Part shown: positions 1-42,489 of the stretch, one piece after another
Numbering within the stretch: position 1 is the first letter of the stretch
Layout: each line of letters opens with the position of its first letter
Virus record (IMG/VR): IMGVR_UViG_3300037605_000001
Coordinates: 1 to 42,489 of that record
Length of the DNA stretch: 42,489 nucleotides
DNA from: a virus
Lineage: Duplodnaviria > Caudoviricetes
Reading direction: 5' to 3' (one strand)
Program-made: the position numbers and the translations under genes
The notes under the pieces: generated by a model
The model's database searches: none
What the model saw: the letters and a program-made list of their open reading frames with translations, nothing else
Told to the model about the DNA's origin: nothing

Positions 1-86
1 GCCCGAGGCCGTTCGGCCCCTTGTGTTGAATCCAAAGGGTTTTTCCGGTGTCCCACCGTGGGACATGATATCAAAAGCAAAGGGAA

Positions 87-126
87 TGGTGGGTGATAAG
101 AGATTCGAACTCCTGACATCTTCGAT
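87..126 (-). mobile_element. att core candidate: 3' half of a tRNA (probably tRNA-Val)
   Basis: Minus strand reads ATCGAAGATGTCAGGAGTTCGAATCTCTTATCACCCACCA: 3' anticodon stem, T-arm with GTTCGAAT loop, acceptor strand and CCA. The 5' half is absent. The Val assignment is from recalled similarity to alphaproteobacterial tRNA-Val. Confidence 0.8.
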
Positions 127-144
127 TTGTATCTTCGGAGTCAG

Positions 145-237
145 GATGTAGTAGTATCGCACATCCATACCCAACAAGATCAGTCACTTACGTCAGTCAA
201 GTTTCGTAGGTCCATACATCTAATCAAGATGTAGTAG
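145..237. repeat. GATGTAGTAG direct repeat (145-154, 228-237), possible integrase arm or operator sites
   Basis: Exact 10-mer twice beside the att core, plus an inverted TACATC/GATGTA pair at 215-233. Confidence 0.4.
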
Positions 238-286
238 CCACATTCCTGACACACGGCTTCCTTTGGATCAATCCAAGGGAAAAACC

Positions 287-1105
287 ATGAGCGATTTTTG
301 GTGGGCCGATCTGGGTGACGAAACCCTGACGGAAACGGCGTGGGAACGCCAAATGAACATCGCCGGAATAGAGGCTTTCGAGCAAGCCCGATACACCGCT
401 TCCGGCCAGACCAAGAAGGCCAGCGAATCACGCACTGGTCAGAAGGTGCTGCGTAAGTTCCTCGAAAGAGCGGCTGACGCTATCCTTGAAATGCAGAAGA
501 ACCTTCTCGGTATCCATCGGATCGACCGGACCCTGAGGGCAACGGTCCTTCTGGTCCCTGAGGAAGTGGCTTCGATGCTGGTCCTGAGGGCACTCATTGA
601 CCGGACCTATGGGATCGCTGATCAGGACAAGGGGTATAACTACCAAATCCTGAGCAAAGAGATTGCCAAGTCGGTCGAGACTGAACTGAACTTCCGGCAC
701 TGGCTGAACGAGAGCCAGAAGCAGTCTGCCAAGTATGCCAAGGAGAAGGGCCTGAGCAAGGTTCCCAAGTCTCTGGCTGAACGGCTGATCGAAGAACAGG
801 GCGTGAGCCGTGCTTCCTTCTTCCGCTGGAAACAGACCTTCGATGAACTCAACACATACGAGTGGAGCACCCTTGAGCAGCACTACTGCGGGGAGGCTCT
901 GCTTCTGACTGTGATCGAAGCCCTCCCTGAGGCTTTCGAAATCAGCATCGTCACGGAGCGTGGCAAGACCACCAAGCACGTCAGGATGAAGCCTGAGTTC
1001 CGCAAATACTTCGATGACATGGAGGCCAAGATCGCCCGACTTCAGGTCGTCAGGAAACCCATGATCGCCCGACCACGGCGATGGACCAAAGGAGAAACCG
1101 AATGA
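287..1105 (+). CDS. T7-type RNA polymerase, N-terminal domain subunit
   Basis: Segments match the T7 RNAP N-terminal domain: WERQMNIAGIEAF, PEEVASMLVLRAL, EIAKSVETELNF, WSTLEQHYCG, and PMIARPRRWT (T7 PCVVPPKPWT). ATG 287 follows AAGGGA, preferred over TTG 263. Confidence 0.85.
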   Translation: MSDFWWADLGDETLTETAWERQMNIAGIEAFEQARYTASGQTKKASESRTGQKVLRKFLERAADAILEMQKNLLGIHRIDRTLRATVLLVPEEVASMLVLRALIDRTYGIADQDKGYNYQILSKEIAKSVETELNFRHWLNESQKQSAKYAKEKGLSKVPKSLAERLIEEQGVSRASFFRWKQTFDELNTYEWSTLEQHYCGEALLLTVIEALPEAFEISIVTERGKTTKHVRMKPEFRKYFDDMEAKIARLQVVRKPMIARPRRWTKGETE

Positions 1106-1326
1106 CCGGACCATACGATGTCTGCGGGACATCAAAAGAGGATGAGCCGTATGTCTATGGGGTCAGTGGCCCCGGCAACGGGCTGGGGTTCCATAGCTGG
1201 TATCTCTACCCCGAAAACACATTCGAAACCTACGCGGAAGCCGAGAAAGCCGCCCGCTTGATGAACCTTGCCTTCAACGAAGGCCAGAAAACCAGATCAC
1301 GAGAAATACGGGAGTTACTGCAATGA
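1102..1326 (+). CDS. hypothetical protein inserted between the RNAP halves
   Basis: ATGA overlap with upstream stop; AAAGGAG at 1088-1094. Confidence 0.75.
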   Translation: MTGPYDVCGTSKEDEPYVYGVSGPGNGLGFHSWYLYPENTFETYAEAEKAARLMNLAFNEGQKTRSREIRELLQ

Positions 1327-1370
1327 CCCTTCTTATCGCAATCATGATCGCCTGTGCGGTCTATCTCTGA
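1323..1370 (+). CDS. 15-aa hydrophobic peptide MTLLIAIMIACAVYL
   Basis: ATGA overlap, GGGAG upstream, fills the gap between neighbours; very short. Confidence 0.4.
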   Translation: MTLLIAIMIACAVYL

Positions 1371-1381
1371 GGGTATCACCG

Positions 1382-1582
1382 ATGACCGGATACCCACGTC
1401 CAAGACGCAGCTACTACCTTGACGACATGGACCTGAAGCCGGGGGACAAGGTTCAGTGCAAGTGTTCAATGGGCCAGCCTGAGTGGACACCGGGAGCGGT
1501 CTACACCGTCCTGCCCGATGGCTACCTGACAGACAACACTGGGTCGAAGGTCATCCCTTCAGCCCGTTTCACATACCTCTAA
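1382..1582 (+). CDS. hypothetical small beta-barrel-like protein
   Basis: ATG 1382 after GAGGG; LKPGDKVQC...WTPGAVYTV pattern is common in small phage proteins. Confidence 0.7.
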   Translation: MTGYPRPRRSYYLDDMDLKPGDKVQCKCSMGQPEWTPGAVYTVLPDGYLTDNTGSKVIPSARFTYL

Positions 1583-1592
1583 GGAGCAACCC

Positions 1593-1784
1593 ATGATCCG
1601 TGGATCAATCAAGAATATGACCGAGGCCGACTGGCGGGATCATTACCGTCACCCCGACAATTTCTTCACGCTGTTCAAGGACTACCGCCAGTTGCGGGAT
1701 GCCGACCAGCGCCGCGAACTATCGTCGGCTGAAGAGGCCCAGAAGCGAGTGATCGAAGAGATGATCGACTCCAAGCTGGCTTAG
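1593..1784 (+). CDS. hypothetical protein
   Basis: AAGGAG RBS, 63 aa. Confidence 0.75.
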   Translation: MIRGSIKNMTEADWRDHYRHPDNFFTLFKDYRQLRDADQRRELSSAEEAQKRVIEEMIDSKLA

Positions 1785-1831
1785 ACCAGTCCAAAGCAGA
1801 AACGACCCATGAGCAGAACAAGGGAATCGAA

Positions 1832-3613
1832 ATGACTGTCCATTACGAAGGCGGATACTTCCTCTTCAATGACCCCATTGTCAGGGGCTTTGGCGGCAAC
1901 GCACACACGGCCAACGACCTGTCGAACCTGAGCGGTTACACGGTCGAGGCTGTGAACTACATCCAAGACACACCTTGGCAGGTCAACCCCTACATGATGG
2001 AGACGATTGATACGTTCTTCGAAGCTGGGGAAGACCTGACCGTCGAAGGTAAGGCTGGCACTGAAGTCATCCTCAGGATCGCCATGCCTCTCAACCCCCG
2101 GCTGGACCCCAACGAACCCACCAACAACCTCATCTCGAAAGATGACTGGGCGATGATGGACAAGGAGTCCCGCCAAGCGGTCAAGCAGAAGCGGGCCAAG
2201 GTGCTCACTCGGTTCGAGGAAGAACTGGGGGTCTATCGGGCCACTCGTCGCATCTTCGAGACTGCCAAGGAGATGTCTCAGTTCGACCAGTTCTTCTTTC
2301 CCCACAACCTCGACTTCAGGACTCGCATCTACCCGATCCCGACAGACCTGACTCCCCAGTCCTCGGACTTCTCCAAGGGGATGCTGAGGTTCGCCCGCCC
2401 TACCCGTCTGGGCAAGGAAGGGTATTTCTGGCTTGGGGTCATGGTTGCGTCTCACTGGGGCGAGGACAAGCTGTCACCCAAGGACCGCTTCATGTTTGCT
2501 CAGGAGCCTGAGTTCAACATCAAGATGTGTTCGTGGGTCGATGATCCCTTCGAGAACCGGGAGTGGCTTCAGGCTGATAAGCCGTTCCAGTTCCTTGCAG
2601 CCGCTCATGAGTGGGTCTGGGCCAACCGCCTTGAGAACCCCTATGAGTTCATGAGCCGCCAGCCGGGGAACCTCGACGGATCGTGCAACGGTGCCCAACA
2701 CCTGAGCATCATGGCACGGGACTTGGTGGGGGCTACTGCTACCAACTGTCGGGCTGACTGGGCGACTGGGGGAGAACGCTTCGACCTCTACATGGAAGTG
2801 GCTGATCGGGTCTGGCAACAGGTCCAGAGGGATGCAGCCAAGGGTGATCCTGTGGCGCTTGAGTGGGTTCCTAAGATGCAGGAAGCCTCTGATCGCCGGA
2901 AGGTCGTCAAGCGGTCAGTCATGACGGTTCCCTACGGTGTGACCGATCATGGCGTGGCTGACTTCATGATCAAGGACAAGCACGTTGCTGAGGACTCCCA
3001 GAACCAGTGGGACTCTGCCAAATACATGCGTGACCTGATCATGTCGTCCATTGACGAAACCCTGAGCAATGGCCGGAAGCTGCAACTCTGGTTCATGGAG
3101 TGTGCTCGTCGGTGTGCTGAGGAAGGGCTTCCGTTGATCTGGGACACCCCTGCCGGATCGAAGGTCACACAAGCGTATCGGAACCTGATCCAGAAGCGGG
3201 TCCGGTCCTTTGACACTCGGTTCTACATCTATGAGGAACCGAAGCCGGGAGAGGATGAGGACGACTTCTACCTGCGTGTGGGTATGAATGAACGTAAGAT
3301 GGCTACAGCGGCCCCGCCCAATGTGGTCCACTCCTGCGATGCCTCTCACCTTCAGATCACGGTCTGCCGGATGGCTGATGCCGGGATCAAGGACTTCTCA
3401 ATGATCCATGACAGTTTCGGCTGTCCTCTGGCTCATGTGGGTCTGATGCGGAACATCCTGAGACAATCCATCGTGGATATGTATTCGGGGGACTACCTTC
3501 AGAAGTTCAAGAAGTCGGTCGAGGACTACACCGGACTGAAGATGCCTGAACCGCCCTCTCTGGGGGAGTTCGACATCAGCGAGATTCTGGATTCCGAGTT
3601 CTTCTTCGCCTGA
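1832..3613 (+). CDS. T7-type RNA polymerase, catalytic subunit
   Basis: DFRTRIYP (DxxGR variant), motif A LDGSCNGAQH, motif B RKVVKRSVMTVPYG, NVVHSCDA, motif C IHDSFG, C-terminal FFFA. Confidence 0.97.
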   Translation: MTVHYEGGYFLFNDPIVRGFGGNAHTANDLSNLSGYTVEAVNYIQDTPWQVNPYMMETIDTFFEAGEDLTVEGKAGTEVILRIAMPLNPRLDPNEPTNNLISKDDWAMMDKESRQAVKQKRAKVLTRFEEELGVYRATRRIFETAKEMSQFDQFFFPHNLDFRTRIYPIPTDLTPQSSDFSKGMLRFARPTRLGKEGYFWLGVMVASHWGEDKLSPKDRFMFAQEPEFNIKMCSWVDDPFENREWLQADKPFQFLAAAHEWVWANRLENPYEFMSRQPGNLDGSCNGAQHLSIMARDLVGATATNCRADWATGGERFDLYMEVADRVWQQVQRDAAKGDPVALEWVPKMQEASDRRKVVKRSVMTVPYGVTDHGVADFMIKDKHVAEDSQNQWDSAKYMRDLIMSSIDETLSNGRKLQLWFMECARRCAEEGLPLIWDTPAGSKVTQAYRNLIQKRVRSFDTRFYIYEEPKPGEDEDDFYLRVGMNERKMATAAPPNVVHSCDASHLQITVCRMADAGIKDFSMIHDSFGCPLAHVGLMRNILRQSIVDMYSGDYLQKFKKSVEDYTGLKMPEPPSLGEFDISEILDSEFFFA

Positions 3614-3650
3614 GTCTCAATAACGGTCCTCACTAGGACATAGAAACCCG
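3613..3650 (+). promoter_or_regulatory. 38-bp repeat, putative phage RNAP promoter (copy 1)
   Basis: AGTCTCAATAACGGTCCTCACTAGGACATAGAAACCCG is identical to 9790-9827; both copies are intergenic. Confidence 0.7.
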
Positions 3651-3798
3651 ATCCCTTCAGTGGGGTCGGGCCTCCCCTTCCCCTTCAGACGATGCACTGG
3701 GCTGTTCCCTTGGTTCTCCCTCCTTTCTGCTCATGCAGTCTGGTGCATCTTCTGAGCGGGAACGCTCTAACAACGGTCGCCCTCGTGGCGGCTTTTTT
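3640..3798 (+). ncRNA. putative sRNA or structured leader
   Basis: Lies between the promoter-like repeat and a terminator. Short hairpin 3646-3670; long stem 3685-3704/3736-3755 with G-U pairs; 31-nt pyrimidine-rich loop. The 5' end is approximate. Confidence 0.55.
3776..3798 (+). terminator. intrinsic terminator
   Basis: GTCGCC-CTCGT-GGCGGC followed by T6. Confidence 0.7.
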
Positions 3799-3826
3799 AT
3801 CTTGGACTGATCCAAAGGAGAGAGAA

Positions 3827-4051
3827 ATGGAAGCCAAGGAACTGAAACTCGGTGGTCGCTATGTTCGCCGCGATGGAACTGTCACGCCGCCGCTGGAAAC
3901 CAGCCTTCATTGGCGTGGTGGACTGACCGATCCCGAAACAGGTGCGGACTACGATCCGAAGTCCGATGAGGGCCACTTCTACTACGAAGGCGACACTCAC
4001 GAACTCGACCTCGTGGCGGTCTACGTCGAACACGCATCGGAGGCAGCATGA
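3827..4051 (+). CDS. hypothetical protein
   Basis: AAAGGAG RBS before ATG 3827 (MEAKELKLGGRYVRRDG); the longer 3692 start runs through the structured RNA. Confidence 0.75.
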   Translation: MEAKELKLGGRYVRRDGTVTPPLETSLHWRGGLTDPETGADYDPKSDEGHFYYEGDTHELDLVAVYVEHASEAA

Positions 4052-4287
4052 ACATCATCCAGCGCATCCGCAATCTGATCTGGCCCAAGAAGAACCTTGG
4101 GTCGATCCTTGGTGGCTTCCAGAAGACCATCAATGCCCTCGAAACGCTGAAGGTCGAGAACGATGCACAGACATCGGCCAACGTCGATCAGATCAACCGT
4201 CTTGAGGACGACAACCTGAGGCTCATCAAGGAATACCATCAGGCCGATAAGGTCCTGAACAACCTTCGTGGCCTCATCAACAACTAA
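4048..4287 (+). CDS. hypothetical coiled-coil protein
   Basis: GGAGG RBS and ATGA overlap. Confidence 0.75.
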   Translation: MNIIQRIRNLIWPKKNLGSILGGFQKTINALETLKVENDAQTSANVDQINRLEDDNLRLIKEYHQADKVLNNLRGLINN

Positions 4288-4302
4288 GGAGAAACGAACA
4301 GT

Positions 4303-4923
4303 ATGGCTAAAGGCCCACAGTTCAAAGACTGGGTAACTCCGGTCGGTATGTTCAAGATGACCTTCTTGGACAAGCCCAGTCCGCCCTTCGAGGGCAAGGG
4401 TGATCCCATGTATAAAACCCGCATCCTGCTGGACGACACGGCAGAGAACCGGGAGTTCGTGGCGAAGGTGATCGCCAAGGCTGAGGAAGAGGCGAAGACC
4501 CACAAGGTCAAGCTGAAGAAGCAGTATCACAACCCCTTCATCATGCCGGAAGACATGGACGACGACGACTTCGTTCCCGAGGAAGGCAAGACCAACCCGA
4601 AGTATGACGAAGACCACCGCGACAAGATCATCTTCGACATCAAGTCGAAATACAAGCCGGGGCTGATCGACGCCGCCCGTGAGTCCCTGCCGGAAGACGT
4701 GAAAATCTACGGTGGTGACAAGGGCCGTGTGAAGTTCGTGGCTTCGCCCTTCGTCTCTGGTGCCAACACAGGTATCACCCTGCGTCTGGTCACTGTCCAG
4801 TTGGTCGAGAAGAACGCCAACTACGGCGGCAACCGTGGTCCGAACACCGATGGCTTCGATGACATCGACGGTTATGTGGCCCCCGCTGGCTCCGGCGAGG
4901 ATGACGAGGAAGAAGACTTCTGA
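4303..4923 (+). CDS. single-stranded DNA-binding protein (T7 gp2.5-like)
   Basis: TPVG start motif, GITLRLVTVQLVE strand, acidic tail ending in Phe; position before the resolvase. Confidence 0.85.
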   Translation: MAKGPQFKDWVTPVGMFKMTFLDKPSPPFEGKGDPMYKTRILLDDTAENREFVAKVIAKAEEEAKTHKVKLKKQYHNPFIMPEDMDDDDFVPEEGKTNPKYDEDHRDKIIFDIKSKYKPGLIDAARESLPEDVKIYGGDKGRVKFVASPFVSGANTGITLRLVTVQLVEKNANYGGNRGPNTDGFDDIDGYVAPAGSGEDDEEEDF

Positions 4924-5366
4924 TGGAGACACGGTTCACCATTGAGGCTGAACCTGTCCCTGCTTCCCGGCCAAGGGTGACTACGAGAGGGGTTCCCTAT
5001 TACCCCAAGAAGCACACGGCCTACAGCGAGTATCTGAAGCAATCTCTGAAGGAGGTCGGGGTCAATCATGATCCCGGCCCCGTCGAGGTCCGCTTGCTGT
5101 TTGTCATGCCTCCCTACAAGACCTCGGACCACCCTGTCCACCGTGCTGACGTGGACAACCTTGCGAAGCTGCCTCTGGACAGCATGACGAAGATCATGGG
5201 TGACGATGAACACCCCGTGTTCTGGCCCGACGATTGTTTCGTCTCTTCGTTGATGACGTTCAAGCGGTTCGCAAGGGAGGGAGAGCAGCCACATACCAAG
5301 GTTCGCATCAAGAGTATCAAAGGTTCAATCGAAGACCACGTTGACGAGGCATTTGAGAATGGCTGA
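4923..5366 (+). CDS. rusA: RusA-family Holliday junction resolvase
   Basis: PVPASRPR, DVDNLAK...D and WPDD motifs. Confidence 0.85.
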   Translation: METRFTIEAEPVPASRPRVTTRGVPYYPKKHTAYSEYLKQSLKEVGVNHDPGPVEVRLLFVMPPYKTSDHPVHRADVDNLAKLPLDSMTKIMGDDEHPVFWPDDCFVSSLMTFKRFAREGEQPHTKVRIKSIKGSIEDHVDEAFENG

Positions 5367-5772
5367 GAAGAAACCTCACCCCCTTCATCGTGCTTGGGCC
5401 GCTGGATTCTTTGAGTCCCGAAACCAATGGCCCAGAACAGGCTACACCCTTCGTATCGAGTCTATGATCGAAGACCTGATGATCCGCTTCCACGACATCG
5501 TGGGGGTCGGCAAGATCGACATCAGCTACTCGAAGGTGAAGGCCACCTACATCTATCGAACCACCAACATGGATGACACCAGAGAACTTCTGTTGTGCCT
5601 CTCACCGTTCTTCACGGGGAGCCGACTGAAGATGGCGACTGACATGATCGGGCGGATCGAAAGGAATCCCATATGGATCAAAAATCACCCGGAGAAAGCA
5701 GCAAATGCTGTGCTCCAACGGCCTTCGGGAAAAACGGACGAGGACAGCGAAAAGGTGGATACCACCAAGTAA
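5359..5772 (+). CDS. LAGLIDADG-like protein with degenerate motif
   Basis: WAAGFFESR resembles AGFFDGEG; later GVGKI...YIYR...LLLCLSPFF fits the fold. Confidence 0.5.
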   Translation: MAEKKPHPLHRAWAAGFFESRNQWPRTGYTLRIESMIEDLMIRFHDIVGVGKIDISYSKVKATYIYRTTNMDDTRELLLCLSPFFTGSRLKMATDMIGRIERNPIWIKNHPEKAANAVLQRPSGKTDEDSEKVDTTK

Positions 5773-6080
5773 GGATCAATGGTCAAGTCCAATACCTTCA
5801 CAGACTTGTCTACGAAGAACACCACGGACCAATACCAGACGGATGGCAGGTCCATCATAGGTGTGAGAACACTCTCTGCATCAACATAGACCACCTTGAG
5901 TGTATCAGCTTTGCAGAACACCGAAGACGACATGCTGGAACACAGCATGACTTCGAAGCTGCGCGGAAGGTCTGGCTTGAGACAGGTGTGGGTAGTCGTA
6001 GGCTTCAAAGGCTATTCCCCTACAACCGATCAACCTTAGACACATGGATACGAGAATGGAAACAGACACCCATTTCGTAA
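5673..6080 (+). CDS. HNH endonuclease
   Basis: HRLVYEEHHGPIPDGWQVHHRCENTLCINIDHLE; start uncertain. Confidence 0.85.
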   Translation: MDQKSPGESSKCCAPTAFGKNGRGQRKGGYHQVRINGQVQYLHRLVYEEHHGPIPDGWQVHHRCENTLCINIDHLECISFAEHRRRHAGTQHDFEAARKVWLETGVGSRRLQRLFPYNRSTLDTWIREWKQTPIS

Positions 6081-7726
6081 GGAATGTCCCCTGTCATCAC
6101 TGTGGAAGCAGAGACAACGGAGCACTCTATTCATCGGGTTGGGTTCATTGCTTTGGCTGTGGAGAGAACTGGCGGGACGACGGAAACTATCAAGAGTCCA
6201 TTGGACCAATCCAAAGGAGTTCAAAAATGGACCTTCAGTTCATTCAAGGTGAACCTCTGGCCTTGCCCAAACGGGGTATCTCAGAGGATGTGTGTAAGCG
6301 GTTCAACTATCTGACTGGCAAGGTCCCCGACAACTATCCCGCCAAGGAGGGTTCGGCCCTTGCTGCCATGCGTGGCAAGACCGTCCAGATCGAGAACTAC
6401 TATGAGGATCGCAAGCTGATCGCTCAGAAGTTGCGGGACAAGGACAAGAACTTCGCTTGGATCGGGAAGGCTGGACAAGCCCTCTTTGGCCGACACTGTG
6501 TCAAGCCGGGAGGCAAGGTTCTGGTCGTCACCGAGGGGGCAATCGACACCCTGTCCTATGCCGAGATGCGGAAGGGCTGGCCCGCCGTGTCCATCCCGAA
6601 TGGTGCTCAGTCTGCACCGAAGGCTCTGAAGGAGAACCTAGAGTTCCTTGAGTCCTTCGAGAAGGTCGTCCTGTGCTTTGACAACGACGAGGAAGGCCAG
6701 AAGGCCGCTGAAGCCTGTAAGGGTATCCTCAGCCCCAAGAAGATGTTCATCGCCAGTCTGCCGACCGAGTTCAAGGACCTGAACGAGGCCCTGCAAGAGG
6801 GCGCTGTCAAGGCCGCTCTGCAAGCTGTCATGAACGCTGAGGAAGTCCGACCGGACAACCTTGTGTCGGTCGAGGACGTGCTGGAAGAGGCCCTGAAGCC
6901 CATTGAGATGGGTCTGCCGTGGTTCTTGGAGGAACTCACCGCCCTGACCTATGGACGCCGCTATGGTGAGGTCTATGCGCTGGGTGCTGGCACAGGCGTT
7001 GGCAAGACTGACGTGCTGACCGAGCAGATCGCCTATGACATCATGACCCTGAACCTGAAGGTAGGAACCCTGTTCCTCGAACAGAAGCCCGCTGAGACGG
7101 TCAAGAGGGTCGCTGGCAAGGTGGCCTCTCGACGGTTCCATGTGCCTGACTCAGGCTGGACCGAAGAGGAACTCAGGACCGCCGTGCATCGCCTCAAAGG
7201 CAAGCTGATGCTCTATGACTCCTTCGGGGAGACAGACTGGGATCAGGTCAAGACTCGCATCCGGCACATGGCCGTGGCCGAGGGTATCCGTATCTTCTAC
7301 GTCGATCACCTGACCGCTATGGCCGATACCTCAGATGAGCGGGGCAGTCTCGAACAGATCATGAAAGAGATGGCTGGTCTAGCCAACGAACTTCAGATCA
7401 TCATCACCTTTGTCTCTCACTTGGCGACACCTGATGGCACCCCTCACGAGGAAGGTGGTCGGGTCGCTATCCGTCACTTCAAGGGGTCACGGTCCATCGG
7501 CTTCTGGTCCTTCTTCATGTTTGGACTTGAGCGGGACCAACAGGCCGACGACGAGGACGAGAGACACAGGACCACCTTCAGGGTGCTCAAGGACCGCTAC
7601 ACGGGTCAGGCAACAGGACACACCTTCAACCTCGGTTATGACGCTGAGACAGGGAGGATCATCCCTCCTGATGCTCTTGGGTTCGCCACTGACAAACCAT
7701 CAACCGATATAGGAGAAGGGTTCTAA
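6056..7726 (+). CDS. primase-helicase (T7 gp4-like)
   Basis: CHHC...CFGC zinc finger, TOPRIM EGAID and FDND, Walker A AGTGVGKT, DHL, LKDR. Start is 6056 or 6044. Confidence 0.96.
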   Translation: METDTHFVRNVPCHHCGSRDNGALYSSGWVHCFGCGENWRDDGNYQESIGPIQRSSKMDLQFIQGEPLALPKRGISEDVCKRFNYLTGKVPDNYPAKEGSALAAMRGKTVQIENYYEDRKLIAQKLRDKDKNFAWIGKAGQALFGRHCVKPGGKVLVVTEGAIDTLSYAEMRKGWPAVSIPNGAQSAPKALKENLEFLESFEKVVLCFDNDEEGQKAAEACKGILSPKKMFIASLPTEFKDLNEALQEGAVKAALQAVMNAEEVRPDNLVSVEDVLEEALKPIEMGLPWFLEELTALTYGRRYGEVYALGAGTGVGKTDVLTEQIAYDIMTLNLKVGTLFLEQKPAETVKRVAGKVASRRFHVPDSGWTEEELRTAVHRLKGKLMLYDSFGETDWDQVKTRIRHMAVAEGIRIFYVDHLTAMADTSDERGSLEQIMKEMAGLANELQIIITFVSHLATPDGTPHEEGGRVAIRHFKGSRSIGFWSFFMFGLERDQQADDEDERHRTTFRVLKDRYTGQATGHTFNLGYDAETGRIIPPDALGFATDKPSTDIGEGF

Positions 7727-7950
7727 TGGACCAATCCAAAGGACACCTAGGCGATGATCAACTGATCCGCCTGACCGCATTGCAACTGGCAATCGGTGCT
7801 CACGCAAAGGAGAACGGCTGGCCGGATGACATCATCGTTCAGGCCCGTCAGTTCTACCTGTTCTTGGCTCAGAAAGACCCCTGTGTCGATCTGGGTCAGG
7901 ACAAGCACGACAACGTGGTTTCCATGTTGGAGGACTACGGATTTGAGTGA
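7726..7950 (+). CDS. hypothetical protein
   Basis: TAATG coupling to the helicase stop. Confidence 0.65.
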   Translation: MDQSKGHLGDDQLIRLTALQLAIGAHAKENGWPDDIIVQARQFYLFLAQKDPCVDLGQDKHDNVVSMLEDYGFE

Positions 7951-9787
7951 AAGAATCTTCTTCGCTGACTGTGAGGGAGATAACTTTCTGGAAGACATCT
8001 CGACGATGTGGACTATCCAGATCGCTCAAGAGGTCGATGCCCCGGTCGAGGTCTTTGCGGACCAACCGGGATACAAGCCCCTGAAGCAAGGCATGGAACT
8101 GTTGATGGAGTGCGATAAGGTCGTATTCCACAACGGCTTCGGCTTTGACTTCTGGGCGCTGAACAAGGTCGTCGGGGAGCGGTATAACCTGTTCCTCGAC
8201 CGCCACCAGATCATCGACTCCCTCATCATCAGCCGACTGATCGACAGCACGTCCAAGCGCCACTCCCTCGCTGAACTGGGTGAGAACCTAGGGTTCCGCA
8301 AGGGCGACCACCATGACTTCTCTCAGTTCTCTGAAGAGATGGTCAAGTATGGCAAGCAGGATGTGCGTATCCTTCAAGAGGCGTGGAAGCTGCCTTCGCA
8401 GAGACGCAAGGTTTCAAAGGTCCCGTCCTTTGGCAAGTTCTACGACACCTTCAAGCCCGCCTGTGAGACTGAGTTTCAGACCGCCTATGTGATCGAAAAG
8501 CAGTCCCAGCATGGCTTCAGGTTCGACTACGAGTCGGCCCAGATGCTTGAGGCGGAACTGAGGCACGAACAGAAGCAACTCGAAAGGGACCTTCAGAAGA
8601 TTTTCCCCCCGATCACGCATGAGCGTTACTCGGAGAAGACAGGGAAGCGCCTGAAGGACAAGATCGAAGTCTTCAACCCCGGTTCCCGTGACCAGATCGC
8701 TGACCGCTTGATCACCAAATACAAGTGGAAGCCGATTGACCTGACACCCACCAAGAAGCCCAAGATTGACGAGACGATCCTTGACGCCCTGCCCTACCCT
8801 GAGGCCAAGGAGATTGCTCGGTATATGACCTTGGGCAAGAAGCTGGGTCAGGTGGCCGATGGCGACAACGCTTGGCTCAAGATGGCGAAGCCCAAACCTG
8901 ATGGGTCCTTCTACATCCACGGTCGCATCAACACCCTTGGTGCTCGGACACACCGGATGTCTCACTTTGCGCCAAACTTGGCACAGGTGGACTCCGACCC
9001 TCGCATGAGGTCCCTGTTCCTAGCTGACCCTGACCACTTCCTGATCGGTGTGGACGCTGAGGGTCTGGAACTGAGGGAACTCGCCCACTTCCTCTACCCC
9101 TATGACCAAGGCCGCTACGTCGAGATTGTTCACAGCGGCGACAAGTCCAAAGGGACTGACATCCACACGATGAACATGAAGGCGGCTGAGTTGTTCCTCA
9201 GGGACAGCGCCAAGACCATGATCTATGCCCACAACTATGGGTGCTTCGACAAGAAGCTGGGTCAGATCGTCATGGACGATGCCAAGGCCGCTGGACAGCC
9301 CACTCCTGAGGGGTCCCTGAGCGCCATTGGTGCCCGCCTCCGGTCCAAGATCGAGGTTGGCATTGTCGGTCTGGGGGAACTGATTGCCAAGTGCAAGCGC
9401 ACCCACGGCAAGATGAAGGCCCTCCCCGGCCACGATGGACGCTGGATACCTTCAGCCTCCGATCACTCTGCCCTGAACACCCTGCTTCAAGGCAACGGTT
9501 CAATCGTCATGAAGAAGGCTCTGGTCATCTTCGAAGACGAACTTGAGAAGCTGCAACTGTTGGACAAGGTGCTCTACTGCGCCAACGTCCACGACGAGTT
9601 TCAGCTATCGGTTCACCCTGACCTCGTGACCTACCACGGTGACGACGACAAGGGCCGACCGATCTACACAAGCCCAATCGCTGAGTTGGGCCGTGAGAGC
9701 ATCACCAAAGCTGGTGAGGCGCTGGGGGTTCGTTGCCCTCTGGTCGGTTCTGCCGACATCGGACGTAGCTGGGCCGATACACACTAA
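7943..9787 (+). CDS. DNA polymerase, family A (T7 gp5-like)
   Basis: Exonuclease motifs DCE, HNGFGFD, YGKQD; polymerase motifs DAEGLELR, RDSAKTMIY, VHDE. TTG 7943 follows GGAGG. Confidence 0.96.
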   Translation: MSERIFFADCEGDNFLEDISTMWTIQIAQEVDAPVEVFADQPGYKPLKQGMELLMECDKVVFHNGFGFDFWALNKVVGERYNLFLDRHQIIDSLIISRLIDSTSKRHSLAELGENLGFRKGDHHDFSQFSEEMVKYGKQDVRILQEAWKLPSQRRKVSKVPSFGKFYDTFKPACETEFQTAYVIEKQSQHGFRFDYESAQMLEAELRHEQKQLERDLQKIFPPITHERYSEKTGKRLKDKIEVFNPGSRDQIADRLITKYKWKPIDLTPTKKPKIDETILDALPYPEAKEIARYMTLGKKLGQVADGDNAWLKMAKPKPDGSFYIHGRINTLGARTHRMSHFAPNLAQVDSDPRMRSLFLADPDHFLIGVDAEGLELRELAHFLYPYDQGRYVEIVHSGDKSKGTDIHTMNMKAAELFLRDSAKTMIYAHNYGCFDKKLGQIVMDDAKAAGQPTPEGSLSAIGARLRSKIEVGIVGLGELIAKCKRTHGKMKALPGHDGRWIPSASDHSALNTLLQGNGSIVMKKALVIFEDELEKLQLLDKVLYCANVHDEFQLSVHPDLVTYHGDDDKGRPIYTSPIAELGRESITKAGEALGVRCPLVGSADIGRSWADTH

Positions 9788-9789
9788 CC

Positions 9790-9827
9790 AGTCTCAATAA
9801 CGGTCCTCACTAGGACATAGAAACCCG
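9790..9827 (+). promoter_or_regulatory. 38-bp repeat, putative phage RNAP promoter (copy 2)
   Basis: Identical to 3613-3650. Confidence 0.7.
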
Positions 9828-9860
9828 GTCTGTATTGGACCAATCCAAAGGAGAGAAGAA

Positions 9861-10385
9861 ATGAATGTTGGTGATCGCGTCAAGCCTGTCGCTACTTTTG
9901 AGTTCGGTCTGTATGCGGGTCCTGATGACCTGAACGACCGTGGGACCATCGTTGAGGTCCACCCGCCGTTTGGCGAAACCTACGGCCCCATTGCGATTGT
10001 CCAGTGGGACGAGGGCCGGAAGTCGGACCATGCGACCTTCGCTGATCGTGGTGCTGGCCTCACCGCATACCGTGAGTTCGGCGTTGTGCTGGTCGAAGAG
10101 GAAGCTGAAGAGGCAACCGAGGAAGAGGCAACTGATGTGGCTGAGGAAGCCACCCCCGCCAATACCCATGAGTTCCCCATCGGGACTCGTGTGAAGCCTG
10201 TCGAGACATTCGACTTCGACAACTTCGTCGGTCCTGCGGATGTCAACGATGAGGGGACGGTCGTGGGTTACGACCTCGACGGTGATCCTGTCGTGGAGTG
10301 GGATCGTGGCCGCCGTGCCAACCACCTGACCAACGACAACCACCCTGACTACGACTTCGCTGAGTTCGGGGTCGTCAAGGTATGA
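9861..10385 (+). CDS. hypothetical acidic protein with a duplicated domain
   Basis: Two similar halves: RVKPV...GP.D.ND.GT.V...V.WD.GR...H.T...EFGVV.V. Confidence 0.85.
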   Translation: MNVGDRVKPVATFEFGLYAGPDDLNDRGTIVEVHPPFGETYGPIAIVQWDEGRKSDHATFADRGAGLTAYREFGVVLVEEEAEEATEEEATDVAEEATPANTHEFPIGTRVKPVETFDFDNFVGPADVNDEGTVVGYDLDGDPVVEWDRGRRANHLTNDNHPDYDFAEFGVVKV

Positions 10386-11134
10386 CCAAGATCACAGCCT
10401 TCATTGACGCAGATATTCTGCTTCATCGGGCTGTGTCATTCGTGGACCGTGAGTTCGACGGGGAGAAGATGAACGACTGGAAGCGGTCGGTCTGGTTCTT
10501 CGACTCCCTGTTCGACAAGTGGATGAAGGAAATTGGAAAGGTGGACGACTGGTATCTGGTCGTCTCACCACCCAAGAACTTCCGCCACGACCTCTACGCT
10601 GACTACAAAGGCAACCGGAAGGACATTGAGCCTCACCCGACCTTTGTGATGCTGAAAGAGGAAATCAAGGACAGACAGGGGACGATCTGGGAGGATAACC
10701 TAGAGGCAGATGACCTGATCGGTATCCGATGCTCCGAGGACCCCAAGGGGACTCTGGCTGTATCTGCCGACAAGGACTTTGCAACTGTCCCCTGTCGTCT
10801 CCTGATCCCAACCTCACATGGGGCCAAAGCGCCCACCAAGAAGACCTTCTCTGAAGCTGAAGCGAACCGGAACTGGCTGATCCAGACCATGACCGGGGAC
10901 ACCATCGACAATTACAAAGGCATACCGGGGATTGGACCCAAGAAGGCCGAGGCAATCATCCCTCGCCCAGCGCCTTTGAAGCAGATGTGGGGAAGCGTCA
11001 GACAAGCCTTCTTGGACAAAGGAATGACTGAGGCTGATGCCATTCAGATGGCTCGTCTCGCCCGAATCCTCCGTCATGGAGACTACGATTTTGAGAAGAA
11101 GGAAGTGAACCTATGGCACCCAAGTTCCCTGTAG
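10382..11134 (+). CDS. 5'-3' exonuclease (T7 gp6-like)
   Basis: DAD, YKGNR, EADD, DKD, GDTIDNYKGIPGIG. Confidence 0.93.
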   Translation: MTKITAFIDADILLHRAVSFVDREFDGEKMNDWKRSVWFFDSLFDKWMKEIGKVDDWYLVVSPPKNFRHDLYADYKGNRKDIEPHPTFVMLKEEIKDRQGTIWEDNLEADDLIGIRCSEDPKGTLAVSADKDFATVPCRLLIPTSHGAKAPTKKTFSEAEANRNWLIQTMTGDTIDNYKGIPGIGPKKAEAIIPRPAPLKQMWGSVRQAFLDKGMTEADAIQMARLARILRHGDYDFEKKEVNLWHPSSL

Positions 11135-11724
11135 GGAGTCGAGTGATCTGCGTTGACAACACGGGAATCTACAAGTCCCGCTACACCAAGGGCAAGGTCT
11201 ACGTTGTCCAAGAACACAAGCCTGAGCATCAGAACCCTGACTGGGAAGATGGCGTCACCATCAAAGGTGATGATGGCATGGTCTATTGGACCTATGACTG
11301 GCGTTGGAAGCTGGCCGACGAATGGAACGCATCTGAGGCTGACTTTGCCGACCAAGACATCCTGGCCTCAGGCAACCCCAAGGACCTGATCGGCGTCAAG
11401 AAGCCCAGCTTCGAGTTCATCCCGATGGCTACGGTCATGCAAACCAACGAAGCCTTCCGTGATGGAGCGGCCAAGTATGGTGCGTTCAACTGGCGTCAGT
11501 CCAAGGTTCGGGCTGATGTCTACTACAACGCCGCCCTGCGTCACATCACCCAGTGGTATCTTGGGAACGACAAAGCGTCCGACTCCAAGATCGACCACCG
11601 TGCTCATGCAATCGCCTGTCTGATGATCCTGATGGATGCTGAGGAACAGGGATCGCTGATCGACAATCGCCCGAAGGTGGGCGTCCCGCTGGATGAGTTC
11701 ATCCAAGCGAACACGAAGGACTGA
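11113..11724 (+). CDS. DUF5664-type dATP/dGTP diphosphohydrolase-domain protein
   Basis: NPKD..G..K, GAAKYGAFNWR, AALRH and H.AHAIACLMIL motifs. Confidence 0.8.
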   Translation: MAPKFPVGSRVICVDNTGIYKSRYTKGKVYVVQEHKPEHQNPDWEDGVTIKGDDGMVYWTYDWRWKLADEWNASEADFADQDILASGNPKDLIGVKKPSFEFIPMATVMQTNEAFRDGAAKYGAFNWRQSKVRADVYYNAALRHITQWYLGNDKASDSKIDHRAHAIACLMILMDAEEQGSLIDNRPKVGVPLDEFIQANTKD

Positions 11725-11727
11725 CCG

Positions 11728-11919
11728 ATGACCGAACTCAAGCTGAAGGATGTTGATCATCCCTCGAAAGACTTCATGACGGTGGGCCTGAACCCCGATG
11801 GGTCCATTCATTTCATGGTGATCGACACTGTGAACAGAGGTATGCCCCGCTTCACCAGCATCAGCAAGACCGATGCCGTGGTTCTGGCCCACAAGCTGAT
11901 GGAGTGGGCCAAAGCCTGA
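11728..11919 (+). CDS. hypothetical protein
   Basis: AAGGA RBS; tightly packed with neighbours. Confidence 0.7.
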   Translation: MTELKLKDVDHPSKDFMTVGLNPDGSIHFMVIDTVNRGMPRFTSISKTDAVVLAHKLMEWAKA

Positions 11920-11946
11920 CCTTTAGACCAATCCAAAGGAGCACTT

Positions 11947-12213
11947 ATGGCTGACTTGAAACTCGACCTGAACTGGGACTTGGAGGACGGTAAGATCGTC
12001 TTCTATGTCTCTTCAGGTGATGCCGAACTGGCACAACTGGTCCTCGACCAAGAGACGATTTTGGAGTCATTCCAAGCCGACATGGACGACTTGGAGTTCG
12101 CTGACAGCCAAGTGTCTCCTGAGGACTGGACTGACTTCGCTGAAAGCCTTCAGGACATCTCTGAGGCAATCTTTGACACCCTCGCAACACGGAACATTCG
12201 CTATGCAGGTTGA
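11947..12213 (+). CDS. small highly acidic protein
   Basis: AAAGGAG RBS; about 22 D/E versus 4 K/R in 88 aa. Confidence 0.75.
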   Translation: MADLKLDLNWDLEDGKIVFYVSSGDAELAQLVLDQETILESFQADMDDLEFADSQVSPEDWTDFAESLQDISEAIFDTLATRNIRYAG

Positions 12214-12934
12214 ACTTCTGTCCCACTGGGGCGATGACCTTACGGTCGTGAATAACGCAAGGGTTTCCTTCGACAAGGAGTCCCTCGAACTCTCCCAGCA
12301 GGACATCCGCCTGATCGGTTATCTGGCCCGTGGATGCACCTTGGGTGATTACGAAACCATGCTGGCCGAACTGGCGGTAACTGGTGAGGTCGAAGAAATC
12401 TCTCATATCGTGGATCACTGGCGGAAGACCCCGACACACTGGGCACCCTTCGCCAATGGTGTTGGCGCTCGGTTCCGAGTCAAACTTCCAATCCCGATGA
12501 TGCGTCAACTCTTCAAACACAAGGTTGGCTCGGTCGAGTCCGAGGTCAGCCGCCGCTACGTTGACTATCAGCCTGAGGTCTTCAAGCCTTTCTGGCGCAA
12601 GGCCGCTGACAACGTGAAGCAGGGTTCCGGTGGTCGGTTCTATGGAAAGAACCAAGAGGCCATTACGGAAGCCTACGAAGTGTCGATCCAACTGGCCCTG
12701 AAGACCTATCAGGACATGATCGCCAAAGGCGTCTGCCCCGAACAGGCCCGCTTCGTTCTGCCTCAGGGTGCTTACTCCGAGGCAATCATTTCCCATTCGC
12801 TCTACGGATGGGCCAACGTCTTCAACCAGAGGACGGACCCCCATGCCCAGCAAGAGATTGCTGAGGTCGCACGTCAGGTGGGCAATGCCCTAGCACAGGA
12901 GTTCCCAGTCTCATGGGACGCACTGACCGCCTGA
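12203..12934 (+). CDS. thyX: flavin-dependent thymidylate synthase
   Basis: NNARVSF, HWAPF, RQLFKH...EVSRRY, PEQARFVLP, HAQQEI. Probable start ATG 12203. Confidence 0.93.
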   Translation: MQVELLSHWGDDLTVVNNARVSFDKESLELSQQDIRLIGYLARGCTLGDYETMLAELAVTGEVEEISHIVDHWRKTPTHWAPFANGVGARFRVKLPIPMMRQLFKHKVGSVESEVSRRYVDYQPEVFKPFWRKAADNVKQGSGGRFYGKNQEAITEAYEVSIQLALKTYQDMIAKGVCPEQARFVLPQGAYSEAIISHSLYGWANVFNQRTDPHAQQEIAEVARQVGNALAQEFPVSWDALTA

Positions 12935-13056
12935 AGCTGATCAGGACCGAAGCGGAGTGCTCATGTGGCTTCCGTGTCGGTCGGATCGTTCAGGGGACCA
13001 CACAGGTCCTCTGTCTTGACTGCAAATCACTGATCCAAATCGAGGACAAACGATGA
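12913..13056 (+). CDS. 47-aa zinc-ribbon protein, Com-like
   Basis: MGRTDRLKLIRTEAECSCGFRVGRIVQGTTQVLCLDCKSLIQIEDKR; AGGAG RBS; stop overlaps next ATG. Not in the ORF track. Confidence 0.65.
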   Translation: MGRTDRLKLIRTEAECSCGFRVGRIVQGTTQVLCLDCKSLIQIEDKR

Positions 13057-13241
13057 TCGAAACCGCAAAGATGCGTCACCTTGCTGCCAAGCTGCGGCAG
13101 ATGTGGGGCAACAACCCCGACTCCATCCTGATCGAAGAAGCAGCAGCTTTCATCGACGGTCTGGACACCCCGGCTGAGGCTGAAGCCCAGTCTAAAGAAA
13201 CCCCCAAGACAGCGCCGAAGCGCGCCACGAAGGAGAAGTGA
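13053..13241 (+). CDS. hypothetical protein
   Basis: GAGGA RBS and ATGA overlap. Confidence 0.7.
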   Translation: MIETAKMRHLAAKLRQMWGNNPDSILIEEAAAFIDGLDTPAEAEAQSKETPKTAPKRATKEK

Positions 13242-13242
13242 A

Positions 13243-13806
13243 ATGAGCCTTGCAAAGAACATGCCGGGAATTGGCCCGAAGATCGCCGTGATGGTTGAAG
13301 AGTTCATGACCGCAATGGGTCAGGATGCGGACATCATGCGTCAGTTGACCCTGATCGAAGAAGAGTCGATGGAAGTGGTCGAGGCAGCGGCACTGATGGA
13401 CATCAACCCGTCCATCGAAACGGCTGAAGCCTTCCTGAAGGAAGTGGCCGACTACTACTATGTCAACATGGGCCTGATGCTCCTGATCGACATCGTGGGT
13501 TCGGCTGAGGCCGAGGCTTGCCTTCGCACCGAGAAGGGCATGAACGCCTTCGCCACCATGCAGTTCGCTGGTCAGTTCGTGGAAGTCGCTGGTCGTCAGT
13601 TCTTGAACGACAGCTTGGTGCTCGAAGCCATCACCGAAGTCCACCGCTCGAACATGAGCAAGCTGGGTGATGATGGTCTGCCGATCCGCCGTGAGGACGG
13701 GAAGATTCTGAAGGGTCCGAACTATCAGGCCCCCGACCTGAGCAACCTCGCTGGCACCGTTCTGGAAGGCTTCTTGGACTTCCGCCGCCCCAGCCGCGCA
13801 GCATAA
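13243..13806 (+). CDS. MazG-like nucleoside triphosphate pyrophosphohydrolase
   Basis: LIEEESME...KEVAD and EVHRSNMSKL...REDGKILKGPNY. Confidence 0.88.
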   Translation: MSLAKNMPGIGPKIAVMVEEFMTAMGQDADIMRQLTLIEEESMEVVEAAALMDINPSIETAEAFLKEVADYYYVNMGLMLLIDIVGSAEAEACLRTEKGMNAFATMQFAGQFVEVAGRQFLNDSLVLEAITEVHRSNMSKLGDDGLPIRREDGKILKGPNYQAPDLSNLAGTVLEGFLDFRRPSRAA

Positions 13807-13814
13807 CACCCCGG

Positions 13815-13850
13815 CCCTCCCTTGGATCAGTCTAAGGGAGGGTCTTTTTT
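13815..13850 (+). terminator. terminator built on the genome-wide palindrome
   Basis: CCCTCCCTTGGA-TCAG-TCTAAGGGAGGG followed by TCTTTTTT. Confidence 0.75.
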
Positions 13851-13886
13851 GTCAACCGGAGAGAGACTGGAAAAACAAGGAAAAGA

Positions 13887-15605
13887 ATGAGTTTCAAATC
13901 CAACGTCAACCCGATGTTCCGCTCGAAGTTCAGCGAGGACATCTTCAATCACAAATACGCCCATGCCGCAGACTATGCTGGTGCTGAGACATGGGAGAGG
14001 CTGGCATGGACCTTGGTGCAAGATGTCTGTGGCGACTACATGGCACCGTCAGAGATGGAAGTCCTCTATGAGGCAATCCGTGACCTGAAGTTCATCCCCG
14101 GTGGACGCTACCTGTATTACGCTGGCCGACCGCACAAGTTCTTCAACAACTGCTACCTGCTTCGGGCTGAAGAAGACAGCCGTGAGGACTGGGCCAATGT
14201 CTCTTGGAAAGCCGAGAGCGCCCTGATGACTGGTGGCGGTATCGGTGTGGACTACAGTGTCTACCGAGAGGAAGGTGCTGTCATCAAACGGACTGGTGGG
14301 TTTGCCTCAGGTCCGATCCCCAAGATGCAGATGATCAACGAGATTGGCCGTAGGGTCATGCAAGGGGGTTCCCGCAGATCGGCTATCTATGCCTCTCTGG
14401 ACCGGACGCACCCTGATGTCTTCAAGTTCCTCGTCTCGAAGAACTGGGATGAGATGCCTGTGGGTAACACTGGTCAGACCCTATGGGACATCAAGCAGGA
14501 TGACTTCAACTTCCCTGCCCCGATGGACATGACCAACATCTCGGTCAACTACAAGACGGACTGGCTGAAGGTCAAGGGTGATCCTTGGACGGATGGTGAG
14601 TGGTCTGGCGACCATACCGATCCTGTCTTCGTCAAGAACGTGGAACAGGCCCTTCGGACTGCCGAACCGGGGTTCAGCTTCAACTTCTTCGACAAGGAGA
14701 ATGAGACGCTGAGGAACGCTTGCACTGAGGTCACATCCGAGGACGACTCTGATGTCTGTAACCTTGGGTCCCTGAACATGGGCCGGATCGAAAGCATCTC
14801 TGAGTTCCATCGGATCACCGAACTGGCAACCAAGTTCCTGATCTGTGGCACCCTGAAGGCCGAACTGCCTTATGAGAAGGTCTACCAGACTCGTGAGAAG
14901 AACCGCCGACTGGGCCTTGGCCTCATGGGCGTTCACGAGTGGCTTCTGAAGCGTGGCTATCGTTATGAGGTCACACCTGAACTGCACAACTGGCTTGGGG
15001 TCTACCGTGATGTCTCGAAAAATACTTCTGACAAGTTCGCAGACCAGCTTGGCGTTAGTCGCCCTGTTGCACAGCGGGCAATCGCTCCCACAGGTAGTAT
15101 TGGTATTCTCGCCGGAACAACCACCGGGATCGAACCCCTGTTTGCCGTTGCCTACAAGCGGCGATACCTGAAGGGATCGAATGACTGGCACTATCAGTAT
15201 GTGGTCGATGGAACGGCCCAAGAACTGATCGACCAGTATGGACTGAACCCTGACCAGATCGAATCCGCTGGTGATCTTGCGACCGACTATGAGCGCCGGA
15301 TCAAGTTCCAAGCTGACGTTCAGGACTACGTTGATCAGGCAATCTCGTCCACGATCAACCTCCCCTCGTGGGGGTCTGAACACAACAACCCTGACACGGT
15401 GCCTGAGTTCGCTCGGACACTGGCCCGCTACGCACCCCGCTTGCGTGGCTTCACATGCTATCCAGATGGTGCCCGTGGGGGCCAACCCCTCACCCACGTC
15501 CCCTACTCGGAAGCTGTGACCTACCTTGGTCAGGAGTTCTCTGAGAGCGTCCAGACACATGACATCTGCGACATCTCTGGCAAGGGCGGGAGTTGTGGCG
15601 TCTGA
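13887..15605 (+). CDS. nrdJ: ribonucleotide reductase, probably class II (B12-dependent)
   Basis: PGGR, NNCY, NACTE, CNLGS, IAPTGS, C-terminal Cys pair; no beta-subunit gene in the window. Confidence 0.88.
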   Translation: MSFKSNVNPMFRSKFSEDIFNHKYAHAADYAGAETWERLAWTLVQDVCGDYMAPSEMEVLYEAIRDLKFIPGGRYLYYAGRPHKFFNNCYLLRAEEDSREDWANVSWKAESALMTGGGIGVDYSVYREEGAVIKRTGGFASGPIPKMQMINEIGRRVMQGGSRRSAIYASLDRTHPDVFKFLVSKNWDEMPVGNTGQTLWDIKQDDFNFPAPMDMTNISVNYKTDWLKVKGDPWTDGEWSGDHTDPVFVKNVEQALRTAEPGFSFNFFDKENETLRNACTEVTSEDDSDVCNLGSLNMGRIESISEFHRITELATKFLICGTLKAELPYEKVYQTREKNRRLGLGLMGVHEWLLKRGYRYEVTPELHNWLGVYRDVSKNTSDKFADQLGVSRPVAQRAIAPTGSIGILAGTTTGIEPLFAVAYKRRYLKGSNDWHYQYVVDGTAQELIDQYGLNPDQIESAGDLATDYERRIKFQADVQDYVDQAISSTINLPSWGSEHNNPDTVPEFARTLARYAPRLRGFTCYPDGARGGQPLTHVPYSEAVTYLGQEFSESVQTHDICDISGKGGSCGV

Positions 15606-15819
15606 CGCTGCCCAGCGCCTCATAGACTCGTTCTCTGAGTATGGTGATGACTTCACCCCCGACCTCGTGGTCGAGACACTCAGGGAACGGGCGAGGCTCA
15701 ACGACGATGAGTTTCTGGAAATCCTCTGTGACCTGATTGAGGGTCTTTGGGATGAGGTCAAGAGGCAGAGGCACATCGTCAATGTCCTAATGGATCGCAA
15801 GAGGAAACCTAAGAGATGA
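15595..15819 (+). CDS. hypothetical protein
   Basis: GTG 15595 after GGGAG, overlapping the RNR end. Confidence 0.6.
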   Translation: MASDAAQRLIDSFSEYGDDFTPDLVVETLRERARLNDDEFLEILCDLIEGLWDEVKRQRHIVNVLMDRKRKPKR

Positions 15820-16019
15820 CCCAAGCTGAAGATGGATACGAACTGATTGGATGGATCGCCAGAGGGATGGATAGCTACACCAGTGGTAGGTATTCGTCTT
15901 CGGCTGATGTCCGAGTTCCTCCCAAGATTTACAGGACCGAGGCTGTAGCCAGCCGATACGGGAAAGCCCGTCCGGTCTATATCAAGGTGGACAAACCTGA
16001 TGACCAAGAAGCGGCGTAA
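15816..16019 (+). CDS. hypothetical protein
   Basis: ATGA overlap. Confidence 0.65.
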   Translation: MTQAEDGYELIGWIARGMDSYTSGRYSSSADVRVPPKIYRTEAVASRYGKARPVYIKVDKPDDQEAA

Positions 16020-16311
16020 GGAAACTCCCAGAGATACCATGTGGCGGCTGATCGGGGACAACCCCAACCTGTCTGTCCCTTGGTATCTCATGGCGTCCTA
16101 CGCCTACTACGAACTGGACGAACCCTTCCTACCTGATGCTGACTTCGATGCCTTGGCTTCGTTCATGCTTGAGGACTGGGAGAACATTCAACACAGGCAC
16201 AAGCACTTGATCACTGAGGATGACCTCAGGGCTGGAACCCTGCTTCGGCGGGACTTCCCAGAGATAGTCAAGGGTGCTGCCTTAGACATAATCCAAAGGA
16301 GCAAAGTATGA
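16000..16311 (+). CDS. protein resembling the N-terminal Ia domain of NAD-dependent DNA ligase
   Basis: YAYYELDEPFLPDADFDAL matches YY..D.P...D..YD.L. Confidence 0.65.
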   Translation: MTKKRRKETPRDTMWRLIGDNPNLSVPWYLMASYAYYELDEPFLPDADFDALASFMLEDWENIQHRHKHLITEDDLRAGTLLRRDFPEIVKGAALDIIQRSKV

Positions 16312-16526
16312 CACCGTTTGGCAATGACAGTGAGAAGGTCAAGGTCCATGTGACCATGAAGAGTGGCGAACTGAATATGTTCTTCGAAGTCACTGAGTTG
16401 GAAAAAGAAGATGGTTGGATCATGATCGGTCACACCGTCATCGACTTCCCCGACAAATACCCCCAGTTCACTCTGATCCCTGAGAGCGAAGTCGCCATGA
16501 TCACCGTCAGGGAGGTTCAGTCGTGA
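16308..16526 (+). CDS. hypothetical protein
   Basis: AAAGGAG RBS and ATGA overlap. Confidence 0.7.
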   Translation: MTPFGNDSEKVKVHVTMKSGELNMFFEVTELEKEDGWIMIGHTVIDFPDKYPQFTLIPESEVAMITVREVQS

Positions 16527-16726
16527 GTCGAACCTGCGTTACCGTGACCTTCCGTCAGCCTCAGGCTGGGGAGTCCACTTTCATGAAGGTCCAGAGTGCT
16601 TTGGTGGCACATGGGGCCATAGCAATCCAGCACGTCAACGTGGCCGGGGAAATGGTCACAACGATCTTCCCCCTCGACGTGGTGTGGTCGGTTGACACCT
16701 ACGAACTGCCTGAAAGGGGGAACTGA
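16523..16726 (+). CDS. hypothetical protein
   Basis: GGAGG RBS and GTGA overlap. Confidence 0.7.
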   Translation: MSRTCVTVTFRQPQAGESTFMKVQSALVAHGAIAIQHVNVAGEMVTTIFPLDVVWSVDTYELPERGN

Positions 16727-16830
16727 TGTGGGACCTGCTCTATGGGATGCTGTCCCTGTTGGGTGGCACTACCCTGTTCGTGATCTTCCTCTTCATGACT
16801 TCCTATGCAGTCTGTGGGGGAGGCTTCTGA
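16726..16830 (+). CDS. 34-aa membrane peptide
   Basis: MWDLLYGMLSLLGGTTLFVIFLFMTSYAVCGGGF; TGATG coupling. Confidence 0.55.
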   Translation: MWDLLYGMLSLLGGTTLFVIFLFMTSYAVCGGGF

Positions 16831-16831
16831 A

Positions 16832-16936
16832 ATGAAAGACGCCTTCTTCAACATCATCTTCGGCCTTGGGGTCTTGGGTTTCGCTGTGGTGATGCTCTTG
16901 ATCATCTTGGCCCATGCCATGAGGTCCGACAAATGA
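16832..16936 (+). CDS. 34-aa membrane peptide
   Basis: MKDAFFNIIFGLGVLGFAVVMLLIILAHAMRSDK; GGAGG RBS; stop overlaps next ATG. Confidence 0.6.
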   Translation: MKDAFFNIIFGLGVLGFAVVMLLIILAHAMRSDK

Positions 16937-17133
16937 ACGTCTATCTCGTCTCAAGCCCTGAAGGGAAACTCACCCACCACGAAGCCTTCGAGCCTGACAT
17001 AGCCTTGAGAGAGGCTGTTGGTGATGGGTTGGTTTGCCCCGGTGACGGTTATGGCTACGGCTGGACCGTCTATCAGATTCCTGTGATCACCGTCAAAGAA
17101 CCTGACGAGTGGCGTTACATGGACATCGACTGA
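16933..17133 (+). CDS. hypothetical protein
   Basis: GAGG RBS; last gene of the plus arm. Confidence 0.7.
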   Translation: MNVYLVSSPEGKLTHHEAFEPDIALREAVGDGLVCPGDGYGYGWTVYQIPVITVKEPDEWRYMDID

Positions 17134-17192
17134 AAAAAAAAAAATAGCCCCCAGTGGAATCTCTTAGGAGAAACCATTGGGGGCTTTTTTTT
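17133..17192. terminator. bidirectional terminator between convergent arms
   Basis: A12, then AGCCCCCAGTGG...CCATTGGGGGCT, then a T run. Confidence 0.9.
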
Positions 17193-17321
17193 CGTCTATT
17201 GGACTGATCCAATGCAAAAGGGCATGGTCAGTCTCAGGGAGGCCCAAGTCGGGCTTAGGCTACCCTAGGTCGTCAGATCGGGAGATGGGGCTGTAGACCC
17301 CCTCCCAGTGAGTCCTAGGGG

Positions 17322-17717
17322 CTATTTGGAGGTCAGACTGGGGCCAATGATCTTGGCAATCTTCTCACCAGATCGTCCGACGACATATCCACCCACACCG
17401 ATCTGGACAAGAGTGAACAGGTCCTCGACTACGGTGATGGGCATGTTGGCCGGGACGAACCCGAACCAGTATCCACCGATCAGGATGGAGAACCAGATCA
17501 TCAGGAGTGGACGCCAGTTACGCTGAAGCCAGCTTTCGCCTTGAGCCTCAGCTATGACGATGCTGGATGCAGCCTTGGCAATCTCACCATTGGCCGAGGT
17601 CATCTGAGATGCCAGTTCGTGCTTCAGGTTCAGGGCAAGGTCTTTGTCAGCCACCGACTTGTCGATGGTAGAGAAGATCGCAGGGGCCAGTTGGGACAGG
17701 ATAGCAATGATGTTCAT
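17322..17717 (-). CDS. holin (3TM/GTA-type)
   Basis: AEAQGESWLQRNWRP plus transmembrane segments and GGYVVGRS.EK; next to the endolysin. Confidence 0.8.
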   Translation of the reverse strand: MNIIAILSQLAPAIFSTIDKSVADKDLALNLKHELASQMTSANGEIAKAASSIVIAEAQGESWLQRNWRPLLMIWFSILIGGYWFGFVPANMPITVVEDLFTLVQIGVGGYVVGRSGEKIAKIIGPSLTSK

Positions 17718-17719
17718 GC

Positions 17720-18310
17720 TTACACCCTACGGAAGAGGCCACCGAGGAACGATCCATTGGACTGATCCAAGGGAGCCTCAGAGGCACGGTTGATGAAGTC
17801 CAAGGCTTCAGCCAAGGTTCGAGCCTGACGCCGATACCAACCTCGACCATAGGTCTTCACGGTCCCGATCTGGGAATAGAAGAGGCCACGGATAGCGGCC
17901 ATTTCGATCAAGGCGTCACGAGGGTCGGCCTGAGAGGCTTTGGTGAGGGTCTGAGGCCCTACCCTACCGTCTGCCGAGGCACGGATCGCCTGTTGCAGGA
18001 AGGAGGTCCCGTTGCTGATGCCGTGGTTGACAGCACAGTCGAAGGTCAGGAAGTCGAGGCCAGCCGGGAGGTCATCGGCTTTCACCTTGTCCCAGTAGTC
18101 TCGTTTGTAGATCGCCTTGGCTTGATCCAAGGTAAGGTTGCGGATGTCGAGGTCGGGATAGGCCATAGCCGATACACCATACTTGGTTCCCTTGAGTTCA
18201 CCGACACCGATCTTGCCAGAAGTCCAGTTGCCCCGGTCACGTCGATCATCAGTGAACCCGCCTTCATGCCCCACAACCAGTTCGAAGGAACGGTCGTAGT
18301 TCTCTCTCAT
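17720..18310 (-). CDS. endolysin, glycoside hydrolase family 108
   Basis: HEGG...DRG...TKYGV, YKRDYW, FDCAVNHG, YGRGW.RR. Confidence 0.92.
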   Translation of the reverse strand: MRENYDRSFELVVGHEGGFTDDRRDRGNWTSGKIGVGELKGTKYGVSAMAYPDLDIRNLTLDQAKAIYKRDYWDKVKADDLPAGLDFLTFDCAVNHGISNGTSFLQQAIRASADGRVGPQTLTKASQADPRDALIEMAAIRGLFYSQIGTVKTYGRGWYRRQARTLAEALDFINRASEAPLDQSNGSFLGGLFRRV

Positions 18311-18480
18311 TTTGATAGTCCATCAGGGGGATACCCAAAGATGCGGACCCTCGCCCATTCGTAGATGCGGATGATACCCCATACGATAGTCAGGATCGCG
18401 GCAATCTCTGGTAGCCATTTCAAGTAAACAGCCAGCCCCGTAGAGCCAGCCGCAATGTCAACAACGTCCTGCTTGGTCAC
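18307..18480 (-). CDS. 57-aa membrane protein, second holin-like gene
   Basis: MTKQDVVDIAAGSTGLAVYLKWLPEIAAILTIVWGIIRIYEWARVRIFGYPPDGLSK; overlaps both neighbours by 4 nt. Not in the ORF track. Confidence 0.7.
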   Translation of the reverse strand: MTKQDVVDIAAGSTGLAVYLKWLPEIAAILTIVWGIIRIYEWARVRIFGYPPDGLSK

Positions 18481-18719
18481 AGATCACCCCCAGTGGCGGC
18501 GTCAACGACCTTCATGGATCGTTCGACCTCATGCTCCCACCAGTTCTGACAGTGGCCGAGTTCCCCAGTGAGGACCTCGAACAGCTTGTCGATGTAGGGT
18601 TCGATCCAAAGTGCATCTCTGTGGGCACGAGCCGACAGTGTGATGTCAGCCGTGTCTCCACTCAGGACGTTCAGGAAGCGGGAAAAGACGGAGAAGACCT
18701 CTCCGAAGAAGCGTTTCAC
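18477..18719 (-). CDS. hypothetical protein
   Basis: Coupled ORF; N...G..D.TLSAR pattern seen in phage tail/lysis regions. Confidence 0.7.
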   Translation of the reverse strand: MKRFFGEVFSVFSRFLNVLSGDTADITLSARAHRDALWIEPYIDKLFEVLTGELGHCQNWWEHEVERSMKVVDAATGGDL

Positions 18720-19270
18720 GGCCAGTATCTATCCTCTTGGTAGTCTTCAGGGATACCTTCGGGACCATCTTTCAGGTCCCAAGCGGCTTGGAAACAGGCC
18801 GATATGAAGGCGGCACCCTTGGACCAAAGTTCGATCACTTGCATTGGTGTAAGCATGTGAACCACATTGTCCTCATCACGGAATGGGGTGAGGGAACTTA
18901 GGTCCCCTTGAGCCATTCTGAGTTGAGCACCAAAGGCTAGACCCTGAAGGTTTCGTGTTGTTGTCTCATCACCGCGTATGCGGACTGTGCCGTATCCGGT
19001 GATCTGGAAGGTGGAGCCTTCGAGGACCCTTCGGTCCCTTTCGACATTCACCAGTTGATTAAGTGGCAGGGTTATGGGTTGAGGCTCCGGGATTGTTTCG
19101 AGGACCCAACGACCCCCTTCCCAGCGGGGCCTCTCATTACCTGAGAAGGTCGGAGGCTCTTCTTCAACACAACCAGCGGGGATCAAAAACACCCCGGCCT
19201 CAAGTGGGCTTTCGTCAGCTTGGACAGGTCCGAGGTAGAACCCTTGATTGTCTGTTTGATATACGATCAT
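18716..19270 (-). CDS. tail fibre assembly/chaperone-like protein
   Basis: VYQTD..G.YLG...ADESPLE.GVFLIPA; directly follows the fibre gene. Confidence 0.7.
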   Translation of the reverse strand: MIVYQTDNQGFYLGPVQADESPLEAGVFLIPAGCVEEEPPTFSGNERPRWEGGRWVLETIPEPQPITLPLNQLVNVERDRRVLEGSTFQITGYGTVRIRGDETTTRNLQGLAFGAQLRMAQGDLSSLTPFRDEDNVVHMLTPMQVIELWSKGAAFISACFQAAWDLKDGPEGIPEDYQEDRYWP

Positions 19271-19278
19271 GCGTTACC

Positions 19279-20616
19279 TCAGTATTTGATACAGGCCAGA
19301 AGGGCATAGTTCCGTGAGCGGACATACTTACCCATCCGGTTCCACCCAGCAGTCCCGGCAGCGCCTCTGTTGTTGTAGCCATTGGTCCCGGTCACATCAG
19401 GTGCAGCCCCGTCATCGTCGTAGGCTGGAATGAGGTCAGCATCGTAGAACGAGTTGCCCCAACCAGCCCCCGGTTGCTGTGCAGCGCCATAAACCCGCGT
19501 TGCAGGTTGCCAAGAACCAAAGCTACGGCCTGAGTCCACACCACGACCATCGTCCCATGCTCGGATGAACTCGCCCCGAAGATCGGGCAGGTTGAAGGTA
19601 GTTGATCCATCACCAGCGCCAAATGAGGTTCCGATGGCTGAGAATAGGTCGGCATAGGTTGTCCGAGAAACGGCAGCGCCATTTGCCTTTAGCCAACCTG
19701 AGGGGGCCGCTGAAGTAGCGAAGAAGGCGATCTGACCAGCAGGTGAAGCATCAGTAATCTCAGACTCAAGGTCTGTGACATCAGAGATGGAGTGGGTGTG
19801 ACTCGACGGAGCCTTTCCATTTAAGGCTGTCTGAAGGCCAGTTACGTCAGCGATGGCGTGATCGTGGTCGGCCTGAGCGAATTGAGAGGGGTTGATTGTA
19901 GCCACATATCCAGCAGCTTCAGCAGCCGAGTTGGCGGCATCCGAAGCATGACCAGCAGCAGCCGTTTCAGAGGCAGCAGAGGCCGAAGCTGCATTGGACG
20001 AATCCAAAGCAAACCCAGAGGCGGCACTGGCTGACCCAGCAGCGGCAGAGGCGTGTCCAGCAGCGGCCAACTCAGAGGTGGCAGCATTGGCTTCCGAGTC
20101 AGCGGATGCAGATGCACTGGTGGCACTCGCAGAGGCGCTGGAAGCGGCATTGGAGGCCGAAGTCGATGCAGCCGAGGCATGACCAGCAGCAGCGGCCTCA
20201 GCGGCCTGAGCGTCATCACGAGCGGCTTCAGATGCGGTCTGAGCAGCCAAGGAACCATCCCTTGCAGCTTCGGAGGCTACACGGGAGTCTTGAGAAGCTG
20301 TTGCAGAACTGGCCGAGGCTAGTGCGGAAGTCTCAGACTGAGCGGCGAAGTTGGATGCAGTCAGAGCGGACTGAGCACCGTTGTTCTCGGAAACCAATCC
20401 CGCTGCGGCAGATGCGGCGGCAGCAGATGCAGAGGCAGCAGCTTCGGCAGCAGACTCAGCACCACTGACCTCGAACTCACGAGCAGCCTCAAGGGCAGCT
20501 TCAGCAGCGTCCTTGGTCTGGTTCGAGAGGATGAACAGGTCCCGAACAATCGTCTCAATATCCCGCGTGGGGACATCGACGTTGACACCGGACAGGGAGT
20601 AGAAGGAAGTAGCCAT
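19279..20616 (-). CDS. tail fibre with collar domain
   Basis: Ala/Ser-rich coiled coil, H.H.I.DVT.L repeats, collar motif GWLKANG...FNLPDLRGEFIR, terminal RNYALLACIKY. Confidence 0.9.
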   Translation of the reverse strand: MATSFYSLSGVNVDVPTRDIETIVRDLFILSNQTKDAAEAALEAAREFEVSGAESAAEAAASASAAAASAAAGLVSENNGAQSALTASNFAAQSETSALASASSATASQDSRVASEAARDGSLAAQTASEAARDDAQAAEAAAAGHASAASTSASNAASSASASATSASASADSEANAATSELAAAGHASAAAGSASAASGFALDSSNAASASAASETAAAGHASDAANSAAEAAGYVATINPSQFAQADHDHAIADVTGLQTALNGKAPSSHTHSISDVTDLESEITDASPAGQIAFFATSAAPSGWLKANGAAVSRTTYADLFSAIGTSFGAGDGSTTFNLPDLRGEFIRAWDDGRGVDSGRSFGSWQPATRVYGAAQQPGAGWGNSFYDADLIPAYDDDGAAPDVTGTNGYNNRGAAGTAGWNRMGKYVRSRNYALLACIKY

Positions 20617-21200
20617 TAGATGATACCTCCACCGTAGGGTGTGATGGCCCCTCCCCCAGACATTTCCTCTTGGTCGGACATCGTTTGGACCTCTTGGACC
20701 AGAGCGGTCAGAGTTCCTTCGAAGGTCGCCTTGCGTTCATCCACGAAGGTATCACAGGCAAACACCAGAGCGGCGTAGGTGATCAGGTCGGGGAGGACCA
20801 AGGAGTAGTCCACGATGGAGTCATCAGGTGGGGCTTGGGTGAACTCGTTGTAGTAGATCAGCTTCAACTCATCCCCCGGCTTCAGGTCCGGTTGGAAGGT
20901 GAAGCGGGCGTGTTCAACGATGAAGCCGTTCATCATGCCAAGCTGGCTGGGGACGATCCGAGGGACCGGAACCCCGTTGACGGAGATGGAGTAGAACCCG
21001 ATGTAATCCGAGGGGATCATCAGGAACCCGTTCCAAGTGTCGTCTACAGTGAGTTCCAGAACCGTCTTCTGGATCGGGGTCCTCAAGAGGCGTTCAGTGC
21101 GCCGAAGACCCATACTGATGAAGGTGTTGGCCTGAGCCAGTGTGCAGTCTGTCCGGTTCAGAACGTCAAGGAAGTGAGCGCGAAGTTCGCCGTAGTTCAT
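20616..21200 (-). CDS. head-tail adaptor-like virion protein
   Basis: MNYGEL...LNR.D...R.LR...PDL..YAAL pattern; ATG 21200 follows AAAGGAGG. Confidence 0.7.
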   Translation of the reverse strand: MNYGELRAHFLDVLNRTDCTLAQANTFISMGLRRTERLLRTPIQKTVLELTVDDTWNGFLMIPSDYIGFYSISVNGVPVPRIVPSQLGMMNGFIVEHARFTFQPDLKPGDELKLIYYNEFTQAPPDDSIVDYSLVLPDLITYAALVFACDTFVDERKATFEGTLTALVQEVQTMSDQEEMSGGGAITPYGGGII

Positions 21201-21230
21201 GAGTCCTCCTTTGGACCAGTTCAATGCAGC

Positions 21231-21539
21231 TTAATGATCGAACTTCTTGTCACCGGAGATGATGAACTTGTCGTAGTGTTCGATGCGCAGCTTGCGGATG
21301 ATTTCGTTTGCGGGGGCGTTCCAGAGGTCGAAGCCTTCACGGAGCCATTTGTTCGCCAGAGCCTCAGGGATGGAGGCCACTTGGGTCAGACCATTCAGAC
21401 GGAACTGGAAGTTCTCTTTGGCGTCTTCGAGTTCGTCCCAGAAGTCCTGACCGAGGTATTGTTCGGTGGTGATGATGTCCTGATCTTCACCAAGGATGAG
21501 GTTCTCGTTGACCTCATGGAATTGAAGTTCTCGTGTCAT
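21231..21539 (-). CDS. conserved hypothetical protein after the capsid gene
   Basis: VASIP...W.REG pattern; position. Confidence 0.7.
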   Translation of the reverse strand: MTRELQFHEVNENLILGEDQDIITTEQYLGQDFWDELEDAKENFQFRLNGLTQVASIPEALANKWLREGFDLWNAPANEIIRKLRIEHYDKFIISGDKKFDH

Positions 21540-21556
21540 CTCTTTCCTGTCTCTCC

Positions 21557-21606
21557 AAAAGAAAGAGGCCCCAAGCGCCGGGAGAGAGAGCAGCGCAAGG
21601 GACCTC
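21557..21606 (-). terminator. terminator after the capsid gene
   Basis: GAGGTCCC..GCGCTG / CGGCGC..GGGGCCTC followed by TTTCTTTT. Confidence 0.7.
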
Positions 21607-21646
21607 AGGTTGTCCTCCCTTAGATCAGTCCAAGGGGGGTATCAGA

Positions 21647-22540
21647 TTACGACAGGTCGGTGATCAGACCAGTCGCCAGTTGGTTGGTGTGCTTCAGACC
21701 GAACTCACCGACCATCATCCAACGGTCAGCGTCACCAGTCTTCGCCAGCTTCTCGCGGAACCAGTTGCGGAGCACGGCCAGCTTCCAGTGCTTCGGATCA
21801 TACATCAGGGCGTCCCCTGCACGGATGCGGCGGTTCTTGACCACTCGCACGGTGCCGAAGGGCGACTCATAGATGTTGATCACCTTGGTCAGCTTCTTCT
21901 CGCCGTTGTCCACTTGGACAGTGCGGCCCGAAGACTCTTGGAAGGCCGAGATGATCTTCGTGTCCGAAGGTTTCACCATCAGAACCGTGGCGTCCGAACC
22001 CTCGTTGTAGAGCAGTTCGTGGGTTTCCACGATCAGGGTTTCCGTCAGGGCGCGGGGAGTCCCACCGTTGTCCGAGGTCACGGCAGCGCCGATCTGGGCC
22101 TGAACGCCAGCGAACTCGCCAGCCGTGCCAGCAGCGCCGGGAACGTAGGTCTGACCAGTCCCGATCAGGGAGTGCTCAAGGTCCATCTTCAGCAGCTTGC
22201 CCGTCTTCATGGTTTCACGAGCCGTGATCTTGTCACGACCGTAGGTCTTCACGGCGTCCGAGGTCCCCGACACCTTGAAGGTTTCTTCGAGAATCTGGGT
22301 GCCGTTCTGGCGCATGGTCGGCTGGTCACGGTTGCTGTCAACAGCGTCCGCACCTTCCAGCTTGGCGTTCTTCGCCACAGCGCGCAGTTGGTCTTCCTGC
22401 CACTGGTAGAGCGTGTTGTGAACTTTCTCCGTCTTGATGGACGACAGGAACGGAGTGTCCGAGGGAGTGATCATCGAAATGTAGTCGGCAACGTCTTCTT
22501 TCTTACCGACCAGATCGAAAGACTTCAGGTGATCAGGCAT
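21647..22540 (-). CDS. major capsid protein
   Basis: EDV.D.I..I.P.DTPF.S, W..D.L, N.TQI, LAKTGD; strong codon bias; follows the scaffold gene. Confidence 0.92.
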   Translation of the reverse strand: MPDHLKSFDLVGKKEDVADYISMITPSDTPFLSSIKTEKVHNTLYQWQEDQLRAVAKNAKLEGADAVDSNRDQPTMRQNGTQILEETFKVSGTSDAVKTYGRDKITARETMKTGKLLKMDLEHSLIGTGQTYVPGAAGTAGEFAGVQAQIGAAVTSDNGGTPRALTETLIVETHELLYNEGSDATVLMVKPSDTKIISAFQESSGRTVQVDNGEKKLTKVINIYESPFGTVRVVKNRRIRAGDALMYDPKHWKLAVLRNWFREKLAKTGDADRWMMVGEFGLKHTNQLATGLITDLS

Positions 22541-22555
22541 ATTTGTATCCTTCTA

Positions 22556-23545
22556 TTATTGATCACGCATTGCAGCGAGGAAGGCTTCTGCGACATCATC
22601 AATGTCGCCAGATTCAGCAGCAGTCCTGTGCTTTGCTTTCAGCTTTGAGGTTGTGTTGTCTGTGGCTTTGTCGCCCTTCGAGACAGCCTTCTTGGGTGCC
22701 TTCGAAACTTTCTTGGTGACTTTGCCTTTAGCGGACTGGACTTCATCGAACTTCATGGCCTTGTGCATCATCAAGATTGCAGCAGGGTCCACGATTTCGT
22801 TGACCAGTTCGGCCTCCATGCCCTGAGACACGGCGTAGGTCCGAATCTTGGTGTAGAGGTCATCGTTCCAATCAGGGATCGCCTTGGTGATTTCCTTGAT
22901 TGCTTGCTGGGCTTGCTCACGGAGCATCTGAGAGCGAACCTGTTGGGTCTTGGTCAGGAACTCACGTCCCTCACGTTCAAGAGCGGCCAGTTCGCTTTCG
23001 GCGTTCTCCTTGGCAGACCTGAGAGCATCGAACTCGTCAGGGTCCAGTTCTCGTGAAGCGCGGAACAGGTCCACGTCCTTGTATTTCTCAGCTTCAGCCT
23101 TCGCCTTGGTGTAGCGGTCCTGAAGAACCTGAGCGGCAAACATGCCCTGTGCTTCCACGATCCGTCTCTGGGCAGCGAGTGCCTGAGACTTCTGAGTGAG
23201 GGATGCTTCCTGACCGTAGAGTCGCTTCAGGTCCTTGACCGATACCCGATGCTCTTTTCCGTCAACGGTGATTGCGACTTCAGCATCATCTTCGGCGGTT
23301 TTCGCCGCAGGTTTGCCTTCGTCTTCATCATCATCTTCAGAATCGTCGGGGTCGTCCTCAGACTCTTCTTCGCCCTCTTCGGCGTCTTCATCTTCCTCTT
23401 CCGCCTCTGCTTCCTCTTCGTCAGCTTCGGTGGTCGGTTCATCTTCATCGTCATCCGATAGATCGTCGTCGTCGGGTTCAGACTTCATGAACGCATTGAT
23501 TGCATCTTCAAGATCAGTCTCCTGATCAAACAGTTCCTCGTCCAT
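22556..23545 (-). CDS. capsid scaffolding protein
   Basis: Very acidic N-terminus, VDGKE..V...L...Y....TQKSQ.LA, IPDW; between portal and capsid genes. Confidence 0.85.
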   Translation of the reverse strand: MDEELFDQETDLEDAINAFMKSEPDDDDLSDDDEDEPTTEADEEEAEAEEEDEDAEEGEEESEDDPDDSEDDDEDEGKPAAKTAEDDAEVAITVDGKEHRVSVKDLKRLYGQEASLTQKSQALAAQRRIVEAQGMFAAQVLQDRYTKAKAEAEKYKDVDLFRASRELDPDEFDALRSAKENAESELAALEREGREFLTKTQQVRSQMLREQAQQAIKEITKAIPDWNDDLYTKIRTYAVSQGMEAELVNEIVDPAAILMMHKAMKFDEVQSAKGKVTKKVSKAPKKAVSKGDKATDNTTSKLKAKHRTAAESGDIDDVAEAFLAAMRDQ

Positions 23546-23559
23546 TGGATAGAGGCTCC

Positions 23560-23826
23560 TTATTCAAAAATTTCGAGTTGGTCTTCATCGACATCCAAGA
23601 CATCGGCTTCCGCTATGGCGATGAAGGTGTTGAAGGTGATGAGCAGTTCATCCAGAGCATGAGCCTCCATGTAGGCCCGCTCACGGGTCGCGTGATCACC
23701 GGGTTTCGAGTTGAACACCTGAGAGCGATATTGCTCCTTCAGGGCTTCCACGGCCTTGTCGAAGGATTCTGTTGAGACGATCCTTCGCAATTCCATGCCA
23801 ATTCTGACAGCTTCTTCTAACTGCAT
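23560..23826 (-). CDS. hypothetical protein
   Basis: ATG 23826 after AGGAG. Confidence 0.7.
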   Translation of the reverse strand: MQLEEAVRIGMELRRIVSTESFDKAVEALKEQYRSQVFNSKPGDHATRERAYMEAHALDELLITFNTFIAIAEADVLDVDEDQLEIFE

Positions 23827-23884
23827 TTCTCTCTCCTGAAATGGGGGGGGTGCCTCCCTTAGACTGATCCAAGGGAGGGCTTGT

Positions 23885-25891
23885 TTAGTTCGGGTTGAGG
23901 ACAGCCCTCTGACCGGACTCGGGGACGCGCTTGGCGAGTTCCATCTCTGTCCGATCCACCCATTGCTCATGCTCGAACTCCAACGGAGCCAGTTGAGCCT
24001 GAGTGGTCTTGAGGCCAGCATCAGCCCGTGCCTTGATCAGATCGGCCTGAGCCTTCATCTGGTCTGTCTCAGCTTTCATGAGCATCGCCTTGGCCTGAGC
24101 CTTCTGATACTCAATCTGAGAGCGCATCTGTTCCATCTGAAGCTGTTCGGCTTCACTGGGTTCAGGCGGCTTCATCTGGTCTGGCGGGGTCAGCAGACTT
24201 TGGATGTCTTCGATGCCCCTCTTCTCAAGCGCACGGGTCACAACTTCGTATCGACGGGCGTAGTCGTATCCAGCGGACAGGGTTGGGTCCTGACTGAAAT
24301 ACATGTCGATTTCGGTCCACTTCTGGGCCTCCATCTCCTGTTCACCATAGCCCAACGTCAGTTCGATACTGGCGGCTTTCCGCTCCTTCCACATCTTCGG
24401 TTGGACCTCGACGTAGGACCCAGTGACCTCGACATACTCAGCCTCTTCGATGTAATCGACAGCGGTGTGGTAGATCAGGTGCCAGAGGTCCTTCAGGAAC
24501 TTACCGAAGAGACGGGAGATGATCTTGGTCCGCTGTTGCGAAGCACTGATCAACTGTTCGACCATCCCCTGTGCGTTCTGCGTGGAGATAGCGTCCTTGT
24601 TCATCCCTTGGGACAGCTTGGAGATACCTGTGACTTCCTCTTTGTCCTCGTCAATCATCTGGATCAGATTGAAGACGAAGGGGTTCAGGGGGGCCTGAGG
24701 GATCGGTGCCAGACCGTCCATTCGACGGACGTTGACGATACCACCGAGGCGGTTCTCAAGGAGTTCGTTGGGGTTCTGGACCGTGCCAGTGAGCACTTGG
24801 AGCCGTGGGTTGTTTGTGATCATCGTGTGGTTGATGATCTGACGGATCAGGACGGTTCGTGCGTTCTGGACAGGGATCACAGACTTGGCGAAGTTCTCAC
24901 CAAAGAACGTGTGTGGGATCGGGAGTGGCACAAAGGCCACGAAGGGGATGCGGCTGATCTGCTCCTTCTCAAGGATCACACCGTTGCAGTAGATGATGCG
25001 CCAGAGGCGGTTCTTACCACGGCCTTCCATGTCGAGGCGGATGTAGCACTCGTGGACCACAGCTTCCTCGACGGACTCATCATAGCCATCATCGGTCGAG
25101 ATGATGTCGTCAATGGGTTCGAAGCGGAGTTGCTTCTCGTAGTCCATGTCCACGTCTTTGTGGCCGGAGAAGGTAATCTCATCGACCTTCTTGGGGTCGT
25201 AGCCTTCCTTCAACAGGTCCGACTTGGACTTGCTGACGCGGTGTATCACATACTTTGCCTTGGACAGGTCCGAGGTCCGAGAGGACACCAGAAGGTCTTC
25301 CGGCTGGACAGACTCGACACAGACGATACCCTTTTCGGTCTTGACTTCGAAGGTGCCGTTGTAAAGTCCGTTCTCCGAGATGTTCGCTTCGGTGAACTCG
25401 TAGTTCTCATACTCGCTGACCAGTGCAGTCAGTTCCTCATCGGTCAGCCCTTCGAAGTCGTATTCGTCCTCTTCGGACATCGACTTGTAGTAGACCTTGA
25501 CGCACGAAAACCGCTTGGTCAGGCCATCGGTCAGTGTGTCGTAGAGGATGTTTTCGCCATCGTTCTCCTTGAAGAAAACGTGTCGGCAGTATTCGGTCGC
25601 TTGCTTGGCGTCATCAACTGTTTCGCCGTGTTCAGGACGAAAGAACACAATCCTGTGGTGGGCCATGAAGGCTTCGAGGACGGTAGACCGCATGGAGTCA
25701 ACAGCATCGAACACGTCTCGACTGACGTATTTCGAGTCGCCCTTGTGCAGCGGCTTGGGGAGTTCCCCACGGAGGTATTGGTCAACCTCCATCCGCTCTT
25801 TGGCGAGTTTTCCATCGGCTAGGTGTTCAGAGTTGGAAATGGCCCTTGCAAGGATCGTGGCGATTTTGTCGTCGCTCAATGCCTTTGCCAT
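23885..25891 (-). CDS. portal protein
   Basis: 668 aa after TerL; S..VSRDV.D.V, A.QATEY..HVF and TGIS.LSQG motifs. Confidence 0.9.
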   Translation of the reverse strand: MAKALSDDKIATILARAISNSEHLADGKLAKERMEVDQYLRGELPKPLHKGDSKYVSRDVFDAVDSMRSTVLEAFMAHHRIVFFRPEHGETVDDAKQATEYCRHVFFKENDGENILYDTLTDGLTKRFSCVKVYYKSMSEEDEYDFEGLTDEELTALVSEYENYEFTEANISENGLYNGTFEVKTEKGIVCVESVQPEDLLVSSRTSDLSKAKYVIHRVSKSKSDLLKEGYDPKKVDEITFSGHKDVDMDYEKQLRFEPIDDIISTDDGYDESVEEAVVHECYIRLDMEGRGKNRLWRIIYCNGVILEKEQISRIPFVAFVPLPIPHTFFGENFAKSVIPVQNARTVLIRQIINHTMITNNPRLQVLTGTVQNPNELLENRLGGIVNVRRMDGLAPIPQAPLNPFVFNLIQMIDEDKEEVTGISKLSQGMNKDAISTQNAQGMVEQLISASQQRTKIISRLFGKFLKDLWHLIYHTAVDYIEEAEYVEVTGSYVEVQPKMWKERKAASIELTLGYGEQEMEAQKWTEIDMYFSQDPTLSAGYDYARRYEVVTRALEKRGIEDIQSLLTPPDQMKPPEPSEAEQLQMEQMRSQIEYQKAQAKAMLMKAETDQMKAQADLIKARADAGLKTTQAQLAPLEFEHEQWVDRTEMELAKRVPESGQRAVLNPN

Positions 25892-25899
25892 AGTAGTTC

Positions 25900-27507
25900 C
25901 TAGATTGCTTCAACGTAGAAGTCAGGTGTGATTGGAATGGGTTTCCAGACCCCATCGTGAATGTGGTTGACGATTGCCAAGGACATCACGCAGTCATCGT
26001 GGTTGCCTTCGTCGGCTTCCAACTTGCCACTCTCCTTCACCACGAAGGTCAGCATCTCCTGCATCGTGGTCTTGTCGTTCAGTTCCAGTTCGTTGATCCG
26101 AAGGGAGGCCCTAAGATCGTCAATGATCAGAGGACGGGTCTTCACATCAGTCCTGAAGCCGAGGTTGGGAGTGTCCACATCGGTCATCTTATCCTCGACC
26201 ACGTTCATGAAGACGTTGGGATAGTGCCAATGCTTGTAGAGAAGGTTGACCGTCAGAAGACCGTGGTTGTTGCTTTCCACCGCGATCTTTGCGTCATTGA
26301 AGAATTTGCCCAGTCGGAACAGGACCTCAGCGTAGTAGTCAGGATGCACATGACCCCGCCAGACAGCGACTTGACGCTTCTGGGAGTCTAGGACCTGAGC
26401 CACACTATAGTCCCCTCCCCTGACCCCCATCGCCACGTCAGCGCCGATGTAGTAAGTCTCGCCGGGGTCCAGATGATGATACATCAGGAGTTCCCCTTGG
26501 GGATGCTCACGCCACTCAGTGAGTTCGAGGGCTAACCTTTGGATCGGTCCAACGCACTCAGAGATACGCTTGGTCAGGAACTCAGGGTCGAACACAGGCC
26601 GACCAGTGGTCAGGAAGGCTTCGTCAGGCTCACAGGGGTATTCCTGCTTGAACAGATCGAGTCCGTTCTGGTTCACCTTCAGCCGCCGCCAGTAGACCTG
26701 TTCATCGTCAAGGCCATAGCGTTCCGCCAGTTCCGCTTCGTCAGGCGTCTTCTGGAATCCCTTGGGGGTCTTCCTCCGGTATTCCTTCTGAAGGAACCAA
26801 GGGACGAACACAGCCATGTATCCGTTCTCACCATTCACAGCCCCCTTCCACATCTCGTAGAAAGGTCCGGTCACACCGTTGGCCGTGGACTCAATGAAGA
26901 CAGCCGTGCCATCAGTCTCAGGGATCGACTGAAGCAGACCATTCAAGTTCTCACGGGCGATGCTTTCCTTCCAGAAGGCCAACTCGGACAGGTGGGCGTG
27001 GGTGATCGTTTCACCACGAGCGATGCCATCACCGCCAGCCGTTGCCACCATGTAGGATGAGTCCAGCTTGTCGAACACCAGTTCCTTCCGAGAAGAGTAG
27101 CTGGTGCTGGGCCTGAGGATTTCTGGGACGTTCTCATGATACCGCTTGGTCATGTTGAACAGAGCGGTGGTCGAGTCCGACTTGTGTGTCACCACGATAG
27201 CCTTCTTGGCCTGTGACTGGGAAACCTTGTGGTAGAGCCAGCCACCAACGTAGGTGGACATCCCTTGCTGACGACCTTTCAGGATGATGATCCTGACCCT
27301 GCCCATCTCTGCCATCTGCTTTTCGATAGCGGCTTCAAGGATGCGTTGGGCGTCATTCAGGACGAACGGTTCGATTTGAGCGGCCTTGGTTCTGATCTTC
27401 AGAGCCTTGGCCGAGTAGTAGGGAAATTCTTCTTTGAGTCTGAGGCGAACCTTTTTCATCGCCTCAAGTTCAGCCATTGGGTTCGTAATCCTCCCAGTCG
27501 TCGCCAA
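25900..27507 (-). CDS. terL: terminase large subunit
   Basis: LKGRQQGMST, HLSE.AFW, ESTANG, GADVA.G..GDYS, HDDCVMSLAI. Start may be 27477. Confidence 0.96.
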   Translation of the reverse strand: MATTGRITNPMAELEAMKKVRLRLKEEFPYYSAKALKIRTKAAQIEPFVLNDAQRILEAAIEKQMAEMGRVRIIILKGRQQGMSTYVGGWLYHKVSQSQAKKAIVVTHKSDSTTALFNMTKRYHENVPEILRPSTSYSSRKELVFDKLDSSYMVATAGGDGIARGETITHAHLSELAFWKESIARENLNGLLQSIPETDGTAVFIESTANGVTGPFYEMWKGAVNGENGYMAVFVPWFLQKEYRRKTPKGFQKTPDEAELAERYGLDDEQVYWRRLKVNQNGLDLFKQEYPCEPDEAFLTTGRPVFDPEFLTKRISECVGPIQRLALELTEWREHPQGELLMYHHLDPGETYYIGADVAMGVRGGDYSVAQVLDSQKRQVAVWRGHVHPDYYAEVLFRLGKFFNDAKIAVESNNHGLLTVNLLYKHWHYPNVFMNVVEDKMTDVDTPNLGFRTDVKTRPLIIDDLRASLRINELELNDKTTMQEMLTFVVKESGKLEADEGNHDDCVMSLAIVNHIHDGVWKPIPITPDFYVEAI

Positions 27508-28183
27508 TCTCAGCAGCCATCGCTTCGAACTCAGCCGAGGCGAAGCTGGACAGGGCTGTCACTTCTTCGATCTTCTTCAGGCGGCGCTTCTCGTATTCCG
27601 GCCCCATGCCCTTCTCGACAGGCTGTTTGGGCTGTTCGATCACGACCTCTTGGTATTCCTCCTTGGCGAGTTCCAGCAGCCAGTCCTCAGGTTTCATATG
27701 AGTTGTCGTGGCGTGGCTGATCGTCGGAGCCTTAGAGTGGGTGTAGTTGGCGAGTTCCTTCAGGGCAGCTACCTGCTCCTTGGGGCTTAGAACGCCAGAC
27801 CGGACGAGACACTCCATCATCCAGAGAGGGTTAATCTCAAGTCCGGTCCTGTCCCGAACATCGTCGGGAAGGAATTTGTAGTTCGATGGATCAACCATCT
27901 TTGTCGCTTCATTCATGCGATGCGCTACCTCTTGCTGGGTCATACCCTGTTTCCACTTCCGGTTCTTTCGTGTGGTCACGAAGTTCTGGATGCGGCGTTG
28001 CAGTAGGGCGTCTTCGGGGGACAGCCGCCACGTCAGATCACGAGGGCGATCTTCTGGGGTGGTCCCAAATTTCTCACAGGCCATCCGCTCAATGTCCTCA
28101 TCAGTGACATGCGGATACTCGAACCACTCGGTCAGGAGTCGGCCTGTATTCAGACACATTTCTGGATCAATCGGGGATGCCAT
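27470..28183 (-). CDS. putative terminase small subunit
   Basis: Directly upstream of TerL; PL.MM...ALKELANYTHSK segment. Confidence 0.5.
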   Translation of the reverse strand: MASPIDPEMCLNTGRLLTEWFEYPHVTDEDIERMACEKFGTTPEDRPRDLTWRLSPEDALLQRRIQNFVTTRKNRKWKQGMTQQEVAHRMNEATKMVDPSNYKFLPDDVRDRTGLEINPLWMMECLVRSGVLSPKEQVAALKELANYTHSKAPTISHATTTHMKPEDWLLELAKEEYQEVVIEQPKQPVEKGMGPEYEKRRLKKIEEVTALSSFASAEFEAMAAEIGDDWEDYEPNG

Positions 28184-28239
28184 GTTCTCTCCATAGGTGG
28201 TCCCCTCCCTTAGACTGATCCAAGGGAAGGGATGTTGTT

Positions 28240-31200
28240 TTACGACAGTGCAGTCGGGATTTGCTTCGGATCGACCTTCTGGACACCTTGGCGACCCATG
28301 ATGAACTGGATCAGTTCAGGATCACCGAGGGCTTGGATCGGGATTTGGTTGGCCTCCAAGATGCTGAGGAAGATGTTGTAGTCTTCCGCACCAAGTTCCT
28401 GCATCACCTGAACCCAAGTCTCCTGAGTCCTCTGAGCATCCTTGGGGTGAATACCGTAGGAGTCGTGGATCGGGTTGAAGGTGTTCAGAGGCTCTTGCTC
28501 CTGAAGACGCTTGTGAGTCTCACGCAAGGCCCAAGCATCGTTCTGGTGCGTCATGAACGCGGCCAGACCTCGACCTGCCATCTTTGTGTCGGTTCCACGG
28601 ACACCTAGAGGCACCACGTTACCGTCACCGAGGGCAATTTCAGCCTTCTCGAAGATGGGGTTCTGCTTGAAGCTGTATTCCAGCATCATGCCATCCTTGG
28701 TCGGAACCTTGACCGTCTCTCGACCAGCAGCCTTCACAATGTCCGATACCTTCTGAGCGAAGTTCAGGTATTGCCTCATGCCGGGGAACTGGACGTTCAT
28801 CTGCTTGATCAACTCTTGGTTCATCCGAGCATAGAAGTAGTTCTCGTAGGCCGAGCGGACTGCATCAGCCCTGCTACCGAACTTGGTCCCGTTCGAGACG
28901 AACTTTCCGGTCAGACCATCAGCAACTTCGATGACGAACTTGTCACCACTGGGGACGATCCGCTTGCGCTTCATCGGGGGCTTCGAAGGCTCACCATCAG
29001 CGTCAAAGTGCGGGGTCACAAACAGATGCCCATCTTGGGAATCCATCTCAGAGATGATGTTCTCAGGGACCGGGATCAGACCGTTTTCCTCGACACCGAA
29101 GATCGGGACATCCTTGCCAGCAATCTCGGACAGGGCGTCCTTGAAAGCCTTCTTGCGGGAATTGAAAGCAGCAGCGTAGAGATACGTCCCTACAGGCTTC
29201 TTGAAGATTTTCCGCAGCACGGACCCCGGCAGATCAAGGTCAGACAGTTCGGGGATTTCCATTGTGGCGGGTCCCGCAACCTGCATGTAGATGTCACCAC
29301 CTTGACGCATATCAGGATCACCAGAGGCACCCTCAGGAGGGAGCATACCAGTGGACTGAAGAACGTCAGTGTAGCCCATCACCATACCAGCGATCTGATA
29401 GGCGTTGTTCGAGGCGTCCAACTGGACGATGAAGTCTGTCTCGTAGTTCTGAGCCAGATCGGCACGAACCTCAGGGTCCTGAAGCAGTTCCTTGGGTTTC
29501 AGCTTGCTCTTGTCTTTGTGACGTTCCCTTGCCCAGTCCACCATGCTCTTGACTTCATGGGCGGCGTTCAGGGCTTGGAAGAACCCTTCCGAACCTTTGA
29601 CCAGCTTCCCTACGGAAGTCAGGTTGCCACTCTTGTCCTCAAGACGGAGACGACCAAAGGGGTCTTCAGCCAGCTTGATCAGGTCATCGACCATCGTGCC
29701 TTCGAAGATAGCCATACGGCGTTCAGCAGGAGGCTTCTTGTCGAAACCAAGGAGGTTTCCGAGGCCGTGGAACACATAGTTCAATCCAGCTTCACCACCC
29801 AGCTTGTCCTTCTGTGCAGAGCGCATCAGACCCTTCATGATGTCACCAGCCTGAGAGTGTGCCAGCCCGTTACGGCTGTAGACACGCAGGTTGGCACCAG
29901 CCATCCACTCCTGACGGATCAGGGTGTTTCCGGCTTCACGGGTTTGGAACAGGAGTTGGGCCACGGTTCTGACGTTGGAGTCATCACGCTTTCCATCCTT
30001 GTCCTTTGGTCTGAGGATGTCGCCAATCGGTCCCAGCTTCGTCGCGTTCACACCGGACAGACCCTTTTCGATCTGGTCCAGCATCTTAGGATGGATCGAA
30101 TGGTAGGTCTGACGCATGGCGTTCAGGAAGTTGAAGATCGGGCGGAAGGCCGGGGTCACTCGGTCACGGGGGATGTCCTTCAGAGCACGGAAGTCACCAT
30201 CTTCAGTGACGTTGTGTCCATACTCGACATCAGGCCCACTCTGAGGAACCATCTTGCCGACTTGCTTGACTGCCTTGGCGATCTGAAGCCGTTCATAGAA
30301 CTCAGGGTCCAATCCATCCGACTTGGTGGCGTTGGGATTGTGGAACTGAAGGTCCACCACCATCAGGGGCTTGGAGGGATCGGTTGGGTCCTTGATGAAC
30401 TTGCCATCATACTTGAGACGGGCGTTGTTCCGAACCATTCGGCGCTTCAGCATACCCTTGTCTTCCATCGCGTTCAGAGCGTTGTTCACGATCTGGGCGG
30501 CTTGGGGGCCGGGGATGGAGTAGAGTTCCGCATAGGCGTCAGAGAGCATATTCACTGTCACACGGTCGGTCGCCATGTCATAGATCAAGGCTTCGACACG
30601 GTGCTCAGGACTCTTCGTCAGTCCTTGCCTGTGGGCTTCCAGCTTCTCGACATCATTCGAAGCACGGTCGATGGACTCGTAGATGTCTTCGATCCGCTCT
30701 TCGACCATCTGGGCCAGACCAGTCCGACCTTTGGCAGCTTTGGGCTTCTTGACCTCGACAATGCTGGGTTCACCCTTGGTCCGCTTCTTGCGGGCTGGGG
30801 TTTCAGCCTTGCGAACTTCAGTGGCCGGGGATTCCGGTTCAGGCCCTTTGGGGTCCTTTGGATTTGATCCAACAGAGACACCACCTTCGCCATCGTCACG
30901 GGGCTTACGCAGCTTGCGAAGCGCCCTTTCTGCCGTTGTCTCAGCAGGACGGTCGGCAGCGGGCCTTTGATTGTCATTGGCGGCTTTCCGAGTCCGCACC
31001 TTTCGGGGCTTCTTGGCTTCCTTCAGCTTCTCATCGAAGGCTTTCTCTTTTTCGGCCTGAACCGGATCGGCTTCACGCTCAATGGCGTAATCGTTGCCCG
31101 CCGCAGCGAGGGGGATGAACTTCGTGCGCCAAGCCTCCACAACAGCCCTCTGCCCTCTCTTCGGGAAGATCAGAGGCAGCATCTCATCTACCAACTTGAA

Positions 31201-33411
31201 GCGGTCGGCACGAGTCATTGCGGGGCTATTGATGGACTCAGCGAGGTCCATGATCATCTGAAGCTGGGTAGAGTCCAGACTGGGGGTTGCGGCTTCGATG
31301 TCAGTCAGAAGGTTCTTGTATCGGCGGTCGCCTTCGATTGCTCTCTGCTTCCGGCGACTTGAGGTCAGCCCTTTGTCAGCAGCTTGGAATTTCTTGAGCA
31401 CCTGATCAGGTTCGGGACCAATCTTCAGCTTACCCTTCCGGTCGAACTGAGGCTGATACTCAGGATTGATCCGTTGACGGACAGCCTCTTGCAGAGCGAT
31501 GATGTCGTTCTTCTTCATCGTGCGGGAGAACCCACCAATGTCTTCAGCATACATCTGAGCAGCACCCTGAGGGGCCAGACCTTCACGCTCAAGCTGTTCC
31601 AGAGCATCTACAACCTCATCACCAGCCTTGCCAATGCGGGCTTCCCAGAGACGGTCCCCTTGCAGCATCGGGTCATCGTTCTGAGGAACCTTACCCGTCT
31701 CGAAGATGGAGGATCGGTTCGAGGCTTCCAGACGGTAGCGACGAGCGAGTTCTTCAGGAGAGACTTGAGTGCTTCCTTGGGATTGGGTCTTTGGTTGGCC
31801 GGGAGACTTCTGACCTCTGGCCGCAGCAGCACCTTGGGCAGTCTGAAGTTTCAGGTTGGCCTTGGCTACCTGATCAGCCAGCTTCAGCTTGGCGAGGGTA
31901 TCACGAGAGGTTTCCCCTTGGATCGGTCCAACGGACTTCTGTTGAGCCTTGGCCGAGTCCACGAAACGCTTCACGCGGGAACGGTTGTTGGTCAGTCTGT
32001 CGATCTGACGTGCAACACGGTTGACAGCGATCAGGGTCCCAGCGGTCCCGATGGAACCAGAGGCGGCAACAGCGATACCTCCGAGAGAGGTAGTGCTGCG
32101 GGGATCGGTTATGTCAAAGCGGCTGGTCTTGGCCGAGAGGCCCCCCATGTCACCTTTGTCACCCTTGGTGAACCTCTGGATCGTGTTGATCTGGTTCGAG
32201 AGAGACTTGAGCCGTTCAACGTCAGCATCAGAATATCCAGACGACTTGAGGGCTTCATAAGCCATCTTCACGTCTTGCTGGAAACTCTCAGGCGACGAGG
32301 AAGACTGCGTTTGGGTTGTCTTCACCAGAGCGTTCAGAGCGACCTCAGCATCTCGACTGCCTTGGTATTTTGCCAGCTTGCGGAGGTCGCTTGCGATCAC
32401 CCCTACTTCAGCACGAATACCACGAAGGGCAGCGTTGGCAGCAGCTTTGGCCGAGCCTGTGTCTGTGTCATTCACATTGGCGAGGACAGCCATGTCACCA
32501 TCAGCGGCCTTCAGGAGGCGGTCGGCAGCACGGATGTCGTCTTCGGACATCTCACCACGGTCAATGCGGCTGAAGAAGTCCCCAGCGTTCTCTGGGGTCA
32601 TGGCGTCAGTGGCACGGATAGCCCCATCAACGGTGACAGCAGAGCCAGCACCGAGCAAACCTTCACCGACAACCATCTTGGGATCGACTTGCCAGCCTTC
32701 TTCAGTTCCGATGGAGCCACCAGTCTGTTGGATAACGGACTGACCACTTTCGGTCACGCCTTCAACGACAGCCCGACGACCGATACCGGAGACACCGGGA
32801 GTCAGGGCGTTAAGGGCACCAGAGGCGGCGGCAGTTGCGGCACCAGCGGCAATGTCACCACCAGTGACCTCAGTGCGGCCATCGTTCTCAGCCCGTTCTT
32901 TGGCGGTCGGTCCAAGGACCTGAAGCACTTCAGGGGCAGCGGCACCTACGAGGCCACCGAGGACGCCACCAACGGCGGCACCTTTGGGACCAAGGAACCC
33001 ACCAGCTTTGGCACCGATTTTGGCACCAGCCCAGCCAGAGGCTAGAGTTGCCCCGAACTGGGGCGCTTGTTCAGCTACAGCACCGGGAGCGGCGTTCAGG
33101 TCGAAGCCTTCTTCTCCCGGTTTCAGGAATTTCTCAGTATAGGTTTTGTAACCCTCAGGGCGGTCAGTCAGCCCTCGGAGCCAGCCCTCAGCCCCTTCGA
33201 AGCCAAGAACCTCAGCCGTATCAGCCACAGATTCAAGCGGACCATCGACAGCGGCCTCAGCCTTATCCCAGAAGGAGGGTTCTTTTTGTGATTGCTGGGC
33301 CGAGGACTGGAGGCGGCGGTATTCCGCCCCCAGCTTACGGACCATCTCTTCATTACCCTCTTGGTGGGCGATCTTGATCCCAGCCTCAAGGCGTTTCAGT
33401 TGGTCACTCAT
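28240..33411 (-). CDS. large internal virion protein with C-terminal T7-type RNA polymerase domain
   Basis: Hydrophobic Gly/Ala N-terminus. C-terminal motifs in order: LRVYS...QAGDIMKGL, GFDKKPPAER, QLDASNNAYQ, DIYMQVA, RKIFKKPVGTYLY, HQNDA, IHDSYG. Confidence 0.9.
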   Translation of the reverse strand: MSDQLKRLEAGIKIAHQEGNEEMVRKLGAEYRRLQSSAQQSQKEPSFWDKAEAAVDGPLESVADTAEVLGFEGAEGWLRGLTDRPEGYKTYTEKFLKPGEEGFDLNAAPGAVAEQAPQFGATLASGWAGAKIGAKAGGFLGPKGAAVGGVLGGLVGAAAPEVLQVLGPTAKERAENDGRTEVTGGDIAAGAATAAASGALNALTPGVSGIGRRAVVEGVTESGQSVIQQTGGSIGTEEGWQVDPKMVVGEGLLGAGSAVTVDGAIRATDAMTPENAGDFFSRIDRGEMSEDDIRAADRLLKAADGDMAVLANVNDTDTGSAKAAANAALRGIRAEVGVIASDLRKLAKYQGSRDAEVALNALVKTTQTQSSSSPESFQQDVKMAYEALKSSGYSDADVERLKSLSNQINTIQRFTKGDKGDMGGLSAKTSRFDITDPRSTTSLGGIAVAASGSIGTAGTLIAVNRVARQIDRLTNNRSRVKRFVDSAKAQQKSVGPIQGETSRDTLAKLKLADQVAKANLKLQTAQGAAAARGQKSPGQPKTQSQGSTQVSPEELARRYRLEASNRSSIFETGKVPQNDDPMLQGDRLWEARIGKAGDEVVDALEQLEREGLAPQGAAQMYAEDIGGFSRTMKKNDIIALQEAVRQRINPEYQPQFDRKGKLKIGPEPDQVLKKFQAADKGLTSSRRKQRAIEGDRRYKNLLTDIEAATPSLDSTQLQMIMDLAESINSPAMTRADRFKLVDEMLPLIFPKRGQRAVVEAWRTKFIPLAAAGNDYAIEREADPVQAEKEKAFDEKLKEAKKPRKVRTRKAANDNQRPAADRPAETTAERALRKLRKPRDDGEGGVSVGSNPKDPKGPEPESPATEVRKAETPARKKRTKGEPSIVEVKKPKAAKGRTGLAQMVEERIEDIYESIDRASNDVEKLEAHRQGLTKSPEHRVEALIYDMATDRVTVNMLSDAYAELYSIPGPQAAQIVNNALNAMEDKGMLKRRMVRNNARLKYDGKFIKDPTDPSKPLMVVDLQFHNPNATKSDGLDPEFYERLQIAKAVKQVGKMVPQSGPDVEYGHNVTEDGDFRALKDIPRDRVTPAFRPIFNFLNAMRQTYHSIHPKMLDQIEKGLSGVNATKLGPIGDILRPKDKDGKRDDSNVRTVAQLLFQTREAGNTLIRQEWMAGANLRVYSRNGLAHSQAGDIMKGLMRSAQKDKLGGEAGLNYVFHGLGNLLGFDKKPPAERRMAIFEGTMVDDLIKLAEDPFGRLRLEDKSGNLTSVGKLVKGSEGFFQALNAAHEVKSMVDWARERHKDKSKLKPKELLQDPEVRADLAQNYETDFIVQLDASNNAYQIAGMVMGYTDVLQSTGMLPPEGASGDPDMRQGGDIYMQVAGPATMEIPELSDLDLPGSVLRKIFKKPVGTYLYAAAFNSRKKAFKDALSEIAGKDVPIFGVEENGLIPVPENIISEMDSQDGHLFVTPHFDADGEPSKPPMKRKRIVPSGDKFVIEVADGLTGKFVSNGTKFGSRADAVRSAYENYFYARMNQELIKQMNVQFPGMRQYLNFAQKVSDIVKAAGRETVKVPTKDGMMLEYSFKQNPIFEKAEIALGDGNVVPLGVRGTDTKMAGRGLAAFMTHQNDAWALRETHKRLQEQEPLNTFNPIHDSYGIHPKDAQRTQETWVQVMQELGAEDYNIFLSILEANQIPIQALGDPELIQFIMGRQGVQKVDPKQIPTALS

Positions 33412-33420
33412 GTATTTTCC

Positions 33421-35295
33421 TTAGATACCTCGTTGTCTCAGGTATTCTTCAACTTCAGGATCACCCTGAGTCTGGCCTCCATTGGACGAATCCAAAGCGC
33501 CGCCACCGGACGGTGCAGGACCCTGCCAGTAGCCACCGGGGAGGTCATAGGTCCCCTCAAGGACACCAGCGAGATACGGGGATGCGGCACCAGTCGTCCC
33601 GATGAAGCGATAGAGTTCACGCTGCATCAGTCGGCGTTTCTGTTCCACGTCCTGAGGATCGTCGCCGGGGGCCGGAAGGAAGGCACCAGCGTAGTCGGCA
33701 ATCTCAGCGCCAGTGTAGGCAGCACCCGTATCAGCACGGAGGATCGACTGAAGGAACGCACGAGCCGTGTTGGCAGCAGCGCCGGATAGACCAGAGTTAC
33801 CAATGATGGTGTTCAGGACAGCCCCAGTCACACGACCATTGGCATTGTTCGCGGCCCATGTCTCAAGACCAGTCCGAAGGGCCGTGACTTGCTCCGGTCC
33901 CATAGTGGTCCAGATGTTGTCGAGGTCCTTGAAGGCCCCGATTGCACGGATTGCGTAACCGTAGTTCTTCTCTTGGGACTCACGCTGGAATGTGAACGAA
34001 GGGACACCCTCACCGGACACGAAGTCGGCATTGGGGATACCACCAGCACCCATCGTGACGTTCTGTTGATCAGAGCGGCTACCGATGCGGACATCTCGGA
34101 GTCGGGTTGTTGCAGGGACAGGAGTTCCATCCTCACCTGTGATGTGAGGGACACCATTGATCATCGTGCCAGCCAGAACCACTTCCTGACCTGTCTCAAG
34201 GTCACGGCCCACCACGTTCATTGGGAGGTTGTAGGCTCGGTCGGAGGATTGGCTTAGGCGGGCTTCCTGCATGGCGAGTTGTTGTTGACGGAACTGGTTG
34301 TCCCGGTCGTTCTGATTCACACCCATGACGTTCTTGGCAGCGTTCCCGATACCAGAAGCCCAGTCATCGCCAGAAAGCAGACCAGCGCCGATTGCCAGCC
34401 AGCGGTCATCCCGTTGGTCAGCAGTCATCTGATCCCAGCCTAGCCAGCGGGAGATTGCACCCCCACCCTCAGCGTTGCCGAGGCCAAAGAAGTCCTTGAA
34501 GGAACCACGAGGCTCGAACTCTTCAGGTGCTTGGGTCGAGGGTCCACGAGACGATGCGATAGCGTCTGTGCCTACCTGACCAGCAGTCACACCACCACCA
34601 GCCAAAGCTGGCATGGGGTTGTCCAGTGCATAGGCTTCTTCAGGAGAGATACCTATGGACTCAATCGGGGCCTGATCATCCCGAAGACCCTGACGTTCAA
34701 GGTCAGCGAGGACTTCAGGGAACGGCTTCTGTCCGGTCGCCAGAGACGTGACCGAGACAGGCTCAGGTCCAGCCACAGGGAACTGGGTGATTGCGTTGGG
34801 GTTGGCTTGAGCCAGAGCACCCTGAGTGGACAGCATGACGGGGTTGATACCGATGCCATCCCCATCCTCAGGACCACGGCCACCAGACAGAGCGCCGGGA
34901 CCTTCGGCCATGCTTTGTTCGATCTTGGTGATGTAGTTGCGGGTTTCCTCAGGGAGGCTGTTCAGGTTGCCATCCCATTTGTCAGCGTTCCCGGCCCCCC
35001 AGTTGTAAGCAGCCAGAGCACGTCGATGATCACCGTTGTAGCGGTTGAGCATCTTGGACATATATTCCGAACTGAACCTGAGGTTCTCATTGGGGTCCCA
35101 AGGGTCGGACAAAGGTGACACACCGAACCCCGGCTGTCGGGCCGTATCAGGCATAACCTGACCGAGGCCCTGAGCGCCCACTGGGCTGACTGCCTTCGGG
35201 TTCCAGTTGCTTTCGGCCTTGATCTGAGCCGTGAAAAGCCGAGGGTCCAGACCGTTCTTCTTGGCGTATTCCATCGCCAGAGTTCTGTAATCCAT
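33421..35295 (-). CDS. internal virion protein with lytic transglycosylase domain
   Basis: AESNWNP.AVSPVGAQGLGQVMP, ALAAYNWG, ETRNY. Confidence 0.9.
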   Translation of the reverse strand: MDYRTLAMEYAKKNGLDPRLFTAQIKAESNWNPKAVSPVGAQGLGQVMPDTARQPGFGVSPLSDPWDPNENLRFSSEYMSKMLNRYNGDHRRALAAYNWGAGNADKWDGNLNSLPEETRNYITKIEQSMAEGPGALSGGRGPEDGDGIGINPVMLSTQGALAQANPNAITQFPVAGPEPVSVTSLATGQKPFPEVLADLERQGLRDDQAPIESIGISPEEAYALDNPMPALAGGGVTAGQVGTDAIASSRGPSTQAPEEFEPRGSFKDFFGLGNAEGGGAISRWLGWDQMTADQRDDRWLAIGAGLLSGDDWASGIGNAAKNVMGVNQNDRDNQFRQQQLAMQEARLSQSSDRAYNLPMNVVGRDLETGQEVVLAGTMINGVPHITGEDGTPVPATTRLRDVRIGSRSDQQNVTMGAGGIPNADFVSGEGVPSFTFQRESQEKNYGYAIRAIGAFKDLDNIWTTMGPEQVTALRTGLETWAANNANGRVTGAVLNTIIGNSGLSGAAANTARAFLQSILRADTGAAYTGAEIADYAGAFLPAPGDDPQDVEQKRRLMQRELYRFIGTTGAASPYLAGVLEGTYDLPGGYWQGPAPSGGGALDSSNGGQTQGDPEVEEYLRQRGI

Positions 35296-35304
35296 GAAGC
35301 CTCC

Positions 35305-36249
35305 TTAGCCTTTCTTCAGACCAGCAGCAGCCGTGACACCGCCAACAACCTGTTGGAAGATGGACGGGGATTGGGTGACTTGAGACTGGTAGCCAGATTG
35401 ACCGAAGTTGCCTCCGACGATGCCCATGTATTTCTGGATCAGGTCGAGGTCAGACTGAGACATCTCACGCTGGCCGTTGATTTCGTTCTGGGCTTGCTGT
35501 TGGAACACTGAGCCAGCACCGAGAGCATCGCTGTAGCCAGCCCGCTGGGTATCCCATCCTTGGGTCATCAGGTCGTAGCCAGTTCGGCCTACGTCTCCGA
35601 GGGCATTGTTGGCCGCAAGGCGTTCCGAGGCGACACGAGCGTCAACATCGTTAGCCAAACCCATACCTTGATTGAAGGCGTCACCACGAATCTGAGAGGA
35701 TACGGCAGCAACACGATCAGCAGCAGCGTTCTGGTTCAGGGAGTCGAGGACCCCTGCCCTTGTCGAATTGATGTTGCCTGTGCCGGAGGCATTGGAGTTC
35801 ACGTCAGCAGATTGCAGAGAGAGCATCTGGTTGGCGTCACGGGCCACGGCGTCGATCTGACCTTGGATATAGGGGTTATCCGCCATCTGCATCCCTTGGT
35901 CGCGGATCATGGAGGTCCGGTCGGCAGTCGAGGTCCCGAACATCTGTTGGGCGTTCTGGGCGTATTGACCGAGGGCACCAGCGAGGTCGCCACCAGCGGC
36001 CACCATCTGACCACCGATACTCTGAGCGGTCCCTGTGCCAGTATTGAACAGACCATTGGCAGCGGTGGTCTGCATGTCGTTCATGTCAGCCGTGTAGTCG
36101 GTGATCCCGGCGTTCATGCCGAGGGCTTTGTCGAGGGCTGTCTGGGCTTGGCTGAAGCCGCCCTTCAGGTAATCTTGTTGGGGTTCCCAAGGATTTGACT
36201 CGAAAGGAGCCTGTGTCACCTTGGTTTTGGATTTGAATAAGCTACCCAT
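35305..36249 (-). CDS. internal virion (ejection) protein
   Basis: G/A/Q/N-rich 314 aa; first of three core genes. Confidence 0.7.
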   Translation of the reverse strand: MGSLFKSKTKVTQAPFESNPWEPQQDYLKGGFSQAQTALDKALGMNAGITDYTADMNDMQTTAANGLFNTGTGTAQSIGGQMVAAGGDLAGALGQYAQNAQQMFGTSTADRTSMIRDQGMQMADNPYIQGQIDAVARDANQMLSLQSADVNSNASGTGNINSTRAGVLDSLNQNAAADRVAAVSSQIRGDAFNQGMGLANDVDARVASERLAANNALGDVGRTGYDLMTQGWDTQRAGYSDALGAGSVFQQQAQNEINGQREMSQSDLDLIQKYMGIVGGNFGQSGYQSQVTQSPSIFQQVVGGVTAAAGLKKG

Positions 36250-36264
36250 GTGTTCTCCTTTGGA

Positions 36265-36567
36265 TCAATCCAAGGGAGGGTAGAGATACATCTCTGCCTT
36301 CTCGCCATCTGGGGTCCATCGGTAGTGATGGAATACCCCTCCGGTATCTTGGATGAACTTGCGTTTCTGGGGGTCATGGGTCGGGGTTTGGAAGGCCCAC
36401 AGCGGCAAGGCTATTGATCGTCGGATCAGAGCCATCGCCTCTAGGAAACGCTTCCTCACCCCTTTGGACCACATGACATAGACATCAGCGTGAAGGATCA
36501 CACCGAACCAAAGGAACTCCCCCCGTATCTCGAACTCACTGGTTCGGATCAAAGGGACATCACTCAT
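36265..36567 (-). CDS. hypothetical virion-assembly protein
   Basis: Position between tail and core genes. Confidence 0.6.
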   Translation of the reverse strand: MSDVPLIRTSEFEIRGEFLWFGVILHADVYVMWSKGVRKRFLEAMALIRRSIALPLWAFQTPTHDPQKRKFIQDTGGVFHHYRWTPDGEKAEMYLYPPLD

Positions 36568-36734
36568 GGCAGGGTCTTCAGGTAGTCCTGAATTTCCTTC
36601 GTCGCTCGTTGGAGTTGTTGAATTGCAACCGAGATGTTCCTCAGTTCCCGCTCAAGATAGCCCCGGTCATTGCCGAGGATCGGAGGGGGACTGGGGACAT
36701 ACGGTTCGGGGTTGTTCGAGTTCTCGAATGGCAT
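36564..36734 (-). CDS. 56-aa hypothetical protein
   Basis: MPFENSNNPEPYVPSPPP...YLERELRNI...; GAGG RBS; coupled to neighbours. Confidence 0.65.
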   Translation of the reverse strand: MPFENSNNPEPYVPSPPPILGNDRGYLERELRNISVAIQQLQRATKEIQDYLKTLP

Positions 36735-36735
36735 G

Positions 36736-38349
36736 TTACCTCTTTGAGATTAGGAGGACATCTGCATCGAAACCGCCAAATGACACATCGACACCCACGG
36801 GGAACTCAAGTCTCATGGAGAGGTATCGACCGTTGATCCGAGTGTCATACTTCGGGAACCCCCAGATCGGGAGTTCGAGCATCTGAAGCCACTGGACTGG
36901 GGCGTTCACGTCCGAGGACTGACCGAACTGGATTCGGATCGTCGCCTGTTCGTTGGAGGTCTTGAACTGAGGCACGATGCTTCGGATCATCTTTCGCCCA
37001 TAGAGCGGCAGTCCGAGTTCATCCATGTCCTTGCCTAGGAACAGACCATAGGCGGGCCAGAGCACTTCCTCAACCACAGCGTTGGGCAGGAAGCCTCCTT
37101 CCAGATCGTCCAAGAAGAACGACTGAGCCGGGAAGGTATCGTGACCAGACGAAGCGAGGATCAGAGAAGGCGGACGTTGACCGTCATAGGATACCCAAGA
37201 GCCGATCTCACCAGACCATGTGAGCATGTCCTCCCAAGGGGCGGTCTTCACGTTGGACGAGTAAGTAGAGCCAACCACCTGAGGCATGTCCACGAAGGTC
37301 CATGTGTTTGCTCGGTAGTTGAAGATTGCAGCTTGGTTACAGCCTGATGTCTGGGACACTGTGAGTGCGTTTGAGCCTTCCACACTGGGATAGCAGAACC
37401 CAATCTCACCCTTTGACCTGTCATGGAACACGAAACAGCGGTCCTTGAGGTTGAAGTCCAGGGATTTGAAGACCCCTTCGTAGACACGTCCGGTTGCAAT
37501 GGACACCTTGCTGAAGCCATCGTGCATGATGATGTCGTTCTCGGAGAAGACGTAATGCTTCCCATCGACCTCGACCGCACAGTTCGGAGCAATCATCCCT
37601 ACGTCATCGAAGACCTTCTGGAACCGGAAGACGAAGGGCGCACCAATGAAGTCCATACGGAAGGTCTGGGTCTTGCCATAGATCATGAACACGTCAGCCA
37701 AGGCTAGACCATCGACCAGAGAGTCTCGACAGTCGTTCAGAATGTTCTCACCTGAGAGAGACGCAAGGTTGGTCGGGTCCCAGTTGGCGGGTGGTGCGCC
37801 AGCTTGAGCGGCATCAGACCACTTCACCATCACTGGATATTCCTCAACACCTTTGGAGACATTGATCGCAATCAGGAAGTCCTTGAAGGACCTGAGTGAC
37901 TTGGTGTGCCACCCTGAGTCCCATGCAGGGATTGGAGAGAAGGCACCATCGGTAGGCTCAAGGCGGTAGACGGGGACATCTTCAATTCGGTTGGAATAGG
38001 TCACACCACCAAGGAATGTAGTGGTGATTTGCTCGGTTCCCGTCACCAAAGACCCAGACGGTGTGACATCAGTTGTCACCCCAGAGGTCCTCTGCTCCAT
38101 CGAACCGTCACTAAAGACCGTGATGAGGAACCCTGCCCCTTCTGGCCCACCACCTTCGAACACTCCTACAGGGGTTTTACCGTAGCTGTAGTCAGCTTCA
38201 AACTGCTTGAAGACGGAGTAGCGGGATACCGCCCCATCAGAGAAGCGGAGGTTCTTGGCCTCTTGCCAAGCATTGAATGGGATGTCGTGGGCTTCGAGGT
38301 CAGTTATGACCCCAACCTCGCCCACCCCCCGATACGGAACGGTGGGCAT
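36736..38349 (-). CDS. tail nozzle/stabilisation protein
   Basis: 537 aa, beta-rich; N.RF.DG and VKWSD motifs; position. Confidence 0.7.
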   Translation of the reverse strand: MPTVPYRGVGEVGVITDLEAHDIPFNAWQEAKNLRFSDGAVSRYSVFKQFEADYSYGKTPVGVFEGGGPEGAGFLITVFSDGSMEQRTSGVTTDVTPSGSLVTGTEQITTTFLGGVTYSNRIEDVPVYRLEPTDGAFSPIPAWDSGWHTKSLRSFKDFLIAINVSKGVEEYPVMVKWSDAAQAGAPPANWDPTNLASLSGENILNDCRDSLVDGLALADVFMIYGKTQTFRMDFIGAPFVFRFQKVFDDVGMIAPNCAVEVDGKHYVFSENDIIMHDGFSKVSIATGRVYEGVFKSLDFNLKDRCFVFHDRSKGEIGFCYPSVEGSNALTVSQTSGCNQAAIFNYRANTWTFVDMPQVVGSTYSSNVKTAPWEDMLTWSGEIGSWVSYDGQRPPSLILASSGHDTFPAQSFFLDDLEGGFLPNAVVEEVLWPAYGLFLGKDMDELGLPLYGRKMIRSIVPQFKTSNEQATIRIQFGQSSDVNAPVQWLQMLELPIWGFPKYDTRINGRYLSMRLEFPVGVDVSFGGFDADVLLISKR

Positions 38350-38354
38350 ATGTG

Positions 38355-39080
38355 TCAGCCTTTCATGATGAGAGCCAGAGCGTAGAAGGGAGGAAGGTTC
38401 TCGTGAGCCTCACCACCACCGACTTCAGCAGTCGTGCCAGAGAAGTTGTGGGTGTGGGCACCAGCCGAGTTGATGGTGTGCGTGTGCTCACCAGCAGGGT
38501 TTGTGACGTGAGGGGCAACGACTGGGTTGTCGTTCAACAGACCAAAGCGGGCGTTCCTCGGAGTAACCGGAGACGATGTGCTGTGGTCAGACCGAATGTT
38601 GTGCGTGTGAGCACCAGCACTGTTCATCGTGTGGGAGTGAGCACCGGAGGATACCGTGGTCCCTTCAAAGGTGTGGGCGTGGTTTGGCATCTGAGCCGAT
38701 GTCAGAGTGACCTCAGCAGCACCCCCAGTGTCGCCGGGGTTGTATTCTCCACCAGCACCCATGATGAACATATCACGAAGGTCTGGGGTTCCATTCTGAC
38801 CATCACACAGGAACCAACCTGATGGAATCTCAGCGATGGTCCCAGACCACATGATGATCCCACGGCGAGGCACAATGCCTCCATAGCCAACTTGGTTCAG
38901 AGTGGAGAGAAGGTTCATCTGGGCTTGGGTCGGAGTGACAGCGCCAGTGATGTTCGGGAAGGTGGCCTTGAGAGCGGCCTTGATCAGTCGGATGTGATCG
39001 TCACCTTGGCGGATCGGATCGTTGGTCGTCGGGTTGGACTCGACTAGCTGATGGATATGCGTGGCACTTTCGAGGGCCAT
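38355..39080 (-). CDS. short tail fibre/collar protein
   Basis: GDDHIRLIK, GWFLCDGQNGTPDLR, repeated AG.H.H, HENLPPFYAL. Confidence 0.85.
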   Translation of the reverse strand: MALESATHIHQLVESNPTTNDPIRQGDDHIRLIKAALKATFPNITGAVTPTQAQMNLLSTLNQVGYGGIVPRRGIIMWSGTIAEIPSGWFLCDGQNGTPDLRDMFIMGAGGEYNPGDTGGAAEVTLTSAQMPNHAHTFEGTTVSSGAHSHTMNSAGAHTHNIRSDHSTSSPVTPRNARFGLLNDNPVVAPHVTNPAGEHTHTINSAGAHTHNFSGTTAEVGGGEAHENLPPFYALALIMKG

Positions 39081-39127
39081 AGGTTGCCTCCTTTGGACTG
39101 ATCCAAAGGGGCACCCCTTCGGTCAGC

Positions 39128-39394
39128 TTAGGTTTCTTGTTCGGGATATGCGTAGGTGCCTTCGTCAACCCACTGGGCGAACCAAGAGTCGAAGTCGAAG
39201 TTACCGAGGCGCTGGGCGTAGAATTGTTCCCTCAGTTGATCGAAGGTGATTTCACCGACCTCGAAGTCCATCACGGACTCGACAAGGTGGTCGATCAGGA
39301 ACGTCTCAGGAAGGGTGCTTGAGGGAGCATAGGGGGAACCTGAGAGGGCTTGGGATAGCAGGTCAGGGAGTCCTGAAACTGGGGCTGTGGTCAT
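39128..39394 (-). CDS. hypothetical protein, first gene of the virion arm
   Basis: ATG 39394 after AAAGGAG. Confidence 0.65.
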   Translation of the reverse strand: MTTAPVSGLPDLLSQALSGSPYAPSSTLPETFLIDHLVESVMDFEVGEITFDQLREQFYAQRLGNFDFDSWFAQWVDEGTYAYPEQET

Positions 39395-39753
39395 GGGTCG
39401 TCTCCTTTGGGTCCACAAATTTCAAATCAATAATAATAATAACAATAATAACCCCGTTTTTTGAAGTCACTTTCGCCAACCCCCGACCCCTTCTGATATG
39501 CCTAAAAATCGGCCTGTAATACACATTCAAGATGTATGGAGTTGGTAGGAAAGTCCTTTGTTTTCAAGGGGTTAGCTGATCATTCCTGTGTTGTGTGTCA
39601 TTAGTGTGCATATGACCTAACGAATGGTCCACATATAGCACCAACGCAAGGTGACGGGATAGGGCCTAAGTGGAAGTAATGCCCTGCGAAACTTGGGCCT
39701 GTTACACTATTACATCCTTTTAACGCAACACGCTGTCATAGGAGAAATGAGCC

Positions 39754-40128
39754 ATGCGTAAACAAGTGAAACTGACGTTCAACATGGGTGCTAAGGCACT
39801 GTCTGACGTGTTCAAAGAAGACGTAATCAAGGCCGCTTGCACCTGTTCTGGCGGGTGCTTTGTGGTCAATGGCACTGGCTACTGGGTGGAAGGTGAAACC
39901 CATGCCAAGCGGTTCAAAGGTGAACCTCAAGCTGAGGATGCGCTGGTCATTGAACTGACCTGTGAGGCCGACAAGGTGGAAGGCGTATATGCCGACATGC
40001 AAGCGGAAATCGCTCATGCCGCCGCGTTCTGGTTCCAAGAGATTGACTGGGTGCATGTTACCCAAGTCGAGATGATCGGTCGGCACTTCTCTGTTGCTGC
40101 ACTGAATAACGCTGTCGCCGCTGAGTGA
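39754..40128 (+). CDS. hypothetical early protein
   Basis: AGGAGAAATGAGCC-ATG leader. Confidence 0.8.
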   Translation: MRKQVKLTFNMGAKALSDVFKEDVIKAACTCSGGCFVVNGTGYWVEGETHAKRFKGEPQAEDALVIELTCEADKVEGVYADMQAEIAHAAAFWFQEIDWVHVTQVEMIGRHFSVAALNNAVAAE

Positions 40129-40193
40129 CGGAATAGGCCCTAGGTGAAAGCCTAGGGTTTTCCCTTAGACCAAATCCAAAGGAGAAAAGAGCC

Positions 40194-40370
40194 ATGACTA
40201 AGAAAGAACGAAAGAAGAAAATCCAAGCCCTGCTGAAAGAGGCTTACACCCTGATGTGGGAAGGAATGAAGGAGGACGAAAAGATTTATCTGAAGTGGAG
40301 AACTCCGCTTGAGATGCTTTCAAGCCTCTACTCTCATGCTTTCCGCTCTGACATCTGGGAGGACATCTAA
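40194..40370 (+). CDS. 58-aa hypothetical protein
   Basis: MTKKERKKKIQALLKE...; AGGAGAAAAGAGCC-ATG leader. Confidence 0.7.
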   Translation: MTKKERKKKIQALLKEAYTLMWEGMKEDEKIYLKWRTPLEMLSSLYSHAFRSDIWEDI

Positions 40371-40443
40371 TGCGCCGCTATATCGTGGATGACTCTGGGG
40401 TCATCATCTTCATCTAAATCACTGGCGGGAATCCATCGGGTTC

Positions 40444-40478
40444 CTGCCTCTATAAATGAGGCCACTTATTGAGACTAT
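40444..40478. promoter_or_regulatory. 35-bp promoter-like repeat, class 2, copy 1
   Basis: CTGCCTCTATAAATGAGGCCACTTATTGAGACTAT; one mismatch to 41489-41523. Confidence 0.6.
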
Positions 40479-40536
40479 GCCTAGTCGGCAAGCCTTCTGG
40501 CCTTTCCATTAGACTCAATCCAAAGGAGCAACTACC

Positions 40537-41403
40537 ATGAACGCACAAGCCAACCTGAACCTGATCGAAGATGTCAAAGCAGGAGTGAATGAGATGATCG
40601 ACGCAACCACCGCACCAGCACCCAAGAAGGCCAAGCGCCCTGCGAAGCCTGTGAAGGCTGAGAAGCCCAAGGCCGCTGAGGCTGAGGCCGCAAAGCCTGT
40701 CCGCAACGCCAAGCCCGCAAAGCCTGAGCCTGTCCTGTTCAAGGGTTTCGCTCTGGCCGATGGCGCAAGCCCTGAGGCCGTGGAAACCGCTGCGAAGAAG
40801 GCCCAAGAGGCTCTGGACGCAATCAAAGGCTCTGAGGCCGGACTGGTGGGTCACTACATGACCTTAGGCCAGTTCCAGTCTGAAGCCGCGCCTCTGTTCA
40901 AGTCCACGAAACTCTATGGTGAGTTCCTGAAGGCTGAATTGCCCGCGTCACAGGCTCTTGACCCTGCCCTGCGTTCCAACTGCAAATGGCTCTTCGAAGC
41001 CCTGAACGCTGAAGGCCATGAGGCCAGCGACCTGTTGACCGTTCTGGGCGTCAACCGGATAGAGGACTTCAAGTCTGGCAACCCCACGGTGATCCGGCGT
41101 GAATACAAGGCCGCAAAGGCTGAAGCCGACAAGGCCGCAGCACTGAAGGCCAAAGCTGAGGCTGAGGGGGTTGACGTTTCTGAGGCTGAGAAGCTGATGA
41201 AAGAAGAGGCTGAGGCCCAAGCCAAGAAGGACCAAGCCGCCGCCAAGCGGAAACTGACCTCTCTTGAGAAGAAGGTGAAAGCCTTCCTCATGCAGCACGG
41301 CGACAACGAAGAGATGGCAACGGAAGCCTCTGACCTGATCCGTGGCCTGATCGAAGCCAACCCCAAGGAACAGATTGCATATCTGGAATCCATCGTCGGC
41401 TGA
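40537..41403 (+). CDS. hypothetical Ala/Lys/Glu-rich protein
   Basis: 288 aa, AAAGGAG RBS, followed by a terminator. Confidence 0.85.
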   Translation: MNAQANLNLIEDVKAGVNEMIDATTAPAPKKAKRPAKPVKAEKPKAAEAEAAKPVRNAKPAKPEPVLFKGFALADGASPEAVETAAKKAQEALDAIKGSEAGLVGHYMTLGQFQSEAAPLFKSTKLYGEFLKAELPASQALDPALRSNCKWLFEALNAEGHEASDLLTVLGVNRIEDFKSGNPTVIRREYKAAKAEADKAAALKAKAEAEGVDVSEAEKLMKEEAEAQAKKDQAAAKRKLTSLEKKVKAFLMQHGDNEEMATEASDLIRGLIEANPKEQIAYLESIVG

Positions 41404-41421
41404 GGTCCAACCCTAGCCTAT

Positions 41422-41454
41422 CCCTAGTCCCCCTTGTGGGGGCTGGGGTTTTTT
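41422..41454 (+). terminator. intrinsic terminator
   Basis: CCCTAGTCCCC...GGGGGCTGGGG followed by T6. Confidence 0.8.
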
Positions 41455-41488
41455 ATCTGGGTTGCTGCTACACAGTCCCTATCGGTTG

Positions 41489-41523
41489 CTGCCTCTATAA
41501 ATGAGGCCGCTTATTGAGACTAT
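41489..41523. promoter_or_regulatory. 35-bp promoter-like repeat, class 2, copy 2
   Basis: CTGCCTCTATAAATGAGGCCGCTTATTGAGACTAT. Confidence 0.6.
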
Positions 41524-41531
41524 TCTAAGCC

Positions 41532-41659
41532 TCACCCTAGATCACCCTAGATCACCCCTGACCCTGCCCCTTTATGGCTATCTGCTATAGGGAAACCGCG
41601 AGGACATGAGCAAGGAACCTAAGCCTAACCTAAGATCACCCAAGATCACCCAAGATCAC
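41532..41659. repeat. two arrays of 10-bp tandem repeats
   Basis: TCACCCTAGA x2 + TCACCC (41532-41557); AAGATCACCC x2 + AAGATCAC (41632-41659). Confidence 0.85.
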
Positions 41660-41702
41660 TGAGGGCATGGGGGGGGTATAGTTTAGCCTGAGCCTTCAGT
41701 CT

Positions 41703-41722
41703 TGAGGCCGCTTATTGAGACT
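41703..41722. promoter_or_regulatory. partial class 2 repeat
   Basis: TGAGGCCGCTTATTGAGACT. Confidence 0.55.
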
Positions 41723-41914
41723 GGTCAGAATGATTGACCTATATTAGGTGCATCGCAGGAGAGGCCCTGAGAGGCCCCTAGGAAGCCCATGAGCCTGTCA
41801 GGCTATGGATGCACCCAAGATCGCCCTAAGAGCCTGTAGACCCTGCCCTGTTGCCTCTGGTGACGGGATAGCCCCTACACGGTAGTCGTTACCACTTCCT
41901 ACACGGTCCCTTGC

Positions 41915-41943
41915 TTGACAGTATGGACCTGCGAAACTATCAA
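41915..41943 (+). promoter_or_regulatory. putative host sigma70 promoter
   Basis: TTGACA-17 bp-TATCAA upstream of the gene at 41991. Confidence 0.5.
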
Positions 41944-41990
41944 CCGCGCAATGCGCGCCCATTAGACCAAATCCAAAGGAGAAATGAGCC

Positions 41991-42203
41991 ATGACACGCA
42001 AGCACTATGTAATGATCGCCCAAGCCTTCGCTGATGCTGGGCTGATGACCGAACTGCAAGAAGCTGGTTCTGTGATTATTGAGTGTCAACACGAAGGTAT
42101 CCGTCATGCCGCTGAATATGTTGCCTCTGCCCTGTCGCGGGACAATCCAAGGTTCGACCGTGGTCGCTTCCTGAAAGCCTGTGAACTGAGGGCTGAGGCA
42201 TGA
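41991..42203 (+). CDS. hypothetical early protein
   Basis: MTRKHYVMIA...DNPRFDRGRFLKAC, a recurrent small phage early-protein pattern. Confidence 0.8.
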   Translation: MTRKHYVMIAQAFADAGLMTELQEAGSVIIECQHEGIRHAAEYVASALSRDNPRFDRGRFLKACELRAEA

Positions 42204-42316
42204 CCCTGATCGGTTTCGTTGACTACCTGCAAGATCAATCCCTGACCGCTCTGGCCGTGGCTTTCATCGCTACCGCTGGGGCTTGGCTCTATGCCGAATG
42301 GAGTGACAGCCAATGA
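42200..42316 (+). CDS. 38-aa membrane peptide
   Basis: ATGA overlaps at both ends; one hydrophobic segment. Confidence 0.55.
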   Translation: MTLIGFVDYLQDQSLTALAVAFIATAGAWLYAEWSDSQ

Positions 42317-42489
42317 CCCCTGAAGAACTGCAAGCCTATGCTGATCAACACCTGAAGAACTTCGAAGTCCTCTTCAGGGAAGCCCAGAACGCTATGCGGC
42401 AAGTCTGGGTCTTGGCCCCTTGTGACTCTGACCGAGAGGCTGGGGCGAAGTCCGTCCTGAACAAGATGGAGAACGTCCAGAAGGCTTTC
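42313..42489 (+). CDS. hypothetical protein, truncated by window end
   Basis: GGAG RBS; open for 59 codons to the edge. Confidence 0.6.
   Translation, partial: MTPEELQAYADQHLKNFEVLFREAQNAMRQVWVLAPCDSDREAGAKSVLNKMENVQKAF

What the first reader, a model, noticed from the sequence alone, without database searches (positions are those of the whole stretch)
287..3613. T7-type RNAP split cleanly in two, with 3-4 small genes at the break
Seen: the first ORF ends PRRWT-KGETE and the second begins MT-VHYEGGY. Joining at the shared Thr gives WTVHYEGGY, the same length as T7 WTGITGGGY, so nothing seems lost. Both halves have an RBS and intact frames. About 730 bp of coupled small ORFs separate them. 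Known: N4 RNAPII is also heterodimeric but, as I recall, its small subunit carries DxxGR; here DxxGR is in the large subunit, so this looks like an independent split. Inference: the promoter-binding N-terminal domain has become a separate, separately regulated subunit. It might also serve the virion RNAP.
Basis: partly seen in the sequence, partly recalled or inferred. Interest (0 to 1): 0.88.

Follow-up and report, generated by a model that had tools for sequence, protein, structure and literature searches.

The report
Naturally two-gene T7-type RNA polymerase
This phage and dozens of relatives encode the normally single-chain T7-type RNA polymerase as two separate, conserved genes cut between the promoter-binding part and the catalytic part, which likely reassemble into one working enzyme, a different cut from the known two-part enzyme of phage N4.

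Summary
The split is real and inherited. An N-terminal-domain gene (287-1105, 272 aa) and a catalytic gene (1832-3613, 593 aa) lie 726 nt apart. All 9 junctions read have a stop and a new start, with spacers of 28-726 nt in mixed frames. The 71 closest catalytic-half relatives are all 559-606 aa. Both halves are under purifying selection. The cut maps to T7 residues 279-283; N4's maps to about 450. Split and intact forms interleave on the tree. One spacer gene (63 aa) is conserved with the split. A quasi-palindrome precedes both halves and recurs 27-33 times per genome. The phage group is temperate (Rhodobacteraceae prophages) and also carries a 1.7-kaa second polymerase. Most likely the halves form a heterodimer (untested). 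Sharing with the second polymerase is unlikely, and separate regulation is not shown. The scan found this kind of split three times before on other DNA. One of those notes cites a 2019 paper that I could not locate.

The parts
287..1105 (+). Small subunit gene: T7-type RNAP N-terminal (promoter-binding) domain, 272 aa, with the beta-hairpin at residues 217-234
   Evidence: RPOL_N E 3e-6; PHROG 414 positions 7-247; model matches T7 RNAP 48-254, Z 15.2, rmsd 6.0, 169 aligned; 33 stand-alone homologues of 246-280 aa, two of them the window's own
1832..3613 (+). Large subunit gene: thumb, palm, fingers and specificity loop, 593 aa; DFRTR 161, motif A D282, motif B R356/K360/Y368-G369, motif C D527, C-terminal FFFA
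   Evidence: PF00940 E 1e-86; aligns to T7 279-883, E 8e-61; catalytic residues invariant in 70 aligned sequences
1593..1784 (+). Conserved 63-aa spacer gene (W-x3-Y...F-x3-F-x-D motif), no known family; candidate cofactor or inhibitor
   Evidence: Present in 7 of 9 junctions, 4 of 6 lineages; 40 small family representatives; 15 of 20 looked up share a contig length with an N- or C-half record (against 10, 14, 15)
1102..1326 (+). 74-aa spacer gene, lineage-specific
   Evidence: ATGA overlap with the N stop; 11 of 12 listed differences in relative X3 fall at third codon positions (my count); no family
1323..1370 (+). 15-aa hydrophobic ORF, possible gene
   Evidence: ATGA overlap and RBS-like site in the sequence; not otherwise tested
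1382..1582 (+). 66-aa spacer gene, lineage-specific
   Evidence: RBS-like site, GC3 0.71; region present in relative X3; only a marginal PHROG hit
263..276 (.). Quasi-palindrome TTRGAY-N2/3-RTCYAA directly before the N gene's RBS; candidate promoter or operator
   Evidence: 25 matches against 1.9 expected; before the N gene in all 8 junction loci that hold its start
1781..1794 (.). Second copy of the quasi-palindrome, 38 nt before the C gene start
   Evidence: a copy precedes the C gene in all 9 junctions
28240..33411 (-). 1723-aa protein with a C-terminal T7-type RNAP, among ejection-protein genes: predicted virion polymerase (context)
   Evidence: PF00940 and PHROG 414; fold match to single-subunit RNAPs, Z up to 16.5; homologues in G001, G002 and G003
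84..126 (-). 3' half of a tRNA gene just upstream of the N gene: likely attP core (context)
   Evidence: High-depth contigs match only 84-126 and run on unlike; relatives are integrated just upstream of the N gene

Best explanation
The phage encodes its T7-type RNA polymerase as two separate conserved genes, cut at T7 residues 279-283, and the two proteins likely assemble non-covalently into one heterodimeric enzyme that would transcribe the replication and later genes. Shown: the two genes, their domain content, intact catalytic residues, conservation of the cut across a clade, and purifying selection. Inferred steps: (1) each gene is translated from its own RBS; (2) the last strand of the small subunit (PM-x2-P-x2-W) and the first strand of the large one (Y-x-GGY) pair as the two arms of a hairpin whose tip was cut, and so help hold the dimer; (3) the small subunit does what the T7 N-terminal domain does, promoter binding and melting, then shaping the RNA exit path; (4) the 1.7-kaa polymerase is injected and starts early transcription, an N4-like relay reached independently; (5) the 63-aa gene is an accessory modulator (about 30%); (6) the quasi-palindrome is a phage-polymerase promoter (about 50%; operator about 30%, RNA element about 20%). 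The cut loop tolerates fission and fusion, so the split may be close to neutral rather than a regulatory invention.
For: All 9 junctions have a stop then a new start. The top 71 of 120 listed catalytic-half hits (46-88% identity) are 559-606 aa, in a search that admitted 326-1038 aa; the first full-length hit is at 37%. They start 2-13 residues before GGY. The halves are collinear with T7 17-283 (weak, E 0.003) and 279-883 (E 8e-61), so nothing is lost. dN/dS is 0.06-0.19 for N (3 pairs) and 0.04-0.13 for C (3 pairs, 360 codons) in a sister lineage. In the window's lineage 17 of 24 listed N-gene differences are at third positions (my count). The interface ends are conserved: K257, P258, M259, P263 and W266 invariant in 30 N halves; G7, G8 and Y9 invariant in 70 C halves. 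Engineered T7 RNAP cut at 301-302 is active as two co-expressed pieces (PMC4299498, passages and supplements), about 20 residues away. N4 RNAPII shows that natural heterodimers work (PMC4496689 section 2.2).
Against: No activity, expression or protein data exist for this enzyme. The exact cut site is not one of the five engineered seams of T7. The residue at the main T7 specificity position (458 here) varies R/K/Q/V/T/L while the palindrome is constant, which fits poorly with this enzyme reading that motif as T7 reads its promoter. Half of the late-arm copies point antisense (18 against 16). The 63-aa gene is absent from 2 of 6 lineages. dN/dS comes from a sister lineage, not from the window itself.
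Confidence: 0.8

Rival explanations
1. The catalytic half works largely alone or with another factor, and the N-terminal protein has become a loosely bound or free regulator (a sigma-like initiation factor released after initiation, or a DNA-binding regulator of the palindromes).
For: Separate genes up to 726 nt apart, each with its own upstream motif. The motif is conserved while specificity-loop residues vary, so recognition may sit in the N protein.
Against: The residues that would form the inter-subunit hairpin are invariant on both sides. In T7 the N-terminal domain is also needed in elongation (recalled). N is always directly upstream of C, in order.
Confidence: 0.11
2. The N subunit is shared: it also completes the 1723-aa virion polymerase.
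For: Both enzymes co-occur in the window and in G001, G002 and G003. The N profile finds no clear match inside the large protein (E 0.29).
Against: The large protein aligns to T7 from residue 60 onward (E 9e-5). Its 895-1075 region resembles RPOL_N clusters (score 0.86, a lead only). Some structural alignments start at model residue 41 against T7 residue 53 (rmsd 25, low-confidence model). A complete provirus split at the same hinge lacks this protein (G007). A virion enzyme must act before N is made (inference).
Confidence: 0.06
3. A single fused polypeptide is restored by RNA splicing or ribosomal bypassing over the spacer.
For: The window's spacer is a multiple of three, and the codon before the C start equals the last N codon. 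Group I introns do occur in this gene family (L013).
Against: Spacers are 28-726 nt and 7 of 9 are out of frame; the matched codon is not seen in the other 8 junctions. No Rfam intron is found in the window. The spacer holds genes under selection. C halves keep their own start at a fixed place.
Confidence: 0.02
4. Assembly error or a decaying gene broken by an insertion.
For: The window is an uncultured metagenomic contig.
Against: One contig spans both halves, and an independent relative repeats the break. The same break is in two bacterial genome records. Selection is purifying.
Confidence: 0.01

Closest known systems
Coliphage N4 RNAPII (gp15 269 aa + gp16 404 aa; Schitoviridae; PDB 6DT7)
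   Same: A natural two-gene T7-family RNA polymerase, in a phage that also has a large second (virion) polymerase; small genes nearby are candidate cofactors, as gp1 and gp2 are in N4 (PMC4496689, section 2.2 and passages).
   Different: The cut is at T7 279-283, against about 450 in N4. The whole catalytic body, including the DxxGR-equivalent, is in one chain. The N-terminal domain is full-size, not truncated. The second polymerase has 1.7 kaa against 3.5 kaa. The genome is 42-46 kb and temperate. No gp2 match was found for the spacer genes.
T7 RNA polymerase and Autographiviridae single-chain RNAPs
   Same: Same fold and motifs; gene placed before SSB, nuclease, primase/helicase, DNA polymerase and exonuclease; integrase and att site beside the RNAP gene, as in HTVC019P-type pelagiphages (10.1101/410191, passages).
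   Different: Two polypeptides; only about 32% identity to the nearest isolate; late genes on the opposite strand with an SU10/LUZ24-type portal; an extra polymerase in the ejection module with no match among 50,697 phage records.
Engineered bisected T7 RNAP (Segall-Shapiro 2014, PMC4299498)
   Same: Two co-expressed fragments give active enzyme; seams at 67-74, 160-206, 301-302, 564-607 and 763-770.
   Different: This natural cut lies about 20 residues before the 301-302 seam. A second natural, mostly marine group in my loci cuts about 20 residues later than this one, close to that seam.
Marine Autographiviridae with two RNAP genes, AG-10.1 and AG-14 (PMC12361551, passages)
   Same: Two T7-type polymerases in one genome.
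   Different: There the typical RNAP is intact (about 800 aa) and the extra one is about 650 aa; the word 'split' does not occur in that paper's main text.

Membership tests
[quoted passage not shown] | Catalytic motifs A, B and C in a right-hand fold | tested here: met
   D282, R356/K360/Y368-G369 and D527 invariant; PF00940 E 1e-86
[quoted passage not shown] | N-terminal promoter-binding domain | tested here: met
   On the separate gene; Z 15.2, rmsd 6.0, 169 aligned to T7 48-254
[quoted passage not shown] | One polypeptide | tested here: not met
   Stop and restart in 9 of 9 junctions
[quoted passage not shown] | Promoter-specific transcription activity | not testable with these tools
   Needs reconstitution
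N4 RNAPII (Schitoviridae) | Two genes that together cover one T7-type RNAP | tested here: met
   T7 17-283 and 279-883
N4 RNAPII (Schitoviridae) | Cut after the DxxGR motif (small subunit holds N-terminus, thumb and DxxGR) | tested here: not met
   gp15 DKRGR at 236 aligns to large-half DFRTR 161; gp16 begins at about 192-198 of the large half
N4 RNAPII (Schitoviridae) | Truncated N-terminal domain | tested here: not met
   A 272-aa domain spans T7 17-283
N4 RNAPII (Schitoviridae) | Needs an ssDNA-binding cofactor (gp2 or Drc) | tested here: inconclusive
   Spacer proteins match no named PHROG, Pfam or PDB entry
N4 RNAPII (Schitoviridae) | Co-occurs with a virion RNAP | tested here: inconclusive
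   A 1723-aa RNAP sits among ejection genes and is conserved; packaging is inferred; no tblastn match to N4-like vRNAPs
N4 RNAPII (Schitoviridae) | Stable heterodimer | not testable with these tools
   Needs co-purification
Autographiviridae | RNAP gene ahead of a T7-like replication module | tested here: met
Autographiviridae | T7-like head-tail genes on the same strand as the replication genes (feature recalled) | tested here: not met
   Late arm on the minus strand; SU10-type portal, capsid and adaptor

The most novel reading that the evidence does not exclude
A three-part T7-type transcription machine. The promoter-binding domain has become a free-standing, sigma-like subunit that recognises the genome-wide quasi-palindrome, loads onto the catalytic core and can be exchanged or titrated, with the conserved 63-aa protein as the switch (anti-sigma or assembly factor) that helps keep the prophage silent or times induction.
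Probability: 0.15. Interest if true: 0.85.

Novelty: new variant of a known kind. Interest (0 to 1): 0.55.

Why it matters
The N4 review says that the origin and advantage of heterodimeric versus single-chain T7-type polymerases are unclear, and it found only 24 heterodimers among more than 500 homologues (PMC4496689). Here is an independent natural split that separates promoter binding from catalysis, with split and intact sister enzymes side by side and a prophage in a named strain (Pseudogemmobacter lacusdianii CPCC 101601). That makes the question directly testable: fuse or separate the halves and compare. It would show whether the N-terminal domain, which rearranges between initiation and elongation in T7 (recalled), can work untethered. 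It also offers an evolved split point and an orthogonal polymerase for synthetic AND gates. In practice, these N-half genes are annotated as hypothetical proteins, and full-length screens miss such enzymes.

Tried and rejected
Complex prediction of C + N + the 63-aa protein, with the latter scored: no answer, score 0.03 against a mark of 0.32, controls not run. The N-C pair and the N-virion polymerase pair were not scored at all. Sequencing runs: no RNA holder listed. Isolated phages: no match for the N half or the 1723-aa protein. PDB sequence searches with the N half or its profile found nothing useful; only the fold searches placed it. The 63-aa family has no Pfam, PHROG, PDB or Atlas identification. 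ARAGORN found no whole tRNA in the window or in 8 loci. The sigma-70 and terminator scan of 1-4000 was at chance level. The model of the large polymerase's last 850 residues is low-confidence (mean pLDDT 58). The palindrome as operator of the XRE protein beside the integrase is weakened but not excluded: a similar helix occurs in 4 intact relatives that have 0-2 sites each. A simple perfect hairpin is rejected, because 70 of 88 sites have a non-Watson-Crick innermost pair. One origin for all hinge-split forms is rejected (AU p 1.7e-5). My early recalled estimate of T7 residue 288 was corrected to 279-283. Literature: ten searches and term look-ups in PMC12361551, PMC7145618, PMC10504331, PMC8472413, 10.1101/410191, PMC6918029, PMC6775973, PMC6414667 and PMC6487183 found no description of a split at this hinge. 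They also did not find the 2019 paper named in note e1-3280845. The library lacks most subscription papers, bioRxiv supplements are closed, and the N4 RNAPII structure paper was not held, so absence from print is not established.
Full report
Observation. The window is a 42.5-kb virus record. It has a T7-like replication arm on the plus strand and a head, tail and lysis arm on the minus strand. The N gene (287-1105, 272 aa) hits RPOL_N and the first 247 positions of PHROG 414. The C gene (1832-3613, 593 aa) hits PF00940 and PHROG 414 positions 278-816. The 726-nt spacer holds four forward ORFs of 74, 15, 66 and 63 aa. One contig of run X1, which may be the source, spans 87-3642 with 5 differences and no gaps. 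A relative in another study (X3, 124 differences over 806-1687) has the same break.

What the halves are. The AlphaFold model of the N protein (pLDDT 74) matches T7 RNAP best (Foldseek E 8e-6; Z 15.2, rmsd 6.0, 169 aligned, T7 48-254) and has the hairpin at 217-234. Profile alignment to the T7 record gives T7 17-283 for N (weak, E 0.003) and 279-883 for C (E 8e-61). The cut therefore lies between T7 W278 and G283-Y286. The catalytic residues D282, R356, K360, Y368, G369 and D527 are invariant in 70 aligned C halves. N4 gp15 holds DKRGR and ends at about position 194 of the C half, and gp16 starts there, in line with PMC4496689 (section 2.2 read). The two splits are about 170 residues apart and independent.

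Conservation. The N search returned 33 proteins of 246-280 aa at 43-100% identity, two being the window's own; it covered only 149-476 aa. The C search covered 326-1038 aa and so could return fused forms. Of 348 hits, 120 were listed. The top 71 (46-88% identity) are all 559-606 aa, and the first full-length protein is at 37%. They begin 2-13 residues before GGY. Nine junctions were read as DNA: the window, L012, L013, L015, L044, L014, L043, L047 and L048, making six lineages because the four L012-type loci are close kin. All have a stop and a new ATG, with spacers of 726, 202 (four times), 31, 198, 235 and 28 nt; 7 of 9 are out of frame. dN/dS among the L012-type loci is 0.06-0.19 for N and 0.04-0.13 for C (3 pairs each; distant pairs are saturated or near it). 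In the X3 relative, 17 of the 24 listed N-gene differences are at third codon positions (my count from the 40 rows shown; 221 rows were not shown). No intron is found in the window by Rfam.

Where the cut fell. In a tree of 113 dereplicated catalytic domains (from 261; quick IQ-TREE) the window lies in an all-split group of 28 rows (support 96). That group is nested in a 52-row clade (99) of 40 split and 12 intact enzymes. The split label needs 8 changes overall, at least 5 of them forced by starred branches. Holding 23 hinge-split rows together in a 43-row subset is rejected (p-AU 1.7e-5; the subset was chosen after seeing the first tree). Split labels of P-numbered rows rest on predicted starts without DNA context; L118 and L120 were checked and have a full upstream N gene, L119 a cut-off one. 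Intact enzymes of this clade have 8-11 residues between W and GGY in 22 of 22 rows. Ten of these were assigned by likeness rather than placed in the tree. Outside the clade 119 of 119 rows have 5-7 residues, 113 of them 5; rows without a recognisable motif were dropped. The N tail (3-7 residues) plus the C head (mostly 4-6) reproduces this longer loop. Whether the loop grew first and was cut repeatedly, or split genes re-fused, is not resolved. A separate group of 6 dereplicated rows (support 100) cuts about 20 residues later, near the engineered 301-302 seam (PMC4299498, passages and supplements).

The spacer genes. Only the 63-aa gene is conserved: 7 of 9 junctions and 4 of 6 lineages; it is absent in L014 and L048. 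A profile search gave 41 representatives, 40 of 53-94 aa plus one unrelated repeat protein. Of 20 looked up, 15 share a longest-contig length with an N- or C-half record (against 10, 14, 15); this is indirect evidence of co-location. Its dN/dS is 0.13-0.43 on few sites. It has no known family. The 74-aa gene looks coding (11 of 12 listed differences at third positions) but, like the 15- and 66-aa ORFs, it was seen only in the window's near kin.

The phage. L047 (Pseudogemmobacter lacusdianii) and L048 (Paracoccus MAG) are prophages, with host genes directly upstream of the N gene and an XRE gene plus integrase at the far end. The complete virus G001 has XRE, integrase, then N. The window's 84-126 looks like the att core, and the integrase part is missing from this record. 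The 1723-aa polymerase is present in G001, G002 and G003, and not found in two partial records. It has motif A, B and C equivalents and a single-subunit RNAP fold. Three weak lines suggest that it has its own N-terminal-domain region. A complete provirus split at the same hinge (G007) and a complete intact relative (G006) lack it. The split therefore does not exist to serve it.

The quasi-palindrome. TTGGA-N4-TCCAA occurs 25 times with up to one mismatch, against 1.9 expected; 0 of 100 shuffles reached that count. A refined pattern gives 28, 33, 27 and 27 sites in the window, G001, G002 and G003, against 66 in 1.11 Mb of mostly intact-RNAP loci, and none in L118-L120. It marks this clade, not the split as such. 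It usually abuts an RBS and stands before both halves wherever these were read. It is asymmetric: 70 of 88 exact sites have C..A or T..G at the inner pair. It points with transcription in the early arm (33 against 3, 10 symmetric) but both ways in the late arm (18 against 16, 8 symmetric). A phage-polymerase promoter is my best guess (about 50%). The variable specificity-loop position 458 leaves open which polymerase, or which subunit, reads it.

Mechanism and verdict. Most likely N and C are made separately and associate into a heterodimer equivalent to T7 RNAP (0.8), within an N4-like relay that arose independently. Assembly, activity, packaging of the large polymerase, and the roles of the 63-aa gene and the motif are all inferred. 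It works like N4 RNAPII but fails that family's cut-site and truncated-domain features, so it is a new variant of a known kind. The scan has reported this kind of split on other DNA three times. One note says two-part enzymes of marine T7-like phages were in print in 2019. My ten searches and nine look-ups (listed under Tried and rejected) did not find that paper, so novelty in print is unsettled. Papers seen: PMC4496689 (passages, section 2.2), PMC4299498 (passages, supplements), and passages or term counts only for PMC12361551, PMC7145618, PMC10504331, PMC8472413, 10.1101/410191, PMC6918029, PMC6775973, PMC6414667 and PMC6487183. Interest 0.55.

Noticed in passing
window-wide, 28 sites (e.g. 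263, 1781, 3802, 6201, 9835, 28210, 36260, 39093, 40165): Quasi-palindrome CN-TTRGAY-N2/3-RTCYAA-NG, usually abutting an RBS and also inside genes; 27-33 copies in four genomes; asymmetric so that one strand has G-T wobbles and the other has mismatches, as a template-strand hairpin promoter might.
   Followed up: partly
window 28240-33411 (-): 1723-aa ejection-type protein ending in a T7-type polymerase, with no match among 50,697 phage records; conserved in three relatives; half the size of the N4 virion polymerase.
   Followed up: partly
L013 3193-3398; same break in L015; breaks at a similar position in L089, L112 and L113: Group I intron (RF00028) inside motif B of the catalytic-subunit gene, so the split enzyme's large gene is itself spliced; a second group I intron lies at L013 10092-10311.
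   Followed up: partly
L129, L131, L133-L136, L138, L145, L161, L171, L181 and others: A second natural split of a T7-type RNAP about 20 residues downstream, with adjacent or overlapping genes, near the engineered 301-302 seam.
   Followed up: partly
P0106-P0108, P0112-P0114, P0124, P0129, L016, L115-L117, L121, L122, L124: Intact enzymes interleaved with split ones and carrying an 8-11-residue linker: possible re-fusions.
   Followed up: partly
window 84-126: 3' half of a tRNA gene (Val-like, identity recalled) as a likely attP core; the record lacks the integrase and XRE segment found in relatives.
   Followed up: partly
L014 8177-8518, L202 5819-6178, L205 1932-2270: XRE helix-turn-helix protein before the integrase, with an almost identical recognition region in three distant genomes.
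   Followed up: partly
window 6201-6229: Palindrome plus RBS and in-frame ATG at codon 62 of the primase-helicase, after the zinc-binding domain: likely an internal start like T7 gene 4B (comparison recalled).
   Followed up: no
window 17322-39080 (-) with 4303-15605 (+): Mosaic genome: T7-like replication arm with ThyX and an RNR carrying a B12-type insertion domain, joined to an opposite-strand SU10/LUZ24-type head module; no close isolate.
   Followed up: no
L050 9998-10276: Remnant holding only the first 50 or so residues of the N gene in Paracoccus alkanivorans, with a palindrome upstream: probably an excision scar or decayed prophage end.
   Followed up: no
L004, L006-L010: Unrelated proteins of about 1690 aa with a C-terminal T7-type RNAP in other viral contigs.
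   Followed up: no
window 41399-41760: Non-coding stretch with short tandem repeats and three copies of a GAGGCCRCTTATTGAGAC motif (also near 40458): candidate origin or genome end.
   Followed up: no

Follow-up and report, generated by a model that had tools for sequence, protein, structure and literature searches.

The window, that is, the whole stretch of DNA that was analysed, is a single virus record of 42,489 nt (IMGVR_UViG_3300037605_000001) with a completeness of 93%, in which the plus strand carries T7-like replication genes and the minus strand carries structural genes. Near its left end, two plus-strand genes encode the subunits of a split RNA polymerase: an N subunit of 272 amino acids (287-1105), which matches positions 7-247 of phrog_414, and a catalytic C subunit of 593 amino acids (1832-3613), which matches positions 278-816. 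Small ORFs are located between the two genes, and the stop codon of a putative 8-codon leader ORF (1809-1835, plus strand), which has a poor SD, overlaps the start of the C gene. N-subunit proteins of 249-280 amino acids number 33, the window's own included, and the C subunit has about 70 relatives with identities of 46-88%. No close relative was found among isolated phages and plasmids, the best match being about 32% for the C subunit. In a closer strain, the sequence over 1688-1830 differs from that of the window.

The read depth is at least 46 over bases 1-126, compared to 9 over the phage, a contig from the same run carries other letters upstream of position 87, and two Paracoccaceae genomes carry a match to bases 84-129 in the 3′ portion of tRNA-Val(CAC). 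Therefore, the start of the window is a prophage end, with host DNA at bases 1-86 and an attachment core at 87-126 (minus strand), which corresponds to the 3′ portion of a gene resembling tRNA-Val(CAC). The prophage, that of an uncultured temperate phage, is nearly complete; the window stops before the HTH/integrase module, the repressor-integrase end (~3 kb) being absent. Among the relatives, L097 and L098 are integrated in Paracoccaceae genomes, and L017 (also G001) is a complete virus record whose polymerase is 61% identical to that of the window; the polymerase tree did not resolve whether these two are sisters. An HTH gene and an integrase gene lie ahead of the attachment site in all three, and an XRE-type HTH protein is encoded beside the integrase in G001, G002, and G003, that of G003 scoring slightly below the Pfam cut-off. 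The attachment site sits between the integrase gene and the N gene (8950 in L097, 9145 in L098, 287 in the window, and 5142 in L017), and integration therefore splits the polymerase genes from the early region. The integration sites themselves vary, being tRNA-Val for the window, tRNA-Thr for G002, and a gyrA-adjacent position without a tRNA for G003.

The unit of interest lies directly downstream of the C gene and ahead of the first terminator-like site on the plus strand. The first-pass annotation had placed it between a putative phage promoter and a terminator. A predicted T7-like promoter occupies 3613-3638 (plus strand) with a start at ~3636, and forms a portion of a 38-nt element that is repeated at 9790-9827. 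The promoter-like element occurs in five copies in the window and in none of 100 shuffles; two copies are on the plus strand, after the C gene and after the DNA polymerase gene, and three are on the minus strand in the early region, facing the late genes. The relatives have lineage-specific motifs with a G-rich start at the same place as the 3613 element, and most of them show a terminator-like hairpin between the motif and the next gene. Elements of the 3613 type would act as promoters of the split polymerase, firing rightwards. Alternatively, since the element holds a short hairpin, it may be a promoter of the virion polymerase, firing leftwards. No sigma-70-like promoter was found ahead of the unit. 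A scan with the promoter pattern returned five loci, of which the three checked (L012, L014, and L016) are without a match to window proteins. Copies of the promoter motif are also seen directly upstream of the integrase gene in G001 (L186, ~15192-15230) and in L191 (~5250-5298), and a copy likewise precedes the integrase gene in G002, in which arrangement integration would depend on the phage polymerase.

The right boundary is an intrinsic-terminator-like hairpin with a U run (3775-3798, plus strand). The terminator scan finds as many sites in shuffled sequences, and this site is backed by its conserved place in relatives. No terminator-like site was found on the plus strand between the polymerase genes and 3775. 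The predicted small RNA (3636-3798, plus strand) would be ~163 nt in length, and any polymerase-operon mRNA ending at 3798 would have the same hairpin at its 3′ end. The predicted fold of the 163-nt RNA consists of a 5′ hairpin of 9 bp with a 6-nt loop (3647-3670), which has a counterpart in L017, a long hairpin with an open loop (3678-3762), and the terminator. A sequence recheck confirmed all coordinates given earlier for the stem, the loop, and the matches; the stem described as 20 bp (3685-3704/3736-3755) comprises 16 Watson-Crick pairs, three G-U pairs, and one C-U mismatch. The extended stem has a folding energy of −38.8 kcal/mol (z −5.3), and 0 of 200 shuffles fold as well. With such a helix, the long hairpin is a possible RNase III substrate. 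Most of the loop (3705-3735) stays unpaired in the predicted RNA. Reading the minus strand instead was rejected; its fold is poorer relative to shuffles (z −4.6 and −2.9, compared to −5.3 and −4.3), and, barring leftward firing of the 3613 element, it has no promoter or terminator in this orientation. Rfam showed no gathering-level match in the window and, locally, only sub-threshold miRNA-like matches, and ARAGORN found no tRNA in the window or in L017.

The loop could be divided into a 5′ arm (3705-3713), which is an anti-SD of N and C, a generic anti-SD (3718-3724), and a 3′ arm (3725-3735), which is complementary to the start codons of N and the leader ORF. Its complementarity was assessed by exact two-part matching over 57 gene starts, called by script and some by hand, with dinucleotide shuffles as controls. 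The top two sites are the starts of C and N, the next best having 13 bases. At the C start (1808-1826, plus strand, covering the leader-ORF start and the SD of C), the first 8 and the last 11 bases of the loop are, as originally described, exact reverse complements of 1819-1826 and 1808-1818, respectively. None of 2000 shuffles reached this total of 19 bases, and 1 of 500 did when the best of the 57 starts was taken; the 11-base arm covers the ATG of the leader ORF. At the N start (273-292, plus strand), 9 and 7 exact bases add up to 16 (3 of 2000 shuffles; 28 of 500 anywhere). The N match spans both loop ends, 3705-3713 lying on the SD (273-281), a match already pointed out in the earlier annotation, and 3729-3735, a pairing which that annotation did not list, on the start codon (286-292). 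No further start in the window carries the tags CAAGGGAA and CATGAGC. A third match had been proposed between loop positions 3714-3726 and the SD of the next gene (SD 3814-3826, gene 3827-4051, plus strand); 12 of 13 positions indeed match, but the exact score of 12 is not above shuffles (median best 13), and the match is not conserved in L017.

Duplex energy gives a different picture. The C start ranks first of 58 and is equalled by 0 of 1000 shuffles at that start, and the N start ranks only 16th. The energy of the C match is reached at some start by 126 of 300 shuffled loops, so that plain duplex energy does not by itself show specificity and was discarded as a test of it. C/U-rich loops pair generically with purine-rich starts. 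The shuffled controls suggested at the outset are thus exceeded by the exact two-part matches to C and N, but not by energy alone. When accessibility is taken into account over the 57 starts, N and C occupy ranks 1-3, the C site being counted twice, and the best single helices after opening costs are −12.2 kcal/mol for C/leader and −9.8 kcal/mol for N. The GGAGAACC partner of the 3′ half of the conserved loop core is present at 0 of the 57 window starts. Collectively, the matches of the loop to the polymerase starts are real and non-random.

The geometry of pairing differs between the two targets. When bound to the C target, the arms would abut head to tail, and a full 19-bp duplex would therefore hold the stem ends ~50 Å apart; on this geometric argument, the full duplex cannot form with the stem closed. 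In cofolding, C pairing must open the stem for a gain of −5.7 kcal/mol, and a freed loop would net −16.2 kcal/mol. On the N target the order of the arms is reversed, which is compatible with a closed stem. An 11-bp hairpin of its own sequesters the N SD at an opening cost of 10-12 kcal/mol, so that docking has to begin with the start-codon arm; pairing of the 5′ arm by itself nets about 0, and the cofolding gain is only −0.6 kcal/mol. It could be deduced from these models that either single-arm pairing would suffice or the stem would be cut.

The stretch after the C gene is visible in 11 relative loci (L017-L020 and L097-L103). Allowing for up to two mismatches, the loop core is found in only one of them, L017, and the ten loci without the core include the two integrated relatives, L097 and L098. 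In L017, a hairpin at the same place aligns without internal gaps, and 23 of 23 predicted pairs are kept, 9 of them by double-sided change; this stem covariation only leans in favour of the structure because there are two sequences and the structure was derived from both. The L017 loop is similar in length and contains a 14-base core identical to that of the window (3706-3719, plus strand), offset by ~10 bases. A match of this length is reached by 1 of 1000 shuffle pairs, and the eight other loci compared share 5-9 bases. A three-way MAFFT alignment over the entire intergenic regions yielded no information. When viral contigs were scanned with DNA patterns for the loop core or the terminator region, the only hits were the L017 contig, an identical copy of it (0 differences over 5167 nt), L181, and L199; the last two were dropped as chance hits because they are unrelated and without any match to window proteins. 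The L017 RNA would be ~300 nt (7772-8075) with additional hairpins, and a tRNA T-arm-like loop follows its conserved stem, without a tRNA or Rfam call.

The accessible targets of the L017 loop in its own genome, G001, are an early gene of no assigned function (−14.1 kcal/mol), N (−12.3), and a second early gene (−10.8), the N start ranking second of 50 and being flanked by the two early genes in the accessibility-aware ranking. A late gene before the terminase comes top by duplex energy, but it was rejected since a hairpin closes off the site (20 kcal/mol; net +1.0). The longest match of the L017 loop to the N start is 9 nt, which 14 of 1000 shuffles reach; by the two-part exact measure the match is ordinary (141 of 2000 shuffles, and 149 of 200 for the whole non-coding stretch). 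The window loop also matches the L017 N start over 11 contiguous bases. Against the C start of its own phage, the L017 loop shows no match (duplex-energy rank 47 of 50). Because the L017 loop matches N and two early genes without C, N rather than C is the shared target, and the C match is, as judged from the sequences at hand, lineage-specific. Most likely, the loop was ancestrally directed at N and some early genes, the situation in L017, and the lineage of the window acquired pairing with C later.

The base beside the core covaries with its target, being U-A in the window and C-G in L017. Furthermore, the SD variant CCAAGGGA occurs at 1 of the 57 starts in the window and at 1 of the 50 in G001, N both times, and it is missing from the N start in 4 of 4 loop-less lineages in which both regions are visible (L018/L020, L097, L098, and L103; L105, without downstream sequence, was excluded). 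Covariation of loop and target, which had been suggested as a check, thus amounts to one base and a contrast of 2 versus 4 lineages (1 in 15, by hand), because the loop exists in two lineages only, and the C match is absent from L017. CCAAGGGA also completes a genome-wide palindrome and once follows it before an early ORF of the loop-less G002. In 15 tests on loop-less relatives, no strong match of the non-coding stretch to their own N or C starts was found, the lowest values being 7 of 200 shuffles for L098 and 8 of 200 for L103, both against C.

These data are consistent with an antisense RNA, made by the polymerase or derived from the 3′ end of its operon, that would exert negative feedback on translation of the polymerase and early genes; we regard this reading, drawn from sequence, as moderately probable. 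The split polymerase would start at ~3636, and some transcripts would end at 3798 to give the 163-nt RNA. The accessible 3′ arm of the loop would dock on the N start codon (8 bp, one G-U) and on the leader-ORF start (11 bp), after which the 5′ arm would cover the SD of C or invade the SD hairpin of N. Increased polymerase activity would raise the level of the RNA and lower new polymerase synthesis, and falling polymerase synthesis would bring the early phase to a close and limit the two subunits jointly. The feedback first proposed for the locus is thereby retained in outline, given the match statistics and one relative with the hairpin and the core, but not with C as the main target, since L017 is without a C match. 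The promoter-like element upstream argues for a primary transcript, and a phage promoter ahead of the RNA would mean that the activity of the product, not only the transcript, drives the feedback. A wider reading can be offered only tentatively: the small RNA of the split polymerase would silence both of its own subunits through a loop that can be re-aimed and, in combination with an integrase promoter driven by the polymerase, may set the timing of the choice between lysis and lysogeny in a family with two polymerases.

Part of the layout has a precedent in T7, where phi1.1A lies 26 nt after the polymerase stop and a hairpin comes next, the RNase III signal R1.1. In the window, too, a promoter ~25 nt past the polymerase stop is followed by a hairpin, and, like the T7 RNase III signal, a helix of more than 20 pairs stands in the leader behind a phage promoter; unlike in the window, the T7 hairpin has a 4-nt loop (by folding), and the terminator TE is 1.7 kb further on. 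The long hairpin could accordingly be a common type of stem that serves processing or stability where the middle transcript begins, and its loop would match gene starts incidentally, through C/U-rich composition or as the remnant of a ribosome-binding region copied long ago. A comparable stem occurs in L100, where the loop has 4 nt; in L101 and L103 the stems are long and the loops short; and more than 20 pairs are long enough for RNase III, for which the accessible part of one report gives a minimal substrate of 34 nt (PMC1540722). We consider this explanation rather unlikely, because the 14-nt core and the length of the loop persist despite changes at 9 stem pairs, and because both polymerase genes top the ranking; cleavage and antisense action may, moreover, coexist. 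Still less probable is that the core serves another partner, be it a host mRNA, an RNA chaperone or other protein, or early genes from the 3 kb that the window lacks, the polymerase matches being secondary. The partnerless 3′ half of the core, the incompleteness of the window at its repressor-integrase end, and the best G001 target, an early gene without assigned function, would all fit such a partner, which we nevertheless hold to be very unlikely: the core (up to one mismatch, both strands) is absent from two Paracoccaceae genomes, which are not the known hosts, and its 5′ half is accounted for by N in both phages.

The first-pass annotation had offered a lysogeny-maintenance RNA as the other option. 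In this scheme, leaky host transcription through the polymerase operon would free the 3′ hairpin, which would silence N and C, either those of the prophage itself or those of a superinfecting phage. The polymerase genes of the integrated window do lie next to the host junction, transcription would meet no terminator-like site on the plus strand before 3775, and the 11-base match of the window loop to the L017 N start would suit action on a related phage. The idea nevertheless came out weak, and we judge it quite unlikely; a lysogeny role is unlikely to be primary because the family has a repressor-like gene, the XRE-type HTH gene of G001, G002, and G003, beside the integrase, and the core-less state of two integrated relatives and the missing sigma-70-like promoter ahead of the unit also speak against it. 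Least probable of all is action in cis on read-through transcripts, in which a pseudoknot of the loop with the next-gene SD (3814-3826) would damp translation. The 12/13 match lies 90 nt downstream and nets −11.2 kcal/mol after opening costs, but it does not exceed the shuffle level, the next gene of L017 is outside the top 10 (energy) and the top 8 (accessibility) for its own loop, and the N and C matches would be left unexplained.

Regulatory RNAs with comparable features are known. The c4 RNA of P1/P7 is a phage structured RNA whose loop segments pair near ribosome-binding sites and block translation, according to the accessible part of the source (PMC12197685). The window RNA resembles it, by prediction only, in having complementary loop segments directed at ribosome-binding regions; unlike c4, which targets an antirepressor operon and gives immunity, it is aimed at the phage's own polymerase subunits, and a single loop holds all segments. 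The c4 family in Rfam gave no match up to an E value of 10 in the window (3600-3830) or in L017 (7700-8120). No antirepressor was found among 50 proteins scanned in the incomplete window, and the best targets are polymerase subunits and early genes. OppZ and CarZ of Vibrio cholerae are operon-3′-end RNAs that inhibit translation of their own operons, and a role in subunit balance has been proposed in the part of the account available (PMC7398697). The hairpin RNA is likewise encoded at the 3′ end of the operon to be regulated; the host RNAs are, as far as that account goes, cut out by RNase E, whereas a phage promoter precedes the RNA here. Thus, the hairpin RNA would work like P1 c4 and OppZ/CarZ, is not a member of the c4 family, and is new in its target and circuit.

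Shut-off or restraint of T7-like phage polymerases has so far been ascribed to proteins, and T7 itself limits its polymerase through a protein, lysozyme. In the temperate T7-like phage LUZ100, an integrase and a regulator are encoded upstream of the polymerase, polymerase expression has been proposed as the switch, and a MarR-like protein has been proposed to act on transcription, all within the accessible portion of the paper (PMC10134795), in which the term 'sRNA' occurs 0 times. The present family shares the position of the integrase and regulator genes with LUZ100; as far as that portion describes, it differs from the one-chain polymerase and MarR-like protein of LUZ100 in having a split polymerase, a second, virion polymerase-like protein, and an XRE-type regulator. 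A search of the open-access literature found no case of a phage RNA repressing its own polymerase and no description of a two-polymerase Paracoccaceae phage family. If the reading is true, the locus would be a compact negative-feedback module in which a polymerase-made RNA caps the polymerase's own translation, and a self-limiting expression part could be built from a polymerase of two genes, a single promoter, and the 163-nt RNA.

Several other observations concern the phage family. The window, G001, G002, and G003 represent temperate podophages of Paracoccaceae of ~42-46 kb with two polymerases, a family that is apparently undescribed. A virion protein of 1723 amino acids (28240-33411, minus strand) keeps polymerase motifs A and C and matches Pfam RNA_pol; no match to it was found among isolated phages. 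The capsid matches are LUZ24/phiEco32-like, and the combination of a split polymerase and a virion polymerase corresponds to the N4-like two-polymerase plan. The palindrome TT[AG]GA-N3-5-TCCAA is found family-wide (window and G001-G004) at ~23 sites per genome, mostly directly before a ribosome-binding site on either strand; the window sites are at 263, 1781, 3802, 6201, 9835, and ~18 more. These palindromes may serve as stoperator-like operators for the conserved XRE protein, or else as hairpin signals; an operator with such a variable spacer would be odd. Loop positions 3705-3713 are identical to the 5′ arm of such a palindrome at 28215-28223 (minus strand), upstream of the gene preceding the terminase, and the same holds in G001, so that the loop 5′ arm and the pre-terminase palindrome arm change together across both phages; the palindrome site is predicted to be inaccessible. 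Short tandem repeats (TAGATCACC-like) lie at 41523-41700, between two promoter-like elements in a non-coding stretch that may be an origin or an end of the genome. In L019 (1527-1772) and L020 (3201-3447), ~245 nt break up the C gene at residue 368, a possible intron or insertion; the gene is intact in L018. Finally, another lineage has a different structured element at the place of the hairpin (L018, 3450-3650; L019, 3360-3560); a long-range stem of 15 bp closes this element, and the two loci differ in it by a compensatory change.

Follow-up and report, generated by a model that had tools for sequence, protein, structure and literature searches.

The last gene of the ejection block in a small, probably temperate podovirus encodes what we believe to be an RNA polymerase (RNAP) that enters the host together with the phage DNA. 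The gene (28240..33411, minus strand; an ORF with an ATG start) lies in a 42,489-base virus record, linear and 93% complete, which was analysed over its whole length and is called the window below. Its product is a protein of 1723 aa without a single cysteine (0/1723), whose C-terminal part forms a T7-type RNAP domain. What leads us to infer a co-ejected RNAP is the combination of the RNAP fold, an intact catalytic set, the position in the operon, the absence of cysteine and a helical N-terminal half. Judging from sequence and structural models, we give a probability of about 0.62 to the reading that this protein is co-ejected and acts as an active early RNAP. An assembly artefact is ruled out by an intact copy of the ORF, unbroken in one run (possibly the source of the record), and by pieces more than 99% alike from a second study that cover it. 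Among the data sets listed as carrying the sequence, none was of RNA.

The plus strand of the window carries the genes for a split T7-type RNAP, SSB, RusA, a primase/helicase, a DNA polymerase and nucleotide enzymes, and the minus strand carries those for the tail, ejection, terminase, SU10-type portal and capsid, and lysis. On the minus strand, a 537-aa virion structural protein (phrog_3287; 36736..38349), likely the tail nozzle by its position, is followed by a 314-aa DNA ejection protein (phrog_4287; 35305..36249), by a 624-aa ejection protein with an N-terminal lytic transglycosylase (SLT; 33421..35295) and, last, by the 1723-aa gene, which an earlier note on this DNA had rightly read as the third of three genes, after a transglycosylase protein. 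Further downstream on the same strand, PHROG and Pfam matches mark a likely terminase small subunit, a terminase large subunit, an SU10-type portal, a scaffold and an SU10-type capsid (21647..28183). This order recurs: across 11 loci (two of which, L003 and L010, are one contig), terminase genes follow in 10/11 and the nozzle-ejection-SLT block precedes in 6/11; contig ends truncate the remaining five. No close isolate was found, the best terminase match being 39% (Roseobacter phage CRP-7), with best matches of 37% for the capsid and 32% for RNAP. The best 30 of 320 capsid matches include, at about 35-37%, phages that we take to be phiEco32-like and tf-like. The head and ejection genes are of SU10/phiEco32-like type, not T7-type.

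As modelled, the 1723-aa protein begins with an all-helical part (residues 1-799; 31015..33411, minus strand like all positions in this gene), in which hydrophobic Gly/Ala-rich stretches occur at residues 139-168, 247-265 and 443-464 and which is likely the envelope-crossing part. A Lys/Pro/Glu-rich linker (residues ~800-899; 30715..31014), poorly conserved and of low model confidence, leads to a small folded subdomain (residues 900-1035; 30307..30714; pLDDT ~90) that packs against the RNAP core and occupies the place of the T7 N-terminal domain, at a much smaller size (~135 aa); some VIA-align matches reach into it. The RNAP core itself (residues ~1036-1723; 28243..30306), delimited by the AlphaFold model, Foldseek, VIA-align and alignment, comprises a short thumb, a palm, fingers with a ~70-aa insertion, a specificity-loop hairpin and a C-terminal PTALS. 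All four T7-RNAP motifs that the earlier note had seen here are present and in order: GANLR, an altered DxxGR that contains Arg1176 (codons 29884..29898; T7 R425), motif A with Asp1332 (29416..29418; T7 D537), motif B with R1400-K1404-Y1412 (29176..29214; T7 R627, K631 and Y639), in the spacing R-x3-K-x7-Y (codons 29212-29214, 29200-29202 and 29176-29178), and motif C with His1649-Asp1650 (28462..28467; T7 H811 and D812). That note had assigned the C-terminal ~650 aa to an RNAP; the domain is real and its boundary is now refined, the core starting at ~1036-1049 and measuring ~680 aa.

The RNAP fold is supported at several levels. PHROG 414 (RNA polymerase) matches the 1723-aa protein at E 4.3e-23, Pfam PF00940 matches at 25.1 bits (cut-off 22), and a profile of the family described below matches T7 RNAP chains at E 2.4e-8. 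An AlphaFold model of residues 900-1723, built from 45 sequences, reached pLDDT 92.9 and pTM 0.89, and among the Foldseek matches listed from the PDB all are T7 or mitochondrial RNAPs (best E 2.5e-17). Structural alignment by VIA-align found an RNAP fold against both enzymes that the earlier note had named as references, with Z 32.7 for T7 RNAP (rmsd 3.2 A, 509 residues aligned) and Z 19.0 for the best N4 mini-vRNAP (4.3 A, 554 aligned). Together, fold and motifs confirm, at the level of model and alignment, that residues ~1036-1723 form a T7-type RNA polymerase domain. Its specificity-loop hairpin, modelled as strands at residues 1582-1612, precedes the H784 block and spans 49 residues (53 in T7), and its C-terminal end lines up with that of T7, motif C being followed by 75 residues (73 in T7). 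Its thumb region, with 68 residues, is shorter than the 93 of T7, its fingers are longer by ~70 residues, and little of the T7 N-terminal domain remains. With a short thumb and most of that domain missing, the enzyme may depend on a cofactor or have low processivity.

This polymerase belongs to a family of its own kind. Word-seeded searches found 45 and 49 proteins (7,988 and 7,987 candidates scored), and the family set used here holds 49 proteins of 1303-1965 aa, query included, that are about 40-100% identical to the query domain; they end in PTALS (38), PTAVS (7), PTSLS (2) or PTAMS (2). An exhaustive profile search of 1.84 billion proteins returned 44 representatives at E < 1e-30, full-length fused proteins as well as shorter pieces, and below these remoter fused proteins and RNAPs of the ordinary ~800-aa kind. 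No protein of the size of N4 vRNAP, and none above 1965 aa, occurs among the best 150 matches. When 50,697 phage records were searched by tblastn, the whole protein had no match at 1e-5; with E allowed up to 1, the isolated domain had 92 weak partial matches, mostly to ordinary RNAPs. The best of these, a tape measure protein of Rhizobium phage L338C, was rejected (hhalign 0.3%; its PHROG is tape measure). A scan of viral contigs found no locus from the single sequence and 6 loci from the alignment.

In T7 RNAP, R425, D537, R627, K631, Y639, H784, H811 and D812 have catalytic roles. Mapped to T7 through the tree alignment, the equivalents of R425, Q435, D438, K441, D537, D569 and Y571, and likewise those of R627, K631, Y639, D731, H784, D787 and I810-S813, are invariant in 49/49 members. 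Both catalytic Asp residues and the motif B triad read from the window are thus family-wide, and all metal- and NTP-binding positions are kept in 7/7 more distant fused Cys-free relatives. The DxxGR motif is looser: its Arg is kept in 49/49, its Asp is Gly in 46/49 and its Gly is kept in 20/49, and the position of T7 G640 is Ala in 38 and Glu in 7 of 49. GANLR is likely derived, since two distant relatives retain the Asp (DxxxR/DxxGR). According to an excerpt of PMC4496689, N4 mini-vRNAP also departs from DxxGR and is active with TxxGR.

How would such an enzyme come to be ejected? Cysteine is missing from 46/49 family members (3 Cys in 84,325 residues), and the 314-aa and 624-aa neighbours have none either, here and in 5/5 relatives counted; the nozzle-like proteins carry 4-9. 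Among the matches listed, stand-alone T7-type proteins of 750-950 aa have at least 4 Cys in 76/76 cases, and 14 reference cytoplasmic chains contain 1.36% Cys. N4 vRNAP (gp50) has 0 Cys in 3500 residues. An excerpt of PMC11445570 describes DEV gp71 as Cys-free, virion-borne and encoded in an ejection operon, and both gp71 and N4 gp50 as lacking Cys and as ejected, or proposed to be. At best, the lack of Cys points to envelope passage and not to function. We consider the 1723-aa protein likely to be ejected with the DNA, on the strength of its sequence and model.

The helical N-terminal half fits this picture. In a multi-domain model of low confidence (pTM 0.42), residues 1-800 form helices and the linker after them is disordered. 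For this half we found no PHROG family at E < 0.03, and every match in BFVD had TM < 0.2. Against the PDB, the best Z of 10.7 came from generic four-helix bundles; its Atlas neighbours are unnamed viral proteins, one set having LPD22 in 12% of members. These weak matches do not show a new fold. In N4 a linker of ~100 residues is present (excerpt of PMC13434306), and podovirus ejection proteins carry variable cargo domains, N4 vRNAP among them (excerpt of PMC4819975).

The phage is likely temperate, as the earlier note had suspected. Two loci of the family lie within Paracoccaceae genomes, with a G+C content of 0.55 vs 0.62 and 0.58 vs 0.63-0.65 in their flanks, and a third relative, G003, is a complete 45,729-base virus record. 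All three share the gene order and the split RNAP, and in each an integrase lies at the end of the early region (phrog_1, E 1e-34 or better). Relative G001 is a prophage (locus L007; G001:C48, ~103.0-147.5 kb) of a named Paracoccaceae strain, Pseudogemmobacter lacusdianii CPCC 101601; it is bounded by a 46-bp repeat at a tRNA-Thr and encodes a 1707-aa homolog. At the ends of G002 we found no tRNA, nor an att repeat of more than 13 bp. In the window, no integrase was found among the 54 ORFs scanned with PHROG and Pfam, and the stretch where the relatives' integrase sits is missing from it. It does hold an attP-like stretch (84..126) that is 86% alike to the 3' part of tRNA-Val(CAC) in the two Paracoccaceae host genomes and has no tRNA gene or Rfam match of its own. 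The temperate reading rests on these three things: the integrases of 3/3 relatives, the att duplication in one and the attP-like stretch.

A second polymerase is encoded in the same genome. This split cytoplasmic T7-type RNAP consists of an N-terminal piece (263..1105, plus strand; likely start ATG 287) and a C-terminal catalytic piece with 8 Cys (1832..3613, plus strand), and a Cys-containing split RNAP is found in 4/4 genomes, so that a cytoplasmic duplicate would be unnecessary. We rejected the idea that the 1723-aa protein is a recent duplicate of it (31 bits, ~18% identity, separate clades).

Two classes of promoter-like motif may correspond to the two enzymes. Class A, the candidate promoter of the ejected enzyme, has three plus-strand copies (39651..39673, 40125..40147 and 41860..41882), all in the early region and in early sense. 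Against 0.39 expected, three copies were reached in 2/100 shuffles, a significance that is inflated because the motif was picked by eye after repeats had been seen. A matrix of related motifs from other genomes ranks early-sense sites 1-3 in G001, 1-2 in G003 and 1 in the held-out L004, and gives no high-ranking early-sense site in G002 and L005. The window's own copies rank 2, 179 and 516 of 84,934 in that family matrix, and its best window match (35946) lies antisense within a late gene. Class A sites fold weakly and unlike one another. In G001, G003 and L004 a -10-like hexamer closes the motif, and one G003 site sits in a sigma-70-like -35/17/-10 arrangement; sigma-70-like sites also occur in early regions at 41915 in the window, at 38600 and 35869 in G003 and at 141824 in G001. 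Such sites suggest that host RNAP may serve early genes, and class A could itself be a host promoter. With an E. coli-type consensus, the 3 sigma-70-like sites in window positions 39000-42489 are not above chance (1.9 +/- 1.5).

Class B is found in five copies (0.00 expected): on the plus strand directly after the split RNAP gene (3613..3632) and after the DNA polymerase (9790-9809), and on the minus strand in three copies that lie in the early region and are directed toward the late operon (40457-40476, 41502-41521 and 41703-41722, within 40457..41722). Relatives carry other sequences in comparable positions, some oriented in early sense. Given this placement, its counterpart in relatives and the position of T7 phi1.1A/B directly after gene 1, class B is likely read by the split RNAP. 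The opposite assignment, with class B read in the other direction as a hairpin promoter of the ejected enzyme, was dropped in view of the positions in three relatives. A genome-wide palindrome is present as well and is not early-specific.

To explain these observations, we propose that the 1723-aa protein is packed in the phage head and would be ejected through the envelope with its two neighbours, the three proteins forming an envelope channel. The helical residues 1-800 would cross the inner membrane or anchor at it, and the linker would let the polymerase refold in the cytoplasm. There it would read phage-specific early promoters, the best candidates being the class A sites at 39651, 40125 and 41860, and early transcription would run toward the early genes, the integrase (seen in relatives, and expected here in the gap between the window's ends) and the split RNAP. 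The split enzyme would then take over at class B promoters for replication and late genes, a layout with two polymerases that is conserved among relatives. If the ejected enzyme stays anchored, its transcription could also help to reel in the DNA, a role proposed for the DEV enzyme. A lysogen would lack the virion enzyme; thus, induction would have to start without it.

Some features sit uneasily with an active early polymerase, namely the altered DxxGR and G640 positions, the short thumb, the uneven fit of class A and the possible host promoters. An enzyme that is ejected and active might instead work mainly as a motor or in a preparatory way, making short RNAs or primers while host RNAP produces the early mRNAs. 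We judge this unlikely, even though the sigma-70-like sites in the early regions of the window, G003 and G001 and the -10-like ends of class A in three genomes would suit it, as would the need for another early route in a prophage and the proposal that the DEV vRNAP is an ejection motor (excerpt of PMC11445570). However, the window's sigma-70-like sites do not exceed chance under the E. coli-type consensus and the specificity-loop hairpin is kept at full length (49 vs 53 residues). Besides, pulling by transcription would still yield early RNA, so that the two mechanisms are partly the same.

Could the protein stay in the cell where it is made, as a late cytoplasmic or membrane-tethered second RNAP for late genes? 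Its gene does lie within the late operon, and for its N-terminal half no solved ejection protein could be matched with confidence. Yet the whole protein is free of Cys while 76/76 stand-alone matches listed have it, it stands third after an ejection protein and a transglycosylase that are Cys-free as well, class B already points at the late operon and follows the split RNAP gene like T7 phi1.1A/B, and a late gene is poorly placed to start late transcription. All this makes a non-ejected enzyme very improbable. About as improbable to us is an RNAP fold without catalytic activity that has been retained in the ejection channel as a clamp on DNA: the changes at DxxGR and G640 and the short thumb could be taken that way, but metal- and NTP-binding positions are invariant in 49/49 members and kept in 7/7 distant relatives, two distant relatives retain DxxxR/DxxGR, and N4 mini-vRNAP is active with TxxGR (excerpt of PMC4496689). 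A co-ejected, active early RNAP is the reading that we carry forward.

Where does this polymerase come from? Two unrooted maximum-likelihood trees, one of 28 sequences and 517 columns and the other of 34 sequences and 514 columns, which include 12 and 6 of the 49 members, contain three long-branched groups: the family with its distant Cys-free relatives (support 100), the N4-like vRNAPs (100) and the T7-type RNAPs including the split enzyme (100 and 93), with 13-19% identity between groups. The family is thus a long branch of its own, apart from the other two. By hhalign it scores 91.5% to T7 and 0.1% to mini-vRNAP; its profile gives 40-54 bits on nine T7-type chains, 21-25 on two and 8.5 on one, and does not exceed 0 bits on 4 N4-like vRNAP cores. 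N4 vRNAPs have neither the T7-type motif C (IHDS) nor the T7-type H784 equivalent, both of which are seen here. Motif A reads QLDASNNA and not ExDGxxxG, the signature that defines the N4-like vRNAP family in an excerpt of PMC10654107, which also gives 2,842-3,820 aa as the length of Schitoviridae vRNAPs. On length, motif A, profile score and motif C, its sequence places the 1723-aa protein outside the N4 vRNAP family. The earlier description as a half-size virion RNAP should not be taken to mean a trimmed N4 enzyme, because structure, profile and motifs are nearer to T7-type, and the polymerase likely stems from a lineage separate from N4 vRNAP.

Compatible with co-ejection, a shared ejected ancestor with N4 vRNAP, followed by loss of the large C-terminal domain, is possible but doubtful. 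The operon position, the order of helical part, linker and RNAP as in N4/DEV, the loss of the DxxGR Asp in both and the split second RNAP in both phage groups would all agree with it, and both trees, unrooted and with 13-19% identity between groups, permit a sister relation. Against this stand the weaker structural match to N4 mini-vRNAP (Z 19.0 vs 32.7 to T7), the hhalign and profile scores, the T7-type motif C and H784 equivalent, the lack of any protein above 1965 aa among the best 150 of 1.84 billion, and a split point in the second RNAP that differs from that of N4 gp15/gp16.

To our knowledge, N4-like phages are the only ones in which single-subunit virion RNAPs have been characterised. 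With 3500 aa and a large C-terminal domain, the N4 enzyme is complicated to study. A version of ~1700 aa with an enzyme of ~700-820 aa would show which parts an ejected polymerase needs, and the family would test whether polymerase ejection arose more than once. It also makes one ask how transcription begins when a temperate phage is induced and has no virion enzyme at hand, and it offers compact RNAPs whose promoter specificity is new. A copy in a sequenced, named strain (P. lacusdianii CPCC 101601) makes virion proteomics feasible. Tentatively, and with well under even confidence, we envision that temperate alphaproteobacterial podoviruses of ~42-46 kb independently invented the N4 strategy: a minimal Cys-free T7-type RNAP, joined to the ejection protein at its tip, would read its own early promoters and reel in the genome, and its early burst, absent in the prophage, would tie polymerase injection to the choice between lysis and lysogeny. 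In searches of open-licence PMC and bioRxiv literature we found no description of this group; what came up there on the topic was N4-like, jumbo-phage or unrelated, and supplements or closed-journal phage catalogues may mention the group. The excerpt of PMC8515928 mentions N4-like enzymes only.

Among known proteins, UniProt A0A6J5NLE6 (uncultured Caudovirales phage, 1819 aa) is homologous over both halves, Cys-free and with its catalytic motifs kept, a distant member (25% in structural alignment) that bears the database name 'DNA-directed RNA polymerase, phage-type' and for which we found no study. T7 RNAP (gp1) and the Autographiviridae RNAPs offer the closest solved fold (Z 32.7), sharing motifs A, B and C, the H784 block, the specificity-loop hairpin and the C-terminal register. 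Unlike them, the domain described here is ~18% identical, Cys-free, short in the thumb and longer by ~70 aa in the fingers, most of the N-terminal domain is replaced by a ~135-aa subdomain, and the whole is fused to a 1000-aa ejection protein whose gene lies within the late operon. The internal virion proteins IVP C/D (T7 gp15/gp16; gp36/gp37 in the phiRIO-1 group) resemble our protein as the last, largest, helical product after the nozzle; here, however, it is the middle protein that bears the transglycosylase, and the last one carries an RNAP whose lineage we did not find in 50,697 phage records.

The nearest parallel in organisation is that of N4 gp50 and DEV gp71. In both cases a single-subunit RNAP resides in the last protein of a three-gene ejection block (gp52-51-50 in N4), cysteine is lacking, a helical N-terminal part and a flexible linker precede the RNAP, the DxxGR Asp is replaced, a second, two-piece RNAP is encoded in the same genome and late genes lie on the opposite strand. 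The differences are equally clear. Our protein has 1723 aa with an RNAP core of ~680-820 aa at the very C-terminus, whereas theirs has an RNAP of 1106 aa in mid-protein, followed by a C-terminal domain of ~1400 aa; the genomes here are 42-46 kb with an integrase, theirs ~70-80 kb and mostly lytic; and the candidate promoters here are not consistent hairpins. With its SU10-type capsid and portal, and with relatives of 42-46 kb, the phage appears to fall outside Schitoviridae, which have an N4-type capsid and portal and ~70-80 kb. By analogy of layout, then, the 1723-aa protein is one that would work like N4 vRNAP without belonging to its family.

Proteins resembling the 1723-aa putative virion protein occur beyond its immediate family. 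Four proteins of about 1650-1790 aa retrieved by profile search (P0064, P0065, P0066 and P0149) are more distant from that family and also carry an RNAP at their C-terminus. The first three have no Cys and branch with the family in an unrooted tree, which places P0149, a protein with 4 Cys, among the T7-type RNAPs; P0149 is possibly a separate fusion. At another locus (L009:1286-6200), the homolog appears as two ORFs, 317 aa and then 1328 aa, the second running off the contig, and this could be either a natural split or an assembly error.

The genome is also dotted with a palindrome, TTRGA-N4/5-TCYAA, with 24 copies in the window between 263 and 41976 (for example at 263, 3802, 9835, 28210, 36260, 39093 and 40165) versus 0.3 in shuffles. 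The relatives G003 (a virus record), G001 and G002 (both Paracoccaceae loci) contain 28, 16 and 22 copies, and none was found in the ~78 kb of host flank searched. Most copies in the window overlap ribosome-binding sites, on either strand, and some are intragenic. These palindromes are likely either sites of a dimeric, repressor-like phage DNA-binding protein or RNA hairpins over start sites.

Nucleotide-metabolism genes form a block at 11113-15605, encoding a dGTP/dATP diphosphohydrolase domain, ThyX, a MazG-like protein and a ribonucleotide reductase; the last of these weakly matches a class II insertion. A 103-aa stand-alone N-terminal domain of the NAD-dependent ligase type (PF22745) is encoded at 16000-16311 and is likewise carried by G001.

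The early region encodes a 288-aa Lys/Ala/Pro-rich protein of no known family (40537-41403), with homologs in G001, G002, G003 and L004; it is a candidate DNA-binding cofactor or repressor. The promoter-like class B motif, probably read by the split cytoplasmic RNAP, occurs at 3613, 9790, 40457, 41502 and 41703. Between class B copies lie short tandem-like repeats of CACCC-T/A-AGAT units (41528-41660), possibly an origin or packaging region. The class B motif is phage-specific; its analogues in G001, G002 and G003 keep their positions and differ in sequence. The G001 prophage is bounded by a 46-bp repeat (93%) at a tRNA-Thr (G001:C48:103034-103079 and 147440-147485), and when it integrates, the genes for the split RNAP end up apart from the early region and the integrase.

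This ordinary RNAP is in two pieces in 4/4 genomes, encoded in the window at 263-1105 and 1832-3613, with small genes lying between the pieces in the window and in G001. Its DxxGR motif sits in the large piece. The break falls at the N-terminal/polymerase boundary, unlike the split point of N4 gp15/gp16, which lies elsewhere.
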